DNA of 64,000 bases from Candidatus Multivorans sp. Its GTDB lineage: Bacteria; Acidobacteriota; Thermoanaerobaculia; Multivoradales; Multivoraceae. The position numbers and the translations under genes were made by a program. Location: the NCBI GenBank assembly GCA_965262355.1, contig OZ253534.1:1280845-1344844 (forward strand), read 5' to 3'. Below the pieces are notes generated by a model that worked only from the letters and a program-made list of their open reading frames with translations, was not told where the DNA came from and made no database searches. Below are positions 1-64,000 of the stretch, in pieces. Within the stretch, counting starts at the first letter, position 1; each line of letters opens with the position of its first letter.

Positions 1-423
1 AACGCGATCCTCGAAGCCCAGTACGAGGCCCAGGGACGGGACACGCCGCCCGGCCTGGGTCAGGCAACCGAACTCGGCCGGCGCATCTGGGACGGCGGCC
101 TGCCGGTGCTCGACGACCTCCACAACCTGAGCTACGGCTGGGTCCCCGAGAGCGGCGCCGACGCCACCGACGAGGAACTGCTGGAATACAAGGTCGAGCG
201 CTACGCCCAGGGCCTGCGCGACCTCCGCCCCGGCGTGACGATGGTCATCATGCACTCCACCGATCCGAGCGAGAACTTCAAGTACATCTCCAGCTCCGGC
301 CCCAGCCGCAAGGGCGACATGCTGGCGATGCTCGACCCCCGCCTCAGGCAGGTGATCGAGGAAGAGGGACTGGTCCTCACCACCTTCCGCGAGCTGAAGG
401 AAAGGCGGGACCGCGTCGACTAG
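1..423 (+). CDS. C-terminal part (5' end outside window) of a ChbG/YdjC/HpnK-like carbohydrate deacetylase
   Basis: Frame 1 is open from nt 1 to the stop at 421-423. C-terminal motifs (VIMHSTD ... R..L.AL..P.V...I...G..L..F.EL) fit the YdjC/ChbG family. Family assignment is from memory, not from a search. Confidence 0.4.
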   Translation, partial: NAILEAQYEAQGRDTPPGLGQATELGRRIWDGGLPVLDDLHNLSYGWVPESGADATDEELLEYKVERYAQGLRDLRPGVTMVIMHSTDPSENFKYISSSGPSRKGDMLAMLDPRLRQVIEEEGLVLTTFRELKERRDRVD

Positions 424-723
424 CAACCGGCTCCTCCGGCCCGGTGGCGATCACTCCGCCGAACAGGCGGCAGCAGTCTGGTTGATTCAGGCGAAACGGT
501 TGCTCGACTCAGCCGATCTGCCCACCCACCTGACGGCCGTTCGACCAACTCAGGAGGGACATCTGGTCACGCTCAAGCTTCCAACCGGCACGAGTCCTGA
601 GACCACAAACGCCATCCTCGAGTGGGCCCTCGAAGCAGCGGCCCGGGTACTCCGGGGGAATCCCCAGCCCTCCGACGCCGAGGTCTACAAGGCGGCTCGG
701 AGCCTTCCGCGCCGCGCTAGCTC

Positions 724-1563
724 CTAGCTGGTGATGCGCTGGAACCTCGGCGGCCGGCGCTCGACGAAGGAGGCGACGCCTTCCTTGAAGTCGTCGCGCT
801 GCAGGCTCTCGGCCATCAACTGGTTTGACTCGCGCAGGGCGTCGCCGGTGTCCATCATCAGGTGGCGGTAGACCTGCTGCTTGATGACCTTGAGCGATTT
901 CGGCGCGGAGCGCTCGGCCAGAGCCTTGATGTAGTTCCGGGCCTCGGGGACGACCCGGTCGTGCGGCACGGAGCGATTGACGACGCCCATCTGGGCTGCC
1001 TCCGGACCGTAGAACTTGCGCCCGGTCCACAGGATGTCCAGCGCGTTGGACGGACCGGCGACGCGCGGCAGGATCCAGCTCAAGCCGTGCTCGGCGATCA
1101 GGCCGCGGTTGACGAAGGCGGACGCGAAGACGGCGCGGTCGGATGCGATGCGGATGTCGCACAGCATCGCGACGGCGAAACCCAGACCGGCGCAGGGGCC
1201 GTTGATCGCCGCGACGATCGGCTTGCGCACCGCCATCAGGTAGTTGAAGGTGACGCCGAAGTTGTCTTCGCCCATCTCCTCGATCGCCCCGGCCTGGGCG
1301 TCCTCGAAGGTCGCACCCCCGCTGCCGCGCTCGCCGCGGCTGGTGGCCTGGAGGCCCTGCATGTCCGCGCCGGCGCAGAAACCGCGGCCGGCGCCGGTGA
1401 GCAGGATGCCGACCGCCCGCTCGTCCTGCTCGGCGGCCGCCATCGCGTGCTTCATCTCGGCCATCATGCTGCCGGTGATCGCGTTCAGTTGCTCCGGCCG
1501 GTTGAGAGTGATCGTGGCGATGGGATCGTCTACGTCGTACTTGATCAGTTCGTACTCGGTCAT
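724..1563 (-). CDS. enoyl-CoA hydratase/isomerase (crotonase) family protein
   Basis: 279 aa. ITLNRPEQLNA and GxGxxFCAGADM oxyanion-hole motifs; typical crotonase length. Confidence 0.9.
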   Translation of the reverse strand: MTEYELIKYDVDDPIATITLNRPEQLNAITGSMMAEMKHAMAAAEQDERAVGILLTGAGRGFCAGADMQGLQATSRGERGSGGATFEDAQAGAIEEMGEDNFGVTFNYLMAVRKPIVAAINGPCAGLGFAVAMLCDIRIASDRAVFASAFVNRGLIAEHGLSWILPRVAGPSNALDILWTGRKFYGPEAAQMGVVNRSVPHDRVVPEARNYIKALAERSAPKSLKVIKQQVYRHLMMDTGDALRESNQLMAESLQRDDFKEGVASFVERRPPRFQRITS

Positions 1564-1742
1564 GCCTTGGCCTCCAGCGGCTGTTCGAGATGAGCGGCCA
1601 AGAGTAACGCAACCCGATGGCCGCTAAGCCCGCATACTTCACCGAGGTCCGTAGCGAGGGCGTGGAGGCGCGACATCCCTGAAATATGCGGGCTAACATG
1701 GCCCAACGCCCTGGAACGCACGCCGCATTGAAGGAGAACGTC

Positions 1743-2579
1743 ATGCCTCGAACTTCAACAACCGGCGACGACTGTCGCACGGCCATGCCGGCGCCGCTTG
1801 CTCTGGTCGCCGCGGCGCTGTTCGTGGCCTGCGCCGGCCCCGAACCCGAACCGGCGCCCCGACCCGAGCCCCCGCCCGGCACGTCCGAACGGCTCGAGAT
1901 CGTCGACCGCGCGATCGAACTCCACGGCGGCGAACTGTTCGAGCAGTCCCGGGTCAAGCTGACGGTGGCTTCGCGATCCGGGAGCTTCGACGTCGACTCG
2001 ATGGTCGACGGCGACCGCTTCGAGTACCGGATCCGCGCCTCGAACGGCAGCGACGAACGGGAGTACCGGCGCGACAACATGGCGCTCAAGGTGACGGAGA
2101 GCGGCGAGCCGATGGAGATGGAGGAGGCGGAGCACGTGCGCGCCGAGAGCTACGTCAACCAGCGCATGTACTTCCTCTTCCTGCCCTACAAGCTGAACGA
2201 TCCCGGCGCCTACAAGGAGGACCAGGGCCTCGAGGAGTGGCACGGCAGGCAACTGCACCGCGTCCGCGTCACCTTCGAACCTGGCGCCAGCGACGGCGCG
2301 GACAGCGCCTACGTCTACTGGTTCGATCCCGAGACCGCCCGCCTCGAGCAGTTCGCGTACGACTACAGCGAAGGCGCCGGGCTCCGCTTCCGGGTGCTGA
2401 CGAACTACCGGCGGATCGGCGGCCTGCTGTTCTACGACGCGGACAACTACGGCCTGAACACAGCCGACGGCGGCCTGACCGTCGACGACATCAACCCGGT
2501 CTACGTCGGGGAGGAGTTGCCCCTCGTCTCCCAGATCGAACTGCGCGACATCGATGTGGAACGGACCGGCGCCAGTTGA
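1743..2579 (+). CDS. hypothetical lipoprotein
   Basis: AGGAGA RBS 6 nt upstream of the ATG at 1743. Signal peptide with lipobox (LFVACAG). Realistic amino-acid composition, whereas the antisense ORF 1755..2618 is Arg/Gly-rich. Confidence 0.55.
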   Translation: MPRTSTTGDDCRTAMPAPLALVAAALFVACAGPEPEPAPRPEPPPGTSERLEIVDRAIELHGGELFEQSRVKLTVASRSGSFDVDSMVDGDRFEYRIRASNGSDEREYRRDNMALKVTESGEPMEMEEAEHVRAESYVNQRMYFLFLPYKLNDPGAYKEDQGLEEWHGRQLHRVRVTFEPGASDGADSAYVYWFDPETARLEQFAYDYSEGAGLRFRVLTNYRRIGGLLFYDADNYGLNTADGGLTVDDINPVYVGEELPLVSQIELRDIDVERTGAS

Positions 2580-3049
2580 AGGTGCGCTTCGCCACGGCCA
2601 TCGCCGGCCTCGCCGCACTTCTGCTGTTCGCCTCCTGCGAACCGCCGGCGCTCGAGGAACCGGCCCCGGAGTTCGACCCCCAGACCGTCGCGGCGGCGGT
2701 GCTCGATGTGCTCGACATGCAGGTGGAAGCCTGGAACGAGGGCGACATCGACGCCTTCATGGCCGGCTATCTGAACAGCGACGAACTGCGGTTCACGTCG
2801 GGCAACGAGGTCCATCGCGGCTGGAGACAGACCCGTCAGCGCTACCACCAGAGGTACCCCGACCGCGCCGCGATGGGAACGCTCGGCTTCGAGAACCTGG
2901 ACGTGCGCGTGCTCTCCGAGCATGCCGCCATGGTCTTCGGCCGCTTCCGGTTGACGCGCAAGGCCGACGAACCGACCGGGCTGTTCACCCTGCTGTTCGA
3001 GCAGCACGGCGAGCAGTGGCTGATCGTCGCCGACCACACCTCGCAGTAG
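2576..3049 (+). CDS. NTF2-like (SnoaL/DUF4440-like) lipoprotein
   Basis: TTG/GTG start overlapping the upstream stop. Lipobox LLFASC. NTF2-fold-like sequence (EAWNEGDIDAFMAGY ... WLIVADH). Confidence 0.55.
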   Translation: MKVRFATAIAGLAALLLFASCEPPALEEPAPEFDPQTVAAAVLDVLDMQVEAWNEGDIDAFMAGYLNSDELRFTSGNEVHRGWRQTRQRYHQRYPDRAAMGTLGFENLDVRVLSEHAAMVFGRFRLTRKADEPTGLFTLLFEQHGEQWLIVADHTSQ

Positions 3050-3082
3050 CGGCGATACGCTCGCCACTGGTAAACGAAGACG

Positions 3083-4120
3083 ATGAGAGAGCCAAGCGTG
3101 ATCTTGATGGGCACGGCGTCGGTCCTGACCCTGGGACTGGCCACCTTCGCCCTCGAGGGACCCCGCATCCAGGCCGAGATCGAGGCGCGAACGGCGGCGG
3201 CGCTGGCCGACGTCGGCGTCCGCAACCTGAGTGTGCAGGCGAAGGGGCGCGACGTGACGCTCTCCGGCACGGTCGCCTTCGCCGAGATCGGAATCGAGGC
3301 GGCGCGGCGCGTGGCAGCGACACCCGGCGTGCGCAAACTCGACAACCGGCTGGAGATGGCCATCGGTCCCTCCTTCGAGTTCGCTCCCGACGGCGACATC
3401 TGGTTGCTCCGGGGCAAGATGCCGACGCCCGAGACCAGGCAGGAGCTGTTCGACGCCGCCGCCGCCATCGTCGGCCAGGGCAACGTGATCGACGAGACCG
3501 AAGTCGACAGCTCCGTGACCGAACCTCCCTGGCTGTCGACGCTGCCGAGGCTGATCCAGCTTCTGCGCCGCCTGGACGGCGCTCCGGGCCTGCGGCTCGA
3601 GGACAGGACGCTGACGCTGACCGGTCACACCTCCAGCGAGGGCCTGCGCGACCACCTGGTGTTCGAGATCACCTCGATCGGCGCCGGGGCCAATGCCAAC
3701 TGGAACATCGCCAATCGGATGAGGATCTCGCCCGTGGCCGTAAACCACAGAGCGGAGGACCGCATCCGCGGCGTCCTGGAACGAGGGCCGATCGAGTTCG
3801 AGGACGGCACGTCGACGCTCACCGCGGAGGCCACGACCAGGATCGACGAGATCGGCGCCGCGCTGGCCAACGTCTCCGACATCCGCGTCGAGATCCTCGC
3901 CCACACCGACGCCGGCGGCGACCCGGCGGCAAACCGGACGCTCAGTCTCGAACAGGCAAGGGCCGTGCGCGACGTACTCTCAGCCAGCATTCATCCGGAC
4001 CGGTTGCTGGCGGTCGGTTACGGCAGCGACCGCCCGCTTCCGGCGGACGGCGACAACACAACAGACACCGGCGGCGCCCCGACTCGCCGCATCGAGTTCC
4101 GCGTTCTTCACCGTCCCTGA
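3083..4120 (+). CDS. BON-domain protein with C-terminal OmpA-like peptidoglycan-binding domain
   Basis: Two BON-like segments (VTLSGTV / LTLTGHT). C-terminal OmpA_C signature (EILAHTDAGGDPAANRTLSLEQARAVRDVL ... VGYGSDRP). Confidence 0.75.
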   Translation: MREPSVILMGTASVLTLGLATFALEGPRIQAEIEARTAAALADVGVRNLSVQAKGRDVTLSGTVAFAEIGIEAARRVAATPGVRKLDNRLEMAIGPSFEFAPDGDIWLLRGKMPTPETRQELFDAAAAIVGQGNVIDETEVDSSVTEPPWLSTLPRLIQLLRRLDGAPGLRLEDRTLTLTGHTSSEGLRDHLVFEITSIGAGANANWNIANRMRISPVAVNHRAEDRIRGVLERGPIEFEDGTSTLTAEATTRIDEIGAALANVSDIRVEILAHTDAGGDPAANRTLSLEQARAVRDVLSASIHPDRLLAVGYGSDRPLPADGDNTTDTGGAPTRRIEFRVLHRP

Positions 4121-4130
4121 ACCGCCACCG

Positions 4131-4325
4131 ATGCTCTACGTCCTTCTCGAAATCTGGATCTGGGTCGCCGCCGCGGCGCTCGTCGGCGCGATCTTCGGCT
4201 GGTGGATGCGCAGCATCCGGGCCGGCAGGCAGGTTGCCCGCGAAGCGATGATCTGGCAGCGCCGGCTGAAGCGCCAGAAGAGACTCGCTGCCCGCGAACG
4301 GCAGAAGCCGGAAGGCCGTGATTAG
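4131..4325 (+). CDS. small membrane protein (one TM helix, basic tail)
   Basis: 64 aa: hydrophobic helix followed by an Arg/Lys-rich tail. Immediately downstream of the OmpA-like gene. Confidence 0.35.
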   Translation: MLYVLLEIWIWVAAAALVGAIFGWWMRSIRAGRQVAREAMIWQRRLKRQKRLAARERQKPEGRD

Positions 4326-5764
4326 TCGCCGCCGGTGCGGAGATCGAACTCCGACGGCGCCACCACGACTCCGGCCCGGTGCTGCAAAGCGCGCGACGTG
4401 ACGTCCGCCAGGACCTCCGGCTGCTCGGCCGCGATATCCCACTGCTCGCCGGGGTCGAGCGCCAGGTCGTAGAGCAGGGGCGGATCCTGTTCCGTTCGTT
4501 CGCCGGCAAGACCGTACGCGCCCTGGGTGATGAAGTGCGCCTTGTAGTTCCCGACCCGGTAGGCGTAGAGCTCGCTGCCGCGGTAGAACGGCATCTCCCG
4601 GCGCGGCCCTCCCCCCTCGCCTCGGAGCACCGGTCCCAGATCGAGGCTGTCCATCGGCCGGTCGTCCGGCATGGCGCCGCCGGAAAGGGCAAGGAAGGTC
4701 GCAAACACGTCGCTGGTCGACCCGATCTCGTCCGTGACCACGTCCGGGGCGATCGTTCCGGGCCACCAGAACAGCCCTGGCACCCGCACGCCGCCGTCCC
4801 AGGTCATTCCCTTGCCTTCGCGGAGCGGCCCGGCCAGACCGCCCTGCGTACGGAAGGCGGTCCACGGGCCGTTGTCGCTGCTGAACAACACCACCGTGTT
4901 CTCGGCGATCCCCTCCTCCTCGAGGGTGTCGAGGATGCGGCCCACGCTCCAGTCGATCTCTTCGATCACGTCGCCGTAGAGCCCGGCGCCGCTGTGGCCC
5001 TCGAAGTCCGGCGCCCTGAAGAGCGGCACGTGGGGCATGCTGTGCGGCAGGTAAACGAAGAAGGGCTCGTCCCGGTGGGCGCGGATGAAGTCGACTGCCT
5101 CCTCGGCGTAGCGCTTCGTGATCGTGGTCTGGTCCGCGGGCTGCTCAAGCGTTTCCGTGACCACCTCGCCGGCCTCGTCGCGCTCTGAGCGAATGAGAGG
5201 CACGTCCCAGTACTCGATCTTCGGGTCGACGAAGGCGGCGCGGCGCTCCCCCGGCGCCCGGGTCGACATCATGTCGTTCGAGTAGGGAATGCCGAACCAG
5301 TAGTCGAAGCCGTGCCGGGTCGGCAGGTACTGCGGGCGATCGCCCAGGTGCCACTTGCCGAACATTCCGGTCGCGTAGCCGAGGTCGCTCAGCGCCTCGG
5401 CGATCGTGACCTCCTCGTCCTGGATGCCGCCCACGAAGTCCGGGAACAGCACCCGGGCCCGATCGCCGTAGAGCCCGTTGCGCACCGGCAACCGCCCGGT
5501 CAGCAACCCCGCCCGGCTCGGCGAACAGACCGAAGCCGTGACGTAGAAGTTCGTCCAGCGCTGACCCTCCGCCGCCATCCGATCGAGATTCGGCGTCCTG
5601 ATCACCGGCGCGCCGTAGCTGCCGAGATCGCCCCAACCCAGGTCGTCGGCGAACACGACGACGAAGTTGGGGGGGCGGTCGGAGGCGATGTCGGCGGACG
5701 GCGGCGAACCGCACGCGGCCAGCAGCAGAACGGCAGGAAGAGCGAAGCGGACGGTTTGTGACAT
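4322..5764 (-). CDS. arylsulfatase-family sulfatase (lipoprotein)
   Basis: Sulfatase signature C-S-P-S-R (FGly site) within VTASVCSPSRAGLLTGR. Lipobox LLAACGS. 480 aa. Confidence 0.9.
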   Translation of the reverse strand: MSQTVRFALPAVLLLAACGSPPSADIASDRPPNFVVVFADDLGWGDLGSYGAPVIRTPNLDRMAAEGQRWTNFYVTASVCSPSRAGLLTGRLPVRNGLYGDRARVLFPDFVGGIQDEEVTIAEALSDLGYATGMFGKWHLGDRPQYLPTRHGFDYWFGIPYSNDMMSTRAPGERRAAFVDPKIEYWDVPLIRSERDEAGEVVTETLEQPADQTTITKRYAEEAVDFIRAHRDEPFFVYLPHSMPHVPLFRAPDFEGHSGAGLYGDVIEEIDWSVGRILDTLEEEGIAENTVVLFSSDNGPWTAFRTQGGLAGPLREGKGMTWDGGVRVPGLFWWPGTIAPDVVTDEIGSTSDVFATFLALSGGAMPDDRPMDSLDLGPVLRGEGGGPRREMPFYRGSELYAYRVGNYKAHFITQGAYGLAGERTEQDPPLLYDLALDPGEQWDIAAEQPEVLADVTSRALQHRAGVVVAPSEFDLRTGGD

Positions 5765-5862
5765 GCGGGCAGTCTACGAGAGAGCGGACGTGGGCCGCGG
5801 CGGTCGCGAAGAGGCAGTAGGATCGCCAACTTCCGCCCCAGGAACCGACCGGAAACGCAGCT

Positions 5863-7038
5863 ATGACCCCAACCCGAATCGACGAAGCCCGCGCCCTCGA
5901 CCACCTGATGGACCTGCTCGCGATCGAGGGGTTGAGCGGACGTGAAGCCAAGGTCGCGGCGGCGGTCCGCGAGAAGCTGCTCGCCGCGGGCTGCGAGCCG
6001 TCCTGGATCGGGCATGACAACGCGAACGAGCGGATCCCCGGTGACTACGAGGTCGGCAACCTGATCGTCGACCTGCCCGGCACAAGGCCGGGCCCGCGGC
6101 GGCTGTTCATGGGTCACATGGACACGGTGCCGCTCTGCCGCGGCGCGGTGCCGGTGCGCCGCAACGCTCGGATCGAGGCGGAGGGGGACACGGCGCTGGG
6201 CGGCGACAACCGGACCTCGATCGGCGCCCTGGTGACGATGATCGAGACGCTGCTCGCGCAGGACACGCCAAGGCCCCCGATCACCGTGCTGATGACGGTC
6301 GGCGAGGAGGTCGGACTGTGGGGCGCGCGGACCGTGGAACTGGAGCGCCTCGGCACTCCCGAGATGGGCTTCAACATCGACTCCGGCGCGCCGCACGTCG
6401 TGATCATCGGCGCCACCGGGGCCGACCGCTGGCAGGTCGACATCCATGGCAAGTCCTCGCATGCGGGCGTTCATCCCGAGCACGGAATCTCCGCGGCGCT
6501 GATCGCCTCGCGCGCGGTCGCCGACGTCGCCGCCCAGGGCTTCTTCGGCAAGATCGAGCTGCCGGCCGGCGCCGGCACCTCGAACATCGGCCGGATGACC
6601 GGCGGCGAGGCCAGCAACCAGGTCACGGACCACGTCTTCGTCTCCGGCGAGTCGCGCAGCCACGACAAGGCATTCCTCGCGCAGATCACGGCGGCCTACC
6701 GAGGCGCCTTCGAAAGCGCCGCCAGGAGCGTCACAAGCGCCGACGGAACCTGCGGCCGCGTCGACTTCCGCGCCGAGCAGGACTACGAGGCGTTCGAGAT
6801 GCCTGTCGAATCGCCGCCGGCGCAACTCGCCGCAGCACAGATCCGAGCCGTCCTGGGCGCCGACCCGGCGTTCTCGGTCGTCAACGGCGGACTCGACGCG
6901 AACTACCTGAACGCCAAGGGTCTGCCCACGGTGACCCTGGGCGCCGGACAGCACAACCCCCACACCGTGGACGAGTACGTCGATGTGCGGGAGTACCTCG
7001 ACGGCTGCCATTTGATCGCCGCCATCGCCGCGGCCTGA
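5863..7038 (+). CDS. M20/M42-family metallopeptidase (peptidase T-like)
   Basis: GHMDTVP and GGDNRTSIGALV metal-binding motifs typical of M20 hydrolases. 391 aa. Confidence 0.8.
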   Translation: MTPTRIDEARALDHLMDLLAIEGLSGREAKVAAAVREKLLAAGCEPSWIGHDNANERIPGDYEVGNLIVDLPGTRPGPRRLFMGHMDTVPLCRGAVPVRRNARIEAEGDTALGGDNRTSIGALVTMIETLLAQDTPRPPITVLMTVGEEVGLWGARTVELERLGTPEMGFNIDSGAPHVVIIGATGADRWQVDIHGKSSHAGVHPEHGISAALIASRAVADVAAQGFFGKIELPAGAGTSNIGRMTGGEASNQVTDHVFVSGESRSHDKAFLAQITAAYRGAFESAARSVTSADGTCGRVDFRAEQDYEAFEMPVESPPAQLAAAQIRAVLGADPAFSVVNGGLDANYLNAKGLPTVTLGAGQHNPHTVDEYVDVREYLDGCHLIAAIAAA

Positions 7039-7077
7039 TTGCCTGCCACTGACTGCCAGCCACCTGGAGGCCCCCGA

Positions 7078-7995
7078 ATGAACACGCGCATGCTCCACGA
7101 GAAAGTGATCGTCGTCACCGGCGCCGGCCGCGGCATCGGCCGCGACATCGCCCTGCTGGCGGCCGCCCACGGCGCGTCGGTGATCGTCAACGACCTCGGC
7201 GGTTCGGAGCGCGGCGACGGCGCCGACCAGACGCCGGCCCAGGGCGTCGTCGACGAGATCGTGGCCGCGGGCGGACGCGGCGCCGCGAACTACGAGAGCG
7301 TCGCCGACTTCGACGCCGCCGGCCGCATCGTCGAGCAGGCTCTCGACTGCTACGGGCAGATCGACGGCATCGTCAACAACGCCGGCATCCTCCGCGACGG
7401 CATCTTCCACAAGATGACCGAGAGCGACTGGGACGCCGTGATCGCCGTCCACCTGAAGGGCAGCTTCAACATGGCGCGGGCCGCCGCCCCCCACTACCGC
7501 AAGCAGATCGGCGGCGCCTTCGTCCACATGACCTCGACCTCGGGGCTGATCGGCAACTTCGGCCAGGCGAACTACGCCGCCGCGAAGCTCGGGATCGTCG
7601 GGCTGTCCAAGTCTCTGGCGCTCGACATGCAGCGCTTCGAAGTGCGCTCGAACTGCATCGCGCCCTTCGCCTGGTCGCGGCTGATCGGGACGATTCCGAC
7701 CGCGGACCCGGCCCAGGCCGCCCGGGTGGCGAAGATGCAGGCGATGACTCCGGCCCTGGTCGCGCCTCTTGCGGTCTACCTGTTGAGCGACTCGGCGAAG
7801 GACGTGAGCGGTCAGATCTTCGCGGTGCGCAAGAACGAGATCTTCCTGATGAGCCAGCCGCGGCCGATCCGCTCGGTCCACAACGGCGACGGCTGGACCC
7901 CGGAGGCGATCGCCGAGCACGGCATGCCCGCCCTGGCCGGGTCGTTCCACGACCTCGACCGGACCACCGACGTGTTCACCTGGGATCCGACGTAG
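7078..7995 (+). CDS. SDR-family NAD(P)-dependent oxidoreductase (MFE-2-type 3-hydroxyacyl-CoA dehydrogenase-like)
   Basis: TGAGRGIGR Rossmann motif and YAAAK catalytic motif. GGAGG RBS upstream of the ATG at 7078. Confidence 0.85.
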   Translation: MNTRMLHEKVIVVTGAGRGIGRDIALLAAAHGASVIVNDLGGSERGDGADQTPAQGVVDEIVAAGGRGAANYESVADFDAAGRIVEQALDCYGQIDGIVNNAGILRDGIFHKMTESDWDAVIAVHLKGSFNMARAAAPHYRKQIGGAFVHMTSTSGLIGNFGQANYAAAKLGIVGLSKSLALDMQRFEVRSNCIAPFAWSRLIGTIPTADPAQAARVAKMQAMTPALVAPLAVYLLSDSAKDVSGQIFAVRKNEIFLMSQPRPIRSVHNGDGWTPEAIAEHGMPALAGSFHDLDRTTDVFTWDPT

Positions 7996-8014
7996 CGCCG
8001 CAGGCGCCTAGCTG

Positions 8015-8701
8015 CTAACGGGCAGAGCGCGCCACCAGGTCCCGCGCCGCCGCCCTCCAGTCCGTCACGTCGAAGCGGAATCCCGATTCCGTGATGCGGC
8101 GGGGAACCACGCGACGACTCTTGAGGATCAGCTCGGTCTCCGTCCGCATGGCGAAAGTGCCCATCTCGAGCATCCACCTGGTGGCCGGAAGGCCGATCGG
8201 TACGCGAGCGGCCCGGCGCAGTTCGCGGATGAAATCGCGCTGCGGCAACGGCCCGGGCGACGCCACGTTCACGGGGCCCGAGAGATCGTCATGGCTCAAC
8301 AACCAGTACACCCCGCGTACCAGATCGCGGTCGTGGACCCAGGAAACGTACTGACGGCCGTTGCCCCACCAGCCGCCTAGGCCGAGGCGGGTCAGCCCAA
8401 GGATCAGTCGAAACGGCGAGCCGGCATCCGGCGACATGACGATCGCGGTTCGCATCGCGACTCGCCTGGTGCCCGGGGTGTCGGCTTCATCCAGCGTGCG
8501 CTCCCAGGCCTTCGCAACGTCGATGCTCGCCTTCCAGACCCGCGGAAGATCGGGCTCGCCGCCGCCGAGGACGCCGGCGACGTCGTCGTGGGCCTGCTCG
8601 GTGTGGTGGCTGTAGATCGTCGCGGTCGATGCCTGAAGCCAGACCCGCGGCGGCTTGGCGGCACCGCCGACGTTCTCCGTTTCCGCTGCGGCCGTCTGGC
8701 C
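8015..8701 (-). pseudogene. N-terminally truncated YfcH/DUF1731-family NAD-dependent epimerase/dehydratase remnant
   Basis: The frame is open from 8015 up to the in-frame stop at 8702-8704, which is also the thiolase stop. The sequence aligns with E. coli YfcH from about residue 105 onward (SATGYYG-like to the C-terminus). The ~100-aa Rossmann GxxGxxG N-terminus is absent. Confidence 0.55.
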
Positions 8702-9883
8702 TCACGCCACCTCGAACAGCCCCGCCGCGCCCATGCCGCCGCCGACGCACATCGTCACCACGACGTTCTTGGCGCCGCGGCGCTTGCCCTCGATCAGCGC
8801 GTGGCCGACCATGCGCGCACCGCTCATGCCGTAGGGATGGCCGATCGAGATCGCGCCGCCGTTCACGTTCAGCTTGTCGTTCGGGATGCCCAGCCGGTCG
8901 CGGCAGTAGATGACCTGGACCGCGAAGGCCTCGTTGAGCTCCCAGAGGTCGATGTCGTCCATCGTCAGGCCCTGGCGCTCGAGCAGCTTGGGAACCGCGA
9001 AAACGGGGCCGATCCCCATCTCGTCCGGCTCGCAGCCGGCGACCGCCATGCCCCTGTAGATGCCGAGCGGCTCGATGCCCCGCTGCTCGGCCAGCTTCGA
9101 GTCCATGATCACGCACGCCGAGGCGCCGTCGGAGAGCTGGCTGGCGTTGCCCGCCGTGATCGTGCCGTTCTCGCGCACCGGCTTGAGCGAGGCAAGGCCC
9201 TCGATCGTGGTGCCCGGCCGGTTGCCCTCGTCCTGGCTCAGCTCGACCTCGCCGAAGCTGATGTCGCCGGTCGCCCGGTCGAGGATCATCTTCGTCGCCT
9301 TCATGGTGATGATCTCGTCGTCGAAGGCGCCCGATTCCTGGCCCGCCGCGGTCCGCTGCTGGCTCTGGAGCCCGTACTCGTCCTGCTGCTCGCGGGTCAC
9401 GCCGTAGCGCTTCGCCACGACCTCGGCGGTGTCGATCATCGGCATGTGGAGCGCCGGCTTGTTGTCCCGGATCCACGGATCGGGAGCGCGGAAGCCGTTC
9501 ATCTTGTCGTTCTGCACCAGGCTGATCGAGTCGATGCCGGCGGCGACGACGACCGGCGCCCGGTCGACGATGACCTGCTTGGCCGCGGTGGCAATCGACA
9601 TCAGGCCCGAGGAGCACTGGCGGTCCATCGTCATCCCCGACACCTCGACCGGCAGGCCGGCCCGGATCGCGGACTGGCGGCCTACGTTGAAGCCCTGGGT
9701 GCCCTGCTGCATGGCGCAGCCCATGACGACGTCGTCGACCTCGCCCTTTTCGATACCGGCTCGCTCGATGGCGGCGGAAATCGCGGCCGCACCCATCGTC
9801 GGCGATTCGAGATTGTTGAACGCGCCCCGGAAGGCCTTGCCGATCGGCGTGCGGGCGGTGGAAACGATGACGGCGTCAGTCAT
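8702..9883 (-). CDS. acetyl-CoA C-acyltransferase (thiolase)
   Basis: [18 protein letters not shown]-terminus and C-terminal thiolase signature (CVGGGMG). GGGAG RBS upstream of the start at 9883. Confidence 0.9.
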
Positions 9884-9971
9884 GGAGAAACTCCCTAAGC
9901 TCGATTGGTTGCTGTGTGTTCGGTTCGGTGGAGCACAAAACAATAACACCTACCGTCCGTTCGGTCGGCCC

Positions 9972-10643
9972 CTACTCGTTCAACCAGGCGTTGAAGGCCG
10001 GCTGCCGCTTGTCGCGGAATGCCGCCACACCCTCGCGGGAGTCCGGATGATGGTCGCCGATCGGCGTCCGGGCCGCGATGTCCTCGAGCGACTGCTCCCA
10101 GGTCTGGTCGGCGGCGTTGTAGAGGCTGCGCTTGAGCAGCAGGTAGTGGCCGCCCTCGTCCGGCAGCAGACCGAAGCGGAGCGTGCCGCTGCCCATGCGC
10201 GCCGCGGTCGAGGCGATGCGGAAGTCGCAACTGAGCGCCAGCGAGAAGCCGGTCTGCACCGCGACGCCGTTCATCGCCGCGATCGTCAGCTTGTCCATGC
10301 CCCGGATCGCCGTGTTCACGGGCTGCGAGATCTTGCGCAGTCCATTGATCGTGCCGAGCACGTTGTCGTGGCCCCGGTGGATGTCCGGCACGAGCTGCTC
10401 GCCGCGTTCGCCCCGATCCTTGCCGCTGATGTCGTCGCCGGCCGAGAACGCCCTGCCGCTGCCGGTGAACAGCACCACGCGCACCGAATCCTCCATCGCG
10501 GCCTGGGTGAGCGTCTCGAGCAGATCCCGCTTCATCGGCGCGTTCATGCCGTTGAGCCGGTCCGGCCGGTTGAATGTGATGACCAGGATCCCCGGATCCT
10601 CCACCTCTACTTCGAAGCCCTGGAACTCGCCCGTCTGGATCAT
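9972..10643 (-). CDS. enoyl-CoA hydratase/isomerase family protein
   Basis: ITFNRPDRLNGM and FTGSGRAFSAGDD crotonase motifs. AAGGGAG RBS before the ATG at 10643. Confidence 0.8.
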   Translation of the reverse strand: MIQTGEFQGFEVEVEDPGILVITFNRPDRLNGMNAPMKRDLLETLTQAAMEDSVRVVLFTGSGRAFSAGDDISGKDRGERGEQLVPDIHRGHDNVLGTINGLRKISQPVNTAIRGMDKLTIAAMNGVAVQTGFSLALSCDFRIASTAARMGSGTLRFGLLPDEGGHYLLLKRSLYNAADQTWEQSLEDIAARTPIGDHHPDSREGVAAFRDKRQPAFNAWLNE

Positions 10644-10779
10644 GCCTGCTGCTCCCTTTCTGGTTGCTCGTTGTGCGATCGGGGCGGTCATTGTGCCAGA
10701 TGCGCGTGCTACTCTGCCGCCGCCCCCGAAGTGCGTGGGGCCCCTTCAATCCACGCAGCAGACAAAGAGGACCCAACTG

Positions 10780-11151
10780 ATGAAACGCTTCATCGGCGTG
10801 CTTGCTCTCGTCCTCGCCGGCGGCCTCCTGCAGGCTTCGGCGTACGCCTCCGGCTCCATCTCGGCCGGCAAGGGAATCAACCCGCGGGACGCCTACACGA
10901 TGGGCAAGGCGCTCACGTTCCAGAAGCTCGTCTGCCCGTCCTGTCCCCTGCAGAAGCGCGATCTCGACCGCGACCGCGCCCTGAGCCTGAAGAACAGCCT
11001 CGAGGCTCGTGACGAGGCCGAGAAGCCGGGTACCGCGGATGACGAGAACATCGCCGTTCTCTGCCCCGGCGCCGGCGACGCCATGTGCGACGGCAAGCCG
11101 GACGAGCAGGAACTCGTTCATTTCTATCTGAACCGCCGCTACAAGCTGTAG
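10780..11151 (+). CDS. small secreted Cys-rich protein
   Basis: AAGAGG RBS. Signal peptide MKRFIGVLALVLAGGLLQASAYA, then CPSCP ... C ... C motifs. 123 aa. Confidence 0.5.
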   Translation: MKRFIGVLALVLAGGLLQASAYASGSISAGKGINPRDAYTMGKALTFQKLVCPSCPLQKRDLDRDRALSLKNSLEARDEAEKPGTADDENIAVLCPGAGDAMCDGKPDEQELVHFYLNRRYKL

Positions 11152-11161
11152 GCCGGAGAGA

Positions 11162-12116
11162 ATGATGAACACAAGGCTTCTCCGTTCCTCGCTCGCCGCG
11201 ACTACGGCCGCCCTCGCGCTCGCGGCGTCGCCCGGTCGTCTCCGATCCGAACACCGGACGGAAAGCGGCCGCCCTCGCGCTCGCGGCGTCGCCGCTTGCC
11301 GCAGACGGTTCGCCCTGGTTGCCCGCCCCCGGCGCCGGGTCCATCAGCGTGTCCTACGTCTCCCAGGAGGCGACCGAGTTCTACCGCGCCGCCCGGAAAG
11401 GACCGACTCCCGCCGGCGGCCACGAACTCGGCCAGCAGACTCTGTGGGTTACCGGGTCCTACGGCATTTCCGACGCACTCGCTCTCGACTTCCGCGTCGG
11501 AGGCGCCGAGAGTTCCTTCATGGCCGGGCCGTCGGCGCCGTTTCCGCCGCAGGAAAGCCTGAGCGGCCTGCAGGACGTGAACGCCGGTGTCGTCTGGCGG
11601 TTCAAGGACGAGGTGACCAGTTCGGGGCCCAGCGTGGCGCTGCGCGCGGCTGCGATCATCGGCGGCAGCTACAAGACCGGCTACATCAGCTCCCTGGGTG
11701 ACGGGGGTGACGGGGGCGACGGCGCCGAGCTGTCGGTGCTCATTGGCAAGTACGTGGGCGAACGGGGCGCCCTGTCGGCAGAACTCGGGTATCGCTACCG
11801 CAACAGCAACATCCCGGCCGACACCTTCATGAACCTGTCCGCCGGCGTGCTGGTCGGGAACCGCGTCGGACTGAACATCGGCTACCGGATGGTCGACGCC
11901 GAGTCCTCCGGGCTCGACATCGGCGTGCCCCCCTTCTCCCCTGCGCGTTTCCCGGAACTCCAGGAAGAAATCCAGCTCGTCATCGGCACAATCAGCTTCG
12001 GCCTGTCCGACACCACGAATCTGGGCATCTCCTACGGGTCGGTCGTCGGCGGCCGCAACACCGCGGTATCCGATGTCATCGGCGTCTCGCTCAGCTTCAA
12101 CTTTGACACCTACTGA
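11162..12116 (+). pseudogene. outer-membrane beta-barrel protein gene, frame-disrupted by a 61-nt insertion flanked by a 28-nt direct repeat
   Basis: The signal peptide MMNTRLLRSSLAATTAALALAASP is in frame 2 (11162...). The beta-barrel body (alternating-hydrophobic strands, C-terminal ...SLSFNFDTY) is in frame 0 from about 11266. The shift coincides with the exact 28-mer CGGCCGCCCTCGCGCTCGCGGCGTCGCC at ~11205 and ~11266 (offset 61). Confidence 0.5.
11205..11293. repeat. 28-nt exact direct repeat (2 copies, 61-nt period) inside the OM-protein gene
   Basis: Both copies encode AALALAASP, but in different frames. Confidence 0.6.
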
Positions 12117-12136
12117 TCGTTCTGCCGCGCAGGCTT

Positions 12137-12958
12137 CTACGGCTCGTTGAGGCTCCAGTCGTACTCGTAGTCGACCGAGCCTTCGAAACCCTCGAGGCGC
12201 GCGGCGAGTTCCTCGTCCGCGTACTCCGCGAGGTGTTCGACCACCGACTCCTCGGTGTTGCCGAAGTCCTCGGCGTACCAGTCGTAGAGGCTTGAGATGA
12301 CGATGAAGTCGTCATCCACGAAGTCGACCCCGCGCGGATTGTTCACGTAGTCCCGGGCACCCTGCTCCAGCAACGCCCCCGTGTTGGCCGCGGTGAAGGC
12401 TGTCGCCAGCAGGTGGGGGCAGCCGTAGGCGGCGCAGTTCACCGCGTAGTGGATCCGCCTGTCGCGCCAGAGCGGTCGGAGGATGCCGTGCTCGATGTCG
12501 TCGAGTGTCAGGTCCCGGCCGTTCACCTTGGCGTGAACGTCTCCCCAGGGGCCCGTGTTGGGGATGACGCCCTCGTGGATGTCCCTGATCGTGTCGACGG
12601 GGTACTCCGCCAGCACGACCTGGACCGTCGTCGCGTTGTAGAGGTTGATCCAGTACGCCATCTGCTCTGCGCGCGAGTAGGCGCTCGGGTCGAGTCCCTG
12701 CAGGTACTCGAGGTAGCCGGTCAGCCTCGCCTCGTCGTCGCCGCTGGACGAGATCGCCGCGTAGTCGAACAGGTTGACGCCCGAGTCGTCGGTGCGGACG
12801 TAGCCGTCGAGTATCTCCTGCCAGGCGCCATGATCGATCGTTTCGGTACTTGTTTCGTCACTGACGTCCCACCCCGCGATCTCTTTCGGTTCCGGGGCGC
12901 CGCAGGCGACGGCGATCATCATCGCGCCGAGCGCGGCCATCAGTTTGCGATTCGTCAT
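12137..12958 (-). CDS. DUF547-domain lipoprotein
   Basis: MTNRKLMAALGAMMIAVACG lipoprotein signal. Conserved DUF547 core (WINLYNATTV ... HYAVNCAAYGCP). Start codon overlaps the upstream gene stop (ATGCAATGA). Confidence 0.75.
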   Translation of the reverse strand: MTNRKLMAALGAMMIAVACGAPEPKEIAGWDVSDETSTETIDHGAWQEILDGYVRTDDSGVNLFDYAAISSSGDDEARLTGYLEYLQGLDPSAYSRAEQMAYWINLYNATTVQVVLAEYPVDTIRDIHEGVIPNTGPWGDVHAKVNGRDLTLDDIEHGILRPLWRDRRIHYAVNCAAYGCPHLLATAFTAANTGALLEQGARDYVNNPRGVDFVDDDFIVISSLYDWYAEDFGNTEESVVEHLAEYADEELAARLEGFEGSVDYEYDWSLNEP

Positions 12959-14253
12959 TGCATTTCCTTTCGTATCCTTCTCCGGCGGCGCAGGGTGACG
13001 CCGGCCACGAGCGCCAGGAGGATCAGTCCGAACTCCAACCCCCGGGCCCGAACCGGCTGTTCGTAGGGTTGCAACGTGTAGTCGGGCAGGTTGAGCCCGG
13101 TGATGTAGCTCAGCAGGACGGCCATCGACGCCGTCCATGCCCAGAAGCTCGGAAAGACTACCGCGAAGGGCAGCAGCCACAGCAGGTACCAGGGGTTGAT
13201 CACCGGCGACAGTGCCAGCAGAACGCCAAATAGCCAGTCGCCGCGCGGGATTCCCTGCTCGCCGCTGCCGCGGGCGTAGCGAAGGCAGTACCAGCCCCAG
13301 AAGGCGGCGAAACCCACGCCCAGCACGAGCCGCGCCTCGAACGGCGGCACGATCGTCTTCAGCAGTCCGAACACCGCGGAGTTGAACTCCCAGTCCCGAG
13401 CGAAGACCTGAAGCGACAGCAGATCGGTGCCCCCCAGAACGACGAAGGGCAGGTAGACCGCAGCCGCCGTGGCCACGAAGAGAAGCCAGTGCCTGAGCCC
13501 CGCGCGCACCAGAATCAGCGGCGCCAGCACCAGGGCAAACGTCTTCGTCGCCACCGCCAGCCCAAGAAGGGCGGCCGCGATCCACCAGCGGCGGTGCCGA
13601 GCCAACACGATCGCCGCCAGCAGCAGGCAGACTCCGACGCCGTCCGGATGCGCGGTGAAAGCGATCTCCTTGACGACGAGGGGACACCAGGCGTACAGGA
13701 GGACATTGCGCGCCGGCGCCAACCGCAGCAGGAGAAACACCGTGGCGAGATCGACCGCGATCAGGATCGCCTGCAGGGCCGCGACGCTGGCCGGCTTGAT
13801 CCAGTACGCGACCAGGAACACGAGCTGCGTGACCGGCGCGTAGATCGTCGGCAACTCCGGGTAGTTGACACCGTCCAGGACGCCCTGGAACAGCGCGGGC
13901 ACCGCCGGGTCGACGAAGAACGCCTCCGGCGCCGCGCCGTAGGGCGTGCCGGCGACGGCGAAGCGGTAGCCGTCCCACAGGTAGCGGAAGAAGTCGTCCT
14001 CGTAGAACGGCCCGCCGATCAGACCGCAGAGGCGAAACGCGGCCGCCCAGACCAGGAGTCGGCCAACCGGAAACGGCGCCCCTGTCTTCCAGAAGTGGAA
14101 GAACAGCCCGAAGACAGGCAGACCGGTCCAGGCAACGAGCAGGAAGAACGCCCCCAGGTCGGGCTCGCCCGGCTGCCGCGCCAGAAACGCAAGGGTCGCG
14201 TACCCCAGGACGCACCACAGACCGACCCCGTCTACATATCTCTTAGAAGCCAA
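12955..14253 (-). CDS. polytopic membrane glycosyltransferase-like protein (DUF2029/GT87-like)
   Basis: >10 predicted TM helices with aromatic-rich loops. Start placed at a TTG with GGAG upstream; the Arg/Ser-rich N-terminal extension of the track ORF is discounted. Translationally coupled to the DUF547 gene. Confidence 0.55.
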   Translation of the reverse strand: MASKRYVDGVGLWCVLGYATLAFLARQPGEPDLGAFFLLVAWTGLPVFGLFFHFWKTGAPFPVGRLLVWAAAFRLCGLIGGPFYEDDFFRYLWDGYRFAVAGTPYGAAPEAFFVDPAVPALFQGVLDGVNYPELPTIYAPVTQLVFLVAYWIKPASVAALQAILIAVDLATVFLLLRLAPARNVLLYAWCPLVVKEIAFTAHPDGVGVCLLLAAIVLARHRRWWIAAALLGLAVATKTFALVLAPLILVRAGLRHWLLFVATAAAVYLPFVVLGGTDLLSLQVFARDWEFNSAVFGLLKTIVPPFEARLVLGVGFAAFWGWYCLRYARGSGEQGIPRGDWLFGVLLALSPVINPWYLLWLLPFAVVFPSFWAWTASMAVLLSYITGLNLPDYTLQPYEQPVRARGLEFGLILLALVAGVTLRRRRRIRKEMQ

Positions 14254-14412
14254 CCCACTCCGTCCAGCCGGACCCGCGGTGGCCGAAGTCGAACACGTCC
14301 GGGTGCAGCAGTTCGGCCAGGATCTCCGCCGACTCGACGACCCGGGGACCCGGCCGGTTGAAGAACCCGGATGGCGCGAGTCGCGCCATCCGCGAACCAC
14401 TCCGAGCGCCCG

Positions 14413-15240
14413 TCATCGGGCGCTCGGATGGCACTGGTTGCCGTCGGTCAGGAACACGCGGCCGCTTCGCACCGCGGAGAGACCGGACCAGCCGGGACGG
14501 GCCGCGAGCGGCGGCATCTCGGCCGCGGTGCGGGGGATGTCGAAGCCGCACGGCATGACCGCGATGACATCGGGGTCTGCCTTGATCATCTGCTCGAACT
14601 CGAAGTAGCCGGAGTGCCTTCCCGCCTTGCCGAGCATGACCTTGCCGCCGGCGATCAGGGCGAGTTCCGGCACCCAGTTCTCGGCATGCATCAACGGGTC
14701 GATCCACTCGATGCAGGCGATCGTCGGCCGTTCCGGGAGTCGGCTGGACCGCTCGCGGATCGCGTCGAGGCGCCCGGTCATCTCGGCAGTCAGCCGCTCC
14801 GCCCGCTCGGGGCGGCCGAGCGCCGAGGCGACCGTGCGGATGTCGTCGAACACGTCGCCGAGGTCCATCGGCGCCAGCGAGACGATCCGCGGCGCCGACG
14901 ACACGAGCTCGCACACCGCCCGCTCCACGTCCTTCAGGCTGACCGCGCACACCTCGCACTGGGTCTGGGTCACGATCACGGTCGGCGCGAGTTCGTCGAG
15001 CAGCCGGCCGTTCACGCGGTACACCGAGAGCGCCTCCGCGACGATCGCGCGCACCTGGTCGTCGATGGCGCGGCTCGAACCGTCAACATCGACCTTCGAC
15101 GACGAGCACACCGGCAGCTTCTCGACCGACGGCGGGAAGTCGCACTCGTGCGACCGGCCGACCACGGCTTCCTCGAAGCCGAGCGCGCAGACGATCTCCG
15201 TCGCACTGGCGATCAGGGAGACGATCCGCGGTTCGGTCAT
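14413..15240 (-). CDS. BtuF/TroA-like periplasmic-binding-fold protein (cobalamin/siderophore-type ABC substrate-binding)
   Basis: MTEPRIVSLIASATEIVCALG and C-terminal ...AVMPCGFD pattern typical of class III PBPs. Confidence 0.65.
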   Translation of the reverse strand: MTEPRIVSLIASATEIVCALGFEEAVVGRSHECDFPPSVEKLPVCSSSKVDVDGSSRAIDDQVRAIVAEALSVYRVNGRLLDELAPTVIVTQTQCEVCAVSLKDVERAVCELVSSAPRIVSLAPMDLGDVFDDIRTVASALGRPERAERLTAEMTGRLDAIRERSSRLPERPTIACIEWIDPLMHAENWVPELALIAGGKVMLGKAGRHSGYFEFEQMIKADPDVIAVMPCGFDIPRTAAEMPPLAARPGWSGLSAVRSGRVFLTDGNQCHPSAR

Positions 15241-15253
15241 CGTGCCGCCGAGG

Positions 15254-17575
15254 CTACCGTCTTCCCAGCAGCAGCACCGCCGCCGCCGGCAGCACCGTCA
15301 CCGACGCCAGCAGGCACGCCGGCAAACCGATCAGCATGACCGCGGCCATCGTCTCCAGACCCAGGTGGTCGGTGAACAGGAGAACGGAGAAACTGGCGGT
15401 CGTCGTGAGCGTCGTCATCGCGATCGCCCGGCCCACGGACAGGGTGGCGAAGCGGATCGACTGGGCCTCGTCATCGAGGATGCGGTGAACGACGTGGATG
15501 CCGTCGTCGATGCCGAGCCCGAAGATCAGGGGCAGCACGAGCCAGCTCATCACGTTGAAGGGAATCCCGACCCAGCAAAGCACGCCCAATGTGAACGGCA
15601 CGGCGGCCAGCACCGGTAGCAGAGCGAGCAGAACCGACGCCCGGCGGCGGAAGTCGAGGCACAGAACGAGCAGAACGAATCCCAGGATCGAGACCGCGAT
15701 CCATGGGATCCACGGCCGGTTGCCGATCATCATCCCCTCGACCACCGCCAGGAGCCCCGTGGCGCCGGGGTCGATCGCCTGGACCGCCAGGCGCTGCCGC
15801 CGGGCCAGATCGCCGTCAGCCTTCGAGTCCACGGGGTACGCGTAGACCAGGAACTCGCCGGTCGGCGCGATGAACTTCTCCCGCAGACCGGCCGGCAGGG
15901 AGTCGATGTCCGGCGGGCCGGCGGCCGCGGCGCGTCGGAGCGCTTCGACCGCGAGCCCGAGCGGGCCGCCCGCCGCCGGCCTGCTCACGTCCTGGGCGCC
16001 GAGAACCCGGTCCAGGGCAAGGGCGCGTTCCGCGAGATCGGCCGGCAGGATGGTGCCGAGGCTCACCGTCTCGCTGAACAGCGGATGACCGTCAAGCCGG
16101 CCAGCGAACTCCCGAGCCCGCTCGAGACTCTCCGCCGCCAGGATCCAGGGCGCGCCGTTCGTACCCAGTACCTCCTGAATCCGGTCGACCGTGGCGATGG
16201 CCGGCACTCCGCGATTCATGAGCCGCTCCAGGCGCGTCTCGACCTGGAGCCGGGGTAGCCCCGCAAGCGTCACCGTCAGTACCGCGACGCTCACCACCAG
16301 GCAGCGCACCGGCCGCCGTGTCGCCCATCGCACCAGGAACGCCAGCCCCGGCACCCGAACCGGCGCGGCGCGTCGCGCCGGCAGGGCAGCCGCCGGTGAG
16401 CCGCGGCCTCCCTGCCTCCGCTCCCTCAGAACCCACACCGACGGCAGGATCAACAGCGTCAGCGGCAGGCAGAAGAGCAGCCCCAGGCCGCCCGACAAAC
16501 CGAGGTGCAGGGCAACCGGGTCCGGGGCCGCGGCGGCGACAAGAAAAGCGCCCGCGGTCGTGATGCCACCGGCCACCACGCCGCGGCCGGCGCCCGTCAC
16601 CGTCCGGCGCAGCGCCTCCTCGAAGGGAAGCCCGTTGGCCAGCTCCTCGCGCTGGCGCACGAACAGGTGGACGGCGAAGTCGATGCCGAGCCCAAACACC
16701 GTGACCCCGAAGAACGTCTCCATGACCGTCAGCTTCCCGGTCAGCAGACCCACCGCGCCCAGCGCCGCGCCGATCGACAGCACGAGCACCGCCGCCACGG
16801 ACACCAGGCCGCCCGGCCGCTTCTCGACGATCCGGAACAACAGCAGCACAAGCGCCAGACTGATCGGCGTGAGGCGCTTGATCGCCCCGAGCGTCTGCTC
16901 CTGGTCGCCAGCCGATACCGCCGGCAGTCCCGAGAAGCCCACCGTGACCCCTGAACCGGCAAGCGCGCGCTCGACCGCGGCTTCGAGTTCGAAGAAGGTG
17001 CTCCGACCGACCTCTTCCTCCAGCGGGTCGAGCGCCATCTTGATTTCGACCAGCCGGGCGCCGGGCACGCCGCCGACGGCGCCGCGCAGCGCGATCGCGG
17101 AAGCCGCGAACTCCGCCGCGTTGGCGAGGTCGTCGGGGCGTTCCACGACCCCCGTCCAACGGTCGAACAGGGAGCGCTCGACCAGCCACGGCGCCTGCTC
17201 CTCGAGCCACTCGACCGGCAGCGGACGGCGCGCCGCGACCACCGTCGGCAGCGTCGACGCGGCCCGAATCGTGCGCTCGACCGCGTCGTCTAGCGACTCC
17301 TCCTCGCCTTCGAGCAGCACCAGCAGCAGTCCGCCAAGTTCGAAGCGCTCGGATACCTCGAAGTAGCGGCCGATGTGCTCGTTGGCGCGGTTCATCACGC
17401 CCACGAAGGTGAGGTCCACCGGTGTTATCGGCAGCAGTGCCGCCAGCGCGAGCGCCGGCACGACCGCCCACGCGATCGCGCTCCGCGGCGAGCGGATCGT
17501 CCAGCGCGCGACCGCGTCGAGCGCCCGCCGCATGCTCACGGAAGAAGCCCCCGGAAACGTCGCGAACCGGGCCAC
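15254..17575 (-). CDS. RND-superfamily exporter (MMPL/HpnN-like, two SSD-type 6-TM bundles)
   Basis: 773 aa. Two repeated hydrophobic bundles (GLGIDFAVHLF / GLGIDDGIHVV) separated by periplasmic domains. Confidence 0.8.
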   Translation of the reverse strand: MARFATFPGASSVSMRRALDAVARWTIRSPRSAIAWAVVPALALAALLPITPVDLTFVGVMNRANEHIGRYFEVSERFELGGLLLVLLEGEEESLDDAVERTIRAASTLPTVVAARRPLPVEWLEEQAPWLVERSLFDRWTGVVERPDDLANAAEFAASAIALRGAVGGVPGARLVEIKMALDPLEEEVGRSTFFELEAAVERALAGSGVTVGFSGLPAVSAGDQEQTLGAIKRLTPISLALVLLLFRIVEKRPGGLVSVAAVLVLSIGAALGAVGLLTGKLTVMETFFGVTVFGLGIDFAVHLFVRQREELANGLPFEEALRRTVTGAGRGVVAGGITTAGAFLVAAAAPDPVALHLGLSGGLGLLFCLPLTLLILPSVWVLRERRQGGRGSPAAALPARRAAPVRVPGLAFLVRWATRRPVRCLVVSVAVLTVTLAGLPRLQVETRLERLMNRGVPAIATVDRIQEVLGTNGAPWILAAESLERAREFAGRLDGHPLFSETVSLGTILPADLAERALALDRVLGAQDVSRPAAGGPLGLAVEALRRAAAAGPPDIDSLPAGLREKFIAPTGEFLVYAYPVDSKADGDLARRQRLAVQAIDPGATGLLAVVEGMMIGNRPWIPWIAVSILGFVLLVLCLDFRRRASVLLALLPVLAAVPFTLGVLCWVGIPFNVMSWLVLPLIFGLGIDDGIHVVHRILDDEAQSIRFATLSVGRAIAMTTLTTTASFSVLLFTDHLGLETMAAVMLIGLPACLLASVTVLPAAAVLLLGRR

Positions 17576-17641
17576 GGCGGGCTGCTACAGTCCCGCGCGC
17601 CAACGCCCGGAGAACGAGGAGAAGCTGTGAATTCAAGCAGA

Positions 17642-18484
17642 ATGAAGTTCGGCATCATGTTCGCCAACACTGGCCCATTCGTCGACGGTCAACGCGCCGT
17701 GGCACTGGCTCAGGCCGCCGAAGCCGCCGGCTTCGACTCGCTATGGACCGTGGAGCACGTCGTCGTCCCGCGCGGCTACGTCTCCTCCTATCCCTATGAC
17801 GACAGCGGCAAGATGCCCGGTGGACGCGAGGATTTCGACATCCCCGACCCGCTGATCTGGCTATCCTACGTGGCCGCGGCGACCAAGAGCATCAAGCTCG
17901 CCACCGGCATCCTGATCGTCCCGCAGCGCAGTCCCCTGGTCACGGCCAAGGCCGTCGCCACGCTCGACAAGCTCTCGGGGGGGCGCGCCATCCTGGGAGT
18001 CGGCGTCGGCTGGCTGGAGGAGGAATTCAAGGCCCTCGGCGTGCCCTTCGCCGGCCGCGGACGCCGCCTCGACGACTACCTGCGCGCCTTCCGGGCGCTC
18101 TGGAGCGAGGACTGCGCCAGCCACGACGGCGAGTTCGTGTCCTTCTCCGACTGCTACTGCCGGCCGCAGCCGGTCAATGGCTCCGTACCGATCGTGATCG
18201 GCGGCCACTCCGAGCGCGCGGCACGCCGCGCCGGCGAACTGGGCGACGGCTTCTTCCCCGCCATCACCGACGTCGACAAGCTGAAGCACCTGTTCCGCAC
18301 CATGCGCGAGAGCGCCGAGGCCGCGGGCCGCGATCCCGACGCGATCGAGATCACAGCCACCGGCGGACCGCCGGACCAGATCGCCCGGATGGCCGAACTC
18401 GGCGTGTCGCGCGTCTTCGTGCCGCCGATGGCGCCCGATCGGCTGGCCCAGTTCGGCGAAGAGGTGGTCGCGAAGTTCGGTTGA
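17642..18484 (+). CDS. LLM-class flavin/F420-dependent oxidoreductase (luciferase-like monooxygenase family)
   Basis: MKFGIMFANTGP ... IKLATGILIVPQRSPLVTAKAVATLDKLSGGRAILGVGVGW signature of LLM-class enzymes. Confidence 0.85.
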   Translation: MKFGIMFANTGPFVDGQRAVALAQAAEAAGFDSLWTVEHVVVPRGYVSSYPYDDSGKMPGGREDFDIPDPLIWLSYVAAATKSIKLATGILIVPQRSPLVTAKAVATLDKLSGGRAILGVGVGWLEEEFKALGVPFAGRGRRLDDYLRAFRALWSEDCASHDGEFVSFSDCYCRPQPVNGSVPIVIGGHSERAARRAGELGDGFFPAITDVDKLKHLFRTMRESAEAAGRDPDAIEITATGGPPDQIARMAELGVSRVFVPPMAPDRLAQFGEEVVAKFG

Positions 18485-18518
18485 GGAGACTGCGCTCGTG
18501 CAGTGGTAGCTTTTGCCC

Positions 18519-19415
18519 ATGATCTACCTTCGGCGCTTCGCCCCACTCGCACTCGCCTTCACGCTGCTCCTGGCCGCCGCCAGCCCCACCCTCGCCTCCG
18601 AGCACGAAGCGGACGGCCCCGTCCGCGTCCTCTTCGTCAGCAAGTCCTCCGGCTTCGAGCACTCCGCGATCAGGCGCACAGACGCCCAGCCGAGCCACGT
18701 CGACACCGTGCTCGCCCAGATCGCGGCCGACCGCGGCTTCGCCGTCACGTCGACCAAGGACGCCGGGATGATCAACGCCACCCAGCTCGCCAACTTCGAC
18801 GTCGTCATCTTCTACACCACCGGCGACATGACCCAGCGCGGCGGCCAAGGCTCGGGCATCTTCCGCGGCGACGGCAATCCCCCCATGAGCGCCGACGGCG
18901 TCTCCGACCTGATCGAGTGGATCGAAGCCGGCGGCGGCTTCGTCGGTTTCCATCCCGCCACCGACACCTTCCACGGCGAAAACGACGAAGTCACTCCCTA
19001 CGTCGGCATGATCGGCGGCGAGTTTCTCCACCACGGCGCCCAGTTCGAAGGCATCGTCCGCGTCGCCGATGCGGACCACCCGACGATGGGCAACGTCGAA
19101 GACGGCTGGAAGATCATGGACGAGTGGTACCTGTACAAGAACGTCGCCAAGGACGAACTGCACGTCCTCGCCCTGATGGACCCCGGCGAAGAGCGCGCCA
19201 AGCAGGAGGTGTACGACATCGCCCCCTACCCCATCGTCTGGTGCCGCGAACTCGGCGCCGGCCGCGTGTTCCACAACGCGATGGGCCACCGCGAAGACGT
19301 CTGGTCCCACCAGATGTTCCAGACCTGGGTCGGCGACACGATCGAGTGGGCGGCGGGCAAGGGTGAAGCCGCGGCAGCCCCGAACTGGGGCGATGTGGTG
19401 CCTAGGACGCCCTAG
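18519..19415 (+). CDS. ThuA-like (class I glutamine amidotransferase-like) secreted protein
   Basis: Signal peptide. ThuA motifs (FDVVIFYTTGD ... GGGFVGFHPATDTF). Confidence 0.8.
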   Translation: MIYLRRFAPLALAFTLLLAAASPTLASEHEADGPVRVLFVSKSSGFEHSAIRRTDAQPSHVDTVLAQIAADRGFAVTSTKDAGMINATQLANFDVVIFYTTGDMTQRGGQGSGIFRGDGNPPMSADGVSDLIEWIEAGGGFVGFHPATDTFHGENDEVTPYVGMIGGEFLHHGAQFEGIVRVADADHPTMGNVEDGWKIMDEWYLYKNVAKDELHVLALMDPGEERAKQEVYDIAPYPIVWCRELGAGRVFHNAMGHREDVWSHQMFQTWVGDTIEWAAGKGEAAAAPNWGDVVPRTP

Positions 19416-19485
19416 AGAAGCCAATCGGCGGACCGGCAGTGACGACGCTGCGCTCCTGGGCCACTCGTAGTAGCGTGTCAACGCG

Positions 19486-19710
19486 ATGCGGCCTCGACAC
19501 CCGAAGAAGGATGTCGAGGCTGCGCTGGCTGAAGCCGAGAAAGCAGGCTGGAACGTGACACTGACACCACGCGGCCACCGTTGGGGCGTGATGAAGTGCG
19601 GTGAAGCCAGCCGATTGGGCTGCCAAATCTCAGTCTCGTCTACTCCCAAGAACTCGGGACACCACGCCAAGCGGCTTCGACGCTATGTCAATCGCTGCCC
19701 ACACAAGTGA
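19486..19710 (+). CDS. HicA-like (YcfA family) small toxin candidate
   Basis: 74 aa. The pattern GW-V ... RGHRWGVMKCGE ... ISVSSTPKNSGHHAKRLRRYV parallels E. coli HicA (G-SNHLKLRFHGRRSVMPRHP ... LRKAILKQLG). First gene after the GC drop at the island edge. Confidence 0.4.
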   Translation: MRPRHPKKDVEAALAEAEKAGWNVTLTPRGHRWGVMKCGEASRLGCQISVSSTPKNSGHHAKRLRRYVNRCPHK

Positions 19711-19737
19711 CGCCAGCAGAGCCAGGAGCACAAGCCC

Positions 19738-20259
19738 ATGCCTATCCAGCAGTTCACCCTGATCGTCGAAGGTGCCGATCTGCAGTCCGAACCGGTCTTC
19801 GACGCGCTCTTTGAAGCCGGTTGCGACGATGCAACGGTCGCGCGGGTCGACGGAGTCCAGTACATCGACTTCGACCGCAATGCAGCCAGCCCGGGCGAGG
19901 CCATCCTCTCCGCGGTGCGAGACGTCAAAAGCGTCGCAGGCCTTCGAGTCACTCGCGTTGCCAACCTCAACCCAGTCTCCAAGGCCAACATCGCGGACCG
20001 AGAGCCGTGCACCCTCGACAGTGTCGGATTGTTCGTCACTTCAGCGCCCGGGCCGATCGGATTCCCTTCGCCAGTAATCGACCCGCACAGCCCGTATCGA
20101 CTGGCGCCCTGGTCCGACCTCGGACAGCTCTCCCAACCCGGCTCGGCGAACAAGCAGCGGAACCCCCTCCCCTCTTCCCCGCAGTCAACCCAAAGTTGGA
20201 ACTTCGTCGCCATTAGCACGGAATCCCTACGACCCGCAGGGACAGTCTTCGGGCTCTAA
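19738..20259 (+). CDS. hypothetical protein; possible cognate antitoxin, but only weakly HicB-like and without a recognisable DNA-binding C-terminus
   Basis: Immediately downstream of the HicA-like ORF (27-nt gap). Only the first ~100 aa look protein-like; the 3' extent is uncertain. Confidence 0.3.
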   Translation: MPIQQFTLIVEGADLQSEPVFDALFEAGCDDATVARVDGVQYIDFDRNAASPGEAILSAVRDVKSVAGLRVTRVANLNPVSKANIADREPCTLDSVGLFVTSAPGPIGFPSPVIDPHSPYRLAPWSDLGQLSQPGSANKQRNPLPSSPQSTQSWNFVAISTESLRPAGTVFGL

Positions 20260-20370
20260 CCGGCCGGTCGTGAGGTCAACCGGGGAACAGCAAACCTCTT
20301 GAGCGTCACGCTAGAGCAGCGGTAGATAGTCCGTCTTCGCCAAGCCGACCCACCGAACCCTAACTCCGAG

Positions 20371-23300
20371 ATGAAACGCCCATCCCACTCGACTGAGAAG
20401 GCCGTCTTCGCCCTGAGCGGAAACCAATGCGCCTATCCCGACTGCACACAACGTATCACGCACCGGCCAGCGCCTTTCGCCGACACGACTGTCGTTGGCG
20501 AGGTGTGTCACATACAAGGAAAGAAGCCTGGAAGTCCCCGGTGGAACCCGAAAATCACCCCCGCACAAATCCACAACATTGGCAACCTGATACTCCTCTG
20601 CCCGAATCACCACACAGTCGTGGACGACCAACCCGAGGTCTACCCTACCCACGTTCTGCACCGATGGAAGAAGGACCACGAAAGGAAGTTCTTCGCGACT
20701 CAGATCGAGACGATCGACCACAGCCCCTATGCCACCGCCGCCCCACGCTTCCCGACGTCACTCGTAGACAAGGAGATCGAACGGGAGCTTGAGGTCATCA
20801 GAAAGGGCCGTCTCTTCCCGGACTTCGACACCTCTCAACGCTGCCTGCAACTCGGCTTGGCCCTATCCAATGGCGAGTACGCAGGTGCAGCCACAGCAGT
20901 ACGCTGCCGAACACTGGCCTGGTGTGCCCGGCTCCTGACGCGGACCGACGAGTCGGACACCGCCAAGGAGTATCTCCGACAAGCGAAGCGACTGGGTGCT
21001 GAAAACGAAGTCGCGATCGCCAGCGCCTTGGCGAACTCCCACGAGGGCAACCATCGAGCAGCCCTCTACGTCCTGGACCGCCTCGACTCCCGGATGGCAA
21101 GGTCCGCTGCTCTCGTAGTAGCGGCCGATCAAGACGGACCGGCAGGAGCCTTGCGATGGACAAGCGACGCCGGAATCGTGGCCGCCGATCTGGATCCAGA
21201 CGGAAAGTTCCTCCTTCTCGCTTGGTTCCTTGAGCTCGGCGACTGGCATGCGGCGTTCTCAACACTTGAGGCCGTAACCGACGAGGACCGCTCAATCGCG
21301 CCTGCCATCAGTCGGCTCACAGCTCTAGCGCATCTCCTCCAGGCTGTCCCGGCGGAGTTTCGCGCGACCGTAGCCCAGAACGTACCGTTCTTCGCGTCGG
21401 ACTTTCCCCTTGCCACAGACAGGAAAGCGCTTCGGTCGCGCAGCAGAGCCCGGCGTCACGTCCGCGACGCCGCTAGGGCTGCACGAGACCTCGGCTGCTT
21501 TCTGACTGCGGAGACCTGCGAAGAGTACGCCTTGTGGCTCGAGCTTCTGGACCCGACTCACAGGCACGAGGCACGGGTGGACCTGGAAATGAAACTCCAG
21601 GACCTTGGGATGCACCTCCACTTGGTCTATCTGGGCCTACAGTTTGGCGTTCAACTCGATCTGTCTGCAATCGAGCAGGAGATTCGACACCAAGTCTCAA
21701 GGAAGGGCGGCAACACGCCAAGCACCGCGACAGCCCGGCTGGCGATAGCCACGGTGCAAGAAACACCCGAAGCGGTCGCGGAGTACGTAGCTCAGCATCG
21801 GTCAGAACTCGTCGACCACTTCGACGAGAAGTTGCTCCGGTCACTCGAGATCGATGCTCTTTCACGAGCCGGCCGCCTAGATGAGGCGCGGTCTAGCCTG
21901 CATAAGCTCGTGCGAGACGGAATCGCCGGCGCCGAAGAGGACCGGCTTCGCGATGTGATCGCCAGAGCCGAAGGCAACGACACAACGGCTTCGGCGAGGC
22001 GACGGTTTGAGGAGACCGACTCGCTGCCCGATCTCATCAACCTCGTCGAAGAGCTCGCCACCCAAGATGCACCCTCGGAAGTCCTCAAGTACGGCGAACT
22101 TCTCTTCCAAAGAACTCGTTCAAAAGAACATGCCGAACTCGTCGCCGACGCGTTGGTTCGAGTCCAGGACTACCACGGCCTCGCAGACTTCCTGGACGCC
22201 AACAGAGACCAGGTCGAGCGATCCGAAGCGCTGCAACTCTGTTCCTCCTGGTCTCTGTTCTGGCAGGGCTCTTTGCTTGAGGCTCGGAAGTCTCTGGAGA
22301 GCTTTGTCGGCAGCCATGATCAGTCGAACTATCGCAACCTACAGGTCCACTTGGCCGTCTCCCTGGGTGACTGGGAATCAGCATCGATGATTGTCGAGTC
22401 GGAGTACCAAGCTCGGGAACGGAGAAGCGGGTGGGAACTAGTGAGAGCCGCCCAACTGGCTGCCGAGCTGGGATTCCCGCGCGCGAAGGAGCTGACGTTG
22501 GCGGCAGCGGAGAAGGCCGAAGATGACGCAGGATTCTTCGCGGCTCTCTACTTGCTGACGGTCAAGGGAGGTTGGGACAACGAGCCAGATGCTGTAGCCT
22601 GGCTCCACCGGGCAGTCGAACTCTCGGGTCCGGATGGCCCCTTTCAGCAGATACGTCTCGAGACTCTCATGAGTGAGAGCCCAAAGTGGCGCAAAGGCCG
22701 GGTCAGCGTACTGGAGAAACTGGACCGAGGCGAGATTCCGGCTTTCCTGGCCGCCGAGTACCTCTACAGCTCCCTCTCAAACCTGATGCTGCGCCCGGCT
22801 CTGGCCAATGAGTCGGAGGACGACCCGCGCCGCAGGCGCTGCGTTCCGGCATACAGCGGCAAACGCCCACAAGTGCCCTGTAAACCGGGAAGCCAGGCTT
22901 GCTTTGACGGAACGGCACTTCTCACACTGGGCTTTTTGGATTTGCTCGACCAAGCTCTGGACGTTTTCGACACGATCTACGTTCCGCACTCCACACTCAC
23001 TTGGCTCTTGCGCGAGAAGACAGGAGCGTCTTTCCATCAGCCGAGTCAGGTAGAGGACGCGTGTCTGGTACACGACTTGCTCGAGGATGGGACGATCTCA
23101 GTCGTCCAGCCAACCGTCTCGCCGAACGTCAAACTGGCTTCCGACGTAGGGCACGAACTAGCCATGCTGATTGCCGAGGCCGGGACGGACGACCCGGCCG
23201 GCAGTCAGCGGCTGGTCGTTCGGCCCTTTCCGGTGTATCGCATCGGATCCCTGATGGATGACGTAGTCGATCTTACGGCGCACCGTCGCGTTCTCACGAG

Positions 23301-24456
23301 TTGCCAGGCAATCGTCCAGAGTCTGGAGCGGCAAGGTCTCTTGACCGAAGGCCAGTACGAAGCCGCAGTCTCGTATCTGCGCCTACAAGAGAAACCCTGG
23401 CCCGAACAGCTCGAGATCAGCACGCCCGCCGTCCTTTACCTAGACGGCCTAGCCATGACCTACTTCCTTCGGCTCGGCCTGCTTGGAGTTCTGCGGTCAG
23501 GCGGCCTCAAAGTCTACGTCCCTCCCGACACAGTTTCCGAGATGAACGAACTGCGTTCATATGAACGCACATCCGATGAAGTGACGGCGATCCTAGAACG
23601 CATCCGAATCGCTGTCAGGTCCCGGATCGAATCAGGACGCGTACACATCGGACCTGTCCAGCCTCCTGAGTCATCCGATGAAGAGTCGCACGTGCGGCAT
23701 CCAACCATGGAAGTCGTGGCCTTGGCCGACCGTTCGGATGTCATCGTGTCCGATGATCGTTTCCTCAATGGCTACCCTGAGATCGGCCAGGGCGACGGTT
23801 CCGCACCCACCGCCACGACACTCGATCTTCTGGACACTCTGGCAGCGGCCGGTGCGATCTCGGAAGCGGACCGGCGACGCCATAGGACCCGGCTTCGCCG
23901 CGCCGGGTATCTCTTCGTGTCGGTCGAGAAAGACGAACTCCTCTCTCACCTGCTGAAAGCGACAATCCTGAACGAACGCCTCGTGGAAACGGCAGAACTC
24001 AAGGCCGTGCGGGAGAGCGTTCTCGTCGCGCGGATGGGCAGCCAGCTTCAAGTTCCCGACGAATCACAGTGGCTTACAGACACGATCGGCGCATTCGTCG
24101 CCGCCTTGAAGGACTTGTGGCGAGGTGAACCCGATGTCTCTGGTGCGCGACTGCGGTCGGACTGGATCCTGGAGCAGATTGATCTCCGAGGTTGGACCCA
24201 CCGGCTACCTCCGGACGGCTCCAGTCGGACCATGGACGGCGTCCGGGCCGAGCAAGTGATCCAACTCGTGCTGGCGCCTCCAGAGGCCTCAGCGACCGTG
24301 AGCGGACGCTACTGGGATTGGGTCGAGGAGCGAGTGCTGAAGCCGATTCAGGCGACTGAACCGGCCCTGTACTCTTGGCTCGCCGAGCAGTTCCTGCTCA
24401 CCGTCTCGCGGGTGGCAGACAAGGCTGCTGAGAACGCGGAACCTGACGATGACTAA
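20371..24456 (+). CDS. 1361-aa multidomain protein: N-terminal HNH nuclease, long TPR-like helical region, tandem PIN-like motifs near the C-terminus
   Basis: HNH signature C-x2-C ... GEVCHI ... N ... LLCPNHH within residues 1-110. No Walker A motif found. Two psi-x-psi-P-x2-T-psi-x-E segments (IYVPHSTLTWLLRE, VYVPPDTVSEMNE) and a PIN C-terminal-like DRSDVIVSDDRFLN. Lower GC than flanks. Confidence 0.7.
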   Translation: MKRPSHSTEKAVFALSGNQCAYPDCTQRITHRPAPFADTTVVGEVCHIQGKKPGSPRWNPKITPAQIHNIGNLILLCPNHHTVVDDQPEVYPTHVLHRWKKDHERKFFATQIETIDHSPYATAAPRFPTSLVDKEIERELEVIRKGRLFPDFDTSQRCLQLGLALSNGEYAGAATAVRCRTLAWCARLLTRTDESDTAKEYLRQAKRLGAENEVAIASALANSHEGNHRAALYVLDRLDSRMARSAALVVAADQDGPAGALRWTSDAGIVAADLDPDGKFLLLAWFLELGDWHAAFSTLEAVTDEDRSIAPAISRLTALAHLLQAVPAEFRATVAQNVPFFASDFPLATDRKALRSRSRARRHVRDAARAARDLGCFLTAETCEEYALWLELLDPTHRHEARVDLEMKLQDLGMHLHLVYLGLQFGVQLDLSAIEQEIRHQVSRKGGNTPSTATARLAIATVQETPEAVAEYVAQHRSELVDHFDEKLLRSLEIDALSRAGRLDEARSSLHKLVRDGIAGAEEDRLRDVIARAEGNDTTASARRRFEETDSLPDLINLVEELATQDAPSEVLKYGELLFQRTRSKEHAELVADALVRVQDYHGLADFLDANRDQVERSEALQLCSSWSLFWQGSLLEARKSLESFVGSHDQSNYRNLQVHLAVSLGDWESASMIVESEYQARERRSGWELVRAAQLAAELGFPRAKELTLAAAEKAEDDAGFFAALYLLTVKGGWDNEPDAVAWLHRAVELSGPDGPFQQIRLETLMSESPKWRKGRVSVLEKLDRGEIPAFLAAEYLYSSLSNLMLRPALANESEDDPRRRRCVPAYSGKRPQVPCKPGSQACFDGTALLTLGFLDLLDQALDVFDTIYVPHSTLTWLLREKTGASFHQPSQVEDACLVHDLLEDGTISVVQPTVSPNVKLASDVGHELAMLIAEAGTDDPAGSQRLVVRPFPVYRIGSLMDDVVDLTAHRRVLTSCQAIVQSLERQGLLTEGQYEAAVSYLRLQEKPWPEQLEISTPAVLYLDGLAMTYFLRLGLLGVLRSGGLKVYVPPDTVSEMNELRSYERTSDEVTAILERIRIAVRSRIESGRVHIGPVQPPESSDEESHVRHPTMEVVALADRSDVIVSDDRFLNGYPEIGQGDGSAPTATTLDLLDTLAAAGAISEADRRRHRTRLRRAGYLFVSVEKDELLSHLLKATILNERLVETAELKAVRESVLVARMGSQLQVPDESQWLTDTIGAFVAALKDLWRGEPDVSGARLRSDWILEQIDLRGWTHRLPPDGSSRTMDGVRAEQVIQLVLAPPEASATVSGRYWDWVEERVLKPIQATEPALYSWLAEQFLLTVSRVADKAAENAEPDDD

Positions 24457-26407
24457 AGCGAGCGAGCTCCGAACCGCCACGGCCTTGCTTGCATTGGAGT
24501 GCATACCGCCGTCCTTGCGAGAGACCTTGGCGCGCCACGTCCGGATGCGCGACGACTATGGCATCCGACTCGACACCATCCTTGAGGTCGGTGATTCAGA
24601 CTTCAAGGCACCCGTTTCAGCCATCGTGCGTGGCGTCACAAGTGCCCTTAGTGGCACCCCAAGAACCACTCTTCGGGACACGGGCGGTAACGACTGGTCA
24701 ATCGAGCCCGACACCGACCGTGAACAACCCGCGCTTGTCTTCGCCCATGGCGAGCGTCACGTCGGTATGCATGCGTGGCTGACGCTGTCGCCGGACCGGA
24801 GCACAAGGCTTCGTTGCCTTGAGGCGCTCGCCACCGACGCCGGTCTGCCGCCGAAGGCCTGCTCCTCCTGGCGACGGGTCCTTGAAGAACGGAGCCTCAA
24901 CGGCGAGGAGGTGCCTGACTTCCTCTCGGACCTTCACAACACGCCACACGTTCAAGAGCAGTTTCTCGCCAACAGCATTGGCACCCCCGGGCTGAACTCG
25001 CAGTTGGCCGCGCCCCCATCTCGGACGTACTTTGAAAGACTCGTTGGCTCGCGAGGCGACAGCGCCTCGATCCAACGTCACGCTGCGGTCGGCGCCCGGG
25101 AACACCTTGCCGAATTGGCCGCTTGGCGGCCATATGAAGGCTTCTTGCAGAGTCTCTACATGGCCTCGCATCCTTGCCTTAGCGCGCAGATTCGGGTCGA
25201 CGGCATGAGCAGCGACGAGCTCGTACAAGCGTTCGAGTTTATCCTTCGCGTTGGAGACCAAGTGTCGCAGCTAGGCACCATCGAGGTGGGGTTCCGCGTG
25301 TCCGCTGACCGGCCCGAGGTGATTCCGGCGCTCAACAAGTTAGTGGATCTGATGCGCAGCGACGACACAACCGACAAAGAAGGTCGGTTTCGCACGTACT
25401 CGCTCCTGTACATGCTTGTTACGAGCGAGTTGTCGACACGGCAACAACTCGCTGGGGAACCTCCCTTCTACCGACGTCTGGCAGCCCTGGCGCAAGCCGG
25501 CGTGATTCAGCGGCAGATGGTAGTCGCAGGCATTACCCTGAAGGACTCCGCCCTTGAGTCGGTGACTGGAGAGTATCTTGTGCGGTCCGTCGTAGACCTT
25601 CGGCTGGAGCCACGGCGGCACCCAACCCTCGCCTTCGCAGAGCAATTGCAGGCCCACTTCTTGAGGCGCGTTTTGCGAGCCGCCATCCGGTATGAGAACG
25701 AGCTCTACACGGAACTCATGGGGGAACTTGGGCACCTGCTGGGTCCCGAGGGCCTCCGCCAAGCCGGCGAGGCATTCGTTCTATACACGCCTGGGCCGCT
25801 AGAGGAACCTGAGGAGAATCGAGCGCTACCAGCCGAGTTCGCCCAAGCAATCCAGGTACAGCTCGACACGGACGACGCCATCGAGCCCGCTGACTTCTCA
25901 GCGCTCAGGACCTCCACGACGAGCTTTCGTATTGGTAAAGCACAAGCAGATTTGGCGGCGGCCGCACTCACACGTTCCGCTAACCGGCTGGCGAACGTCA
26001 AGAGTCACTCCGAACTCTTCGCTACGCTGGCTGGCTTGGCGTCCGTTGCCGCGATAGCTCGGAGCGAGCGGCTTGCGGACACGCTTCGCGTCGTGGTGAG
26101 AAGGTACCGCCGGGACTCTGAGTTCCCGATCGCATTCTTCGAAGCAGCGCAGATCCTGCTGGTCGCGGCCGCGAGCAGGGCGGAACTAGGGAACTGGGCG
26201 GACTTCGTAGGGGATTGCCTGACGGAGTTGGCCTTTGGCGATCTGGCCGAGGGCGACGGTGAGATTCTCCACGGTTATGTGCGACGTCTCTGCGAAATCG
26301 TGCCCGAGCTATGGGCGACCTGCGGGAGCGCCGACGCAGCTCTCATGGCCTACAACGGTTCGATACCGAGCGATCAGGGCAGTCAGAAGCAAACGTCCGG
26401 CACCTGA
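24449..26407 (+). CDS. 652-aa all-helical partner protein of unknown function
   Basis: Start ATG overlaps the upstream stop (ATGACTAA, 8-nt overlap), indicating translational coupling. No catalytic motif recognised. Confidence 0.65.
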   Translation: MTKASELRTATALLALECIPPSLRETLARHVRMRDDYGIRLDTILEVGDSDFKAPVSAIVRGVTSALSGTPRTTLRDTGGNDWSIEPDTDREQPALVFAHGERHVGMHAWLTLSPDRSTRLRCLEALATDAGLPPKACSSWRRVLEERSLNGEEVPDFLSDLHNTPHVQEQFLANSIGTPGLNSQLAAPPSRTYFERLVGSRGDSASIQRHAAVGAREHLAELAAWRPYEGFLQSLYMASHPCLSAQIRVDGMSSDELVQAFEFILRVGDQVSQLGTIEVGFRVSADRPEVIPALNKLVDLMRSDDTTDKEGRFRTYSLLYMLVTSELSTRQQLAGEPPFYRRLAALAQAGVIQRQMVVAGITLKDSALESVTGEYLVRSVVDLRLEPRRHPTLAFAEQLQAHFLRRVLRAAIRYENELYTELMGELGHLLGPEGLRQAGEAFVLYTPGPLEEPEENRALPAEFAQAIQVQLDTDDAIEPADFSALRTSTTSFRIGKAQADLAAAALTRSANRLANVKSHSELFATLAGLASVAAIARSERLADTLRVVVRRYRRDSEFPIAFFEAAQILLVAAASRAELGNWADFVGDCLTELAFGDLAEGDGEILHGYVRRLCEIVPELWATCGSADAALMAYNGSIPSDQGSQKQTSGT

Positions 26408-26574
26408 CGTGCTGGGTGACTATCTGAGTCGCTCTTCGAAGTCTGCCCACGCCCCTCGGTAGTCCTCCTCCCGATCGCACCGGTCGAACGGGCACAGTAC
26501 TCGATACAACTCCGGCTCGGGTGCGTCGAGCATAGCCACGATGCCCTTTCTGGCCCGCACCCCAACAGGCACAA

Positions 26575-28038
26575 TCATCCGGCTCGGTGCGAGAGCGACG
26601 AACGTAGCTGCCGGAGTTCTTCATTCGCCTCGTTCGTCTGGTCTCCGTCGCTCGACACATACAGCCATCCCCAGACGTGGACGTTCGACGCCACCATCAG
26701 AACAATCTCCCGCTGCCCAAAGCCCAACTTGGCGAGGAGAATCACCCTTACAAGCGCCACTGCCTTCCCGGCCAAGGACCGCGCGTCGTTACCTCCCCAG
26801 GATCCCCCGTGAACCAGCCGGCTTCGACACTCCCACAGCTCCCTCACGAGGTCTCCAGGTTCGTCCACAACGTCGCGGTAGGGTCGGAGCAGATCTTCAA
26901 TCGCCCTCCGCCTACTCTGCTTGCACAGCCAAGCCTTCATTCTCATCCAGGCCTTAGTTTCCCCCGAGCACGAACTCAAGACCTTGTCATAGAGCCGGCG
27001 CGCCTCCGAATCCTCCTTGTCCCGCGAAGCCAAGCTCTCCAGGCACTGCACGGCGTCGACTAGACTGTGCCTCACGAGATGTCGACCGCAACACAAACTC
27101 AAGTAGAGATCGACCAGCCACTCGTGTCTATCGTAGTACTCGAACCAACTTCCGATCACACTTTCTTCTCTGCGCCCGATATCCTTGGCCAAGAACAGCA
27201 TGTCGATCCAAGTCACATCCGGTTCATCCTCGGGCCTGGACGGAGTCCACTCAGGCTTGAAGACCTTCTCCCCATCCCGGCCCGAGAGCGAGAGCAACCG
27301 CATCGGTCTGTTCGTCACGAACCAGAGGAATCGTTGAAAGACCTCCGCCACCCGAACGAAATCTCCGACAGCCACTCCCTGTTCTTCAACCGCCTCGATC
27401 CTCAAGACCGGCCGCTGCCGGATGACGACTTCGTGGGTGTTGCTCGCGGAACCCTCCCAAGAGAACCCGCAGGATAGGTGGAATTTGATCCCCCGACTCA
27501 CCACTTCTACTCGGGGCAGGGCCGCTGCACTCTTCGACACGGAGAACGTACACTCCCTGAACCACACGAGGGGTTCCGTCTCGATTCCACGTACATCCAA
27601 CCAGGTGTCGAGACCCTCAATGGTCACGTTCATGCCTGTCAGCGAAGGTGATTCCTCAAGCGGCTCCTGGCGCAAGAGAGCACGCGTCGGCCAGACCCTC
27701 TCGCTAAGATTGACGAAGGCGCCGAGCGTATGGCTCCGCAGAATAGGCTCGTAAGAGTAGCCGCACCCTTCGAGAGCGACGTATCGACCATCATGAAGGC
27801 GCCCGCACACCAACGTGTCGATTCTCTGAGAGGCATGATACGGAATCCCCAAGAACGAAGACCTCTCTTCATCTTCGAAGGTGAGTGCAGTGCGGTATCT
27901 GTCCGGGAGGTCGAGATCAAGTACTGCCCTACCGCTCCTCGTGAGGGTCAGGGTTCCATCGAGATGTTCGATCTGGTCTTCGGCATGCTCGGGCAACCAG
28001 AACTTCCCTCGCAGCTTCTGTTCGCTCTGGATCTTCAC
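26575..28038 (-). CDS. ApeA-like protein with C-terminal HEPN (Rx4H) domain
   Basis: 487 aa. C-terminal ELWECRSRLVHGG matches the HEPN R-x4-H motif. The architecture (large N-terminal domain plus C-terminal HEPN) resembles the ApeA single-gene defence protein. Family call from memory. Confidence 0.45.
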   Translation of the reverse strand: MKIQSEQKLRGKFWLPEHAEDQIEHLDGTLTLTRSGRAVLDLDLPDRYRTALTFEDEERSSFLGIPYHASQRIDTLVCGRLHDGRYVALEGCGYSYEPILRSHTLGAFVNLSERVWPTRALLRQEPLEESPSLTGMNVTIEGLDTWLDVRGIETEPLVWFRECTFSVSKSAAALPRVEVVSRGIKFHLSCGFSWEGSASNTHEVVIRQRPVLRIEAVEEQGVAVGDFVRVAEVFQRFLWFVTNRPMRLLSLSGRDGEKVFKPEWTPSRPEDEPDVTWIDMLFLAKDIGRREESVIGSWFEYYDRHEWLVDLYLSLCCGRHLVRHSLVDAVQCLESLASRDKEDSEARRLYDKVLSSCSGETKAWMRMKAWLCKQSRRRAIEDLLRPYRDVVDEPGDLVRELWECRSRLVHGGSWGGNDARSLAGKAVALVRVILLAKLGFGQREIVLMVASNVHVWGWLYVSSDGDQTNEANEELRQLRSSLSHRAG

Positions 28039-28179
28039 CCTTCCACCTCACAAGTTGGTCTGTTTGCGCCACTCCACCGGACGACATCGAATTGCACTGG
28101 TTCCGTCGGCTCCACTACCACTGCCCACCTTCCGACATGGCCAAGCCTCGAAATGACCGGCATGGAGACCGACTGGCAG

Positions 28180-31100
28180 CTAGACCGTGACCTTAGTTTC
28201 CGCATCACCAGCCGCCAAAGCGTTCATGTACGCCAGGATCAGGTTACTGCTCCGGTAACCATCAAACTCAGCTTCGTCGTGGCGCCGGACGATAGGGAAC
28301 GTTCCGAGAACGTACTCCGCGTCTTGTCGGGACAACCCGTAGAGCAGGAAGTACAACGCATTCAGCCTGGCACGCAAGTGTCGGCGGTCCTCTTCATCCC
28401 AGGAGAGCGGAGGCCGGTCGTAGCCGAGGTCACGCGCAATCGACTCCATGTCGTGCGCCGTATAGCTGAGGCGCAGGATGTGGTCGCGGACCAGGTCCAA
28501 GGCGGTCCTCTTCCCGAGTCGGCGCTCGTAACCCTCACGGCGAATGACCGGCAACTGCTCGACGATGAACCAGTTCAGGTGCTGGCCCTGGACCTTCTGC
28601 CGGGCCACGAAGTCGAACACGAAGGAGTTGAAGTTCGCTGCGAGCAGCCACAGCGCCTCGGCGTCGGCCGCAGTTGAGCCGGCGCCAGCCGGCAAAAGCA
28701 AAGGCAGTGTGTTACCCACGCCGGAGCGAGGTATGAGGGCAGCGATCATCGTGCGGACGTTCGTCGGCGCGGTGACATCCTTGAAGGCGAGCGCCCAATC
28801 GAGACTCTCAGGCCAATCTACGTCGTTCGACGAAACCCAGAACTGTGGATCAGGGGACCAGCCAGGGTCTTCATGTTCCGCCAACGTCGCCATTCGCGGC
28901 TGTGCCGGCCGGTTCAGGTTCTCCGGGTTGACCACGATGTTCGCCGCGCGGTGGTCGAATGCCTGCACCATCTTCCCCTCGTACAGCGGCAGCCACTCTT
29001 CCTCACCTCGCTTCCACCGATTCCCAGCGACCGGGTAGCAACCCGCTGACTCAAGCTCCGCAGCAGTCCGAAACAAAAGCGAACCGGCCACACACGCCGC
29101 TCCCCACCGCCGGATCGGTCCACCAGCACCGGATGGCGTTCGTAGATGCCCCGCGTGATCTCGGCGTCCCGGCGGGTGCGGAAGACGGGCGCGGTGCCCG
29201 TATTCGGATTGACCCGCGTAAAGTCGGTCGGACTTAGGGGGAAGCATCGTTCCGGGTCGCTCAGATCCCCCGAGCTGTCGAGAAAGAAGCCGCACGGGGT
29301 CTCCGAGAACGTCCGCTCGGCGCCTCCGAGGATCAAGGCGGAGAACTTGAAACTACGGTGGACGTCCGCGAAGAACGGCGGCAGCCCGGTACCCAGGCGC
29401 CGATTCTCGAAGTCGAAAAGGCCAGCCAACCGGCCACCGGTGGACATCGACTGGAAGAACGGCGCGGCCGTCATGTCGGCGTAGATGCCTGAAGGCACAA
29501 GCAGCCCCACCAGGCCGCCAGGCCTAAGCACGTTCAGCGCCCGCTCGACGAAGAGCGAGTACAGGTTGATGTCGCCCCTGCCAAGCAACGGATAGTCGCC
29601 TGAAGTGCGGAACAGCGTCAGGAGGCTGTCGGCGCGCTGCTTCGCCTCGTCGAACGCGGCGGCCAACGGCTCACCGCGGTCTCGGAGTTTCTTGATGCCA
29701 ATACGGCGCTGTGCCGCGGTGGGAGCGCGGGCAAGCTCTGGATCGCGGGTCGCGAACCACTCCACTTCCTGCAGTTTGATCCGGTCCCAGGGCGGATTGC
29801 CGATCACCGCGTCGAACCCGCCATCCGGGCTGCGCCGCTGCCAGTGTCGCCAGACCCCCGGGAAGGCCACCTCCCAATGCAGGAAGGTCTCCCGTTCGGC
29901 CAGCGCGCGGGCATCGCGCCATAGCTCGCCGAATCTCGAGAGGCCGGCGTCGTCCGAACTGGCCGAGGTCGCATCGATGGCTTCCGGACCCTCCGCGAGG
30001 AGTGAATACGCCCTGGCCGGATAGGCGCCAATCACTTCGAGCAGTCCACGCGTCTCGAACTCGTTGCGCTGCTTCTTCTTCATGCCCGCGGTCAACCAGC
30101 GAAGGCTGCACAGGAAGTCGAGCGCGCGGCGCAGCTCGGAGGTCGCCTGGTCAACGCCCTCGAAGAGCATCGCCGACTCCCGGACCTCCGCCACGTCGGC
30201 GTCGGACATCTCCTCGATCAGCTCCATCCCGGCAACCGCGTTCTCGGCGCCCTGGATAGCGCTGGAAGCGATCAGCCCACCGAGACGGCGAAGCTCATCC
30301 GTTCCATCGCCGACCCTGAGGCCGACAAGCGAATCGCCGCACCGCAGATGATGATCCAGGAACGACAGCGGCGCGCCGACGGTGAAGCTGTGCAGCCATA
30401 GCGACACCTTGGCCAGTTCCACCGTCAAGCGGTTCTTGTCCACGCCGTAGATACAGCGCTTGAGCACCATTCGCCGGATGATCGCCTGATCCGTGAGTTG
30501 CGCCTCGTCGATCACCCAGTCCGATTCGGCGGCGCGATGGAGGATGCCCTGCCGGATACGAGCGATCCGACCCACAAGGGGCGATTCGTACGGCTCGTCA
30601 AGCCACTCCGGCACCGCCGGCACGTACTCGATGAGTTCCGCCACATAGTCGGAAAGGAAGTCCACGGCCGTGACCAGGAAGTGGCCGCTTCCCATGGCGG
30701 GATCGAGCACCTTGAGATCCAACACGGCCTCCGCCGGGTCGATCTGCACCAGATCCGCTAGGCGGTCGTCCTTGGTCCGGCGGTCGCTCTTGAGCTCCTC
30801 GGCCTTCGCCTCGAACGCCAGCAGGCGCTCTTCCGCCAGCGGCTTGAGCGTCTGCTCGACGATCAGGTCGACCAGTTCCTGGCTCGTGTAGAAGCTGCCG
30901 CTGTCCTTCCGCGCGAAACGGTTGAGCTGGATCGAGACGTTGCCTGCCGGGTCTCGCACCGGCTCCCGCTCAAGGAGACGCTCGTAGATCGAACCCAACT
31001 GCTGGACCGACATATCGCGGTAGTTGACGAACCTGGCCCGACCATCGCCCCTGTGGCCGAAATGGCTGAGCCCGAAGACGACCGGGGCCGTCTCACTGTC

Positions 31101-32216
31101 TGCGAGACGAACCCTTGCCAGCAGTGGCGCCGCTTCCTCGGCGAACAGACCGCCGTTGTAGGGCGGCAAGCCGATCGACCGGTCACCGCCGTCGATCTGC
31201 CGGAAGAGCTCCATCAGACGGTTGTAGTAGTTGCCGGCCGTGCTCGAGAACGTGTCCCCTTCGGCCATCCGGCGGGCAATGTCGTCCCGCACTCGCCGCC
31301 TCAGACCGTAGTCGTCGTACCTGGGGTCGTTGACCGGCAAGAGACCCCGGTCCTCGGCGTAGAGAACGAACAGCAGCCGGTAGAGGAAGATCAGCGCGGC
31401 GTCGCGGATCTCGCGCAGATCGGCCGATGGGGCCCTCTCAGCAAGCGCGTTCAGAAGTCGGGGGAAAGCATCGTCGAAGACGGCCTGAGAGAGGTCCTCG
31501 GCGACCTTCTCCTCATAGCGCTTTCCCTCTGCGATCGCCGCGTCGATGAAGGTCGTCGTCGCTCCGTCCTGCAGCGTGAACGCCTGACGACCGAACAGGA
31601 GAAAGAACCTTCTCAGACCCTCCTCGTCCTCCGCCCTCAGCATTGAAGCCAGGTCCGCCTCGAAGTACGCGCTGGCTCGGGGGCGGGCGCGAAAGTCGTA
31701 GAGCCTCCAAATCTCTCCGTTGGTCAGGATGCCCCAACGAACTCGGCTATCGGAGACAGCCTCGGCGGTCGCCAGATAGCGGAGGATCTGCCCGTGCGGC
31801 GTGCCAAGAGACGACCGGTCCGTACGGTCACGAGCGTCGAGCGCCAGACCGAACCGCTTGCTCTCCTGCACCACCAGAGCGTCCCGGTAGCGATCGTCGG
31901 GAACCGGGCGCTCGGCAGCACGAGCTTTCGCCCCGGGGTTTTCGAACAGCAGGTGATCCGGGATGCCCTCACCCCTGGAAGCCGCTTGCTGAGGCAGGTA
32001 GTCCGTCCATCCCAACAACCTGAGGACCGGACGAACCACCTCCTCCTCGGTCACCGCCTCGTTCGGGTCCGTGAAGCGGCTGAACTCCGCCAAGCAGTTG
32101 GAGACACCGGCCCGGAACTCGGCAAAGGCCTCCGGGTGACGGACCGACTCCCGCCACTCGGCCGTGTCCCGAATGCCGTCGGTCAGGAAGTACTGGGTGA
32201 AGAGTTGGCCGGGCAA
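28180..32216 (-). pseudogene. type IIG restriction-modification enzyme (MmeI/Eco57I/PglX-like: N-terminal PD-(D/E)xK, gamma-class N6-adenine MTase), split by a frameshift
   Basis: WGILTNGEIWRLY and D...VVQESK nuclease motifs. MTase motif I VLDPAMGSGHFLV and motif IV GNPPW. The 1100-aa ORF (32216 to 28914) degenerates into an Arg-rich tail after ...IYERHPVLVDRSGG, while the real-looking C-terminus continues in another frame (ORF 29295..28180: LFRTAAELESAGCYPVAGNRW ...). The shift lies at ~29080-29110, by a C4/G4 run. Confidence 0.7.
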
Positions 32217-32574
32217 GGTCGTATCAATGGAGCATCGAAGGCGGGAAGCGACCGAAACGTCGCCGCGTAGGCGAGAACGAGAGCATGGAGTCTAGGGCTT
32301 TGCGCGCCAGAAGCAAGCTAGCCGCCGGGTCGGCCGGGACGCCCACCGGCTCAACCCGGACGCCTTCCCCGTCGTGAGTCCGCGGTTCACCGGTTCCGAT
32401 TGAGCGGAGCCCAGGAGGACGCCATCCGGGGATCTGCGTCGGCCTCAATCGCTTGTGTTTAGCAAGCATTCATGCTAGATTCCTTACCTTCGACGGAGGC
32501 CCCGAACGGCCGGTTTCGCGGCCTCCGACACCTGCCAATCGGACCGTCAGGTCCCAGCACTGGGTGGCAACCAA

Positions 32575-34014
32575 ATGATTGACAAACAAACCGGCATGAG
32601 CAGCAAGGAGCGCATGGGCGAGGAGATCGCCGCGCTCGCTGCGCGCATCGATGCGGCGACTTACGAACTGCTCGTCCTGATCCGCAAGTTCGATGAAGAG
32701 GAAGGCTGGAACCGCGGCTTTCTCACTTGCGCCCACTGGCTGACCTGGCGGATCGGGCTGGCGCCCGGCGCGGCCCGTGAGCGGGTGCGAGTCGCCCGAG
32801 CCCTAGGCGACCTGCCCTTGATGAGTAAGGCCATGAGACGCGGCGAGCTCTCCTACTCCAAGGTGAGAGCGCTCACCCGCATCGCCACGCCGGACACCGA
32901 GCAGTCGCTGGTTGACTTGGGCAGGGCCGGAACCGCCGCGCAAGTCGAGCAAGTGGTGAGAAGCTGGCGGCGGATCGACCGCACAATCGAGGCCCACGAC
33001 GACGAGCTGCGCGACGCATCCAGCCATGTGACGACCCACATCGACGAGAACGGCATGTTCGTGATCCGCGGTTGTCTGGCGCCGGAGGCGGGCGAGGTCC
33101 TGATGAAGGCACTCGATGCGGCGAGCGACAAGCTCTACGCAGAGCAGCAGGAAGACAAACCGCCAGTCGGAAAAGTGCGCGCCGACGCTCTTGCTCTGGT
33201 TGCCGAGAGCGCGCTCAAGGGCGGACTCGATCCGGGGTCCAGCGGCGACCGCTATCAGGTCGTGGTTCATGCGAACGGGGAAGAGCTGACGGCGCAGGAG
33301 AGCGCCACGGCTGACAACCGGACTCACGTTCCCGCGGGAACGTCTCGGGCACGCGTTCCCGCGGGAACGTCCCCGTTCCCAGGAGCTGTCAACGGCGCCT
33401 GGCTCGGGACCTCCCATGTCCCTGTTTCCGCGGAAACAGCCCGGAGGATCGCCTGCGACGCCGGCAGAGTCTCGATGACCCACCGGGACGGCCAGATCCT
33501 TAGCGTTGGCCGCAAGACCCGCACGATCCCGCCGCCGATCCGGCGGGCCCTGGAGTTCCGCGACCAGGGTTGCCGCTTCCCCGGCTGCACATCGGAGCAC
33601 TGCGACGCTCACCACATCGTCCACTGGGCCGACGGCGGCGAAACGAAGCTCTCCAACCTCGTGCTCCTCTGCCGCCGACACCACCGCCTGCTTCACGAAG
33701 GCGGCTTCAGCGTCAGGATGAACGAGGCACGCGCCGTTCAGTTCCTTGACAAACGTGATCGGCCGCTGGAGCGCAGCCCCGCGCCGCCACCTGTTGGCTG
33801 CCCGCGAGCTGATCCGCCACCTGGAGGACGCCGGCATTCTGGTCACCGGCAAGGAATCGATGCCCGCTTGGGACGGCACACCGATGGACCTGCCTTACGT
33901 CATGGAGTGCCTGTGGCGGCCGCCACCGCATCTCGAAGCAGCGGTCGCCCGGGAACGAAACACATCGCACGCCGCGTAGGGGCCAACGGCTCGGAACGGT
34001 GCTCGCTCCACTAG
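32575..34014 (+). CDS. DUF222 + HNH endonuclease (13E12-repeat-family type)
   Basis: N-terminal DUF222-like helical region. C-terminal HNH (CRFPGCTSEHCDAHHIVHWADGGETKLSNLVLLCRRHHRLLHEGG). The real stop is probably near 33.78 kb; the Arg-rich tail to 34014 looks like read-through. Confidence 0.8.
   Translation: MIDKQTGMSSKERMGEEIAALAARIDAATYELLVLIRKFDEEEGWNRGFLTCAHWLTWRIGLAPGAARERVRVARALGDLPLMSKAMRRGELSYSKVRALTRIATPDTEQSLVDLGRAGTAAQVEQVVRSWRRIDRTIEAHDDELRDASSHVTTHIDENGMFVIRGCLAPEAGEVLMKALDAASDKLYAEQQEDKPPVGKVRADALALVAESALKGGLDPGSSGDRYQVVVHANGEELTAQESATADNRTHVPAGTSRARVPAGTSPFPGAVNGAWLGTSHVPVSAETARRIACDAGRVSMTHRDGQILSVGRKTRTIPPPIRRALEFRDQGCRFPGCTSEHCDAHHIVHWADGGETKLSNLVLLCRRHHRLLHEGGFSVRMNEARAVQFLDKRDRPLERSPAPPPVGCPRADPPPGGRRHSGHRQGIDARLGRHTDGPALRHGVPVAAATASRSSGRPGTKHIARRVGANGSERCSLH
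33326..33379. repeat. two copies of an 18-bp perfect palindrome (A)CGTTCCCGCGGGAACG(T) 27 nt apart, plus a CGTTCCC half-site, inside the DUF222/HNH gene
   Basis: Read directly; encodes the repeated peptide HVPAGTSRARVPAGTS in the inter-domain linker. Confidence 0.6.
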
Positions 34015-34037
34015 CGGGATAGCGTGGCAGGAGCGAC

Positions 34038-34595
34038 ATGGACGAGACGGCGGCGCCCGCTCAGACGCGGTGGGAACAATGGGGAGTTCGGGTTCTCCGG
34101 TTCCCGCTGACCCGGATCGTCCTCTTTGTCGCTGGTATCGCCGCGGCCGTCGTGCTCCAGGGTCTGGCGGCCGCCGGGCTCAGCCTGTGGTTGGAAATCT
34201 CCTGGCTGCGCGTCGCGGTCGGAGTGGTCTTTCCCATCCTCGCCGTTCACTTCGCCTACCGTGGAATGACCCGTCTCCTGGAGCGACGGTCTGCCGCGGA
34301 ACTCTCCCTGAGCGGGGCACTGCGTGAAACCAGCGCGGGTGCTCTGGTCGGCGCCGCCTGCTTGACGTTGATCGTGGCGCTCATCGCGGCGCTTGGCTTC
34401 TACCAGGTGCAAGGAGCTCGGCAGCCTGGAGCCGCTCCTGTTGACCGCGTTCGCCATCGCCGCCGTGTCAAGGCTATCGCCGAGGAGGTCGCATCGTTTT
34501 CGCGGTGTGGTGTTCCGGATTCTCGAAGAGGGGCTCGGAACATGGCTGGCCCTCACCACGGCTGCGGCAGCGCTCTTACGGACTCGTACACCTGA
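34038..34595 (+). pseudogene. CPBP-family intramembrane protease (CAAX protease/Abi domain), copy 1, frame-disrupted
   Basis: The N-terminal TM region is intact. Downstream motifs (FRGVVFRILEEGLGTWLAL) fall in a different frame (ORF 34393..34878), and the FxxxH/HxxxN motifs are lost to indels. Confidence 0.5.
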
Positions 34596-34921
34596 GCGGA
34601 ATCCGAACGGCAGACCGTTTCCCGCACCGCCTTGGAAAACCGGCAGACCGGTTTCCCACAGCGCAGCGCTACTGCTACTGACTCAAGGGGACCGACGGAG
34701 CACAGACTCGCGTACACTCAACACGGCCGAGGTGGCTCACTTTCCAAACGGTGGCTCACTTTCCGAGCGTTGCCAACATTCTGGTCACCGGCAAGGAATC
34801 GAGCGCACACCGATGGACCTGTGTCATGGAGTGCCTGCCACCGCATCTCGGCGCCGAAACACATCGCACGCCGCGTAGGGGCCAACGGCTCGGAACGCTC
34901 CACTAGCGGGATAGCGTCGAC

Positions 34922-35769
34922 ATGGACGAGACGGCGGCGCCCGCTCAGACGCGGTGGGAACAATGGGGAGTTCGGGTTCTCCGGTTCCCGCTGACCCGGA
35001 TCGTCCTCTTTGTCGCTGGTATCGCCGCGGCCGTCGTGCTCCAGGGTCTGGCGGCCGCCGGGCTCAGCCTGTGGTTGGAAATCTCCTGGCTGCGCGTCGC
35101 GGTCGGAGTGGTCTTTCCCATCCTCGCCGTTCACTTCGCCTACCGTGGAATGACCCGTCTCCTGGAGCGACGGTCTGCCGCGAACTCTCCCTGAGCGGGG
35201 CACTGCGTGACCAGCGCGGGTGCTCTGGTCGCTTGACATGGCGCTCATCCGGCGCTTGGCTTCTACCAGGTCAAGGAGTCGGGCCTGGATGACCGCGTTC
35301 GATCGCCGCCGTGTCAGGCTATGCCGAGGAGGTGCTTTTTCGCGGTGTGGTGTTCCGGATTCTCGAAGAGGGGCTCGGAACATGGCTGGCCCTCACCATC
35401 TCGGCAGCGCTCTTTGGACTCGTACACCTGAGCAATCCGAACGCGACCCTCTACGGCGCCGCGGCGATCGGTATCGAAGCGGGCGTGCTGCTCGGCGCCG
35501 CCTACGTCCTGACCCGGCGACTATGGCTCGCGATCGGCATCCACTTCGGATGGAATTTCGTGGTGCGTATTCGGCGAATCTCTCCGGCATCCAGGTGCAA
35601 ACTTGAGTCCCCTGAGCGGACCCGACTTCCTCTCCGGCGGCGCTCTCGGGGTAGAGGGTTCCGTGTTCGCCATTGCCGTGTGCCTGCTGGTGAGCGTCGT
35701 CTTCCTGAGGCGGGCGCGGCTTCAGGGCCGGTTCATCCGGCCGTTCTGGCGGCGAGAAGCGACCCGTGA
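34922..35769 (+). pseudogene. CPBP-family intramembrane protease (CAAX protease/Abi domain), copy 2, frame-disrupted
   Basis: N-terminal 90 aa identical to copy 1. The catalytic half (EEVLFRG ... FGLVH ... HFGWN) is intact but in a different frame (ORF 35311..35769). Confidence 0.5.
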
Positions 35770-35947
35770 GTGCACCAGTCGGTGACAATGACCGGATTGG
35801 GAGCCAGCTACCGGTTCCATCTCTCTTCCGGCATTCGGGTCATCCTCGGTCTGGTGACGTTCCAGTTGGTGCTTCTGCTGGTTCTGGTGGCGCTTCAACC
35901 ACCCGCGGCGCGTGAGTCGTTCCCCCGGGGACCGGATGTCACCCCGA

Positions 35948-36640
35948 TCAAGCGGGAAGCGAACCCGAGAAGACGCGGGGTTCGAAGTCCGCCTCGTTGA
36001 CGATGCTGGCGCTGCTGCCGGTGGCACGGATGACGAACAGCCCTTGCCGCTCCGCGTACCTCGTTACCGAGCTGTCGCTCTGGAGATACGCCACCGCGCC
36101 GTAGATCCGATGTTCCCGGTACGCCGGGAACCACTCCGCGAACCGCGACAGCTTCTCCACGAAGCGGGTGACGTCTCGGGGCCTGAGTGTCGTCTTGACC
36201 TCGACGACGACAACTTCCGTGCCGTTCAAAGCGAGGATGTCGATCTCGAAGTGCTGTCCGTTCCGCCTCCCTTCGAATCTCTGCAAAGTCCCTTCCACCG
36301 CGATACCCCGCTCCTTCAGCAGGGGTACGAGGTCGCCCTCGACCAAGCTCTCCATCAACTTGCCCCACTGGGACGTGAACAGGCCTTCCGCCTTCTTGAG
36401 CCGCCGGTCCGTCTCCTGCATCTGGCGGTCGGTCTCCCTGAACCGCCGGTCAGCCTCCCTCGCCTGTTCCTTCAGCAGCCGGTCGGTCTCCTTCATGCCC
36501 TCTCTGACCTCGACCATCCTGGCATCGCTCTCCGCCATCAGGTCGGAAGTGTGCCGCAGAATCGCCCAGATCTCCTCCGGCGTACCGCGAGCGCCGCGGC
36601 TCTCTTCAGGTGCATTCCTCGTCGTCATCGTCTCCTCCAC
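35948..36640 (-). CDS. DUF3782-like protein: N-terminal coiled coil plus C-terminal PD-(D/E)xK nuclease-fold domain
   Basis: RETDRQMQETDRRLKK coiled coil. FEIDILALNGTEVVVVEVKTTL fits a D ... E-V-K restriction-endonuclease-like core. Confidence 0.55.
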   Translation of the reverse strand: MEETMTTRNAPEESRGARGTPEEIWAILRHTSDLMAESDARMVEVREGMKETDRLLKEQAREADRRFRETDRQMQETDRRLKKAEGLFTSQWGKLMESLVEGDLVPLLKERGIAVEGTLQRFEGRRNGQHFEIDILALNGTEVVVVEVKTTLRPRDVTRFVEKLSRFAEWFPAYREHRIYGAVAYLQSDSSVTRYAERQGLFVIRATGSSASIVNEADFEPRVFSGSLPA

Positions 36641-36789
36641 CGCAATCGGCGCCGCGAGAGGGTCCGCTCATGCTGGCAAGGTCGGGACCGCCCGTCGGCC
36701 GCTTACGCGCCGAACCGGGCGACGACGATGGTAACCCGGAACGCGGGGCGCACGAGTGTCGCCGGCGCCTTCCCTCCCGCCTTCTCCTC

Positions 36790-37947
36790 CTAGGTCTCCA
36801 CGCCCTCGTTCAAGATCCGCAGATACTCGCTGTAGACGTACACCCGGTTCCGGCTGAAGCCGGTGAGTTCGCGGACCGTACCTGCCTCCTCCAGGAGCTT
36901 CATCGCGGCGGAGGCGGTCGGGAACGAGAGGCCGGTGCGGTCGCACGTTGCCGGAATGGAGAGCAGCGGCCGCTGCCGTAGGGCTTCGTGGACCCGCAGT
37001 GCCGAACCGGCTCGCCGACCGGTGTTGGCCAGGCGTTCGCGGTCAGCGGTGAACCGTTCGGTGAGGCGCTGTGCCGTTCTCGCGGCATCTTCGGCGGTCT
37101 CCTGAACGCCTTGGAGGAAGAAGGCGAGCCAAGCCTCCCAATCACCGTCACGGCGCACGCGGTCGAGCAACTCGTAGTACTGGTCGCGGTGGCGCTTGAA
37201 GTAGACGCTGAGGTAGAGGAGCGGCTGGCTCAGCATCCCGGCTTCACACAACAGCAGGGTGATGAGCAGCCGGCCTACGCGGCCGTTGCCGTCGAGGAAG
37301 GGGTGGATCGTCTCGAACTGGACATGTGCGAGACCGGCTCGAACCAGGGTCGGCAACCAGTCGTCTTCAGCGTGCAGGAAGCGCTCGAGTTCAGCCATGC
37401 AGTCGGGCACGGCGAGGTGCGGCGGCGGCACGAAGACAGCGTTGCCCGGGCGGGTGCCGCCGATCCAGTTCTGGGAACGCCGAAACTGACCCGGTTCCTT
37501 GCTTACGCCGCGACCGGCAGACAGCAGGATGCCGTGCAGCTCGCGGATCAACCGGTTCGAGAGCGGAAAGTCCTCGCCGAGTCGCTTCAGGCCGTGTTCC
37601 AGGGCGTCGACACAGCGCGAAACTTCCGCCGCATCGGCGATCGGCACTCCCGGCGCCTGGTCGAGTTCGAACAGCAGGAGATCGGAGAGCGACGACTGAG
37701 TGCCCTCAATCTGGGAGGACAACACCGCCTCCTTGCGGACGTAGGAGTAGACGAAGAGCGTCGGCTCCAGGAGTTGATTCGCTCCCTCCAGCCGCCCAAG
37801 GGCGAGACTGGCGGCTTCCAGGGATCGCAGCAGGGGGCCTTCGAGGTTCAGCGGGGGTTGCGGCGGCAGGGGCGCTGGAATGAAGGCGCGCACCTGCTCG
37901 CCTCCTTCGGCGGTAACTTCATGGCGACCCGGCATTGGACGTTTCAT
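36790..37947 (-). CDS. Fic-family protein (Fic/DOC AMPylase fold) with C-terminal winged-helix
   Basis: Canonical Fic motif HPFLDGNGRVGR. Confidence 0.85.
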   Translation of the reverse strand: MKRPMPGRHEVTAEGGEQVRAFIPAPLPPQPPLNLEGPLLRSLEAASLALGRLEGANQLLEPTLFVYSYVRKEAVLSSQIEGTQSSLSDLLLFELDQAPGVPIADAAEVSRCVDALEHGLKRLGEDFPLSNRLIRELHGILLSAGRGVSKEPGQFRRSQNWIGGTRPGNAVFVPPPHLAVPDCMAELERFLHAEDDWLPTLVRAGLAHVQFETIHPFLDGNGRVGRLLITLLLCEAGMLSQPLLYLSVYFKRHRDQYYELLDRVRRDGDWEAWLAFFLQGVQETAEDAARTAQRLTERFTADRERLANTGRRAGSALRVHEALRQRPLLSIPATCDRTGLSFPTASAAMKLLEEAGTVRELTGFSRNRVYVYSEYLRILNEGVET

Positions 37948-37993
37948 CGAGGGGTCCGCCTCCTGACCTCAGTTCAGTTAAACAACTCTGCAT

Positions 37994-38005
37994 TGGTCGA
38001 CCAAC
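37994..38005. promoter_or_regulatory. perfect 12-bp palindrome TTGGTCGACCAA in the divergent Fic/imuA intergenic region (candidate operator)
   Basis: Read directly. The region is AT-richer than its surroundings. No canonical LexA box was recognised. Confidence 0.25.
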
Positions 38006-38205
38006 TATGAAAAGTTGCGGCGTAAGTTTTATCACAGGACCGCCAACCGCTTCCTTGTGCAGGAACTCTGAATAAGGGATCAGCCAGCCATCGGACCCGC
38101 TTGACCGCGATGACGACGCAGGCAGCAGTATCCGTTTACGCCCTAGTTGCGCTATGATGCTCTCTTCCCACTTTCCCGTTTCTCGCGTTCCGCGTCCTCG
38201 ACGCC

Positions 38206-39039
38206 GTGACTTCCCTGCCCGCAGCTCTCACCGACCCGCAGTGGCCGCGGTCGCTGGTGCGCCAGATCCGGCGCGGGCGGGAGCTGGTGGGCGACAGTCC
38301 TGCGGCCGGAATCCAGGAGACGGACGCCAAACTGTTCGCCACGCGGCTTGCTGGCGTCGACCGACTCCTCGATGGCGGGATCTGTCGCGGGCAGACGGTC
38401 GAGCTGGTCGGTCCCCGGAGCAGCGGCCGCTTCTCCCTGGTGCTGGAGCTCCTGGCCGGCGCCACCCAGAGCGGTGAATCGGCGGCGCTGGTCGACCTGG
38501 GAGATCACTTCGATCCGCAGGCGGCCGCGCGCACCGGAGTCGTCCTCGAACGGCTGCTCTGGGCGCGGCCCCAGCGACTGAAGCAGGCGCTGGGCAGCGC
38601 GGAAGTGCTGATCGGCGGCGGCTTCCCCCTGGTCGTGGTCGACCTCGGACTGCCCCCGGTTCCCGGCGGCCGCGGCAAGGAGTCGGCATGGCTGCGGCTG
38701 CGGCGGGCGGCGGAGGACCATCAGGCGGCGCTCCTGATCGCCAGTCCGTACCGCGCCGGCGGCACGGCGCCGCAGAAGATCCTCGACCTGGGATCCCACG
38801 CGTTGCCGGTCCGCGCCCTCTGGGGGCAGGCCGCGCCGAGGAGCCCGCGGTTACTCGACGGACTCGCGACCCGCCTGGAACTCGCCAAGTCGCGCGGCGA
38901 ACGGCCGGGCGCCGCGACCAACGTCGAACTGCGCGTTCTCACCAGCAGCCTGCGGCGCCCCCTACCCGTCGCGCCGCCCAGGCCGGCGGAGAGCAGCCGC
39001 GGCGGCTCGCCCGCCGAGGTGCTGAGACGTGCCGGCTAA
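38206..39039 (+). CDS. imuA: ImuA (SulA/RecA-fold SOS-mutagenesis protein)
   Basis: GTG start. ~277 aa. RecA-like core (LVGPRSSGRFSLVLELLAGA). Position immediately upstream of imuB, and dnaE2 in the same orientation. Confidence 0.7.
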   Translation: MTSLPAALTDPQWPRSLVRQIRRGRELVGDSPAAGIQETDAKLFATRLAGVDRLLDGGICRGQTVELVGPRSSGRFSLVLELLAGATQSGESAALVDLGDHFDPQAAARTGVVLERLLWARPQRLKQALGSAEVLIGGGFPLVVVDLGLPPVPGGRGKESAWLRLRRAAEDHQAALLIASPYRAGGTAPQKILDLGSHALPVRALWGQAAPRSPRLLDGLATRLELAKSRGERPGAATNVELRVLTSSLRRPLPVAPPRPAESSRGGSPAEVLRRAG

Positions 39040-40591
39040 GCGGAGATCCCGCATCGCCTGCATGAGGGCGGCGCTCTTTCCACTGGCCGCCTACCTGCGG
39101 GGGGCGCCGGAGCTCGCCCGGGAGGCGGTCGTGGTCCACGAGGGACCCTCGGCGCGGATCGTCGCCGCCTCCCGGCTGGCGCGCCGCGCGGGGGTGCGAC
39201 CGGGGCTGACCGTGGCCCAGGCCCGGAACATCGAGTCCGGCCTGGTCGACCGCGTCCGCGACCCGGAGCGCGAGCACACCGCGCAGGAGGTGCTGATCGA
39301 GATCGCCGGCGCCTTCTCGCCCCGGGTCGAGGACGGCGGCGAGGGCATGGTCTACCTCGACATCGCGGCCGATGACGAACACAACTTCGGCCAGACGATG
39401 ATGCGGGACATGGATGCCGCCGGCCTGCCCGGGCGGGTCGGCATCGCCGGCAGCAAGCTCGCGGCGCAGGCCGCGGCCGCCCTGCCGCGGTCGCCGAACG
39501 TCGTGGCGCCCCGGGGTGAAGCCCGGTTTCTGGCGCCGTTGCCGCTCAACGCCCTGCTCGAGAGCGGCGGCAGCGGTTCCGGCGACACGGCGCCGAAAGG
39601 CGACGACCAGGAGATCCTCCCCACGCTGAAGCTCTGGGGCCTGCGCACGGTCGGCGACCTGGCCGGCCTGCCGGCTGGCGAGGTCCACAGCCGTCTCGGC
39701 GAGCGCGGCACAGCGCTCCACGCCGCCGCCCGGGGCATCGATCCGGCGCCGCTCACTCCCCGTCCGCCGCCGCCCACCTTCCGCGAGTCGCAGACCCTGG
39801 AGTGGCCTATCGACAACCTGGAACCGTTCCTGTTCGTCGCCCGCGGGGCGGTCGAACGGCTCACCTCCCGGCTCGAAGCCCGAGGCATGGGCTGCAAGCG
39901 GCTCGAGCTGTCACTCAAGATCGAGCCCGAGGGCCTCCACGAGGTGGCGATCGAGCTGCCGGCGCCCACGCGCGAGGCCCGAACGCTGCTGTCGCTCGTC
40001 CGCCTCCACCTGGAGGCGGAACCGCCGCGGGCGCCGATCACCGGCATGCAGCTTTCGGCTCACCCCGATGCCCCGCGCCAGGCTCAACTCAGCCTGCTCG
40101 GCCCTGCCGCCCTGTCGCCCGATCGCCTGGCCGCAGTTACGGCCCGGCTACTCGCCCTGCTCGGGCCGAACCGGGTCGGCTCGCCGCGCACCCGGAACGG
40201 CCACCTGCCGGAACGCTTCCGGATCGCCGACTACGACCCGCCGCCGCCGCCACGCATCCGGCTCGAACCGCGGCCCGGCCGCGGCATGCTGGCGGTGCGC
40301 ACCCTGCGGCCTCCGGTCGAGATCGAGGTGCTGACCGTCGAGGCGGGCAAAACTCCCGCTCCCTGTCCCGAACCGGTGCGGATCAACCTTCTGCCCACCG
40401 AGGAACGCCATGTCCGGATCGAGGGTGCGGTCCGCACCGCTGCCGGGCCGTGGGAGATCGAGGAGGGCTGGTGGCGGGAGGTCCCGGCCCTGCGGGACTA
40501 CTGGGACGTGGAACTGCGAAACGGCGCCGTGTGCCGGATCTATCGTGACCGGGGTTCGGAACGGTGGTTCGCGGATGGAGTGTACGACTGA
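39029..40591 (+). CDS. imuB: ImuB (catalytically inactive Y-family polymerase homologue)
   Basis: Y-family palm/fingers-like N-terminal half lacking the acidic catalytic triad. 520 aa. Start may be at 39062 (MRAALFPLAAYL...). Confidence 0.75.
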   Translation: MPAKRRSRIACMRAALFPLAAYLRGAPELAREAVVVHEGPSARIVAASRLARRAGVRPGLTVAQARNIESGLVDRVRDPEREHTAQEVLIEIAGAFSPRVEDGGEGMVYLDIAADDEHNFGQTMMRDMDAAGLPGRVGIAGSKLAAQAAAALPRSPNVVAPRGEARFLAPLPLNALLESGGSGSGDTAPKGDDQEILPTLKLWGLRTVGDLAGLPAGEVHSRLGERGTALHAAARGIDPAPLTPRPPPPTFRESQTLEWPIDNLEPFLFVARGAVERLTSRLEARGMGCKRLELSLKIEPEGLHEVAIELPAPTREARTLLSLVRLHLEAEPPRAPITGMQLSAHPDAPRQAQLSLLGPAALSPDRLAAVTARLLALLGPNRVGSPRTRNGHLPERFRIADYDPPPPPRIRLEPRPGRGMLAVRTLRPPVEIEVLTVEAGKTPAPCPEPVRINLLPTEERHVRIEGAVRTAAGPWEIEEGWWREVPALRDYWDVELRNGAVCRIYRDRGSERWFADGVYD

Positions 40592-40619
40592 GGGTCTCGA
40601 CCGAAACACGCGCTGCTCC

Positions 40620-41738
40620 CTAGTGTACTGTCTCCAACATGGCTTTACCACGTGTAACCTTTGCGATGATGCTGTCGGCGGTGGCCGTCCAGACGAACGG
40701 CCGGGAGTTTTCGTTGCTGTGCTCCACGTAGTCGTAGATGGTCTTTACGAGGTCGTTGACGCTCTGGAATGCACCGCGCCGGATCGCCTTCGTGGTCAGA
40801 CCGCCCAGCCAGCGTTCGACCAGGTTGAGCCAGGGCGACGAAGTCGGAATGAAATGGAAGTGGAAGCGAGGCTTTCGCTCCAGCCATGCGCGCACGGCGG
40901 CGTGTTTGTGGGTCTGGTAGTTGTCCAGGATCAGGTGCAGGTCGAGATGCTTCGGGATCTCACGGTCGAGACGCTTGAGGAAACGGAGAAACTCCTGGTG
41001 GCGCTGCCGGCCCATGCACTCCGCGATCACCGTGCCCTCCAACACGTTCAGCGCAGCGAACAACGTCGTCGTCCCGTTGCGCTTGTAGTCGTGGGTCATC
41101 GTTCCCGCGCGGCCGCGCTTGAGCGGCAAGCCCGGCTGGGTCCGGTCCAGAGCCTGGATCTGGCTCTTCTCGTCCACGCACAACACAAGCGCGTTCTCGG
41201 GCGGATTCCGGTACAGGCCCACAACGTCCCGCAGCTTTTCCACGAACCTGGGGTCGTTGCTCAGCTTGAACGTCTTGACCAGATGGGGCTTCAGCCCGTG
41301 CGCCACCCAGATGCGCTGGACCGCCGCCGGACTGATGCCCTGGGCCCGAGCCATCGAACGCACGCTCCAGTGGGTCTGACCGGGCGGCTTCTCGTGCAGC
41401 GTCGCTTCGATCATTTTACGCACGACCGACTCCGAGAGCGGCGGCTTTCCGCAACCGCGGGGACGATCCCTGGTCAGCCCCGAAGGTCCGTCCTCCGCGA
41501 ACCGACGACGCCACAGCAGCACCGTGGGCCGCGAAACGCCGAGTTTCGCCGCAATCGCCCGATTGGCCGTGCCCTCCGCCGCAGCGAGCACGATCCGGCT
41601 ACGCCGGACGGTGCGTTGCGTCGTCGTCGGCGCCTCTACCCATTTCTTGAGAAGCGCTCGATCGCTCTCTTCGATGTGAAGTCGTTCCGCTGGTTCCCAC
41701 ATGAACGGAATACTGACGAACTTGCCCGAGACTGTCAA
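40620..41738 (-). CDS. IS630-family transposase (HTH + DDE_3)
   Basis: 372 aa. The transposase stop TAG overlaps the TA duplication. Confidence 0.9.
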   Translation of the reverse strand: MTVSGKFVSIPFMWEPAERLHIEESDRALLKKWVEAPTTTQRTVRRSRIVLAAAEGTANRAIAAKLGVSRPTVLLWRRRFAEDGPSGLTRDRPRGCGKPPLSESVVRKMIEATLHEKPPGQTHWSVRSMARAQGISPAAVQRIWVAHGLKPHLVKTFKLSNDPRFVEKLRDVVGLYRNPPENALVLCVDEKSQIQALDRTQPGLPLKRGRAGTMTHDYKRNGTTTLFAALNVLEGTVIAECMGRQRHQEFLRFLKRLDREIPKHLDLHLILDNYQTHKHAAVRAWLERKPRFHFHFIPTSSPWLNLVERWLGGLTTKAIRRGAFQSVNDLVKTIYDYVEHSNENSRPFVWTATADSIIAKVTRGKAMLETVH

Positions 41739-41759
41739 CCCATGTCGGAGACACTACAC
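40623..41759. mobile_element. IS630-family insertion sequence, copy A (1137 bp), with TA target duplication
   Basis: Terminal inverted repeats GTGTACTGTCTCC ... GGAGACACTACAC flanked by TA at 40621-22 and 41760-61. Confidence 0.85.
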
Positions 41760-41937
41760 TAGAAGCCCACGCCACTACGCCAGACACCACCTCTCTCGCT
41801 CGGTGAAAACGACACTCTCACTCTTGTGCTAGACACTCGGGCTGCTACACGACCACTTCGGTCAAGACACGCCTGCTCATACCCATCGGAACGACCGACC
41901 ACCAGGCGCCGGGCCTGCGCATGAACGAACAGAGGAT

Positions 41938-42720
41938 ATGAAGTTGCCACACCAAACGTACTTCTCCCAACGCACCGGCGTGAATCCACATCCCGATGGC
42001 CTACCGCTCGCTGACATCGTCGACCTCTTCCTGCGTGTCTACGAGGACCTAGAGACTGAGGGCTACTTCGATGAGGCGTTCGGTTTTGAATGCGTCGATG
42101 CAGGCCACATCGCGGGTCGCGTGAAGGACGTGGAATTGGAAGTCCTCTTGGCAATCCGAAAGAGAGAACTCTGGCCTATCGCTGATCATGCCGACGGGTA
42201 CAGCGAAGATGACCTCTTCGACCTACTGGAGTTCCTATTCCAACATGTGTCAAGACCGGTCGACGGTGAGAATCATAGTTGGGGTCAATGTGGGATGCAC
42301 TGGGAGACCTTTAACCGCGAGGACGGCCAGGAGCACTACCGGTCAAAGATGAACCAAGTCCTGGACCATTACGAACGAGCATTCGAGCTGTCGCCGGAGG
42401 GCCAGATCCTGCGCCGAGTAGAGGCAGGATTTGAGACGACCTTCGAAGCGGACATGCCATCAGAAGACCCCAAAGTGGTGTCACGTGTTGAAGCCGCAGT
42501 CTCCACCTACCGTCGACACCATTCGACAGTGGAGGATCGACGCCAAGCCGTCCGCGACTTGGCGGACGTACTTGAGCACCTTCGCCCTCAGATCAAATCA
42601 CTACTCACAAAGAAGGACGAAGGAGACCTCTTCAACATCGCCAACAACTTTGGAATCAGGCACCACAACGACAAGCAGCAAACCGGATACGACACCGCAC
42701 TGTGGCTCAGTTTGAGCTTG
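41938..42720 (+). pseudogene. hypothetical protein gene (low GC), 3' end interrupted by an IS3 insertion
   Basis: The coding-looking frame runs into the IS3 left inverted repeat at ~42719. No family recognised. Confidence 0.45.
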
Positions 42721-42766
42721 ACCCGTTTTGGTGGACACCTCATTCTTGGAAGAGGAGGTATCCACG

Positions 42767-43075
42767 ATGTCGAGAAGAAGGAGCCGGTACCCAGCAGAGT
42801 ACCGGCAGCAGATGGTGGATCTGGTCCGGTCCGGGCGGAGCCCGGACCAACTAGCCCGCGAGTTCGAGCCGTCAGCGCAGTCGATCCGGAACTGGGTCGC
42901 CCAGGCGGACCGGGACGAGGGTCGCCGCAGCGACGGGAGCACGACGGCGGAGCGTGAGGAGTTGCGCCGTCTGCGCCGGGAGAATCGCCGGCTGCGGGAA
43001 GAGCGGGAGATCCTGGCAAAAGCAACGGCCTGGTTCGCTCGGGAGACGGAACCGAAGGGGTCTTCCGGTTCATGA
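42767..43075 (+). CDS. IS3 OrfA (HTH transposase N-terminal part)
   Basis: MSRRRSRYPAEYRQQMVDLVRSGRS ... leucine-zipper region. Ends 4 nt inside orfB. Confidence 0.8.
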   Translation: MSRRRSRYPAEYRQQMVDLVRSGRSPDQLAREFEPSAQSIRNWVAQADRDEGRRSDGSTTAEREELRRLRRENRRLREEREILAKATAWFARETEPKGSSGS

Positions 43076-43920
43076 GAGCGCACCGGGCCGAGTTCCGCGT
43101 CACGACGATGGCCCGCGTGCTCGGCGTCTCCACGAGCGGGTTCTACGCCTGGCTGAGGCGCCCGCGGTCGGCCAGGGAGAAGTCGGACACCGCTCTCGCC
43201 GAGCGGGTGCGGGCGATTCACGAACGGAGCCGAGGGACCTACGGGGCGCCGAGGATTCAGGCTGAACTGGCCGACTGTGGGTTCGCAGTGAGCCGCATGC
43301 GCGTTGCCAGACTGATGCGAGAGTCCGGCCTGGCGGGCATCAGCCGCCGCAAACGGCCGACGACGACCCGTCGCGCCGCCTCGGTTCGCCCGGCGCCGGA
43401 CCTCGTTGATCGGCAGTTCGTGGCCGAGACCCCGGATCGGCTGTGGGTCGCGGACATCACTTACGTTCCGACGCTTGCCGGGTTCGTGTACCTGTCGATC
43501 GTCCTGGACGTATTCAGTCGGCGAATCGTCGGCTGGGCCATGAACTCTTCTCTGGCAACCGACCTCGTGCTCAGCGCTCTGGAGATGGCGATTGCCCAGC
43601 GGCGACCCGAGTGCGTGATCCACCACTCCGATCAAGGCAGCCAGTACGCTTCCCTAACGTTCGGGAACCGCTGCCGCGATGCCGGCATCGCACTCTCGAT
43701 GGGTTCCGTCGGAGATTGCTACGACAACGCCATGGCCGAGAGCTTCTTCGCCAGCCTCGAGTGCGAGCTGCTCGACCAGACAACGTTCCGAAATCACGCC
43801 GAAGCGAAGGCGGAACTCTTTCGCTACATCGAGGGCTGGTACGATACCCATCGTCGCCATTCGGCGATCGGACAACGCTCACCCGTCAACTTCGAAGAGG
43901 CGTACCGAGAGGCCGCCTGA
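43072..43920 (+). CDS. IS3 OrfB (DDE integrase-core transposase)
   Basis: D..D..E catalytic core (WVADITYV ... HSDQGSQY ... ESFFASLE). Confidence 0.9.
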   Translation: MRAHRAEFRVTTMARVLGVSTSGFYAWLRRPRSAREKSDTALAERVRAIHERSRGTYGAPRIQAELADCGFAVSRMRVARLMRESGLAGISRRKRPTTTRRAASVRPAPDLVDRQFVAETPDRLWVADITYVPTLAGFVYLSIVLDVFSRRIVGWAMNSSLATDLVLSALEMAIAQRRPECVIHHSDQGSQYASLTFGNRCRDAGIALSMGSVGDCYDNAMAESFFASLECELLDQTTFRNHAEAKAELFRYIEGWYDTHRRHSAIGQRSPVNFEEAYREAA

Positions 43921-44045
43921 TTCCCGAAACACAAACTGTCCACGAAACCGGGGCAACTCCAGTTGGATGTTCTACTTCTATCTTGCGACTATCCACGTCG
44001 TGCTCCGCAAGATCAAGCATGAGGGCAACTCGTAGTGTTAAGCTC

Positions 44046-45242
44046 CTACACCACGGTACGGGACTCTGGACCACGTAAACAGCGACGCACGAAGTCGTCG
44101 AACCAGGGTACCGTAAAGTCAACCTCACCCCAACGCGGCGAGTAGCAGAGCCCCTTCTTGATCAGCTTGTCGCGCACAGGTCCCACGCCCGGTGTGTCCT
44201 TGCCCATGGTTGCCGCGACACGACCTGAAGCATACGGACCCTCGCCAAGCGACGCCATGGCGACCAGGTACTCGCGCTCTGAATCGGTCGTGCGGTCGAT
44301 CCGGACTCGGAAGAAGCCGGTATCCAGTTCATCGACCGCAGTCGGCACCGCGGTATCCACGTCCCTGGCAGTGATTTTGGCCGGACCATCCGCCAGGTCC
44401 CACGCCTGCTTGCCGAACTCCTGAAGGAAGTAGGGGTAGCCCCGAGTCTCGCCGACGATTCGGTCGAGCGCGTCCGGCTGCCAGACGACTCCTTCTTCTT
44501 CAGCCGGCTCGACCAGCGCTGCTCTGGCGTCGCCGTCGTCCAAACTGTTGATCGACTGGAAGTTGAAAAGGCGCTCCGCGTACGATTTCGCTTCGCCGGC
44601 GAGGGCCGGCACCGACGGCAGGCCAGCGGCGACCAACATGAATGGAAGCTGCTCCTGATTGACTTGGTGGAGGCCAACGATCAGGGCCCCCAGGTCCTTC
44701 CGCTTCAGGTACTGGACCTCATCCAACGTGATCAACACGCCGCGCTCTCGCTCCCGGGCTACGTCGCCGACCTCGGTGAACAGACCAGACAGGTCCTCGT
44801 CCAGAAGCCCGGAATCTGCCCAGCCGGGCACGGGGTCCAGTCCGACGGTCACATCGCCGCCGTCCGGAAGGTTCCAGCGCATCTGGAAGGACTTCAGGAC
44901 TCCCAACGCACGCCGGCCCCGCTCGGCCAGGTTGTGCGCCGGTGAAAGCCGCAAGAGCACCTTGCGCACCAGTCCGGCCACAGCTTGGGGGAGTCGCATC
45001 CCCTCACTAGCCTCAAGCGGCTGGCAGACCCAGTCCCGCTCTTGGCCGAGGCGACGAAACTCCCGCAAGAGGACCGTCTTCCCGACGCCGCGCAGGCCAG
45101 TCAGAATCACGCTCTTGGCGGAACGGCCGAGCCTGAGACGCTCGATCGCGACACGGATGATCTCAAGCTCAGCATCACGACCTACGAGTGCGGGCGGCGG
45201 ACTGCCGGCACCTGGGCTGTAGGGGTTCCGGATCGGGTTCAT
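44046..45242 (-). CDS. AAA-type ATP-binding protein (ORC/Cdc6-like AAA+ with C-terminal winged-helix/DUF234-like)
   Basis: NPYSPGAG ... LVGRDAELE ... LTGLRGVGKT Walker A and DEVQ Walker B. 398 aa. Confidence 0.8.
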   Translation of the reverse strand: MNPIRNPYSPGAGSPPPALVGRDAELEIIRVAIERLRLGRSAKSVILTGLRGVGKTVLLREFRRLGQERDWVCQPLEASEGMRLPQAVAGLVRKVLLRLSPAHNLAERGRRALGVLKSFQMRWNLPDGGDVTVGLDPVPGWADSGLLDEDLSGLFTEVGDVARERERGVLITLDEVQYLKRKDLGALIVGLHQVNQEQLPFMLVAAGLPSVPALAGEAKSYAERLFNFQSINSLDDGDARAALVEPAEEEGVVWQPDALDRIVGETRGYPYFLQEFGKQAWDLADGPAKITARDVDTAVPTAVDELDTGFFRVRIDRTTDSEREYLVAMASLGEGPYASGRVAATMGKDTPGVGPVRDKLIKKGLCYSPRWGEVDFTVPWFDDFVRRCLRGPESRTVV

Positions 45243-45376
45243 CGGACGATTATAGGGTTCTGCCCGATTTATATCTAGATTAGCTATAAACTAGGCAGAT
45301 CGCTATAAACGCGAGACGACGCAACGACTGCTCACGCTTGGCGTGTAAGCAGCCCGGTAGTCCGAACGCGCCAGCC
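45243..45376. promoter_or_regulatory. AT-rich segment upstream of the ATPase gene with direct repeats GCTATAAAC (x2) and a CTAG ... CTAG symmetry
   Basis: ttatagggttctgcccgatttatatctagattagctataaactaggcagatcgctataaacgcg. A striking AT island in ~70% GC DNA. Confidence 0.3.
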
Positions 45377-45766
45377 TCAATCGCCTGGCAGGGTGGGTCG
45401 CGGCACCTGCCCGCCAATCACCTGCTCCGCCACCACCCGGCCGCCGATCAGGTGTTCCTGGATCACTCGTTCGAGCACCTCGGGGGTGCAGCCCCAGTAC
45501 CAGACGCCCTCCGGGTAGACGACCGCGATCGGGCCGGCGTCGCAGATCCGCAGGCAGTTCGCCTTCGTCCGCATGACCGTGCCGGACTCCGTCAGGCCGA
45601 CCTCGACCAGGCGGCGCTTGAGGAACGCCCACGACTCGAGTGACGTCTCCAGCTCACAGCACTTCGGCGTCGTCTGGTCGCAGCACAGGAAGATGTGCCG
45701 CTGCACGTTCGAGATGCCGATGGCCTCGGCTTTGCGACGGGCACGGTCGAGCGCTTCGCGGTCCAT
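45377..45766 (-). CDS. thioredoxin-like (2Fe-2S) ferredoxin-domain protein
   Basis: Cys cluster [10 protein letters not shown] ... CLRICD. Start taken at MDREALD (45766) rather than 45820, to avoid start codons overlapping the divergent gene. Confidence 0.55.
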
Positions 45767-45818
45767 GGCGCCGATGATTCCATGACCGGTGCGGAGCCCG
45801 GCGATAGTCTGCTCCGCC

Positions 45819-46196
45819 ATGAAGCTGTTCGAGGCCGCCTATCCGTTCCAGGACGATGTCCTGGCTCTGCCGGTCGAGGATCTCGACGCGACTGCGAAGT
45901 GGTACGCGAGTGCCTTCGGCCTCCAGGAGGTCGAGCGACGTGAAGAGCCCGTGCCGACGGTCATCCTCGAACGCGACGGCGTCCGGATCGGCTTCGCGAT
46001 CAACGGCGGCGACGCGAGCATGGACGGCGCGGCGATCCTGGTCACCGACATCAAGCGAGCGCGGGCCGAACTCAAGGGCAACGGCGTCAAGGTCAAGAAC
46101 TGGCGCATCGACAAGCGGGACGGGAAGAAGTTCCGGGTCTTCTTCGTCGTCGCGCCGGATGGTCTCTGCTACTATTTCCATCAGCCGGTCCTGTAA
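45819..46196 (+). CDS. VOC-family (glyoxalase/bleomycin-resistance fold) protein
   Basis: ~125 aa. Paired beta-alpha-beta-beta-beta modules; H/E metal-ligand positions plausible. Confidence 0.65.
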
Positions 46197-46288
46197 TCTC
46201 TACGACCCGCCAACGATGGGCGACCGCGTAGAATCAGCGGCGACGCCAACGCCCGCTACGGGCTTTCAGCCAGCACGGTATAGGCCTG

Positions 46289-46624
46289 ATGCTCACTCTC
46301 GACCCCGATGAACAGACTTGGCTGGATGAGTACCGGGGAGCGCTCCGAGACGCCCACGCCGAGGCTGTTCTGCGCCTGGTCGTCTACGGGTCCAAGGCCC
46401 GCGGCGACGCCCATGCAGAGAGCGATCTGGATCTCCTGCTCATCGTGCGAGACGATGCCGCCGACCTGAAACGGCCACTCAGGCGCATCGGGTACGAACT
46501 GGCCGCGCCCGCGCTGGTTCACCCGTCCATCATGGCGTACACGCAAGCGGAGTGGAACGCGCTTGAGCGCTATCGCTCGACCTACCACGCCTCAGTCGAG
46601 CGCGAAGGCATCCCGGTGCTTTGA
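46289..46624 (+). CDS. MNT-type nucleotidyltransferase (antitoxin-like)
   Basis: YGSKARGDAHAESDLDLLLI matches the GSx9-13DxD minimal-nucleotidyltransferase motif. Confidence 0.8.
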   Translation: MLTLDPDEQTWLDEYRGALRDAHAEAVLRLVVYGSKARGDAHAESDLDLLLIVRDDAADLKRPLRRIGYELAAPALVHPSIMAYTQAEWNALERYRSTYHASVEREGIPVL

Positions 46625-47043
46625 ACAAGGAAGCGGTGATAGCGGAGTGGCGACGGGCCTTGACTTCCCTGGGGGCAGCCGAGGTCCTCGTGCGGGCGGC
46701 CCACCATGAGGACGCTGTCGGCACCTCGTACTATGCGATCTTCCACGCGGCGAAGGCGGCCTTAGCCGTCCACAGTGTCGAAACATCGACCCACGCGGGA
46801 CTGCGGAGCATGTTCGGCCTGCATTTGGTGCAAGAAGGCGAGATAGAACCTCGGTGGGCAGCCGACCTCGGCGAAAGTCTCGACGATCGCGTGAAGGCCG
46901 ACTACAACGTCTTCGCTCACTTCTCGGAGGAAGACGCCAGCGATCAGCACGATCGAGCGAGGGTGTTCCTGAAACGTATTCGGGACTACCTCCTGGCGAG
47001 GGGGTTGACCGAGAACGAGATTCCAACCGCCCCAGCCGACTGA
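46621..47043 (+). CDS. HEPN-domain protein (toxin-like partner of the MNT)
   Basis: TTGA start/stop overlap with the MNT gene. All-helical ~140 aa. Classic MNT-HEPN pairing. Confidence 0.7.
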   Translation: MNKEAVIAEWRRALTSLGAAEVLVRAAHHEDAVGTSYYAIFHAAKAALAVHSVETSTHAGLRSMFGLHLVQEGEIEPRWAADLGESLDDRVKADYNVFAHFSEEDASDQHDRARVFLKRIRDYLLARGLTENEIPTAPAD

Positions 47044-47055
47044 CTGGCACAGCCG

Positions 47056-48711
47056 ATGGTCACTACTCCACCTCCGCAGCCTGGATCCGCCCAGCTCATG
47101 CGGCTCTCCAATGCCCTCGTAGTCTACAACCGGGCCTTCCGAAGTCATCTCAGCGCTGTCCTGCGGAAAAACCTCGGCCGCGATTGGTGGCAGCAGGGGA
47201 TCGTCCGAAGGATCTCCACGATTCAGGCAGACATCGAACACCTCGGCCTTGAGATCGAGACCGACATTGACGCCTTGTCGGTACTGGAGCCGAAGCACTA
47301 CCCTTGGATCGTCAGAGAACACCGGGAGCACTTCCAGAGGCTGTTCAACAAGCGCAGCTTCCACATCGCCAAGGTAGGAGGCAGCCCGACAACCCTCATG
47401 CATGAGGTGGCTGACTGGCGAAACGTGAACGCCCATCCGCCCGCACGCGACCTCGACCCTGCGGTCGTTGACCGGGCTGTCGACTCGATGCTCCGTCTTG
47501 TGGGCCTCTTCGACCCAGAAGCACATGACGAACTATCCAAGCTGTCGGGCAAGGCGAAGATCAAAGGAGAGCCGGAACACCGGCCCAATATCGTCTCCGG
47601 AGCCGAGAGCAAAGCGAAGAGCATCGTCGCAAAGGCGGAAGACCTGGCGCGCACTATCCGGAACGACGCCGAACGGGAGGCGATGGACATTCAGAAGGAC
47701 GCGGAGGCCCAAGCCGAAGCCATTCGGGCCGGAGCGCAGGAGAAAGCCAGGTCCAATCGGGCTTCAAGACCGAATACCTTCGTTCCTCGCGAAGATCGCG
47801 AGAAGATTGACCGTGTTCAGATGCGCGTGCGGCAACTCGAAAACGAGAAGGCGAGCGCACAGTCCGAACTCAAAACGGCACGCCGCAACATCATTGTCCT
47901 TGAGAAACGCGCGCGTTCGATAGAAGACGACGCCAAGAGGAAAGCTGGCAGAACCCTGCGAACGGCACGAGAAGAGGCCGAGACCATCCGTCTGCGACCG
48001 CAGCAGAGTGAGACCTTCCAGTCGCTTCTCAAAGAGGCCGAGGAAAAAGCGGCGCAACACGCCGCAGACATCCTGCAAGACGCAAACGCTGCGCGACAGG
48101 AGACCCTCGCCGGAACGAAAGGTCAAGCCGAGAGGATCCTCGCCGAAGCCCGTAGGGAACTGGCCACCATTCTCGCTGACGCCAATGAGAAAGAGCGCGG
48201 GGTTCTGGCGAAAGCGGAGCGCAGGGCAACCGAGATCCGCGAGGAGGCACGGCGGGCCCCAGGGAGAATCCGCGGCGAAGCTCACAGTGTCGAACCGCCA
48301 GCTCGGGACGAACCAGGCCGTGAGAAGCTCAAGGTAGCCCAAAGCAGAGCCGCAGACGACTTCCGGAGGCGTTTCAAGCCCGCGCGGTCGGGAAACGGCC
48401 ACCTCCGCTCTTTCGGCATCGACGGTTGGTGGCTCAACTGCTGGGTGGGTAGAACGAATGGACTACCTCGCGCCAGTGTCTTCGCCCCAGCCAAGACCAT
48501 CAACGGGAGGCGAATCGAGGCCCAGGACACACCCTTGATGGAGAGCGTATGCGCCAGCGAGGAGGGAGCCTTTGAATGGCTGCGCGAGAGGGATGAAAGT
48601 GGTCAGATCCGCCGGGAGGCGCGTCGTGCGATCCATTTGTTCGAGAGAGAGGAGCGCGACGACGAACCCACGCTCGAGAGCGATGCGCTCGACGACGACA
48701 TTCCGTTCTGA
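47056..48711 (+). CDS. 551-aa protein: N-terminal Swt1-like HEPN (R-N-x3-H) domain fused to a long ATP-synthase-b-like coiled coil and a unique C-terminal domain
   Basis: EVADWRNVNAHP matches the Swt1-type HEPN Rx4H motif. Residues ~170-400 are E/A/R/K-rich heptad repeats. Confidence 0.55.
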   Translation: MVTTPPPQPGSAQLMRLSNALVVYNRAFRSHLSAVLRKNLGRDWWQQGIVRRISTIQADIEHLGLEIETDIDALSVLEPKHYPWIVREHREHFQRLFNKRSFHIAKVGGSPTTLMHEVADWRNVNAHPPARDLDPAVVDRAVDSMLRLVGLFDPEAHDELSKLSGKAKIKGEPEHRPNIVSGAESKAKSIVAKAEDLARTIRNDAEREAMDIQKDAEAQAEAIRAGAQEKARSNRASRPNTFVPREDREKIDRVQMRVRQLENEKASAQSELKTARRNIIVLEKRARSIEDDAKRKAGRTLRTAREEAETIRLRPQQSETFQSLLKEAEEKAAQHAADILQDANAARQETLAGTKGQAERILAEARRELATILADANEKERGVLAKAERRATEIREEARRAPGRIRGEAHSVEPPARDEPGREKLKVAQSRAADDFRRRFKPARSGNGHLRSFGIDGWWLNCWVGRTNGLPRASVFAPAKTINGRRIEAQDTPLMESVCASEEGAFEWLRERDESGQIRREARRAIHLFEREERDDEPTLESDALDDDIPF

Positions 48712-48715
48712 GGGT

Positions 48716-50434
48716 CAGCGGCCAATAGGTCGCTGCTTCCCGCTCGTGACGCTCCTTCTGGTCACGCCGGCCATCTCCGCCACCGCCCAGGACTTCGCCG
48801 AACTCCTGGAGATCCGGCGCGTCAGGGCAACCCTGGACCTGAGCCAGGTGCCGGAACCGGACCTGACCGGGGTCCCCGCGGTGGACGCGCGGCGCCTTCG
48901 GGACTACCGGGCGCTCACAGCCGGCGCTCTGGAACACGCCGCCGAACCGCTGCAGGCGCAGTTGGCGGTGAACAGCTACGGCGATCTCTGCGTGCGTTAC
49001 CTGCACTACGAGCTTCACGACACGGCCGCCGCCTGCCTGGACCAGATCCGGGAGCTGGCGCCGGCGGACTTCCAGTTTGCCTACTTCCAGCTCTTGCTGG
49101 ACATTGCGACCGGCGACCTGGAAGGGGCTCTCTCCAGCGCCGAGCAGGCGCTCGTCATCCGGCCCGACGACCCGCCGGCCTTGATCCGCCTGGCCGAACT
49201 CCACGTCGCGACCGGCGACGTCGATGCCGCCGAAGCCGCGTACGAAGCGGCGCTTGCGGCCTATCCGGAGAGCGCGACGGCCCGCGTCGGCCTCGGTTAC
49301 ATCGCGATGGAACGCGGCGACCCGGCGCGCGCGCTCGAGATCTTCCAGGAAGTCGCTGCGTCCCAGCCCGAGGGCAGCGAGGCGAACCACCACGTCGGTC
49401 TCGCCTACCGCACCCTCGGCGACGCCGACCGGGCTGCCGAGGCGTGGCGCCTGAACCAGGACATCCTGATCCCGATGTACGACCCGCTACTCGAACGCCT
49501 CAGGCCGCTTGAGGAAGACGTGATCCTGCCCCTGGACCGCGCCGTCGCCGCCGCCGCGGAGGGCGACCACGAGCGGGCGGTCGGGCTGTTTGAGGAGATC
49601 CTCCAAGCGAACGAAGCGGACGACGAGGCCCACTTCCGCCTGGCCGGCTCGCTGCTGGTGTCGGGCGACTCGGCACGCGGCCAACGGCACCTGCGCCGGG
49701 CCATCTCCCTGAACGCGGACCACGCCGGGGCCCACTTCGCTCTCGCCATGGTCCTCGCCCAGGCCGGACGCCGCGCCGAGGGCGCCCAGCACCTGGAACG
49801 TGCGGCCGATCTCGCACCCGAGAACCTGACCTGGCGTCTTCAGCGGGCACAGATGCGGGCCGCCTCGGGCAACACCGCCGGCGCCATCGACGAACTCAGG
49901 CAGGTCGTTGCCCTCGACCCCGGGATGATCGAGGCGCGAAGGATGCTCTCCGCCGTGCTGGTCGGCACCGGCCGGACGGAAGACGCCGCCGCCCAGTTGC
50001 AGGCTCTGGTCGCTCTGACGCCGGACGACCTGCAGGCGCGGTTCAATCTCGGACTGATGCTGTTCGAGACCGGCCGCTACGCGGAGGCGCGTGTGGCTCT
50101 CGACGAAGCTCTGGGGCGCTTCCCCAGCGATGTCGCCACCCGCCACCTGCTGGCGCGATTGCTGGCTACGAGTCCCGACGACGCAGCGCGGGACGGCGCC
50201 CGGGCGGTCGAGCTGGCTCAGTCGGTGGTCGACGAACAACCCGCACTCGACCACCTCGAGACGCTGGCGATGGCCCTGGCCGAGGCCGGGCGGTTCGACG
50301 ACGCGATCGCCTGGCAGCAACGGGCGCTGGAACGGGAACGGGCCGAGGCCGGTGGCAACTCGTCCCAGCGGCTGGATCGGCTGGCGCTCTACCAGGCGCG
50401 CCAGCCGCTGCGGGCGCCGCGGCGGCAGAACTAG
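48716..50434 (+). CDS. secreted TPR-repeat protein
   Basis: Signal peptide (PLVTLLLVTPAISATAQD); the start is uncertain because the 5' region overlaps the previous gene end. More than 10 TPR-like repeats. Confidence 0.6.
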   Translation, partial: QRPIGRCFPLVTLLLVTPAISATAQDFAELLEIRRVRATLDLSQVPEPDLTGVPAVDARRLRDYRALTAGALEHAAEPLQAQLAVNSYGDLCVRYLHYELHDTAAACLDQIRELAPADFQFAYFQLLLDIATGDLEGALSSAEQALVIRPDDPPALIRLAELHVATGDVDAAEAAYEAALAAYPESATARVGLGYIAMERGDPARALEIFQEVAASQPEGSEANHHVGLAYRTLGDADRAAEAWRLNQDILIPMYDPLLERLRPLEEDVILPLDRAVAAAAEGDHERAVGLFEEILQANEADDEAHFRLAGSLLVSGDSARGQRHLRRAISLNADHAGAHFALAMVLAQAGRRAEGAQHLERAADLAPENLTWRLQRAQMRAASGNTAGAIDELRQVVALDPGMIEARRMLSAVLVGTGRTEDAAAQLQALVALTPDDLQARFNLGLMLFETGRYAEARVALDEALGRFPSDVATRHLLARLLATSPDDAARDGARAVELAQSVVDEQPALDHLETLAMALAEAGRFDDAIAWQQRALERERAEAGGNSSQRLDRLALYQARQPLRAPRRQN

Positions 50435-50484
50435 GAGCGGCTGAGACTCTTGCCTTCCATTGCCGCCCGGTTTACGCTTACCGG

Positions 50485-53400
50485 ATGGCCCCCAAGGTAC
50501 CCAAGGTCGACGTACCGGCCCGCAACATGGGCCTGTCCGGCTCGATGCGCAAGGGCAGCAGCCGCGGCGGCGGTAGCGGCAACGGTCTGCTCGACGCCCG
50601 GGGCGAGCCGAACCCCGGCTACGCCGCGCCGGGTGCGGTCAAGGAGCAACTGCGCCGGCGCCAGTTCCAGTCTCCGCCCAAGCGCCGGCGGGGGGCCCCG
50701 CCCTACGCCGAACTCCACACCGCTTCGTCGTTCTCCTTTCTGCGCGGCTCGTCGCAACCCGAGGACCTGGTGGCGCGCGCGGCGGCGCTGGGGCTGCCGG
50801 CAGTCGCCCTGCTCGACCGGAACGGCGTCTCCGGCGCGCCGCGCTTCTACAAGGCGGCGCGTGAGGCGGGAATCCGGGCGCTGGTCGGCGCCGAGGCGGT
50901 CATCGACCGGCCGCAGGCGTCCACGGCGTCGCGGCAGCGCGAGGAGCGGCCGATGCTGGACGACCAGGAGACCCGCGTCCACCTCCTGGTGCGGAGTCGA
51001 CAGGGCTATCGCAACCTCTGCCGCCTGCTGACCGCCGGAGCGCTCAACCACCCCAAGGGCGAGGCCCGGATCGACTGGACGCTGCTCGAGGAACACGCGG
51101 CGGGGCTCCACTGCCTGGCCGGCGCCGCAACCGATCCGGTCGGCAGGGCGCTGGCGCGGGAAGGGTTGGAGGCCGCCCAGCGGCAGCTCGAACGGCTGCA
51201 CGCCGTTTTCCCCGGCCGCCTGCACGTGGAGCTCGCTCGGCACGGCATCCGCGCCGAGGAACACCGCAACCAGGCCCTGGTCCGGATGGCGCAGGGGCTC
51301 AAGGCGCCGGTCGTGGCCACCGGCGGCGTGCGCTACGCCACCGCCGCCGACAAGCCCCTCTACGACCTGATGACCGCGATCCGGCACCACGTGACGGTCG
51401 ACGACGCCGGCGCGCGCCTCGCCCGTGAGCGCCAGCGCCGCCTCAGGAGCCCGGAGGAGATGCACCGGCTGTTCGCCGATCTGCCGCAGGCGGTCCACGC
51501 CGCACACGATCTGGCCGCTGAACTCGACTTCACCCTCGCCGACCTCGGCTACCGCTTCCCGGACTATCCGCTGCCCGCCGGCGAGACCGCGATCTCAACC
51601 CTCCGCGAACTGACCTGGCAGGGGGCGCGGGAGCGCTTCCGGCCGCTCACCGCCCGCGCCGGGGCACAGCTCGAGAAGGAACTCGCGCTGATCGGGAAGC
51701 TCGACCTCGCCGGCTACTTCCTGATCGTCTGGGACATCGTCCGCTTCTGCAAGGAGCAGCGGATCTTCGCCCAGGGCCGCGGCTCGGCCGCCAACTCCGC
51801 GGTCTGTTACGCACTCTCCATCACCGCGGTGGACCCGGTGAAGATGGACCTCCTGTTCGAGCGCTTCCTGTCCGAGGAACGCGGCGAGTGGCCGGACATC
51901 GACATCGACCTGCCGTCCGGCGACCAGCGCGAGAAGGTGATCCAGTACGTCTACCGGCGCTACGGCCGGCACGGCGCGGCGATGACCGCGAACGTGATCA
52001 CCTACCGCGATCGTATGGCCGCGCGCGAGGCGGCCAAGGCGCTCGGGTGCTCCAAGTCCCAGGTCGACCAGCTGGCCAACTTGAGCCGCGGCGACAGCAA
52101 GGAGATGGACAAGGAGTTGACCGAACTCGGGTTCGATCCCCGCGACCGGCGCATCCAGCTCTTCATCCGCCTGTGGCGGCAGCTCCAGAACCATCCCCGT
52201 CACCTGGGGCAGCACTCGGGCGGCATGGTGCTCTGCGCCGGCCGGCTGGACGAGATCGTGCCGCTTGAACCGGCGGCGATGGAGAACCGGGTCATCGTCC
52301 AGTGGGACAAGGACGACTGCGCCGATCTGGGGATCATCAAGGTCGACCTGCTCGGCCTCGGCATGCTGAACGCGCTCGAGGAGGCGGTGCCCCTGATCCG
52401 CCGGCACGAGGGCACGGAGATCGACCTCGCCCACCTGCCGCCCGACGACCCGGCGGTCTACGAGATGATCTGCCGCGCCGACACGGTCGGGGTCTTCCAG
52501 ATCGAGAGCCGGGCGCAGATGGCGTCCCTGCCGCGCCACCGGCCATACAAGTTCTACGACCTCGTGATCCAGATCGCGATCATCCGTCCCGGCCCGATCG
52601 TCGGCCGCATGGCCCATCCCTTCTTCGAGCGCCGGGTGGGCCGCGAGGAGGTCACCTACCCTCACCCGCTGCTCGAGCCGATCCTGCGCCGCACCCTCGG
52701 CGTGCCGATCTTCCAGGAGCAGATTCTCAAGATCGCCATGGTCGCGGCCGGGTTCTCCGGCGGCGAGGCGGAGGACCTGCGGCGCGCGATGGGCTTCAAG
52801 CGCTCCGTCGAGCGTATGCAGCAGATCGAGCACCGGCTGCGCTCCGGCATGAACGAACGCGGCATCCAGGGCGTTGCCCAGGAGCAGATCGTCAAGGCGA
52901 TCACGTCGTTCGCGCTCTACGGCTTCCCCGAGTCGCACTCCGCCAGCTTCGCCCTGATCGCCTACGCCAGCGCCTACCTGAAGCGTCACCACCCGACCGC
53001 CTTCTTCCTGTCGCTCCTGAACGCCTGGCCGATGGGCTTCTACCACCCGGCGACCCTGGTCCGCGAAGCGCAGCGCGCGGGCAGCGTCGTGCTGCCGATC
53101 GACGTGAACGAATCGGGGGTGAGGTGCCGCTGGCAGGACCGGCCGGCGGAGAACGACGCCGGTGTGCAGACCGGCGAGCCGCCCCCGCCGGGCGCGATCC
53201 GCCTCGGGCTCCGTTACATCAAGGGGATGCGGCGCGAAGCGGCGGAACGGATCGAGGCCGAGCAGGCGGCGAGGCGGTTCCGTTCGATCGAGGATCTGGC
53301 CGAGCGCTGCCGCCTGCGCCGGAACGAACTCGTGGCCCTGGCGTCCATTGGCGCGTTGCCCGGGCGCGGCCGGCGCGCGGCACTGTGGCAGGCGGCCCAG

Positions 53401-53880
53401 GTCGAGAAGCCGAAGGGCCCCCTGTTCGCGGATCTCTCAACCGCGACTCCCTCGCCGCTCGACGAGATGACAGAGGTGGAAGAGACCGCAGCCGATTTCG
53501 CCATCGCCTCGATCACCACCGGCCCTCACCCGATGGAGTACTACCGCCGGGCGCTCGACCGCCGCCGCGTCGTGACCGCCGCCGCACTCCCGGACCGGCC
53601 CGCCGGCCGCCGCGTGCGCACCGCCGGCTCGGTCATCGTCCGCCAGCGCCCGGGCACCGCCCGCGGCCTCCTGTTCCTGACCCTGGAGGACGAGACCGGC
53701 ATGAGCCAGACCATCGTCATGCCGGATCAGCTCAAGAAGCACCGCCGCACGATCGTCTCGTCCTCCGGCCTGATCGTCGAAGGCGTGCTGCAGAAGAAGG
53801 ACGGCTCGCTATCCGTCAAGGCGGACAAGTTCTGGCCGATCGACCGGCTGGAGCGGATCCCGAGCCACGATTTCAGGTAG
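50485..53880 (+). CDS. dnaE2: error-prone DNA polymerase DnaE2 (ImuC)
   Basis: PHP domain (YAELHTASSFSFLRGSS), Pol III alpha core, OB-fold. 1131 aa. Same strand as imuAB. Confidence 0.9.
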   Translation: MAPKVPKVDVPARNMGLSGSMRKGSSRGGGSGNGLLDARGEPNPGYAAPGAVKEQLRRRQFQSPPKRRRGAPPYAELHTASSFSFLRGSSQPEDLVARAAALGLPAVALLDRNGVSGAPRFYKAAREAGIRALVGAEAVIDRPQASTASRQREERPMLDDQETRVHLLVRSRQGYRNLCRLLTAGALNHPKGEARIDWTLLEEHAAGLHCLAGAATDPVGRALAREGLEAAQRQLERLHAVFPGRLHVELARHGIRAEEHRNQALVRMAQGLKAPVVATGGVRYATAADKPLYDLMTAIRHHVTVDDAGARLARERQRRLRSPEEMHRLFADLPQAVHAAHDLAAELDFTLADLGYRFPDYPLPAGETAISTLRELTWQGARERFRPLTARAGAQLEKELALIGKLDLAGYFLIVWDIVRFCKEQRIFAQGRGSAANSAVCYALSITAVDPVKMDLLFERFLSEERGEWPDIDIDLPSGDQREKVIQYVYRRYGRHGAAMTANVITYRDRMAAREAAKALGCSKSQVDQLANLSRGDSKEMDKELTELGFDPRDRRIQLFIRLWRQLQNHPRHLGQHSGGMVLCAGRLDEIVPLEPAAMENRVIVQWDKDDCADLGIIKVDLLGLGMLNALEEAVPLIRRHEGTEIDLAHLPPDDPAVYEMICRADTVGVFQIESRAQMASLPRHRPYKFYDLVIQIAIIRPGPIVGRMAHPFFERRVGREEVTYPHPLLEPILRRTLGVPIFQEQILKIAMVAAGFSGGEAEDLRRAMGFKRSVERMQQIEHRLRSGMNERGIQGVAQEQIVKAITSFALYGFPESHSASFALIAYASAYLKRHHPTAFFLSLLNAWPMGFYHPATLVREAQRAGSVVLPIDVNESGVRCRWQDRPAENDAGVQTGEPPPPGAIRLGLRYIKGMRREAAERIEAEQAARRFRSIEDLAERCRLRRNELVALASIGALPGRGRRAALWQAAQVEKPKGPLFADLSTATPSPLDEMTEVEETAADFAIASITTGPHPMEYYRRALDRRRVVTAAALPDRPAGRRVRTAGSVIVRQRPGTARGLLFLTLEDETGMSQTIVMPDQLKKHRRTIVSSSGLIVEGVLQKKDGSLSVKADKFWPIDRLERIPSHDFR

Positions 53881-53894
53881 CGCGACCAAGCACT

Positions 53895-54539
53895 TCATCC
53901 GCCTTCGGGAAAGATGCACTGGAGATTGTCCACATCGCTCTCTGTCGCGTAGAAAACCCGAGATCCTGTCTCCCACGGAACATCGAGCGCACCGCGCGAC
54001 ATCTCAACTCCAATCAACTCGGGCTGATCCACGGCGTGCTTGAAACCCAGGAGATGAAACAACTCGTGGACGATGACCTCTCCGTCGCGTCCATTGGCGT
54101 TCCCCTGACAACAAGGATCGTCATCGGTCCACCATGGCCCCAGGGCGCGTTTGTTGTAGCTCAGAGTCCCGCAACAGGCATGGGCGCTCATTATTGAGCC
54201 CCCTCTGCCATCCCAATCCTGAGGGTTATCGTCGTTCATGTAGAACACAAGGATTTGACCGCGCTCGCGAAGCAGATAGGACTCCGAGAAGCGACCGAAT
54301 TCCTGATCCCAACCCGCTGGTGCGCTGGACGGGACCTCGATCAACTCGCCCATCTCAACGATCCGGTACCCGAGCTGCGCCTCGATCTGATCGGCTAGCC
54401 GACCGATCGGATCGAGCAACTGCTGGAGATCTGTGTCGGTGACGAACTCGGGAAAGTTGCGCACCATGTCCACACGAAACGGGGTTCCATCCCACTCCCC
54501 GACTACGCCGTGGTCTCCGAAGTAGGAATCATGGCGCAA
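53895..54539 (-). pseudogene. metzincin-type zinc metalloprotease domain (HELFHLLGFKH), 3' portion of a gene split by IS630 copy B
   Basis: HExxHxxGxxH motif. After removing the IS and one TA copy, the frame is continuous with the repeat-protein ORF at 55720+. Confidence 0.6.
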
Positions 54540-54580
54540 CGCCAGGGATCTGGTGTCCGTACATTCTCTGCCGGCGGCTA

Positions 54581-55717
54581 GTGTAGTGTCTCCGACATGG
54601 GTTGACAGTCTCGGGCAAGTTCGTCAGTATTCCGTTCATGTGGGAACCAGCGGAACGACTTCACATCGAAGAGAGCGATCGAGCGCTTCTCAAGAAATGG
54701 GTAGAGGCGCCGACGACGACGCAACGCACCGTCCGGCGTAGCCGGATCGTGCTCGCTGCGGCGGAGGGCACGGCCAATCGGGCGATTGCGGCGAAACTCG
54801 GCGTTTCGCGGCCCACGGTGCTGCTGTGGCGTCGTCGGTTCGCGGAGGACGGACCTTCGGGGCTGACCAGGGATCGTCCCCGCGGTTGCGGAAAGCCGCC
54901 GCTCTCGGAGTCGGTCGTGCGTAAAGTGATCGAAGCGACGCTGCACGAGAAGCCGCCCGGTCAGACCCACTGGAGCGTGCGTTCGATGGCTCGGGCCCAG
55001 GGCATCAGTCCGGCGGCGGTCCAGCGCATCTGGGTGGCGCACGGGCTGAAGCCCCATCTGGTCAAGACGTTCAAGCTGAGCAACGACCCCAGGTTCGTGG
55101 AAAAGCTGCGGGACGTTGTGGGCCTGTACCGGAATCCGCCCGAGAACGCGCTTGTGTTGTGCGTGGACGAGAAGAGCCAGATCCAGGCTCTGGACCGGAC
55201 CCAGCCGGGCTTGCCGCTCAAGCGCGGCCGCGCGGGAACGATGACCCACGACTACAAGCGCAACGGGACGACGACGTTGTTCGCTGCGCTGAACGTGTTG
55301 GAGGGCACGGTGATCGCGGAGTGCATGGGCCGGCAGCGCCACCAGGAGTTTCTCCGTTTCCTCAAGCGTCTCGACCGTGAGATCCCGAAGCATCTCGACC
55401 TGCACCTGATCCTGGACAACTACCAGACCCACAAACACGCCGCCGTGCGCGCATGGCTGGAGCGAAAGCCTCGCTTCCACTTCCATTTCATTCCGACTTC
55501 GTCGCCCTGGCTCAACCTGGTCGAACGCTGGCTGGGCGGTCTGACCACGAAGGCGATCCGGCGCGGTGCATTCCAGAGCGTCAACGACCTCGTAAAGACC
55601 ATCTACGACTACGTGGAGCACAGCAACGAAAACTCCCGGCCGTTCGTCTGGACGGCCACCGCCGACAGCATCATCGCAAAGGTTACACGTGGTAAAGCCA
55701 TGTTGGAGACAGTACAC
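54581..55717. mobile_element. IS630-family insertion sequence, copy B (1137 bp), inverted relative to copy A
   Basis: Same inverted repeats as copy A. TA at 54579-80 and 55718-19. The transposase CDS differs from copy A by one residue (V vs M). Confidence 0.85.
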
Positions 55718-55720
55718 TAG
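54602..55720 (+). CDS. IS630-family transposase
   Basis: 372 aa, 371/372 identical to copy A. Confidence 0.9.
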   Translation: MTVSGKFVSIPFMWEPAERLHIEESDRALLKKWVEAPTTTQRTVRRSRIVLAAAEGTANRAIAAKLGVSRPTVLLWRRRFAEDGPSGLTRDRPRGCGKPPLSESVVRKVIEATLHEKPPGQTHWSVRSMARAQGISPAAVQRIWVAHGLKPHLVKTFKLSNDPRFVEKLRDVVGLYRNPPENALVLCVDEKSQIQALDRTQPGLPLKRGRAGTMTHDYKRNGTTTLFAALNVLEGTVIAECMGRQRHQEFLRFLKRLDREIPKHLDLHLILDNYQTHKHAAVRAWLERKPRFHFHFIPTSSPWLNLVERWLGGLTTKAIRRGAFQSVNDLVKTIYDYVEHSNENSRPFVWTATADSIIAKVTRGKAMLETVH

Positions 55721-56725
55721 GTGCGGGACAATCCCCATTAGACCCTGCGTGTCATGCACGAACAGGCTGCCGGTCCCGAATACGCTTCGCGTGGTCTCTA
55801 CACCCCCTGGATCGAGCGCCGCCGCTCCCCCACTCAAGCGCCCTTCGCATATCAACGGAGCGACAGCCGCATTGCGGTCCCCGTTTACCCAGTACCAACC
55901 GTCATCCCCGATGTCCGTGAATGAAACCTGACACTGCACCGGATCACCATTTGCACCGGCACACAGGGAATCGGTCAAGAGTTGGACGACCAAGCCGTCG
56001 GACCGTGGAAACAGGGTTTCTCGCACAGCCGTGCCGTCGCGCTCGATGCTGACTTCCAGGGACTGACCGCCTTCCGGCTTCGCCACGAATCCGCCGGTGC
56101 CGCGAAAGAACGGCGCAACGTGACGCTCGCAGCTCTGCGTGTCGCCGCCGCCAGCTCGAGAAAGCTGCGGAACGATCCCCATGAGACCCTGCGTTTCGTG
56201 CACAAAGAGCGTTCCCGTCCCAAACCTGCCTCGTGTTGTCTCCACGCCGCCGGGATCGAGCGGCGCCGCGCCACCACCCAGGTCGTCCTCGCAGATCAGC
56301 GGAGCAACGGCGGCGTTGCGGTCGCCGTTCACCCAATACCAACCCCCGTCCTCAATGCCGCTGAGCGTGACGCCGCACTCAACCGGATCGCCACCAGGAG
56401 ACGCCGTGCAAAGGGACGATCTCAACAACTCGACGGCCAGACCATCGCTACGCGCGAACACCGTCCGGACTTCGGTCTCATTGGAGCCCTGAACAGTCAG
56501 TTCCGCAGAGCGGCTATCCGTGGGCGCCACCACGAGTCCGCCGGTACCTCGAAAGAACGGCGCCCCGTAGCGTTCGCAACCCTGCGCGCTGTTCGCGCCG
56601 CCTACTAGAAGGACAATCGGGAACAGGACCAGCAGGCGACTCGCAATCCCGGCGGCCCTGGTCCGCGAAGCGCAGCGCGCGGGCAGCGTCGTGCTGCCGC
56701 TCGACGTGAACGAGTCGGGAGTGAC
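55718..56725 (-). pseudogene. 5' portion of the secreted metzincin gene: signal peptide plus two tandem ~140-aa Cys-containing repeats
   Basis: Repeats CERYGAPFFRGTGG ... GWYWVNGDRNAAVAPLICE ... GLMGIVPQL and CERHVAPFFRGTGG ... GLMGIVPHL. The start is uncertain (a GTG near 56725 or further downstream). Confidence 0.5.
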
Positions 56726-56736
56726 GTGCCGCTGGC
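56638..56736 (+). other. ~97-nt diverged (~94% identical) copy of an internal dnaE2 segment (matches dnaE2 nt ~53047-53143)
   Basis: Direct comparison: cccggcg[a/g]ccctggtccgcgaagcgcagcgcgcgggcagcgtcgtgctgcc ... cgctggcagg. Confidence 0.7.
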
Positions 56737-56745
56737 AGGCCTGGA

Positions 56746-56991
56746 TCAGGACATCATCTTCAGCGCGATATAGGGAACGACATTCAGGACCACCACTGCG
56801 AGTCGATATTGCTGAAACACGCGGAAGAAGGTTACCGCCGCTTCTTCCTTGGTCACACCGAACATCTTCGCAGTGATGGTGGCGAAGATGTCGCGAAACA
56901 CACTGAAGACCAGCATGGCCAGGAGCAACAATCCGACATTGAGCGCCGTACACCAGCCGAAAAACGTCGCCAGCGTGTCGATCGAGTTCAT
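56746..56991 (-). CDS. small membrane protein (2 TM helices)
   Basis: 81 aa, hydrophobic, plausible codon usage. Sits just after the dnaE2 fragment. Confidence 0.4.
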   Translation of the reverse strand: MNSIDTLATFFGWCTALNVGLLLLAMLVFSVFRDIFATITAKMFGVTKEEAAVTFFRVFQQYRLAVVVLNVVPYIALKMMS

Positions 56992-57040
56992 GATCTTGAC
57001 TCCTGTAGTGGCCCGGTTTCGTGACTGTACCGCGCGCGGT

Positions 57041-59491
57041 TCATGGCCGGCCCGACCGCACCGGTACGCCCTGCCGGTACTGCTCCAGTCTCCGGTTCAG
57101 CAGTTCGAGCAGCCGTTCCCGGTCCGCCGGCGCGGCCTGCCGCCGCCCCGACGCGCCGCGGATGGCCTCCAGGGCGGTCTCGATCGTTCGCACCGCGGCG
57201 TCGAAGTCGCCGGTCTCGGCGTAGGCGGCGGCCAGAGTCTCGAGCAGGGCCGGCTCTTCGCCGCCGGCGACCGCGTTCAGCTCGAGCGCGATGATCAGAG
57301 CGAGCTGGCCGTCCCGGCGGCGGCTGTCGCGATCGGTCGCCAGGGTCCAGGCGAGGTCGTTGCCCCGTGCGAGCAGGCGCTCGTCCTCGACGTAGGCGCG
57401 CCGCAGGTGATCCGTGCCCTCCATAGCGCCCTCGGGTCCGCTACGCAGAAGAGTCAACCCGAGTTCGTGGCGGCCGGCAGCGTGGGCCGGGTCGTGTTCC
57501 AGCAGCGCCCGGTATCTCTCGATTGCCTCCTCCAGACGGCCCGTACCGGCAGCCACCTGAGCGGCGCCGTAGAGGGCGGCGACATCGCGAGGCGCCACCG
57601 CGAGGATCGCGCGGTAGTGGGCGCCAGCCGCCTCCGGGTAGCCGCTGCGGACCGCCGCGACGGCCAGGATCCGGTGCGCCTCGACGTGCCGCGGATCGCG
57701 GTCGACGACCGCGGCGAACTGCTCCATCGCCTCGGAGAGCCGGTCCAGCTTGCCGAGCAACTGGCCGTAGAGATAGCGGAGTTCCACGTCGTCGGGGCTC
57801 TGCTCCACGGCGCGACCGAGTTCATCTGCCGCGGCCTCCGTTTGCCCTTCGCTGTCCAGGAGTTCGGCCAAGCGCACCCGTGCCGCGACATTGCCGGGAT
57901 CCGCGGCCAGCGCCGCCTCCGCCTCGGCACGTACCTGGTCCACGTCGCCGGCATCGACCAGGGCGTTCTGGTAGGCCATCCGCGCACCCGGATCGTCCGG
58001 CTCGAGGTCCAGTGCGGCGCGCGCGTGACGGACGGCGGCCCGGTTGTCTCCGCGCCGGCTCTCGATCACCGCCAGACGCTGGAGCGACTTGAACAGCCGG
58101 TCCCTCGCACCGCGCTGCTCGAACGACGCCCGACCCCCGCCGTCCATCCGGCTGCCGTCCAGCCGCGCCTGCTCCACCTCCACCGACCGTTGCAGAAAGT
58201 CCACGGACTCGGCGGGGAAACGGTCCTCGAACCAGCGCGCGTAGCTGGCCAGCGACACCTCGTCCGGCGGCTCGGTGAACCAACGGCCGGCGACCGGCGC
58301 CGACGCAGCCCGCAGCGCGGAGCGCGGAGCGTCGAGCAGTTCGAGGTCGGCCAGAAGATCGCCGGCGGTCACACCACCGCGGTAGAGAACGGCGACCCGG
58401 CCCTCGCCGTCGATCAGCATGGAGAACGGCAGCGACAGGGGGAAGCGGCGGTCGAACAGCGAGCGCTTGACGATCTCGACCTTGTCGAGGGTCTCTTCGG
58501 TCGCCATCCCGCTAGAGAACGGGAAGCCGACCTCGTCCATGAACTTCCGGGCCGACTCCTCGGTCGTGGTCGGCACGTCGCCCAGTCCGTCGGTCGACAG
58601 CGCCGCGATCTCGAGCCCGGCGGCGCGTAGCGCGTCCTCCTCCCGCGTCAGGTCGAGCAGCTCTGACCGGCAGGGAGCGCACCAGCTCGCCCAGATGTTG
58701 AGCAGTACCGGCCGACCCCGCCCGATCGCGATCGGCGCCGGCGCCGCGGCGCCGAAGGGTCGCATCGAGAGCTGCGGCGAAGGCGGCCGCGGCGCCAGCA
58801 CGACCCGGGCGCCCGTGGTCGGCGCCGGGGGCTGCTGCTCGCCCGGTTCGAGGGCTGACTGCCGTCTGCGCACCGGCGCCGGCGCCGCCCGGCCGCTGCC
58901 CTGGACGATCCGGTAGCGGCCGCCGGCCGCGATGCCGCTGAAGGTCTCCCGGCCGGCGCCCGGCCAGTGGACGATCGCCGTACCCGTCGGTTCGGCGGCG
59001 CCGAGGCCGAAGTGCAGCCAGCGGCTGGACTGGGAGAGGAAGCCCTCGCCGGCTCGCACCGAGCGCCGCAAGGCGCCGTCCGTCGTCTCGAGCTCGACCC
59101 GGGCGCCCACCGCGTCCCGGTTGGTGCCGGCGCCGTCGCCCTCGAGATACAGCGCGACGAAGCGGTCGGCCGCGGGTAGTTCGTTGCGCATCAGCCGCAA
59201 CCGGGGCGCCGTGCGGTTGCTGATCGCCACATCCAGGTCGCCGTCGCCCTCCAGGTCGAGGAAGGCGACGCCGCGGCCGTCGTCCGGGAAGTCCAGGCCG
59301 CTCACCGCCGAGGCGTTGGCGAAGGCGCCGCCCGCCCGGCCGGGGTTCAGGAAGACGCAGTTCCGCTCGTTGCCGCTGAAGGACAGCCCCTCATCCAGCC
59401 GCTCGTGAAGCGCGCGCAGGGATTCGAGATACGGCGCCAGCGAACGCTCATCCGGAGCGCCGTCTTCGAGGGCTCTGGGCGCACGCGGCAC
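57041..59491 (-). CDS. ASPIC/UnbV domain + thioredoxin-like (TlpA/redoxin, WCAPC) + C-terminal TPR region; probably the 3' part of a single CRTAC1-like gene
   Basis: ASPIC/UnbV motifs (RDAVGARVELETTDG ... WLHFGLG ... IVHWPGAG). Redoxin WASWCAPC. Multiple TPRs. The called start is a GTG 7 codons after an in-frame TGA. Confidence 0.75.
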   Translation of the reverse strand: MPRAPRALEDGAPDERSLAPYLESLRALHERLDEGLSFSGNERNCVFLNPGRAGGAFANASAVSGLDFPDDGRGVAFLDLEGDGDLDVAISNRTAPRLRLMRNELPAADRFVALYLEGDGAGTNRDAVGARVELETTDGALRRSVRAGEGFLSQSSRWLHFGLGAAEPTGTAIVHWPGAGRETFSGIAAGGRYRIVQGSGRAAPAPVRRRQSALEPGEQQPPAPTTGARVVLAPRPPSPQLSMRPFGAAAPAPIAIGRGRPVLLNIWASWCAPCRSELLDLTREEDALRAAGLEIAALSTDGLGDVPTTTEESARKFMDEVGFPFSSGMATEETLDKVEIVKRSLFDRRFPLSLPFSMLIDGEGRVAVLYRGGVTAGDLLADLELLDAPRSALRAASAPVAGRWFTEPPDEVSLASYARWFEDRFPAESVDFLQRSVEVEQARLDGSRMDGGGRASFEQRGARDRLFKSLQRLAVIESRRGDNRAAVRHARAALDLEPDDPGARMAYQNALVDAGDVDQVRAEAEAALAADPGNVAARVRLAELLDSEGQTEAAADELGRAVEQSPDDVELRYLYGQLLGKLDRLSEAMEQFAAVVDRDPRHVEAHRILAVAAVRSGYPEAAGAHYRAILAVAPRDVAALYGAAQVAAGTGRLEEAIERYRALLEHDPAHAAGRHELGLTLLRSGPEGAMEGTDHLRRAYVEDERLLARGNDLAWTLATDRDSRRRDGQLALIIALELNAVAGGEEPALLETLAAAYAETGDFDAAVRTIETALEAIRGASGRRQAAPADRERLLELLNRRLEQYRQGVPVRSGRP

Positions 59492-59512
59492 GACCTGCCG
59501 CCAGAAGAAGCT

Positions 59513-61339
59513 TCACAGGTCGTCCGGGAGGGTCTGGGTCAGGTTGCCGTTGGCTACGACCAGATCCTCCCAGCCATCGTTGTTGATGTCGGCGAACACC
59601 GACGACCAGGACCACCGGCCCATCGTCACGTCGGCCTGGACGCTCCGGTCGACGAAGTCGCCCCCGTCCGAGCCCGCGAAGAGCGAATTGCCGCGCGCCA
59701 TCCGCTGGACCTCCGCCAGCGGGCCGGCGCGCTGCCGGTCGCGCTCGAACTTCCGCTGGTAGGTGATCCGGTTGCCGGCGGCCGAGAACATGTTGCCGAC
59801 GTACACGTCCATGCGGCCGTCGCGGTTGTAATCGGCCCAACTCACCGACATCCCGGACGAGATGTCCTCGACTCCGGCGTCGCCCGCCACGTCGACGAAC
59901 CGGCCGCCGTCGTTGCGGTACAGGTTGTTGCGGCCGTAGTCGTTCGCCACGTAGAGGTCCGCGTCGCCGTCGCCGTCGTAATCCTCCCACGACGCCGCCA
60001 GACTGAAGCGGCGGTTGTTGCGGTCGAGCCCCGCCGCGGCCGTCGCGTCGACGAACCGGAACCCGCCGTCGTTGCGCAGCAGCACGTTGCGGCCGCCGTT
60101 GTTCGCGTCGTGGTACGGCACCGGGCTCGCCACGCCGCGCTCGTCGTAGGCGCGGCGGTAGGCGCAGACGTAGAGGTCGAGGTCGCCGTCGCCGTCGTAG
60201 TCGGCGGCCGAGAGCGAGTTGCTGTCCGGGATATCGCCCGCGACGTAGCGCACCCGGGCGAAGCCGCCGTTGCCGTCGTTTTCGAGCACCAGCACCGCCG
60301 GCCGGCTGGAGAGCACCAGGTCCGGGTCGCCGTCGTTGTCGAGATCGACGAACAGCCCGGCGAGGGCGCGCTCCAGGTAGTCGACCGCCGCCGCGGCCGA
60401 ACGGTCATCGAACGTGCCGTTCGGATTCTGTACGTACAGCCGGTTCGGCAGTCCGCCCTGCTCGGGCAGGAAGATGTCGTCCAGACCGTCACCGTTGACG
60501 TCGGCCACGGACACGCCCTGCCATCCCGTCTTGTTGTAGCCCGCCGCCTTGGTGATCCGGTTGAGCCAGGCGTCCGGCGGCTGCAGCAGTTGGTCCCGGT
60601 AGCTCGGGTTGTGGCCGACGGCGGCTTCGGTGACGTCGACGAAGAGCGTGCCGCCGGCCGCGGACGTCTCCTCGTAGTCGCTCACCTCGACCGTGCGCAG
60701 GAGCGGCTCGCCGGTGCCGTCCGGCGGCGCCGTCCAGGTCGTCGTCCAGACCGCGTTCAACTGGCGACTGCCGCCCGCTCCCGCTGCCGACGCCTCGAAG
60801 TAGGAGCGGGTGGTGAAGCTCGCCGCGTCGCCCTCGATCGTGAAGAGCTTGAAGTCGGCCCGCGGCGGTCCGTTGCCAGCCAGCCGCTCGCCCAACGCGC
60901 GAAGCGCCTCCAGGAAGCCCTGGCCGCCCCTATAGGCGAAGCGCCCGGGCTGGCCAACAACCACAGCGAAAGCCGGACCGGAGTAGCGCTCGATCAACTC
61001 ATCGGGGACGAAGCCCCGGGTCTCGAACGTCTCGTCAACCGCCTCATCCAACGCATCCGGCGACACCGCGGCCACGCCGCCTACGAGCCAGCCCGCGATG
61101 CGCTTGAGCTGCGCCTCGGCCTGTTCGCTGAGCGCTTCGCTGTCCCAGCCATCGGCACGGGGATCAACGGCAGCGGCGAAGTTCTCCGGCCCGAAGGCGG
61201 GAGATGTCTCAACAGCCGCGGCCGCCGCGCGGCGATCCTGTGCCACCGCCGTCGGTGAGGCGCCCAGCAGGATGACCGCCGAGAGCGTGGCCGCGGCAGG
61301 CTGAAAAAGCAGTGGCTTGAGCAAGTTCTTGAGCGCCAT
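59513..61339 (-). CDS. FG-GAP/VCBS-repeat protein (CRTAC1-family N-terminal part), secreted
   Basis: Signal peptide. Repeated DxDGDGDxD FG-GAP/VCBS motifs. Ends at the in-frame TGA at 59513-15. Confidence 0.8.
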   Translation of the reverse strand: MALKNLLKPLLFQPAAATLSAVILLGASPTAVAQDRRAAAAAVETSPAFGPENFAAAVDPRADGWDSEALSEQAEAQLKRIAGWLVGGVAAVSPDALDEAVDETFETRGFVPDELIERYSGPAFAVVVGQPGRFAYRGGQGFLEALRALGERLAGNGPPRADFKLFTIEGDAASFTTRSYFEASAAGAGGSRQLNAVWTTTWTAPPDGTGEPLLRTVEVSDYEETSAAGGTLFVDVTEAAVGHNPSYRDQLLQPPDAWLNRITKAAGYNKTGWQGVSVADVNGDGLDDIFLPEQGGLPNRLYVQNPNGTFDDRSAAAAVDYLERALAGLFVDLDNDGDPDLVLSSRPAVLVLENDGNGGFARVRYVAGDIPDSNSLSAADYDGDGDLDLYVCAYRRAYDERGVASPVPYHDANNGGRNVLLRNDGGFRFVDATAAAGLDRNNRRFSLAASWEDYDGDGDADLYVANDYGRNNLYRNDGGRFVDVAGDAGVEDISSGMSVSWADYNRDGRMDVYVGNMFSAAGNRITYQRKFERDRQRAGPLAEVQRMARGNSLFAGSDGGDFVDRSVQADVTMGRWSWSSVFADINNDGWEDLVVANGNLTQTLPDDL

Positions 61340-61399
61340 TCGACACGTTGGACTCTATCGGCGGAGCCTAAACCGAAAGCGCTCTTCTATGATCGGGCC

Positions 61400-63616
61400 G
61401 TGCGCCCCAGTTCAAGGATCCCCTTCGGCCTGGGGCAGACCAAGCCGCACCACTTCCTGGAGATGGGGAAGGTGGCGTGGCGGAACCGGGACGAGGCCGG
61501 CTACGCGTGGCGCATCCTGCGCGACGGGGTCTGCGACGGCTGCGCGCTGGGAACTTCGGGTTTGCGCGACTGGACACTGGACGGCGTCCACCTGTGCATG
61601 GTGCGTCTCGATCTGCTGCGGCTGAACACGATGCCGGCCCTCGACCCGGCCGTCCTCGCCGATGCCGACGCCCTGGCCGCCCGCGACTCCACGGCGCTGC
61701 GCGGTCTGGGACGCCTCGCTCACCCGATGCTGCGACGGGCCGGAGAGCCAGGGTTCCGGAGGATCGGCTGGCCCGAGGCGACCGACATCGCGGCGTCCAG
61801 GCTCGCGGACGTCCGGCAGCGCGACCCGACGCGGGCGGCCTTCTTCCTGACCTCGCGCGGCATTCCCAACGAGACCTACTACGTGGCGCAGAAGGCCGCC
61901 CGCTTCTTCGGCACGCCCCACGTAGACACCGCTGCCCGCCTCTGCCACGCCGCCTCCACGGTGGCGTTGCATCGCGCGCTGGGATTCGGCGCCGCGACCA
62001 ACTCCTACCGCGACTGGCTCGACGCAGACCTGATCGTGTTCTTCGGCTCGAACGTGCCGAACAACCAGCCGGTGACGATCAAGTATCTCCACTTCGCGCG
62101 CCGCCGGGGCGCCGAGATCGCGGTCGTCAACCCGTATCGCGAGCCCGGCCTCAAGCGCTACTGGGTGCCGTCGGTCCCTTCGAGCGCCCTGTTCGGCACC
62201 GACCTCGCCCAGCACTGGTTCGCGGTCGACACCGGCGGCGACCTCGCCTTCCTGAACGGCACGATGAAGGCCCTGCTCGATCTGCCCGGAGGCGTCGCGC
62301 GCGACTTCGTCGAGCGCTCCACCGAGGGCTTCGCCGAGGTCGAGGCGGCGCTGAGAGGAACCGGCTGGTCCGAGCTCGAGAGCTCGAGCGGCGCCTCGCG
62401 CGCCGAGATGGAGCGTTTCGCGGCACTTCTCTGCTCCAAGCCGAAGACGATCCTGGTCTGGTCGATGGGGCTGACCCAGCACCGCCACGGCGTCGACACC
62501 GTGCTCTCGATCTGCAACCTCGGCCTGATGCGCGGCCTCCCGGGCCGTCCCGGCTCGGGCCTGGTTCCGATCCGCGGCCATTCCGGCGTCCAGGGCGGTT
62601 CCGAGGTCGGCTGCGCGCCGGTGACCGAAGCGCAGACGCTCGACCGTTGGGCCGGGGTCTGGGGTTTCGAGCCCCCGCGCGGTCCCGGACTGGCCGCGAC
62701 CGGCCAGATCGAAGCGGCAGCGACCGGAGACATCGACGCGTTCTGGCTACTCGGCGGCAACTTCCTGGAAACGACGCCCGACCGGGAACGGATCGAGCGT
62801 GCGCTGCACCGGCCCAGGCTCCGGATCCACCAGGACATCGTGCTCAACGGCGCGATGCTGGTCGAGCCGAGCGACACCGTGCTTCTGCTGCCGGCGACGA
62901 CCCGCTACGAGATCCCCGGAGGCGTGACGGAGACGACGACGGAGAGGCGGATCGTCTACTCGCCGCCGATCGACTACGGGGGCGCCGAGGCGCGGCAGCT
63001 CGGCGAATGCCGCCCGGAGTGGGAGGTGCTGTGCGAGATCGTCGGCCGGGCGCGGCCAGAGCCCGCGGGGGCTCTCGACTTCGCGGACACGGCAGCAATC
63101 CGCGACGAGATCGCACGCGCCGAACCGCGCTACGCCGGCATCGAGCACCTGAAGCGGAAGGGCGACCAGTTCCAGTGGGGCGGGCCGCGCCTGTTCGAGG
63201 ATGGACGCTTCGCGACCCCCTCGGGCCGAGCCGGCTTCCACGCCGTCGAACCGCCCGCGGAGCGCGGCCTCGAGGATGGCGAGCTCTTCCTTTCGACCCG
63301 CCGGGGCCGCCAGTTCAACTCGATGGTCCATCACGGGCGCGATGCCCTGACAGGGCTCGAACGTTCCGACCTGCTGATGAACGCCGAGGACGGTCGTATC
63401 CGGGGGATCGCGGACGGCGACCGGGTCGTCGTCTCGTCTCCCGTGTCGCAGATCGAACTGGTGGCGCGCTTCCAACCGATCAAGTCGGGCAACGTCGAAG
63501 CCCACTGGCCTGAGTGCATGGAGTTGCTGCCGTGGTCGCTGGACCCCGATTCGGGCGAGCCCGAATACGGCGTGCGGGTGCGGATCGAACGGGCGGGCGC
63601 CGCACATGGCGGCTGA
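61400..63616 (+). CDS. FdhF/YdeP-family molybdopterin oxidoreductase
   Basis: N-terminal Cys cluster (CDGCALG ... HLC), MGD-binding core, C-terminal MopB barrel. GTG start assumed. Confidence 0.8.
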   Translation: MRPSSRIPFGLGQTKPHHFLEMGKVAWRNRDEAGYAWRILRDGVCDGCALGTSGLRDWTLDGVHLCMVRLDLLRLNTMPALDPAVLADADALAARDSTALRGLGRLAHPMLRRAGEPGFRRIGWPEATDIAASRLADVRQRDPTRAAFFLTSRGIPNETYYVAQKAARFFGTPHVDTAARLCHAASTVALHRALGFGAATNSYRDWLDADLIVFFGSNVPNNQPVTIKYLHFARRRGAEIAVVNPYREPGLKRYWVPSVPSSALFGTDLAQHWFAVDTGGDLAFLNGTMKALLDLPGGVARDFVERSTEGFAEVEAALRGTGWSELESSSGASRAEMERFAALLCSKPKTILVWSMGLTQHRHGVDTVLSICNLGLMRGLPGRPGSGLVPIRGHSGVQGGSEVGCAPVTEAQTLDRWAGVWGFEPPRGPGLAATGQIEAAATGDIDAFWLLGGNFLETTPDRERIERALHRPRLRIHQDIVLNGAMLVEPSDTVLLLPATTRYEIPGGVTETTTERRIVYSPPIDYGGAEARQLGECRPEWEVLCEIVGRARPEPAGALDFADTAAIRDEIARAEPRYAGIEHLKRKGDQFQWGGPRLFEDGRFATPSGRAGFHAVEPPAERGLEDGELFLSTRRGRQFNSMVHHGRDALTGLERSDLLMNAEDGRIRGIADGDRVVVSSPVSQIELVARFQPIKSGNVEAHWPECMELLPWSLDPDSGEPEYGVRVRIERAGAAHGG

Positions 63617-64000
63617 CCGCCCGGCGGCTGGCGGGGCCGGACGCGCCGCGGCCCGTGAGGCCCTGGTCGAGCGCGGCGAGGGCGATGTGCGATGCGACCT
63701 GGTGGCGGTCGAGGCGCCGCTGGAGATCCGGGTCGACGGAGAACCGCTCGTCATCACCATGCGCAGCCCGGGCGCCGAGGTGGAACTGGCCCTGGGATAC
63801 CTCTACGCCGAGGGTTGGATCGAAGACGCCGCTGACGTAGACGAGGTCGCCGCCGGCGCCGCCACCCGCTCCGACGGGCAGCCGGCGGTTCCGGCCGACG
63901 ACGAGCCCACGCTGGTCCCCGGCTCGATCGTCGACATCCGGCTCTCGGCGGCAGGACGCCGGCGGACTGGCCAACGGAAAGATGCCGGCATGCGCGAACG
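63606..64000 (+). CDS. fdhD: FdhD (formate dehydrogenase accessory sulfurtransferase), 5' part; continues beyond the window
   Basis: ATG overlaps the upstream stop (ATGGCGGCTGA). MRSPGAEVELALGYLYAEGWI matches the FdhD N-terminal signature. Confidence 0.7.
   Translation, partial: MAADRPAAGGAGRAAAREALVERGEGDVRCDLVAVEAPLEIRVDGEPLVITMRSPGAEVELALGYLYAEGWIEDAADVDEVAAGAATRSDGQPAVPADDEPTLVPGSIVDIRLSAAGRRRTGQRKDAGMRE

Follow-up and report, generated by a model that had tools for sequence, protein, structure and literature searches.

A predicted HEPN RNase with a putative coiled coil and an SSB-like C-terminal tip, member of a rare protein family, in the native imuB-dnaE2 locus of a 'Candidatus Multivorans'-type acidobacterium

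RloC and PrrC are anticodon nucleases, HEPN RNases that are kept latent by a regulatory module; RloC, which contains a long coiled-coil insert, is responsive to DNA damage. In type VII toxin-antitoxin systems, the tyrosine of the RX4HXY motif of HepT is modified by MntA-type enzymes. Surveyed architectures of Swt1-like HEPN proteins comprise PIN plus HEPN (Swt1), HEPN plus AAA+ (Ava_2192/DUF499), TM-linked forms, and helicase or REase fusions; a DDRVKADY-type HEPN class has likewise been described (PMC3710099). The conserved peptide DDDIPF at the C-terminal tip of SSB (SSB-Ct) serves for protein docking (PMC5872125).

At 44046-50434, the window (the whole stretch of DNA analysed, 64,000 nt) consists of native chromosomal DNA of a 'Ca. 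Multivorans'-type acidobacterium, around which IS630 and IS3 elements arrived later. Between imuB and dnaE2, clade-core genes (ferredoxin-like, VOC/glyoxalase, periplasmic TPR) are mixed with three independent accessory elements (AAA_16 ATPase, MNT/HEPN-T pair, gene for a 551-aa protein), which are often lost and partly decaying (Table 1). All open reading frames listed in an earlier note on this region were found where it had placed them, and its domain calls hold; the ferredoxin-like and VOC/glyoxalase genes had been omitted from its cluster. Elsewhere in the window, a genuine defence island is located upstream at 20-34 kb, and an ApeA gene at 26575-28038.

Table 1 Features of the imuB-dnaE2 locus and its surroundings, in window coordinates. 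aa, residues of the 551-aa protein.
Feature	Position	Strand	Remarks
imuB	39029..40591	+	Y-family polymerase-like, IMS E 8.5e-12; left edge of native locus
IS630-family element, left copy	40619..41767	-	28 nt after imuB
PDC-S32/AbiJ_NTD4-like gene fragment	41938 to about 42700	+	interrupted by IS3-family element
IS3-family element	orfA 42728-43075, orfB 43072-43920	+	
AAA_16 P-loop ATPase, accessory	44046..45242	-	Pfam AAA_16 E 1.3e-16; strand opposite
2Fe-2S ferredoxin-like gene	45377..45820	-	NCBIfam fdxn_Clost E 2.5e-14; core in clade
VOC/glyoxalase-family gene	45789..46196	+	Glyoxalase E 8.6e-7; in most of clade
Minimal nucleotidyltransferase (MNT), putative antitoxin	46289..46624	+	NTP_transf_2 E 1.6e-7, GSx10DxD motif
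HEPN, PF05168 ('HEPN-T') type, putative toxin	46621..47043	+	PF05168 E 6.8e-15
551-aa protein gene	47056..48711	+	four parts: Swt1-like HEPN, predicted coiled coil, new CTD, SSB-tip-like tail
Swt1-like HEPN domain, aa 15-165	47098..47550	+	Pfam HEPN_Swt1 match over aa 20-149
Rx4H motif R-N-V-N-A-H, R122 to H127	47419..47436	+	predicted catalytic; conserved in family
Helical coiled-coil-like spacer, aa 169-436	47560..48363	+	A/E/R/K/Q-rich, heptad periodicity
New C-terminal domain (CTD), aa 437-531	48364..48648	+	six beta strands then two helices
Acidic disordered linker and tip DDDIPF	48649..48708	+	tip at 48691-48708
Periplasmic TPR protein	48683..50434	+	TPR_16 E 3e-41; 583 aa from ATG 48683
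dnaE2	50485..53880	+	error-prone polymerase alpha subunit; right edge of native locus
IS630-family element, right copy	54573..55721	+	inverted relative to left copy, 3 mismatches

The earlier note had taken the ATPase, the MNT/HEPN pair, the 551-aa protein and the TPR protein, the last as a partner, for one mobile defence cargo on an IS630 composite element. Its two nearly identical, inverted IS630 copies do bracket the region, G+C is reduced across 41-49 kb, the defence island lies upstream, and the start of the TPR gene is overlapped by the 3' end of the 551-aa gene, all of which would suit a cargo. The proposal is contradicted by synteny, however: relatives without IS630 (L001, L085, L086, L093/L094) have identical gene order and orientation from imuA-imuB to dnaE2, so the IS630 copies are read as later insertions around native DNA. 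The complete, native dnaE2 gene also falls inside the bracketed segment. Foreign DNA in the imuB-ATPase interval is confined to the left IS630 copy and 41938..43920 (gene fragment and IS3); the latter is missing in L001 and L093, in which imuB and the ATPase gene are immediate neighbours. In L004, a sister assembly with an identical 551-aa protein, upstream IS content differs. Carriers are scattered across the DnaE2 tree. Scans of IMG/VR and of JGI contigs yielded no family member, which gives no link to mobile elements.

The ATPase gene is carried by the window, L001, L008, L009, L010, L085 and L093 and is missing or fragmentary in the others; L009 has it but not the MNT/HEPN pair, and L003 has the 551-aa gene but not the ATPase gene, which argues against its being part of one coherent system. 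It is an AAA_16 ATPase as described before, its ORC/Cdc6 likeness being confined to the P-loop N-terminus; no defence model matched it below E 0.01, and a search for PDB relatives found none. The TPR gene, with a signal-peptide-like N-terminus and a 29-nt overlap with the 551-aa gene, fits the secreted protein with overlapping 5' end seen earlier (ORF open from 48572; the probable start in Table 1 matches the 583-aa product in public assemblies). It is clade core, and no dedicated partner of the 551-aa gene: all clade relatives in which the dnaE2 locus is complete have it, at 77-87% identity, among them both carriers of the 551-aa gene and all eight genomes that lack that gene; the G+C of the TPR gene (0.715) is like that of flanking core genes, against 0.605-0.651 in the 551-aa gene region (two 1-kb windows, 47-49 kb). 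Conserved-core status, which the note had considered for the gene pair as a whole, applies to the TPR gene and not to the HEPN/coiled-coil gene. Distant family members had no MNT, HEPN-T, TPR or ATPase neighbour in the contigs examined. A single IS630-borne cargo with the TPR protein as partner is scarcely tenable. Of the other two core genes, the ferredoxin-like gene (129-aa product in public assemblies, hence a start near 45766) is missing only from L003 among the clade relatives and is 83-92% identical in the rest, and the VOC/glyoxalase gene is found at 86-96% identity in L001, L006, L007, L008, L010 and L011.

In public assemblies, the 551-aa gene is annotated from M15, which gives a 537-aa product. 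Because the corresponding residue of homologue P0007 is R instead of M, we prefer the upstream start. Judged from profile matches and motif conservation, the N-terminal domain of the 551-aa protein is a Swt1-like HEPN, as first supposed. HEPN_Swt1 matches the window protein alone with 19.9 bits (E 9e-4), under the Pfam cut-off of 27.5, but 18 of 21 family members overall, the best with 55 bits (E 1e-14), over the cut-off; by BLASTP, the window HEPN domain matches this best scorer (P0015) at E 2e-15. The motif lies in EVADWRNVNAHP (aa 117-128, including R122 and H127); across the 21 family proteins, at 21-56% identity, its R and H are invariant and its N and A nearly so. An AF2 model of the domain is all-alpha (pLDDT 75, catalytic loop low-confidence) and gave no HEPN match by Foldseek.

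A coiled coil is predicted for the spacer from its composition (58% A/E/R/K/Q), heptad periodicity in five of nine windows, and profile matches to DivIVA/Wag31, V-ATPase E and FliH, all weak. These matches, with the view that the eukaryotic Swt1 HEPN is inactive (PMC3710099), could make the protein a structural or scaffold coiled coil (DivIVA- or stator-like) with a catalytically silent HEPN and a nucleic-acid-binding end. We hold this to be very improbable: the Rx4H residues are conserved family-wide, the spacer is the least conserved part (length widely variable, indels among orthologues), and the bacterial versions of the Swt1-like HEPN are regarded as active in the same survey (PMC3710099).

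Downstream of the spacer lies the CTD (signature ARSGNG..W..WVG..A.VFAP..PL..SEE.AF; AF2 model pLDDT 87), for which Foldseek searches of PDB and BFVD gave nothing significant. In the family, its beta part has a mean charge of +4.6 and about eight aromatic residues, the tail a charge of -4.8. The protein ends ...DALDDDIPF, the last six residues being the SSB C-terminal hexapeptide. This tip is kept in 7/7 full-length orthologues and is nearly invariant, as D-[D/E]-[I/V]-P-F, in the 21 diverse members, after a linker of 7-33 aa; outside the family, the pattern had no other occurrence in a 1.54 Mb six-frame translation. The Swt1-HEPN/coiled-coil architecture with a unique C-terminal domain had been recognised before; the tip had been missed.

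The assessment that this architecture belongs to no named system stands: PADLOC gave nothing below E 0.03, no PDB relatives were found, and a literature search found no paper on it. The family is predicted to consist of RNA-cutting toxins, and is rare and apparently undescribed. A search of 5.8 billion proteins gave only eight close homologues; an exhaustive search with the CTD profile gave 49 clusters (50% identity), of which about 20 show the full architecture (Swt1-like HEPN, variable coiled coil, basic aromatic-rich beta domain, acidic disordered linker, terminal motif). Contexts of distant members are mixed, several of them housekeeping, and make no case for defence-island enrichment: one adjoins a DndD-like/SNF2/methyltransferase cluster, one lies 7 kb from DarT-Macro, one adjoins an ammonium transporter, and in two contigs a member is flanked by an ABC ATPase and by a MacB-type permease.

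Directly upstream of the 551-aa gene, the MNT-HEPN pair recognised earlier is present. The MNT matches PADLOC PDC-S09 (E 1.2e-13) and NCBIfam MntA with 25.7 bits, under the cut-off of 60; the HEPN-T carries a DDRVKADY variant, with D/Y in place of the canonical H. Spacing is tight, a 4-nt overlap of the MNT and HEPN-T genes being followed by a 12-nt gap to the 551-aa gene. Because an intact 551-aa gene in the clade always accompanies an intact MNT and HEPN-T (window/L004, L001/L002, L085, L086), a three-gene toxin-antitoxin module is possible, in which the MNT would neutralise both the HEPN-T and the 551-aa protein as a second, sensor-equipped toxin. Survival of the MNT where both HEPN genes have decayed (L003, L005, L093) is as expected for an antidote; in L003 the 551-aa gene is split by ISL3, with a 57-aa tail ORF after the IS, and in L093 it is down to aa 8-81 and 460-551 in different frames, the HEPN-T being truncated to aa 1-65. 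We nevertheless regard such a module as unlikely: the sample is small (four intact and three decayed loci), the pair is intact without the 551-aa gene in L008 and L010, the family outside the clade is without MNT or HEPN-T neighbour, and the HEPN motif of the 551-aa protein, RNVNAHPP, is without the tyrosine of RX4HXY.

The position of the 551-aa gene, between imuB and dnaE2, on the strand of dnaE2 and with short gaps, could also point to a housekeeping or DNA-damage factor tied to the ImuA-ImuB-DnaE2 mutasome. Its SSB-like tip, a motif suggesting replication or repair partners (PMC5872125), would bring the RNase to SSB clients at stalled forks, for example for clearing RNA at lesions, or would compete with SSB; one distant member adjoins an MrfA/MrfB-like helicase-exonuclease pair. 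Such a role is improbable, since the gene is missing from eight full-length clade dnaE2 loci (L005-L011, L057) and about 70 more distant ones, and is repeatedly inactivated; distant members lie away from imuAB/dnaE2, and unrelated ordinary genes fill the imuB-dnaE2 gap elsewhere in Acidobacteriota. Of the two LexA-box consensus patterns searched for, none occurs between the locus genes or upstream of them: GTTCN7GTTC had no match nearer than about 10 kb, and the sole exact match nearby to GAACN4GTTC lies inside the imuB 3' end.

The best explanation, to which we give a probability of about 0.55, is that the native imuB-dnaE2 locus carries, in the 551-aa protein, a self-contained, sensor-coupled HEPN RNase of a rare family. 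The coiled coil would form a parallel dimer, uniting two HEPN domains, as HEPN active sites require, and the C-terminal module would act as sensor or regulator. The tip may dock in a protein with an SSB-tip pocket, either a client of the host SSB or a phage protein whose usual partner is host SSB, e.g. a RecT-type recombinase; alternatively, it may fold back on the basic domain, as in SSB itself, until displaced by nucleic acid. Engagement would turn on RNA cleavage and lead to growth arrest (abortive infection or stress response). Phage RecT needs the C-terminal tail of host SSB to function (bioRxiv 10.1101/2020.04.14.041095; PMC13490951), and bacterial immunity sensing phage SSB exists (PMC13402713).

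Compared with bacterial Swt1-like HEPN proteins (Pfam PF18731; Abi2/Swt1 group, Anantharaman et al. 2013, PMC3710099), the N-terminal domain is of the same type, with Rx4H, likewise predicted active and likewise fused to other modules, but none of the surveyed architectures has a coiled coil, a CTD of this type or an SSB-like tip. The C-terminal end is laid out like bacterial SSB (OB fold, intrinsically disordered linker, acidic tip): a basic aromatic-rich beta domain, a variable P/S/D-rich linker and a terminal D-D-D-I-P-F (PMC5872125). It differs from SSB in that the beta domain is followed by two helices and joined to a predicted nuclease; no profile or structural match to SSB/OB-fold was obtained. 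The two upstream genes are an MNT/HEPN pair, MNT first, comparable to type VII HepT-MntA and to PF05168 'HEPN-T' pairs, although this HEPN-T is not of the HepT/DUF86 RX4HXY type and the MNT scores under the MntA cut-off; relative to such pairs, the 551-aa protein is an extra gene, stand-alone in other lineages. Like the single-gene defence proteins ApeA and AbiJ, it combines sensor and HEPN effector in one polypeptide, with patchy distribution and frequent loss; domain order is reversed, however (HEPN N-terminal), the sensor domain is unrelated, and no PADLOC model matches. Unlike RloC and PrrC, the 551-aa protein has neither an ABC/Rad50-type ATPase nor a zinc hook, and its HEPN is N-terminal instead of C-terminal; its putative sensor combines a new beta domain and an SSB-tip peptide. 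The likeness to RloC/PrrC lies in the union of a HEPN RNase, a predicted coiled coil and a plausible DNA- or replication-status module in one polypeptide, with suicidal RNA cleavage as the expected outcome.

The block at 44046-50434 lies between imuB and a complete dnaE2. Every open reading frame that the earlier note had named in it was found in the sequence, and the observation was largely right; the ferredoxin-like and VOC/glyoxalase genes within the interval had been overlooked. The ATPase, previously called ORC-like, is an AAA_16 P-loop protein, but its resemblance to ORC/Cdc6 is limited to the N-terminal P-loop region. A sequence search of the PDB gave no relatives of the ATPase, and its best match in PADLOC-DB v2 (E 0.01) was counted as no system match. 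The 5' end of the TPR gene does overlap the 551-aa gene (29 nt from the probable ATG), and its N-terminus is signal-peptide-like. Scanned for promoters and terminators, the 43.9-50.6 kb interval stayed at background level.

Features of the window discussed in the text, with positions and supporting matches
Feature	Position	Strand	Remarks
Double-PIN / PIN-TPR-GreABC protein	20371-24456		1361 aa; upstream island
ApeA_NTD1+HEPN_Apea	26575-28038	-	upstream island
Eco57I-like methylase/restriction protein	28914-32216	-	upstream island
DUF222+HNH	32575-34014		upstream island
Fic	36790-37947	-	upstream island
imuB	39029-40591		left IS630 copy 28 nt downstream
IS630 copies	40619-41767; 54573-55721		mutually inverted, 3 mismatches
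PDC-S32/AbiJ_NTD4-like candidate defence gene	41938-42957		truncated; cut by IS3-family orfA (42728-43075) and orfB (43072-43920)
AAA_16 P-loop ATPase	44046-45242	-	E 1.3e-16
2Fe-2S ferredoxin-like gene	45377-45820	-	
VOC/glyoxalase gene	45789-46196	+	
Minimal nucleotidyltransferase (MNT)	46289-46624		GSx10DxD motif; NTP_transf_2 E 1.6e-7
PF05168 HEPN (small HEPN)	46621-47043		E 6.8e-15
551-aa ORF	47056-48711	+	starts 12 nt past the small HEPN gene
TPR ORF	open from 48572; probable start ATG 48683		583-aa product as called in public assemblies
dnaE2	50485-53880		complete; within the IS630 bracket
214-aa protein	53895-54539	-	directly past dnaE2
dnaE2 fragment	56648-56744		97 nt; cf. 53046-53142

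The earlier note had read this segment as mobile defence cargo bracketed by IS630, with the TPR protein as partner of the HEPN-coiled-coil protein; synteny in relatives contradicts that reading. Among the 5.8 billion proteins searched, the 551-aa protein had only eight homologues, and all of those with readable context lie in one locus type, running from imuA-imuB through dnaE2 in the order imuA, imuB, AAA_16 ATPase (-), ferredoxin-like gene (-), glyoxalase, MNT, HEPN, 551-aa homologue, TPR, dnaE2. IS630 is absent from the relatives' loci L001/L002, L085, L086, L003, and L093/L094, and the genes of the segment stand at the same site, without IS630, in L001, L085, L086, L093, and L005-L011. Two IS630 copies do flank the segment, as in a composite transposon, but it is not missing from the site in IS-free relatives and was not found elsewhere with IS ends, and the bracket also spans the complete dnaE2. 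An inversion between the inverted copies was considered and rejected, since gene orientation is identical to that in IS-free relatives. Foreign DNA in the imuB-to-ATPase interval is confined to the left IS630 copy and 41938-43920. The sister assembly L004 encodes an identical 551-aa protein and differs from the window in its upstream IS load; together with the synteny in IS-free relatives, this indicates that the IS activity is recent and the block old. We put the probability of the genomic conclusions, namely that the locus is native, that its accessory genes are decaying and that the IS elements inserted later, at about 0.85. The lesson for genome reading is that IS brackets and low G+C are no proof of cargo.

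Several features of the flanks were recorded alongside. The low-G+C stretch upstream of imuA (20371-37947) is a real defence island, and within it lies a direct duplication (33956-34558 and 34855-35398; starts ~880-900 nt apart) with several 98-100% identical blocks. In L004, only the last quarter of the PDC-S32/AbiJ_NTD4-like gene is left. The 214-aa protein has no Pfam or NCBIfam match; its gene is conserved in L093 (95%) and L010 (76%), and an N6_N4 methyltransferase takes its position in L001 and L003. The dnaE2 fragment past the right IS630 copy is 93% identical to the intact gene; L093 carries the same 97-nt fragment, downstream of its 214-aa gene, and the fragment is therefore older than the IS insertion. 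Beside the right IS630 copy (55900-56950, -), a ~447-nt unit is tandemly duplicated at ~80% identity (56076-56139 vs 56523-56586) and encodes two copies of a Cys/Gly-rich domain without assigned function.

Presence and absence were tabulated by tblastn over dnaE2 loci, with relatives taken from species-representative genomes scanned for DnaE2; those of the 'Candidatus Multivorans' group (Acidobacteriota/Thermoanaerobaculia) have DnaE2 86-95% identical to that of the window. All clade relatives whose dnaE2 locus is complete have the TPR gene, at 77-87% identity. L003 is the sole clade relative to lack the ferredoxin-like gene (83-92%), and most carry the glyoxalase gene; presence varies for the ATPase, MNT, HEPN, and 551-aa genes. 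An intact 551-aa gene is found only in the window, L001/L002, L085, and L086; carriers are dispersed over the DnaE2 neighbour-joining tree, and the protein is merely 47-50% identical where the hosts' DnaE2 is 88% identical, with most of the divergence in the middle region. The proposed pairing with the TPR gene did not survive a co-occurrence check: L005-L011 and L057 have the TPR gene but no 551-aa gene, and the contigs of distant family members, L087-L092, have no TPR neighbour.

Loss is recorded in remnants of the block. An ISL3 element splits the 551-aa gene of L003, leaving the last 57 codons as a separate ORF, and little remains of the small HEPN gene next to it. In L093/L094 (DnaE2 94% identical), only residues 1-65 of the small HEPN are left and the 551-aa gene consists of residues 8-81 fused out of frame to 460-551, so that at L093 8453-9171 (and in L094) both HEPN genes are fragmentary beside an intact MNT. 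L005 has kept an MNT gene, to which the blastn match is partial, and neither HEPN gene; L008 and L010 have kept MNT and HEPN without the 551-aa gene. Distribution and remnants fit an ancestral toxin-like accessory module that was repeatedly lost, rather than a recent acquisition. Within the native locus, three accessory elements can be separated from one another: the ATPase, the MNT/HEPN pair, and the 551-aa gene. As a separate observation, the putative MNT antidote outlasts both putative toxins in L093/L094, L003, and L005.

The nucleotidyltransferase motif reads YGSKARGDAHAESDLDL, and the MNT and HEPN genes overlap by 4 nt. As in type VII HepT-MntA, a GSx10DxD MNT is encoded beside its HEPN; that HEPN, however, belongs to PF05168 and has the variant DDRVKADY, not to PF01934 (HepT/DUF86, RX4HXY). 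The MNT scores 25.7 bits with NCBIfam MntA_antitoxin against a cut-off of 60 and matches the candidate PADLOC system PDC-S09 (E 1.2e-13); the small HEPN has no match in PADLOC-DB v2. The genes at 46289-47043 are best called an MNT/HEPN-T pair, a class already described (PMC3710099). A three-gene module that also takes in the 551-aa gene would agree with the close gene spacing, the co-occurrence inside the clade, and the persistence of the MNT where both HEPN genes decay, but the family gene occurs solo outside the clade, which speaks against such a module.

The 551-aa protein carries the motif EVADWRNVNAHP at residues 117-128. Its Rx4-6H signature is R122-N-V-N-A-H127, with R and H invariant in 21 sequences; no other column of the N-terminal alignment is invariant, N123 and A126 being nearly so. 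By itself, the window protein reaches 19.9 bits (E 9e-4) with HEPN_Swt1 (PF18731), below the gathering score of 27.5 bits. The same profile matches seven of eight close homologues (best E 3.6e-7) and, at E<0.01, 18 of 21 diverse proteins of the same architecture; two homologues of that architecture, P0015 (55.2 bits) and P0025 (49.5 bits), lie above the cut-off, and the window N-terminal domain aligns over its full length with P0015 (BLASTP E 2e-15). Transitive homology thus places the predicted domain in HEPN_Swt1, and the Swt1-type assignment proposed before holds by way of these relatives. The AF2 model of the N-terminal part is all-helical (pLDDT 75; loop 103-130 below 55), and Foldseek against the PDB returned no HEPN structure (no match at E<0.7, globins at E ~1); the HEPN fold is supported by sequence rather than structure. 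The invariant R122 and H127 argue for an active RNase, and the same invariance opposes a reading of the protein as a catalytically silent scaffold.

Residues 169-436 are 58% A/E/R/K/Q, with heptad periodicity in five of nine windows and weak matches only, to DivIVA/Wag31, FliH, and V-ATPase E. This least conserved and most length-variable part of the protein we infer to be a dimerising coiled-coil spacer. The earlier note could assign the architecture to no named system, and this was upheld: the best PADLOC-DB v2 match was PDC-M34B (E 0.034), counted as no system match, and a HEPN with this coiled coil and C-terminal domain (CTD) was found neither in the HEPN survey (PMC3710099) nor in full-text literature searches.

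The CTD (aa 437-531) is modelled as six strands followed by two helices (pLDDT 87). Foldseek gave nothing significant against the PDB (best E 0.34) and nothing usable against BFVD (best E 2e-3, an unnamed protein); PDB sequence searches with the HEPN and CTD profiles gave no relatives. The ssDNA binders PC4/Sub1 and PUR-alpha were considered and rejected as non-significant look-alikes (TM 0.26-0.33). Past the CTD follows a disordered acidic stretch with DDDIPF at its end, the C-terminal tip that SSB uses as a docking point for numerous replication and repair proteins (PMC5872125). Run exhaustively against 1.84 billion cluster representatives, the CTD HMM found 49 proteins at E<=1e-3, 39 of them at E<=1e-10; word-indexed searches with C- and N-terminal profiles added few proteins, only the exhaustive search being sensitive enough. 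Some 20 of the 49 repeat the full architecture, and many of these clearly come from unrelated organisms of lower G+C. It consists of an RNxxxH HEPN at the N-terminus, a coiled coil whose length differs widely, the CTD (signature ARSGNGW..WVG..ACVFAPS..PL..SEEEAF), and a P/S/D-rich linker of 7-33 residues ending in D-[D/E]-[I/V]-P-F. Tip sequences in the family include DDDIPF, DEDIPF, DDVPF, EDVVPF, DEVPF, and FDDFIPF. Averaged over 21 members, the net charge is +4.6 for the beta part, which has about eight aromatic residues, and -4.8 for the tail. In the six-frame translation of all retrieved loci (1.54 Mb), all 12 occurrences of the tip pattern fall at the ends of family members. The tip is probably a functional mimic of the SSB tip.

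Without a HEPN, the CTD is found between a Ser/Thr kinase and transmembrane segments (no tip), as two copies with Schlafen/AlbA_2, with DnaJ and three S1 RNA-binding domains (these fusions among the homologous proteins P0042, P0044-P0047, P0050, P0052; P0009; P0030), and in small membrane-anchored forms bearing the tip. The CTD is a mobile module, a new and confidently folded domain with HEPN, Ser/Thr kinase, Schlafen/AlbA_2, and DnaJ+S1 as fusion partners. Distant family genes are solo, with no MNT, small HEPN, or TPR neighbour (L087-L092). The gene adjoins a DndD-like/SNF2/N6_N4-methyltransferase cluster in L087 and an MrfA/MrfB-like helicase-exonuclease pair in L091; in L089/L090 an ammonium transporter lies on one side of it and a P450 on the other, and DarT-Macro is 7 kb off; and in the unrelated contigs L088 (7070-8414, two overlapping ORFs, probably a frameshift) and L092 (371-1789) it is flanked by an ABC-transporter ATPase and a MacB-type permease. 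In these last two, the gene is embedded in a housekeeping operon. Scans of IMG/VR and JGI metagenome contigs found no family member.

A housekeeping role linked to the mutasome would be suggested by the position between imuB and dnaE2, but distribution speaks against it: none of ~70 dnaE2 loci outside the clade holds any gene of the block, and distant imuB-dnaE2 gaps are closed or filled with unrelated ordinary genes. No convincing SOS box (GTTCN7GTTC, GAACN4GTTC) was found near imuA or inside the block. The 551-aa gene has no specific tie to the mutasome. The gap was also considered as a defence hotspot and rejected, as other Acidobacteriota have ordinary genes there (subtilase, BlaR1/TonB, TonB-dependent receptor, aminopeptidase P, GH44, GGDEF-EAL protein).

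As to function, the coiled coil may form a parallel dimer that pairs two HEPN domains, and the C-terminal module may be a sensor. The tip could serve as bait for proteins having an SSB-tip pocket, such as phage recombinases of the RecT/Red-beta type or phage replication proteins. In another version, the acidic tip could sit on the basic aromatic domain, as in SSB, until ssDNA or RNA displaces it. Bait capture or latch release would be relayed via the coiled coil, turning on the dimeric HEPN RNase, with RNA cleavage and growth arrest as the outcome in both versions. Phage RecT function needs the host SSB tail (bioRxiv 10.1101/2020.04.14.041095; PMC13490951), and a bacterial immunity that responds to phage SSB is known (PMC13402713). 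We offer this switch tentatively, as somewhat less than an even chance. A new kind of sensor for immunity or stress, one that mimics the host SSB tail, as bait or as an auto-inhibitory latch on a new ssDNA-binding domain, and aborts infection, is a reading of the family that is likewise less likely than not. If the tip engages SSB-client pockets, the protein would, to our knowledge, be the first toxin or immune effector to mimic the SSB tail, and RNA-level growth arrest would be tied to the replication and recombination hub that phages must exploit.

The layout of SSB, a linker with terminal D-D-D-I-P-F, is matched by the 551-aa protein, whereas the OB-fold ssDNA-binding domain of SSB was not found in it (no SSB/OB profile match and no Foldseek OB match). 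HEPN RNases joined to variable sensor modules recur in bacterial conflict systems. For this family, the readable clue to sensing is an exact, strongly conserved SSB C-terminal docking peptide on a predicted nuclease, which makes the mechanism of the 551-aa protein testable. The protein represents a variation on the sensor-plus-HEPN theme, with an SSB-tail mimic that had previously gone unnoticed.
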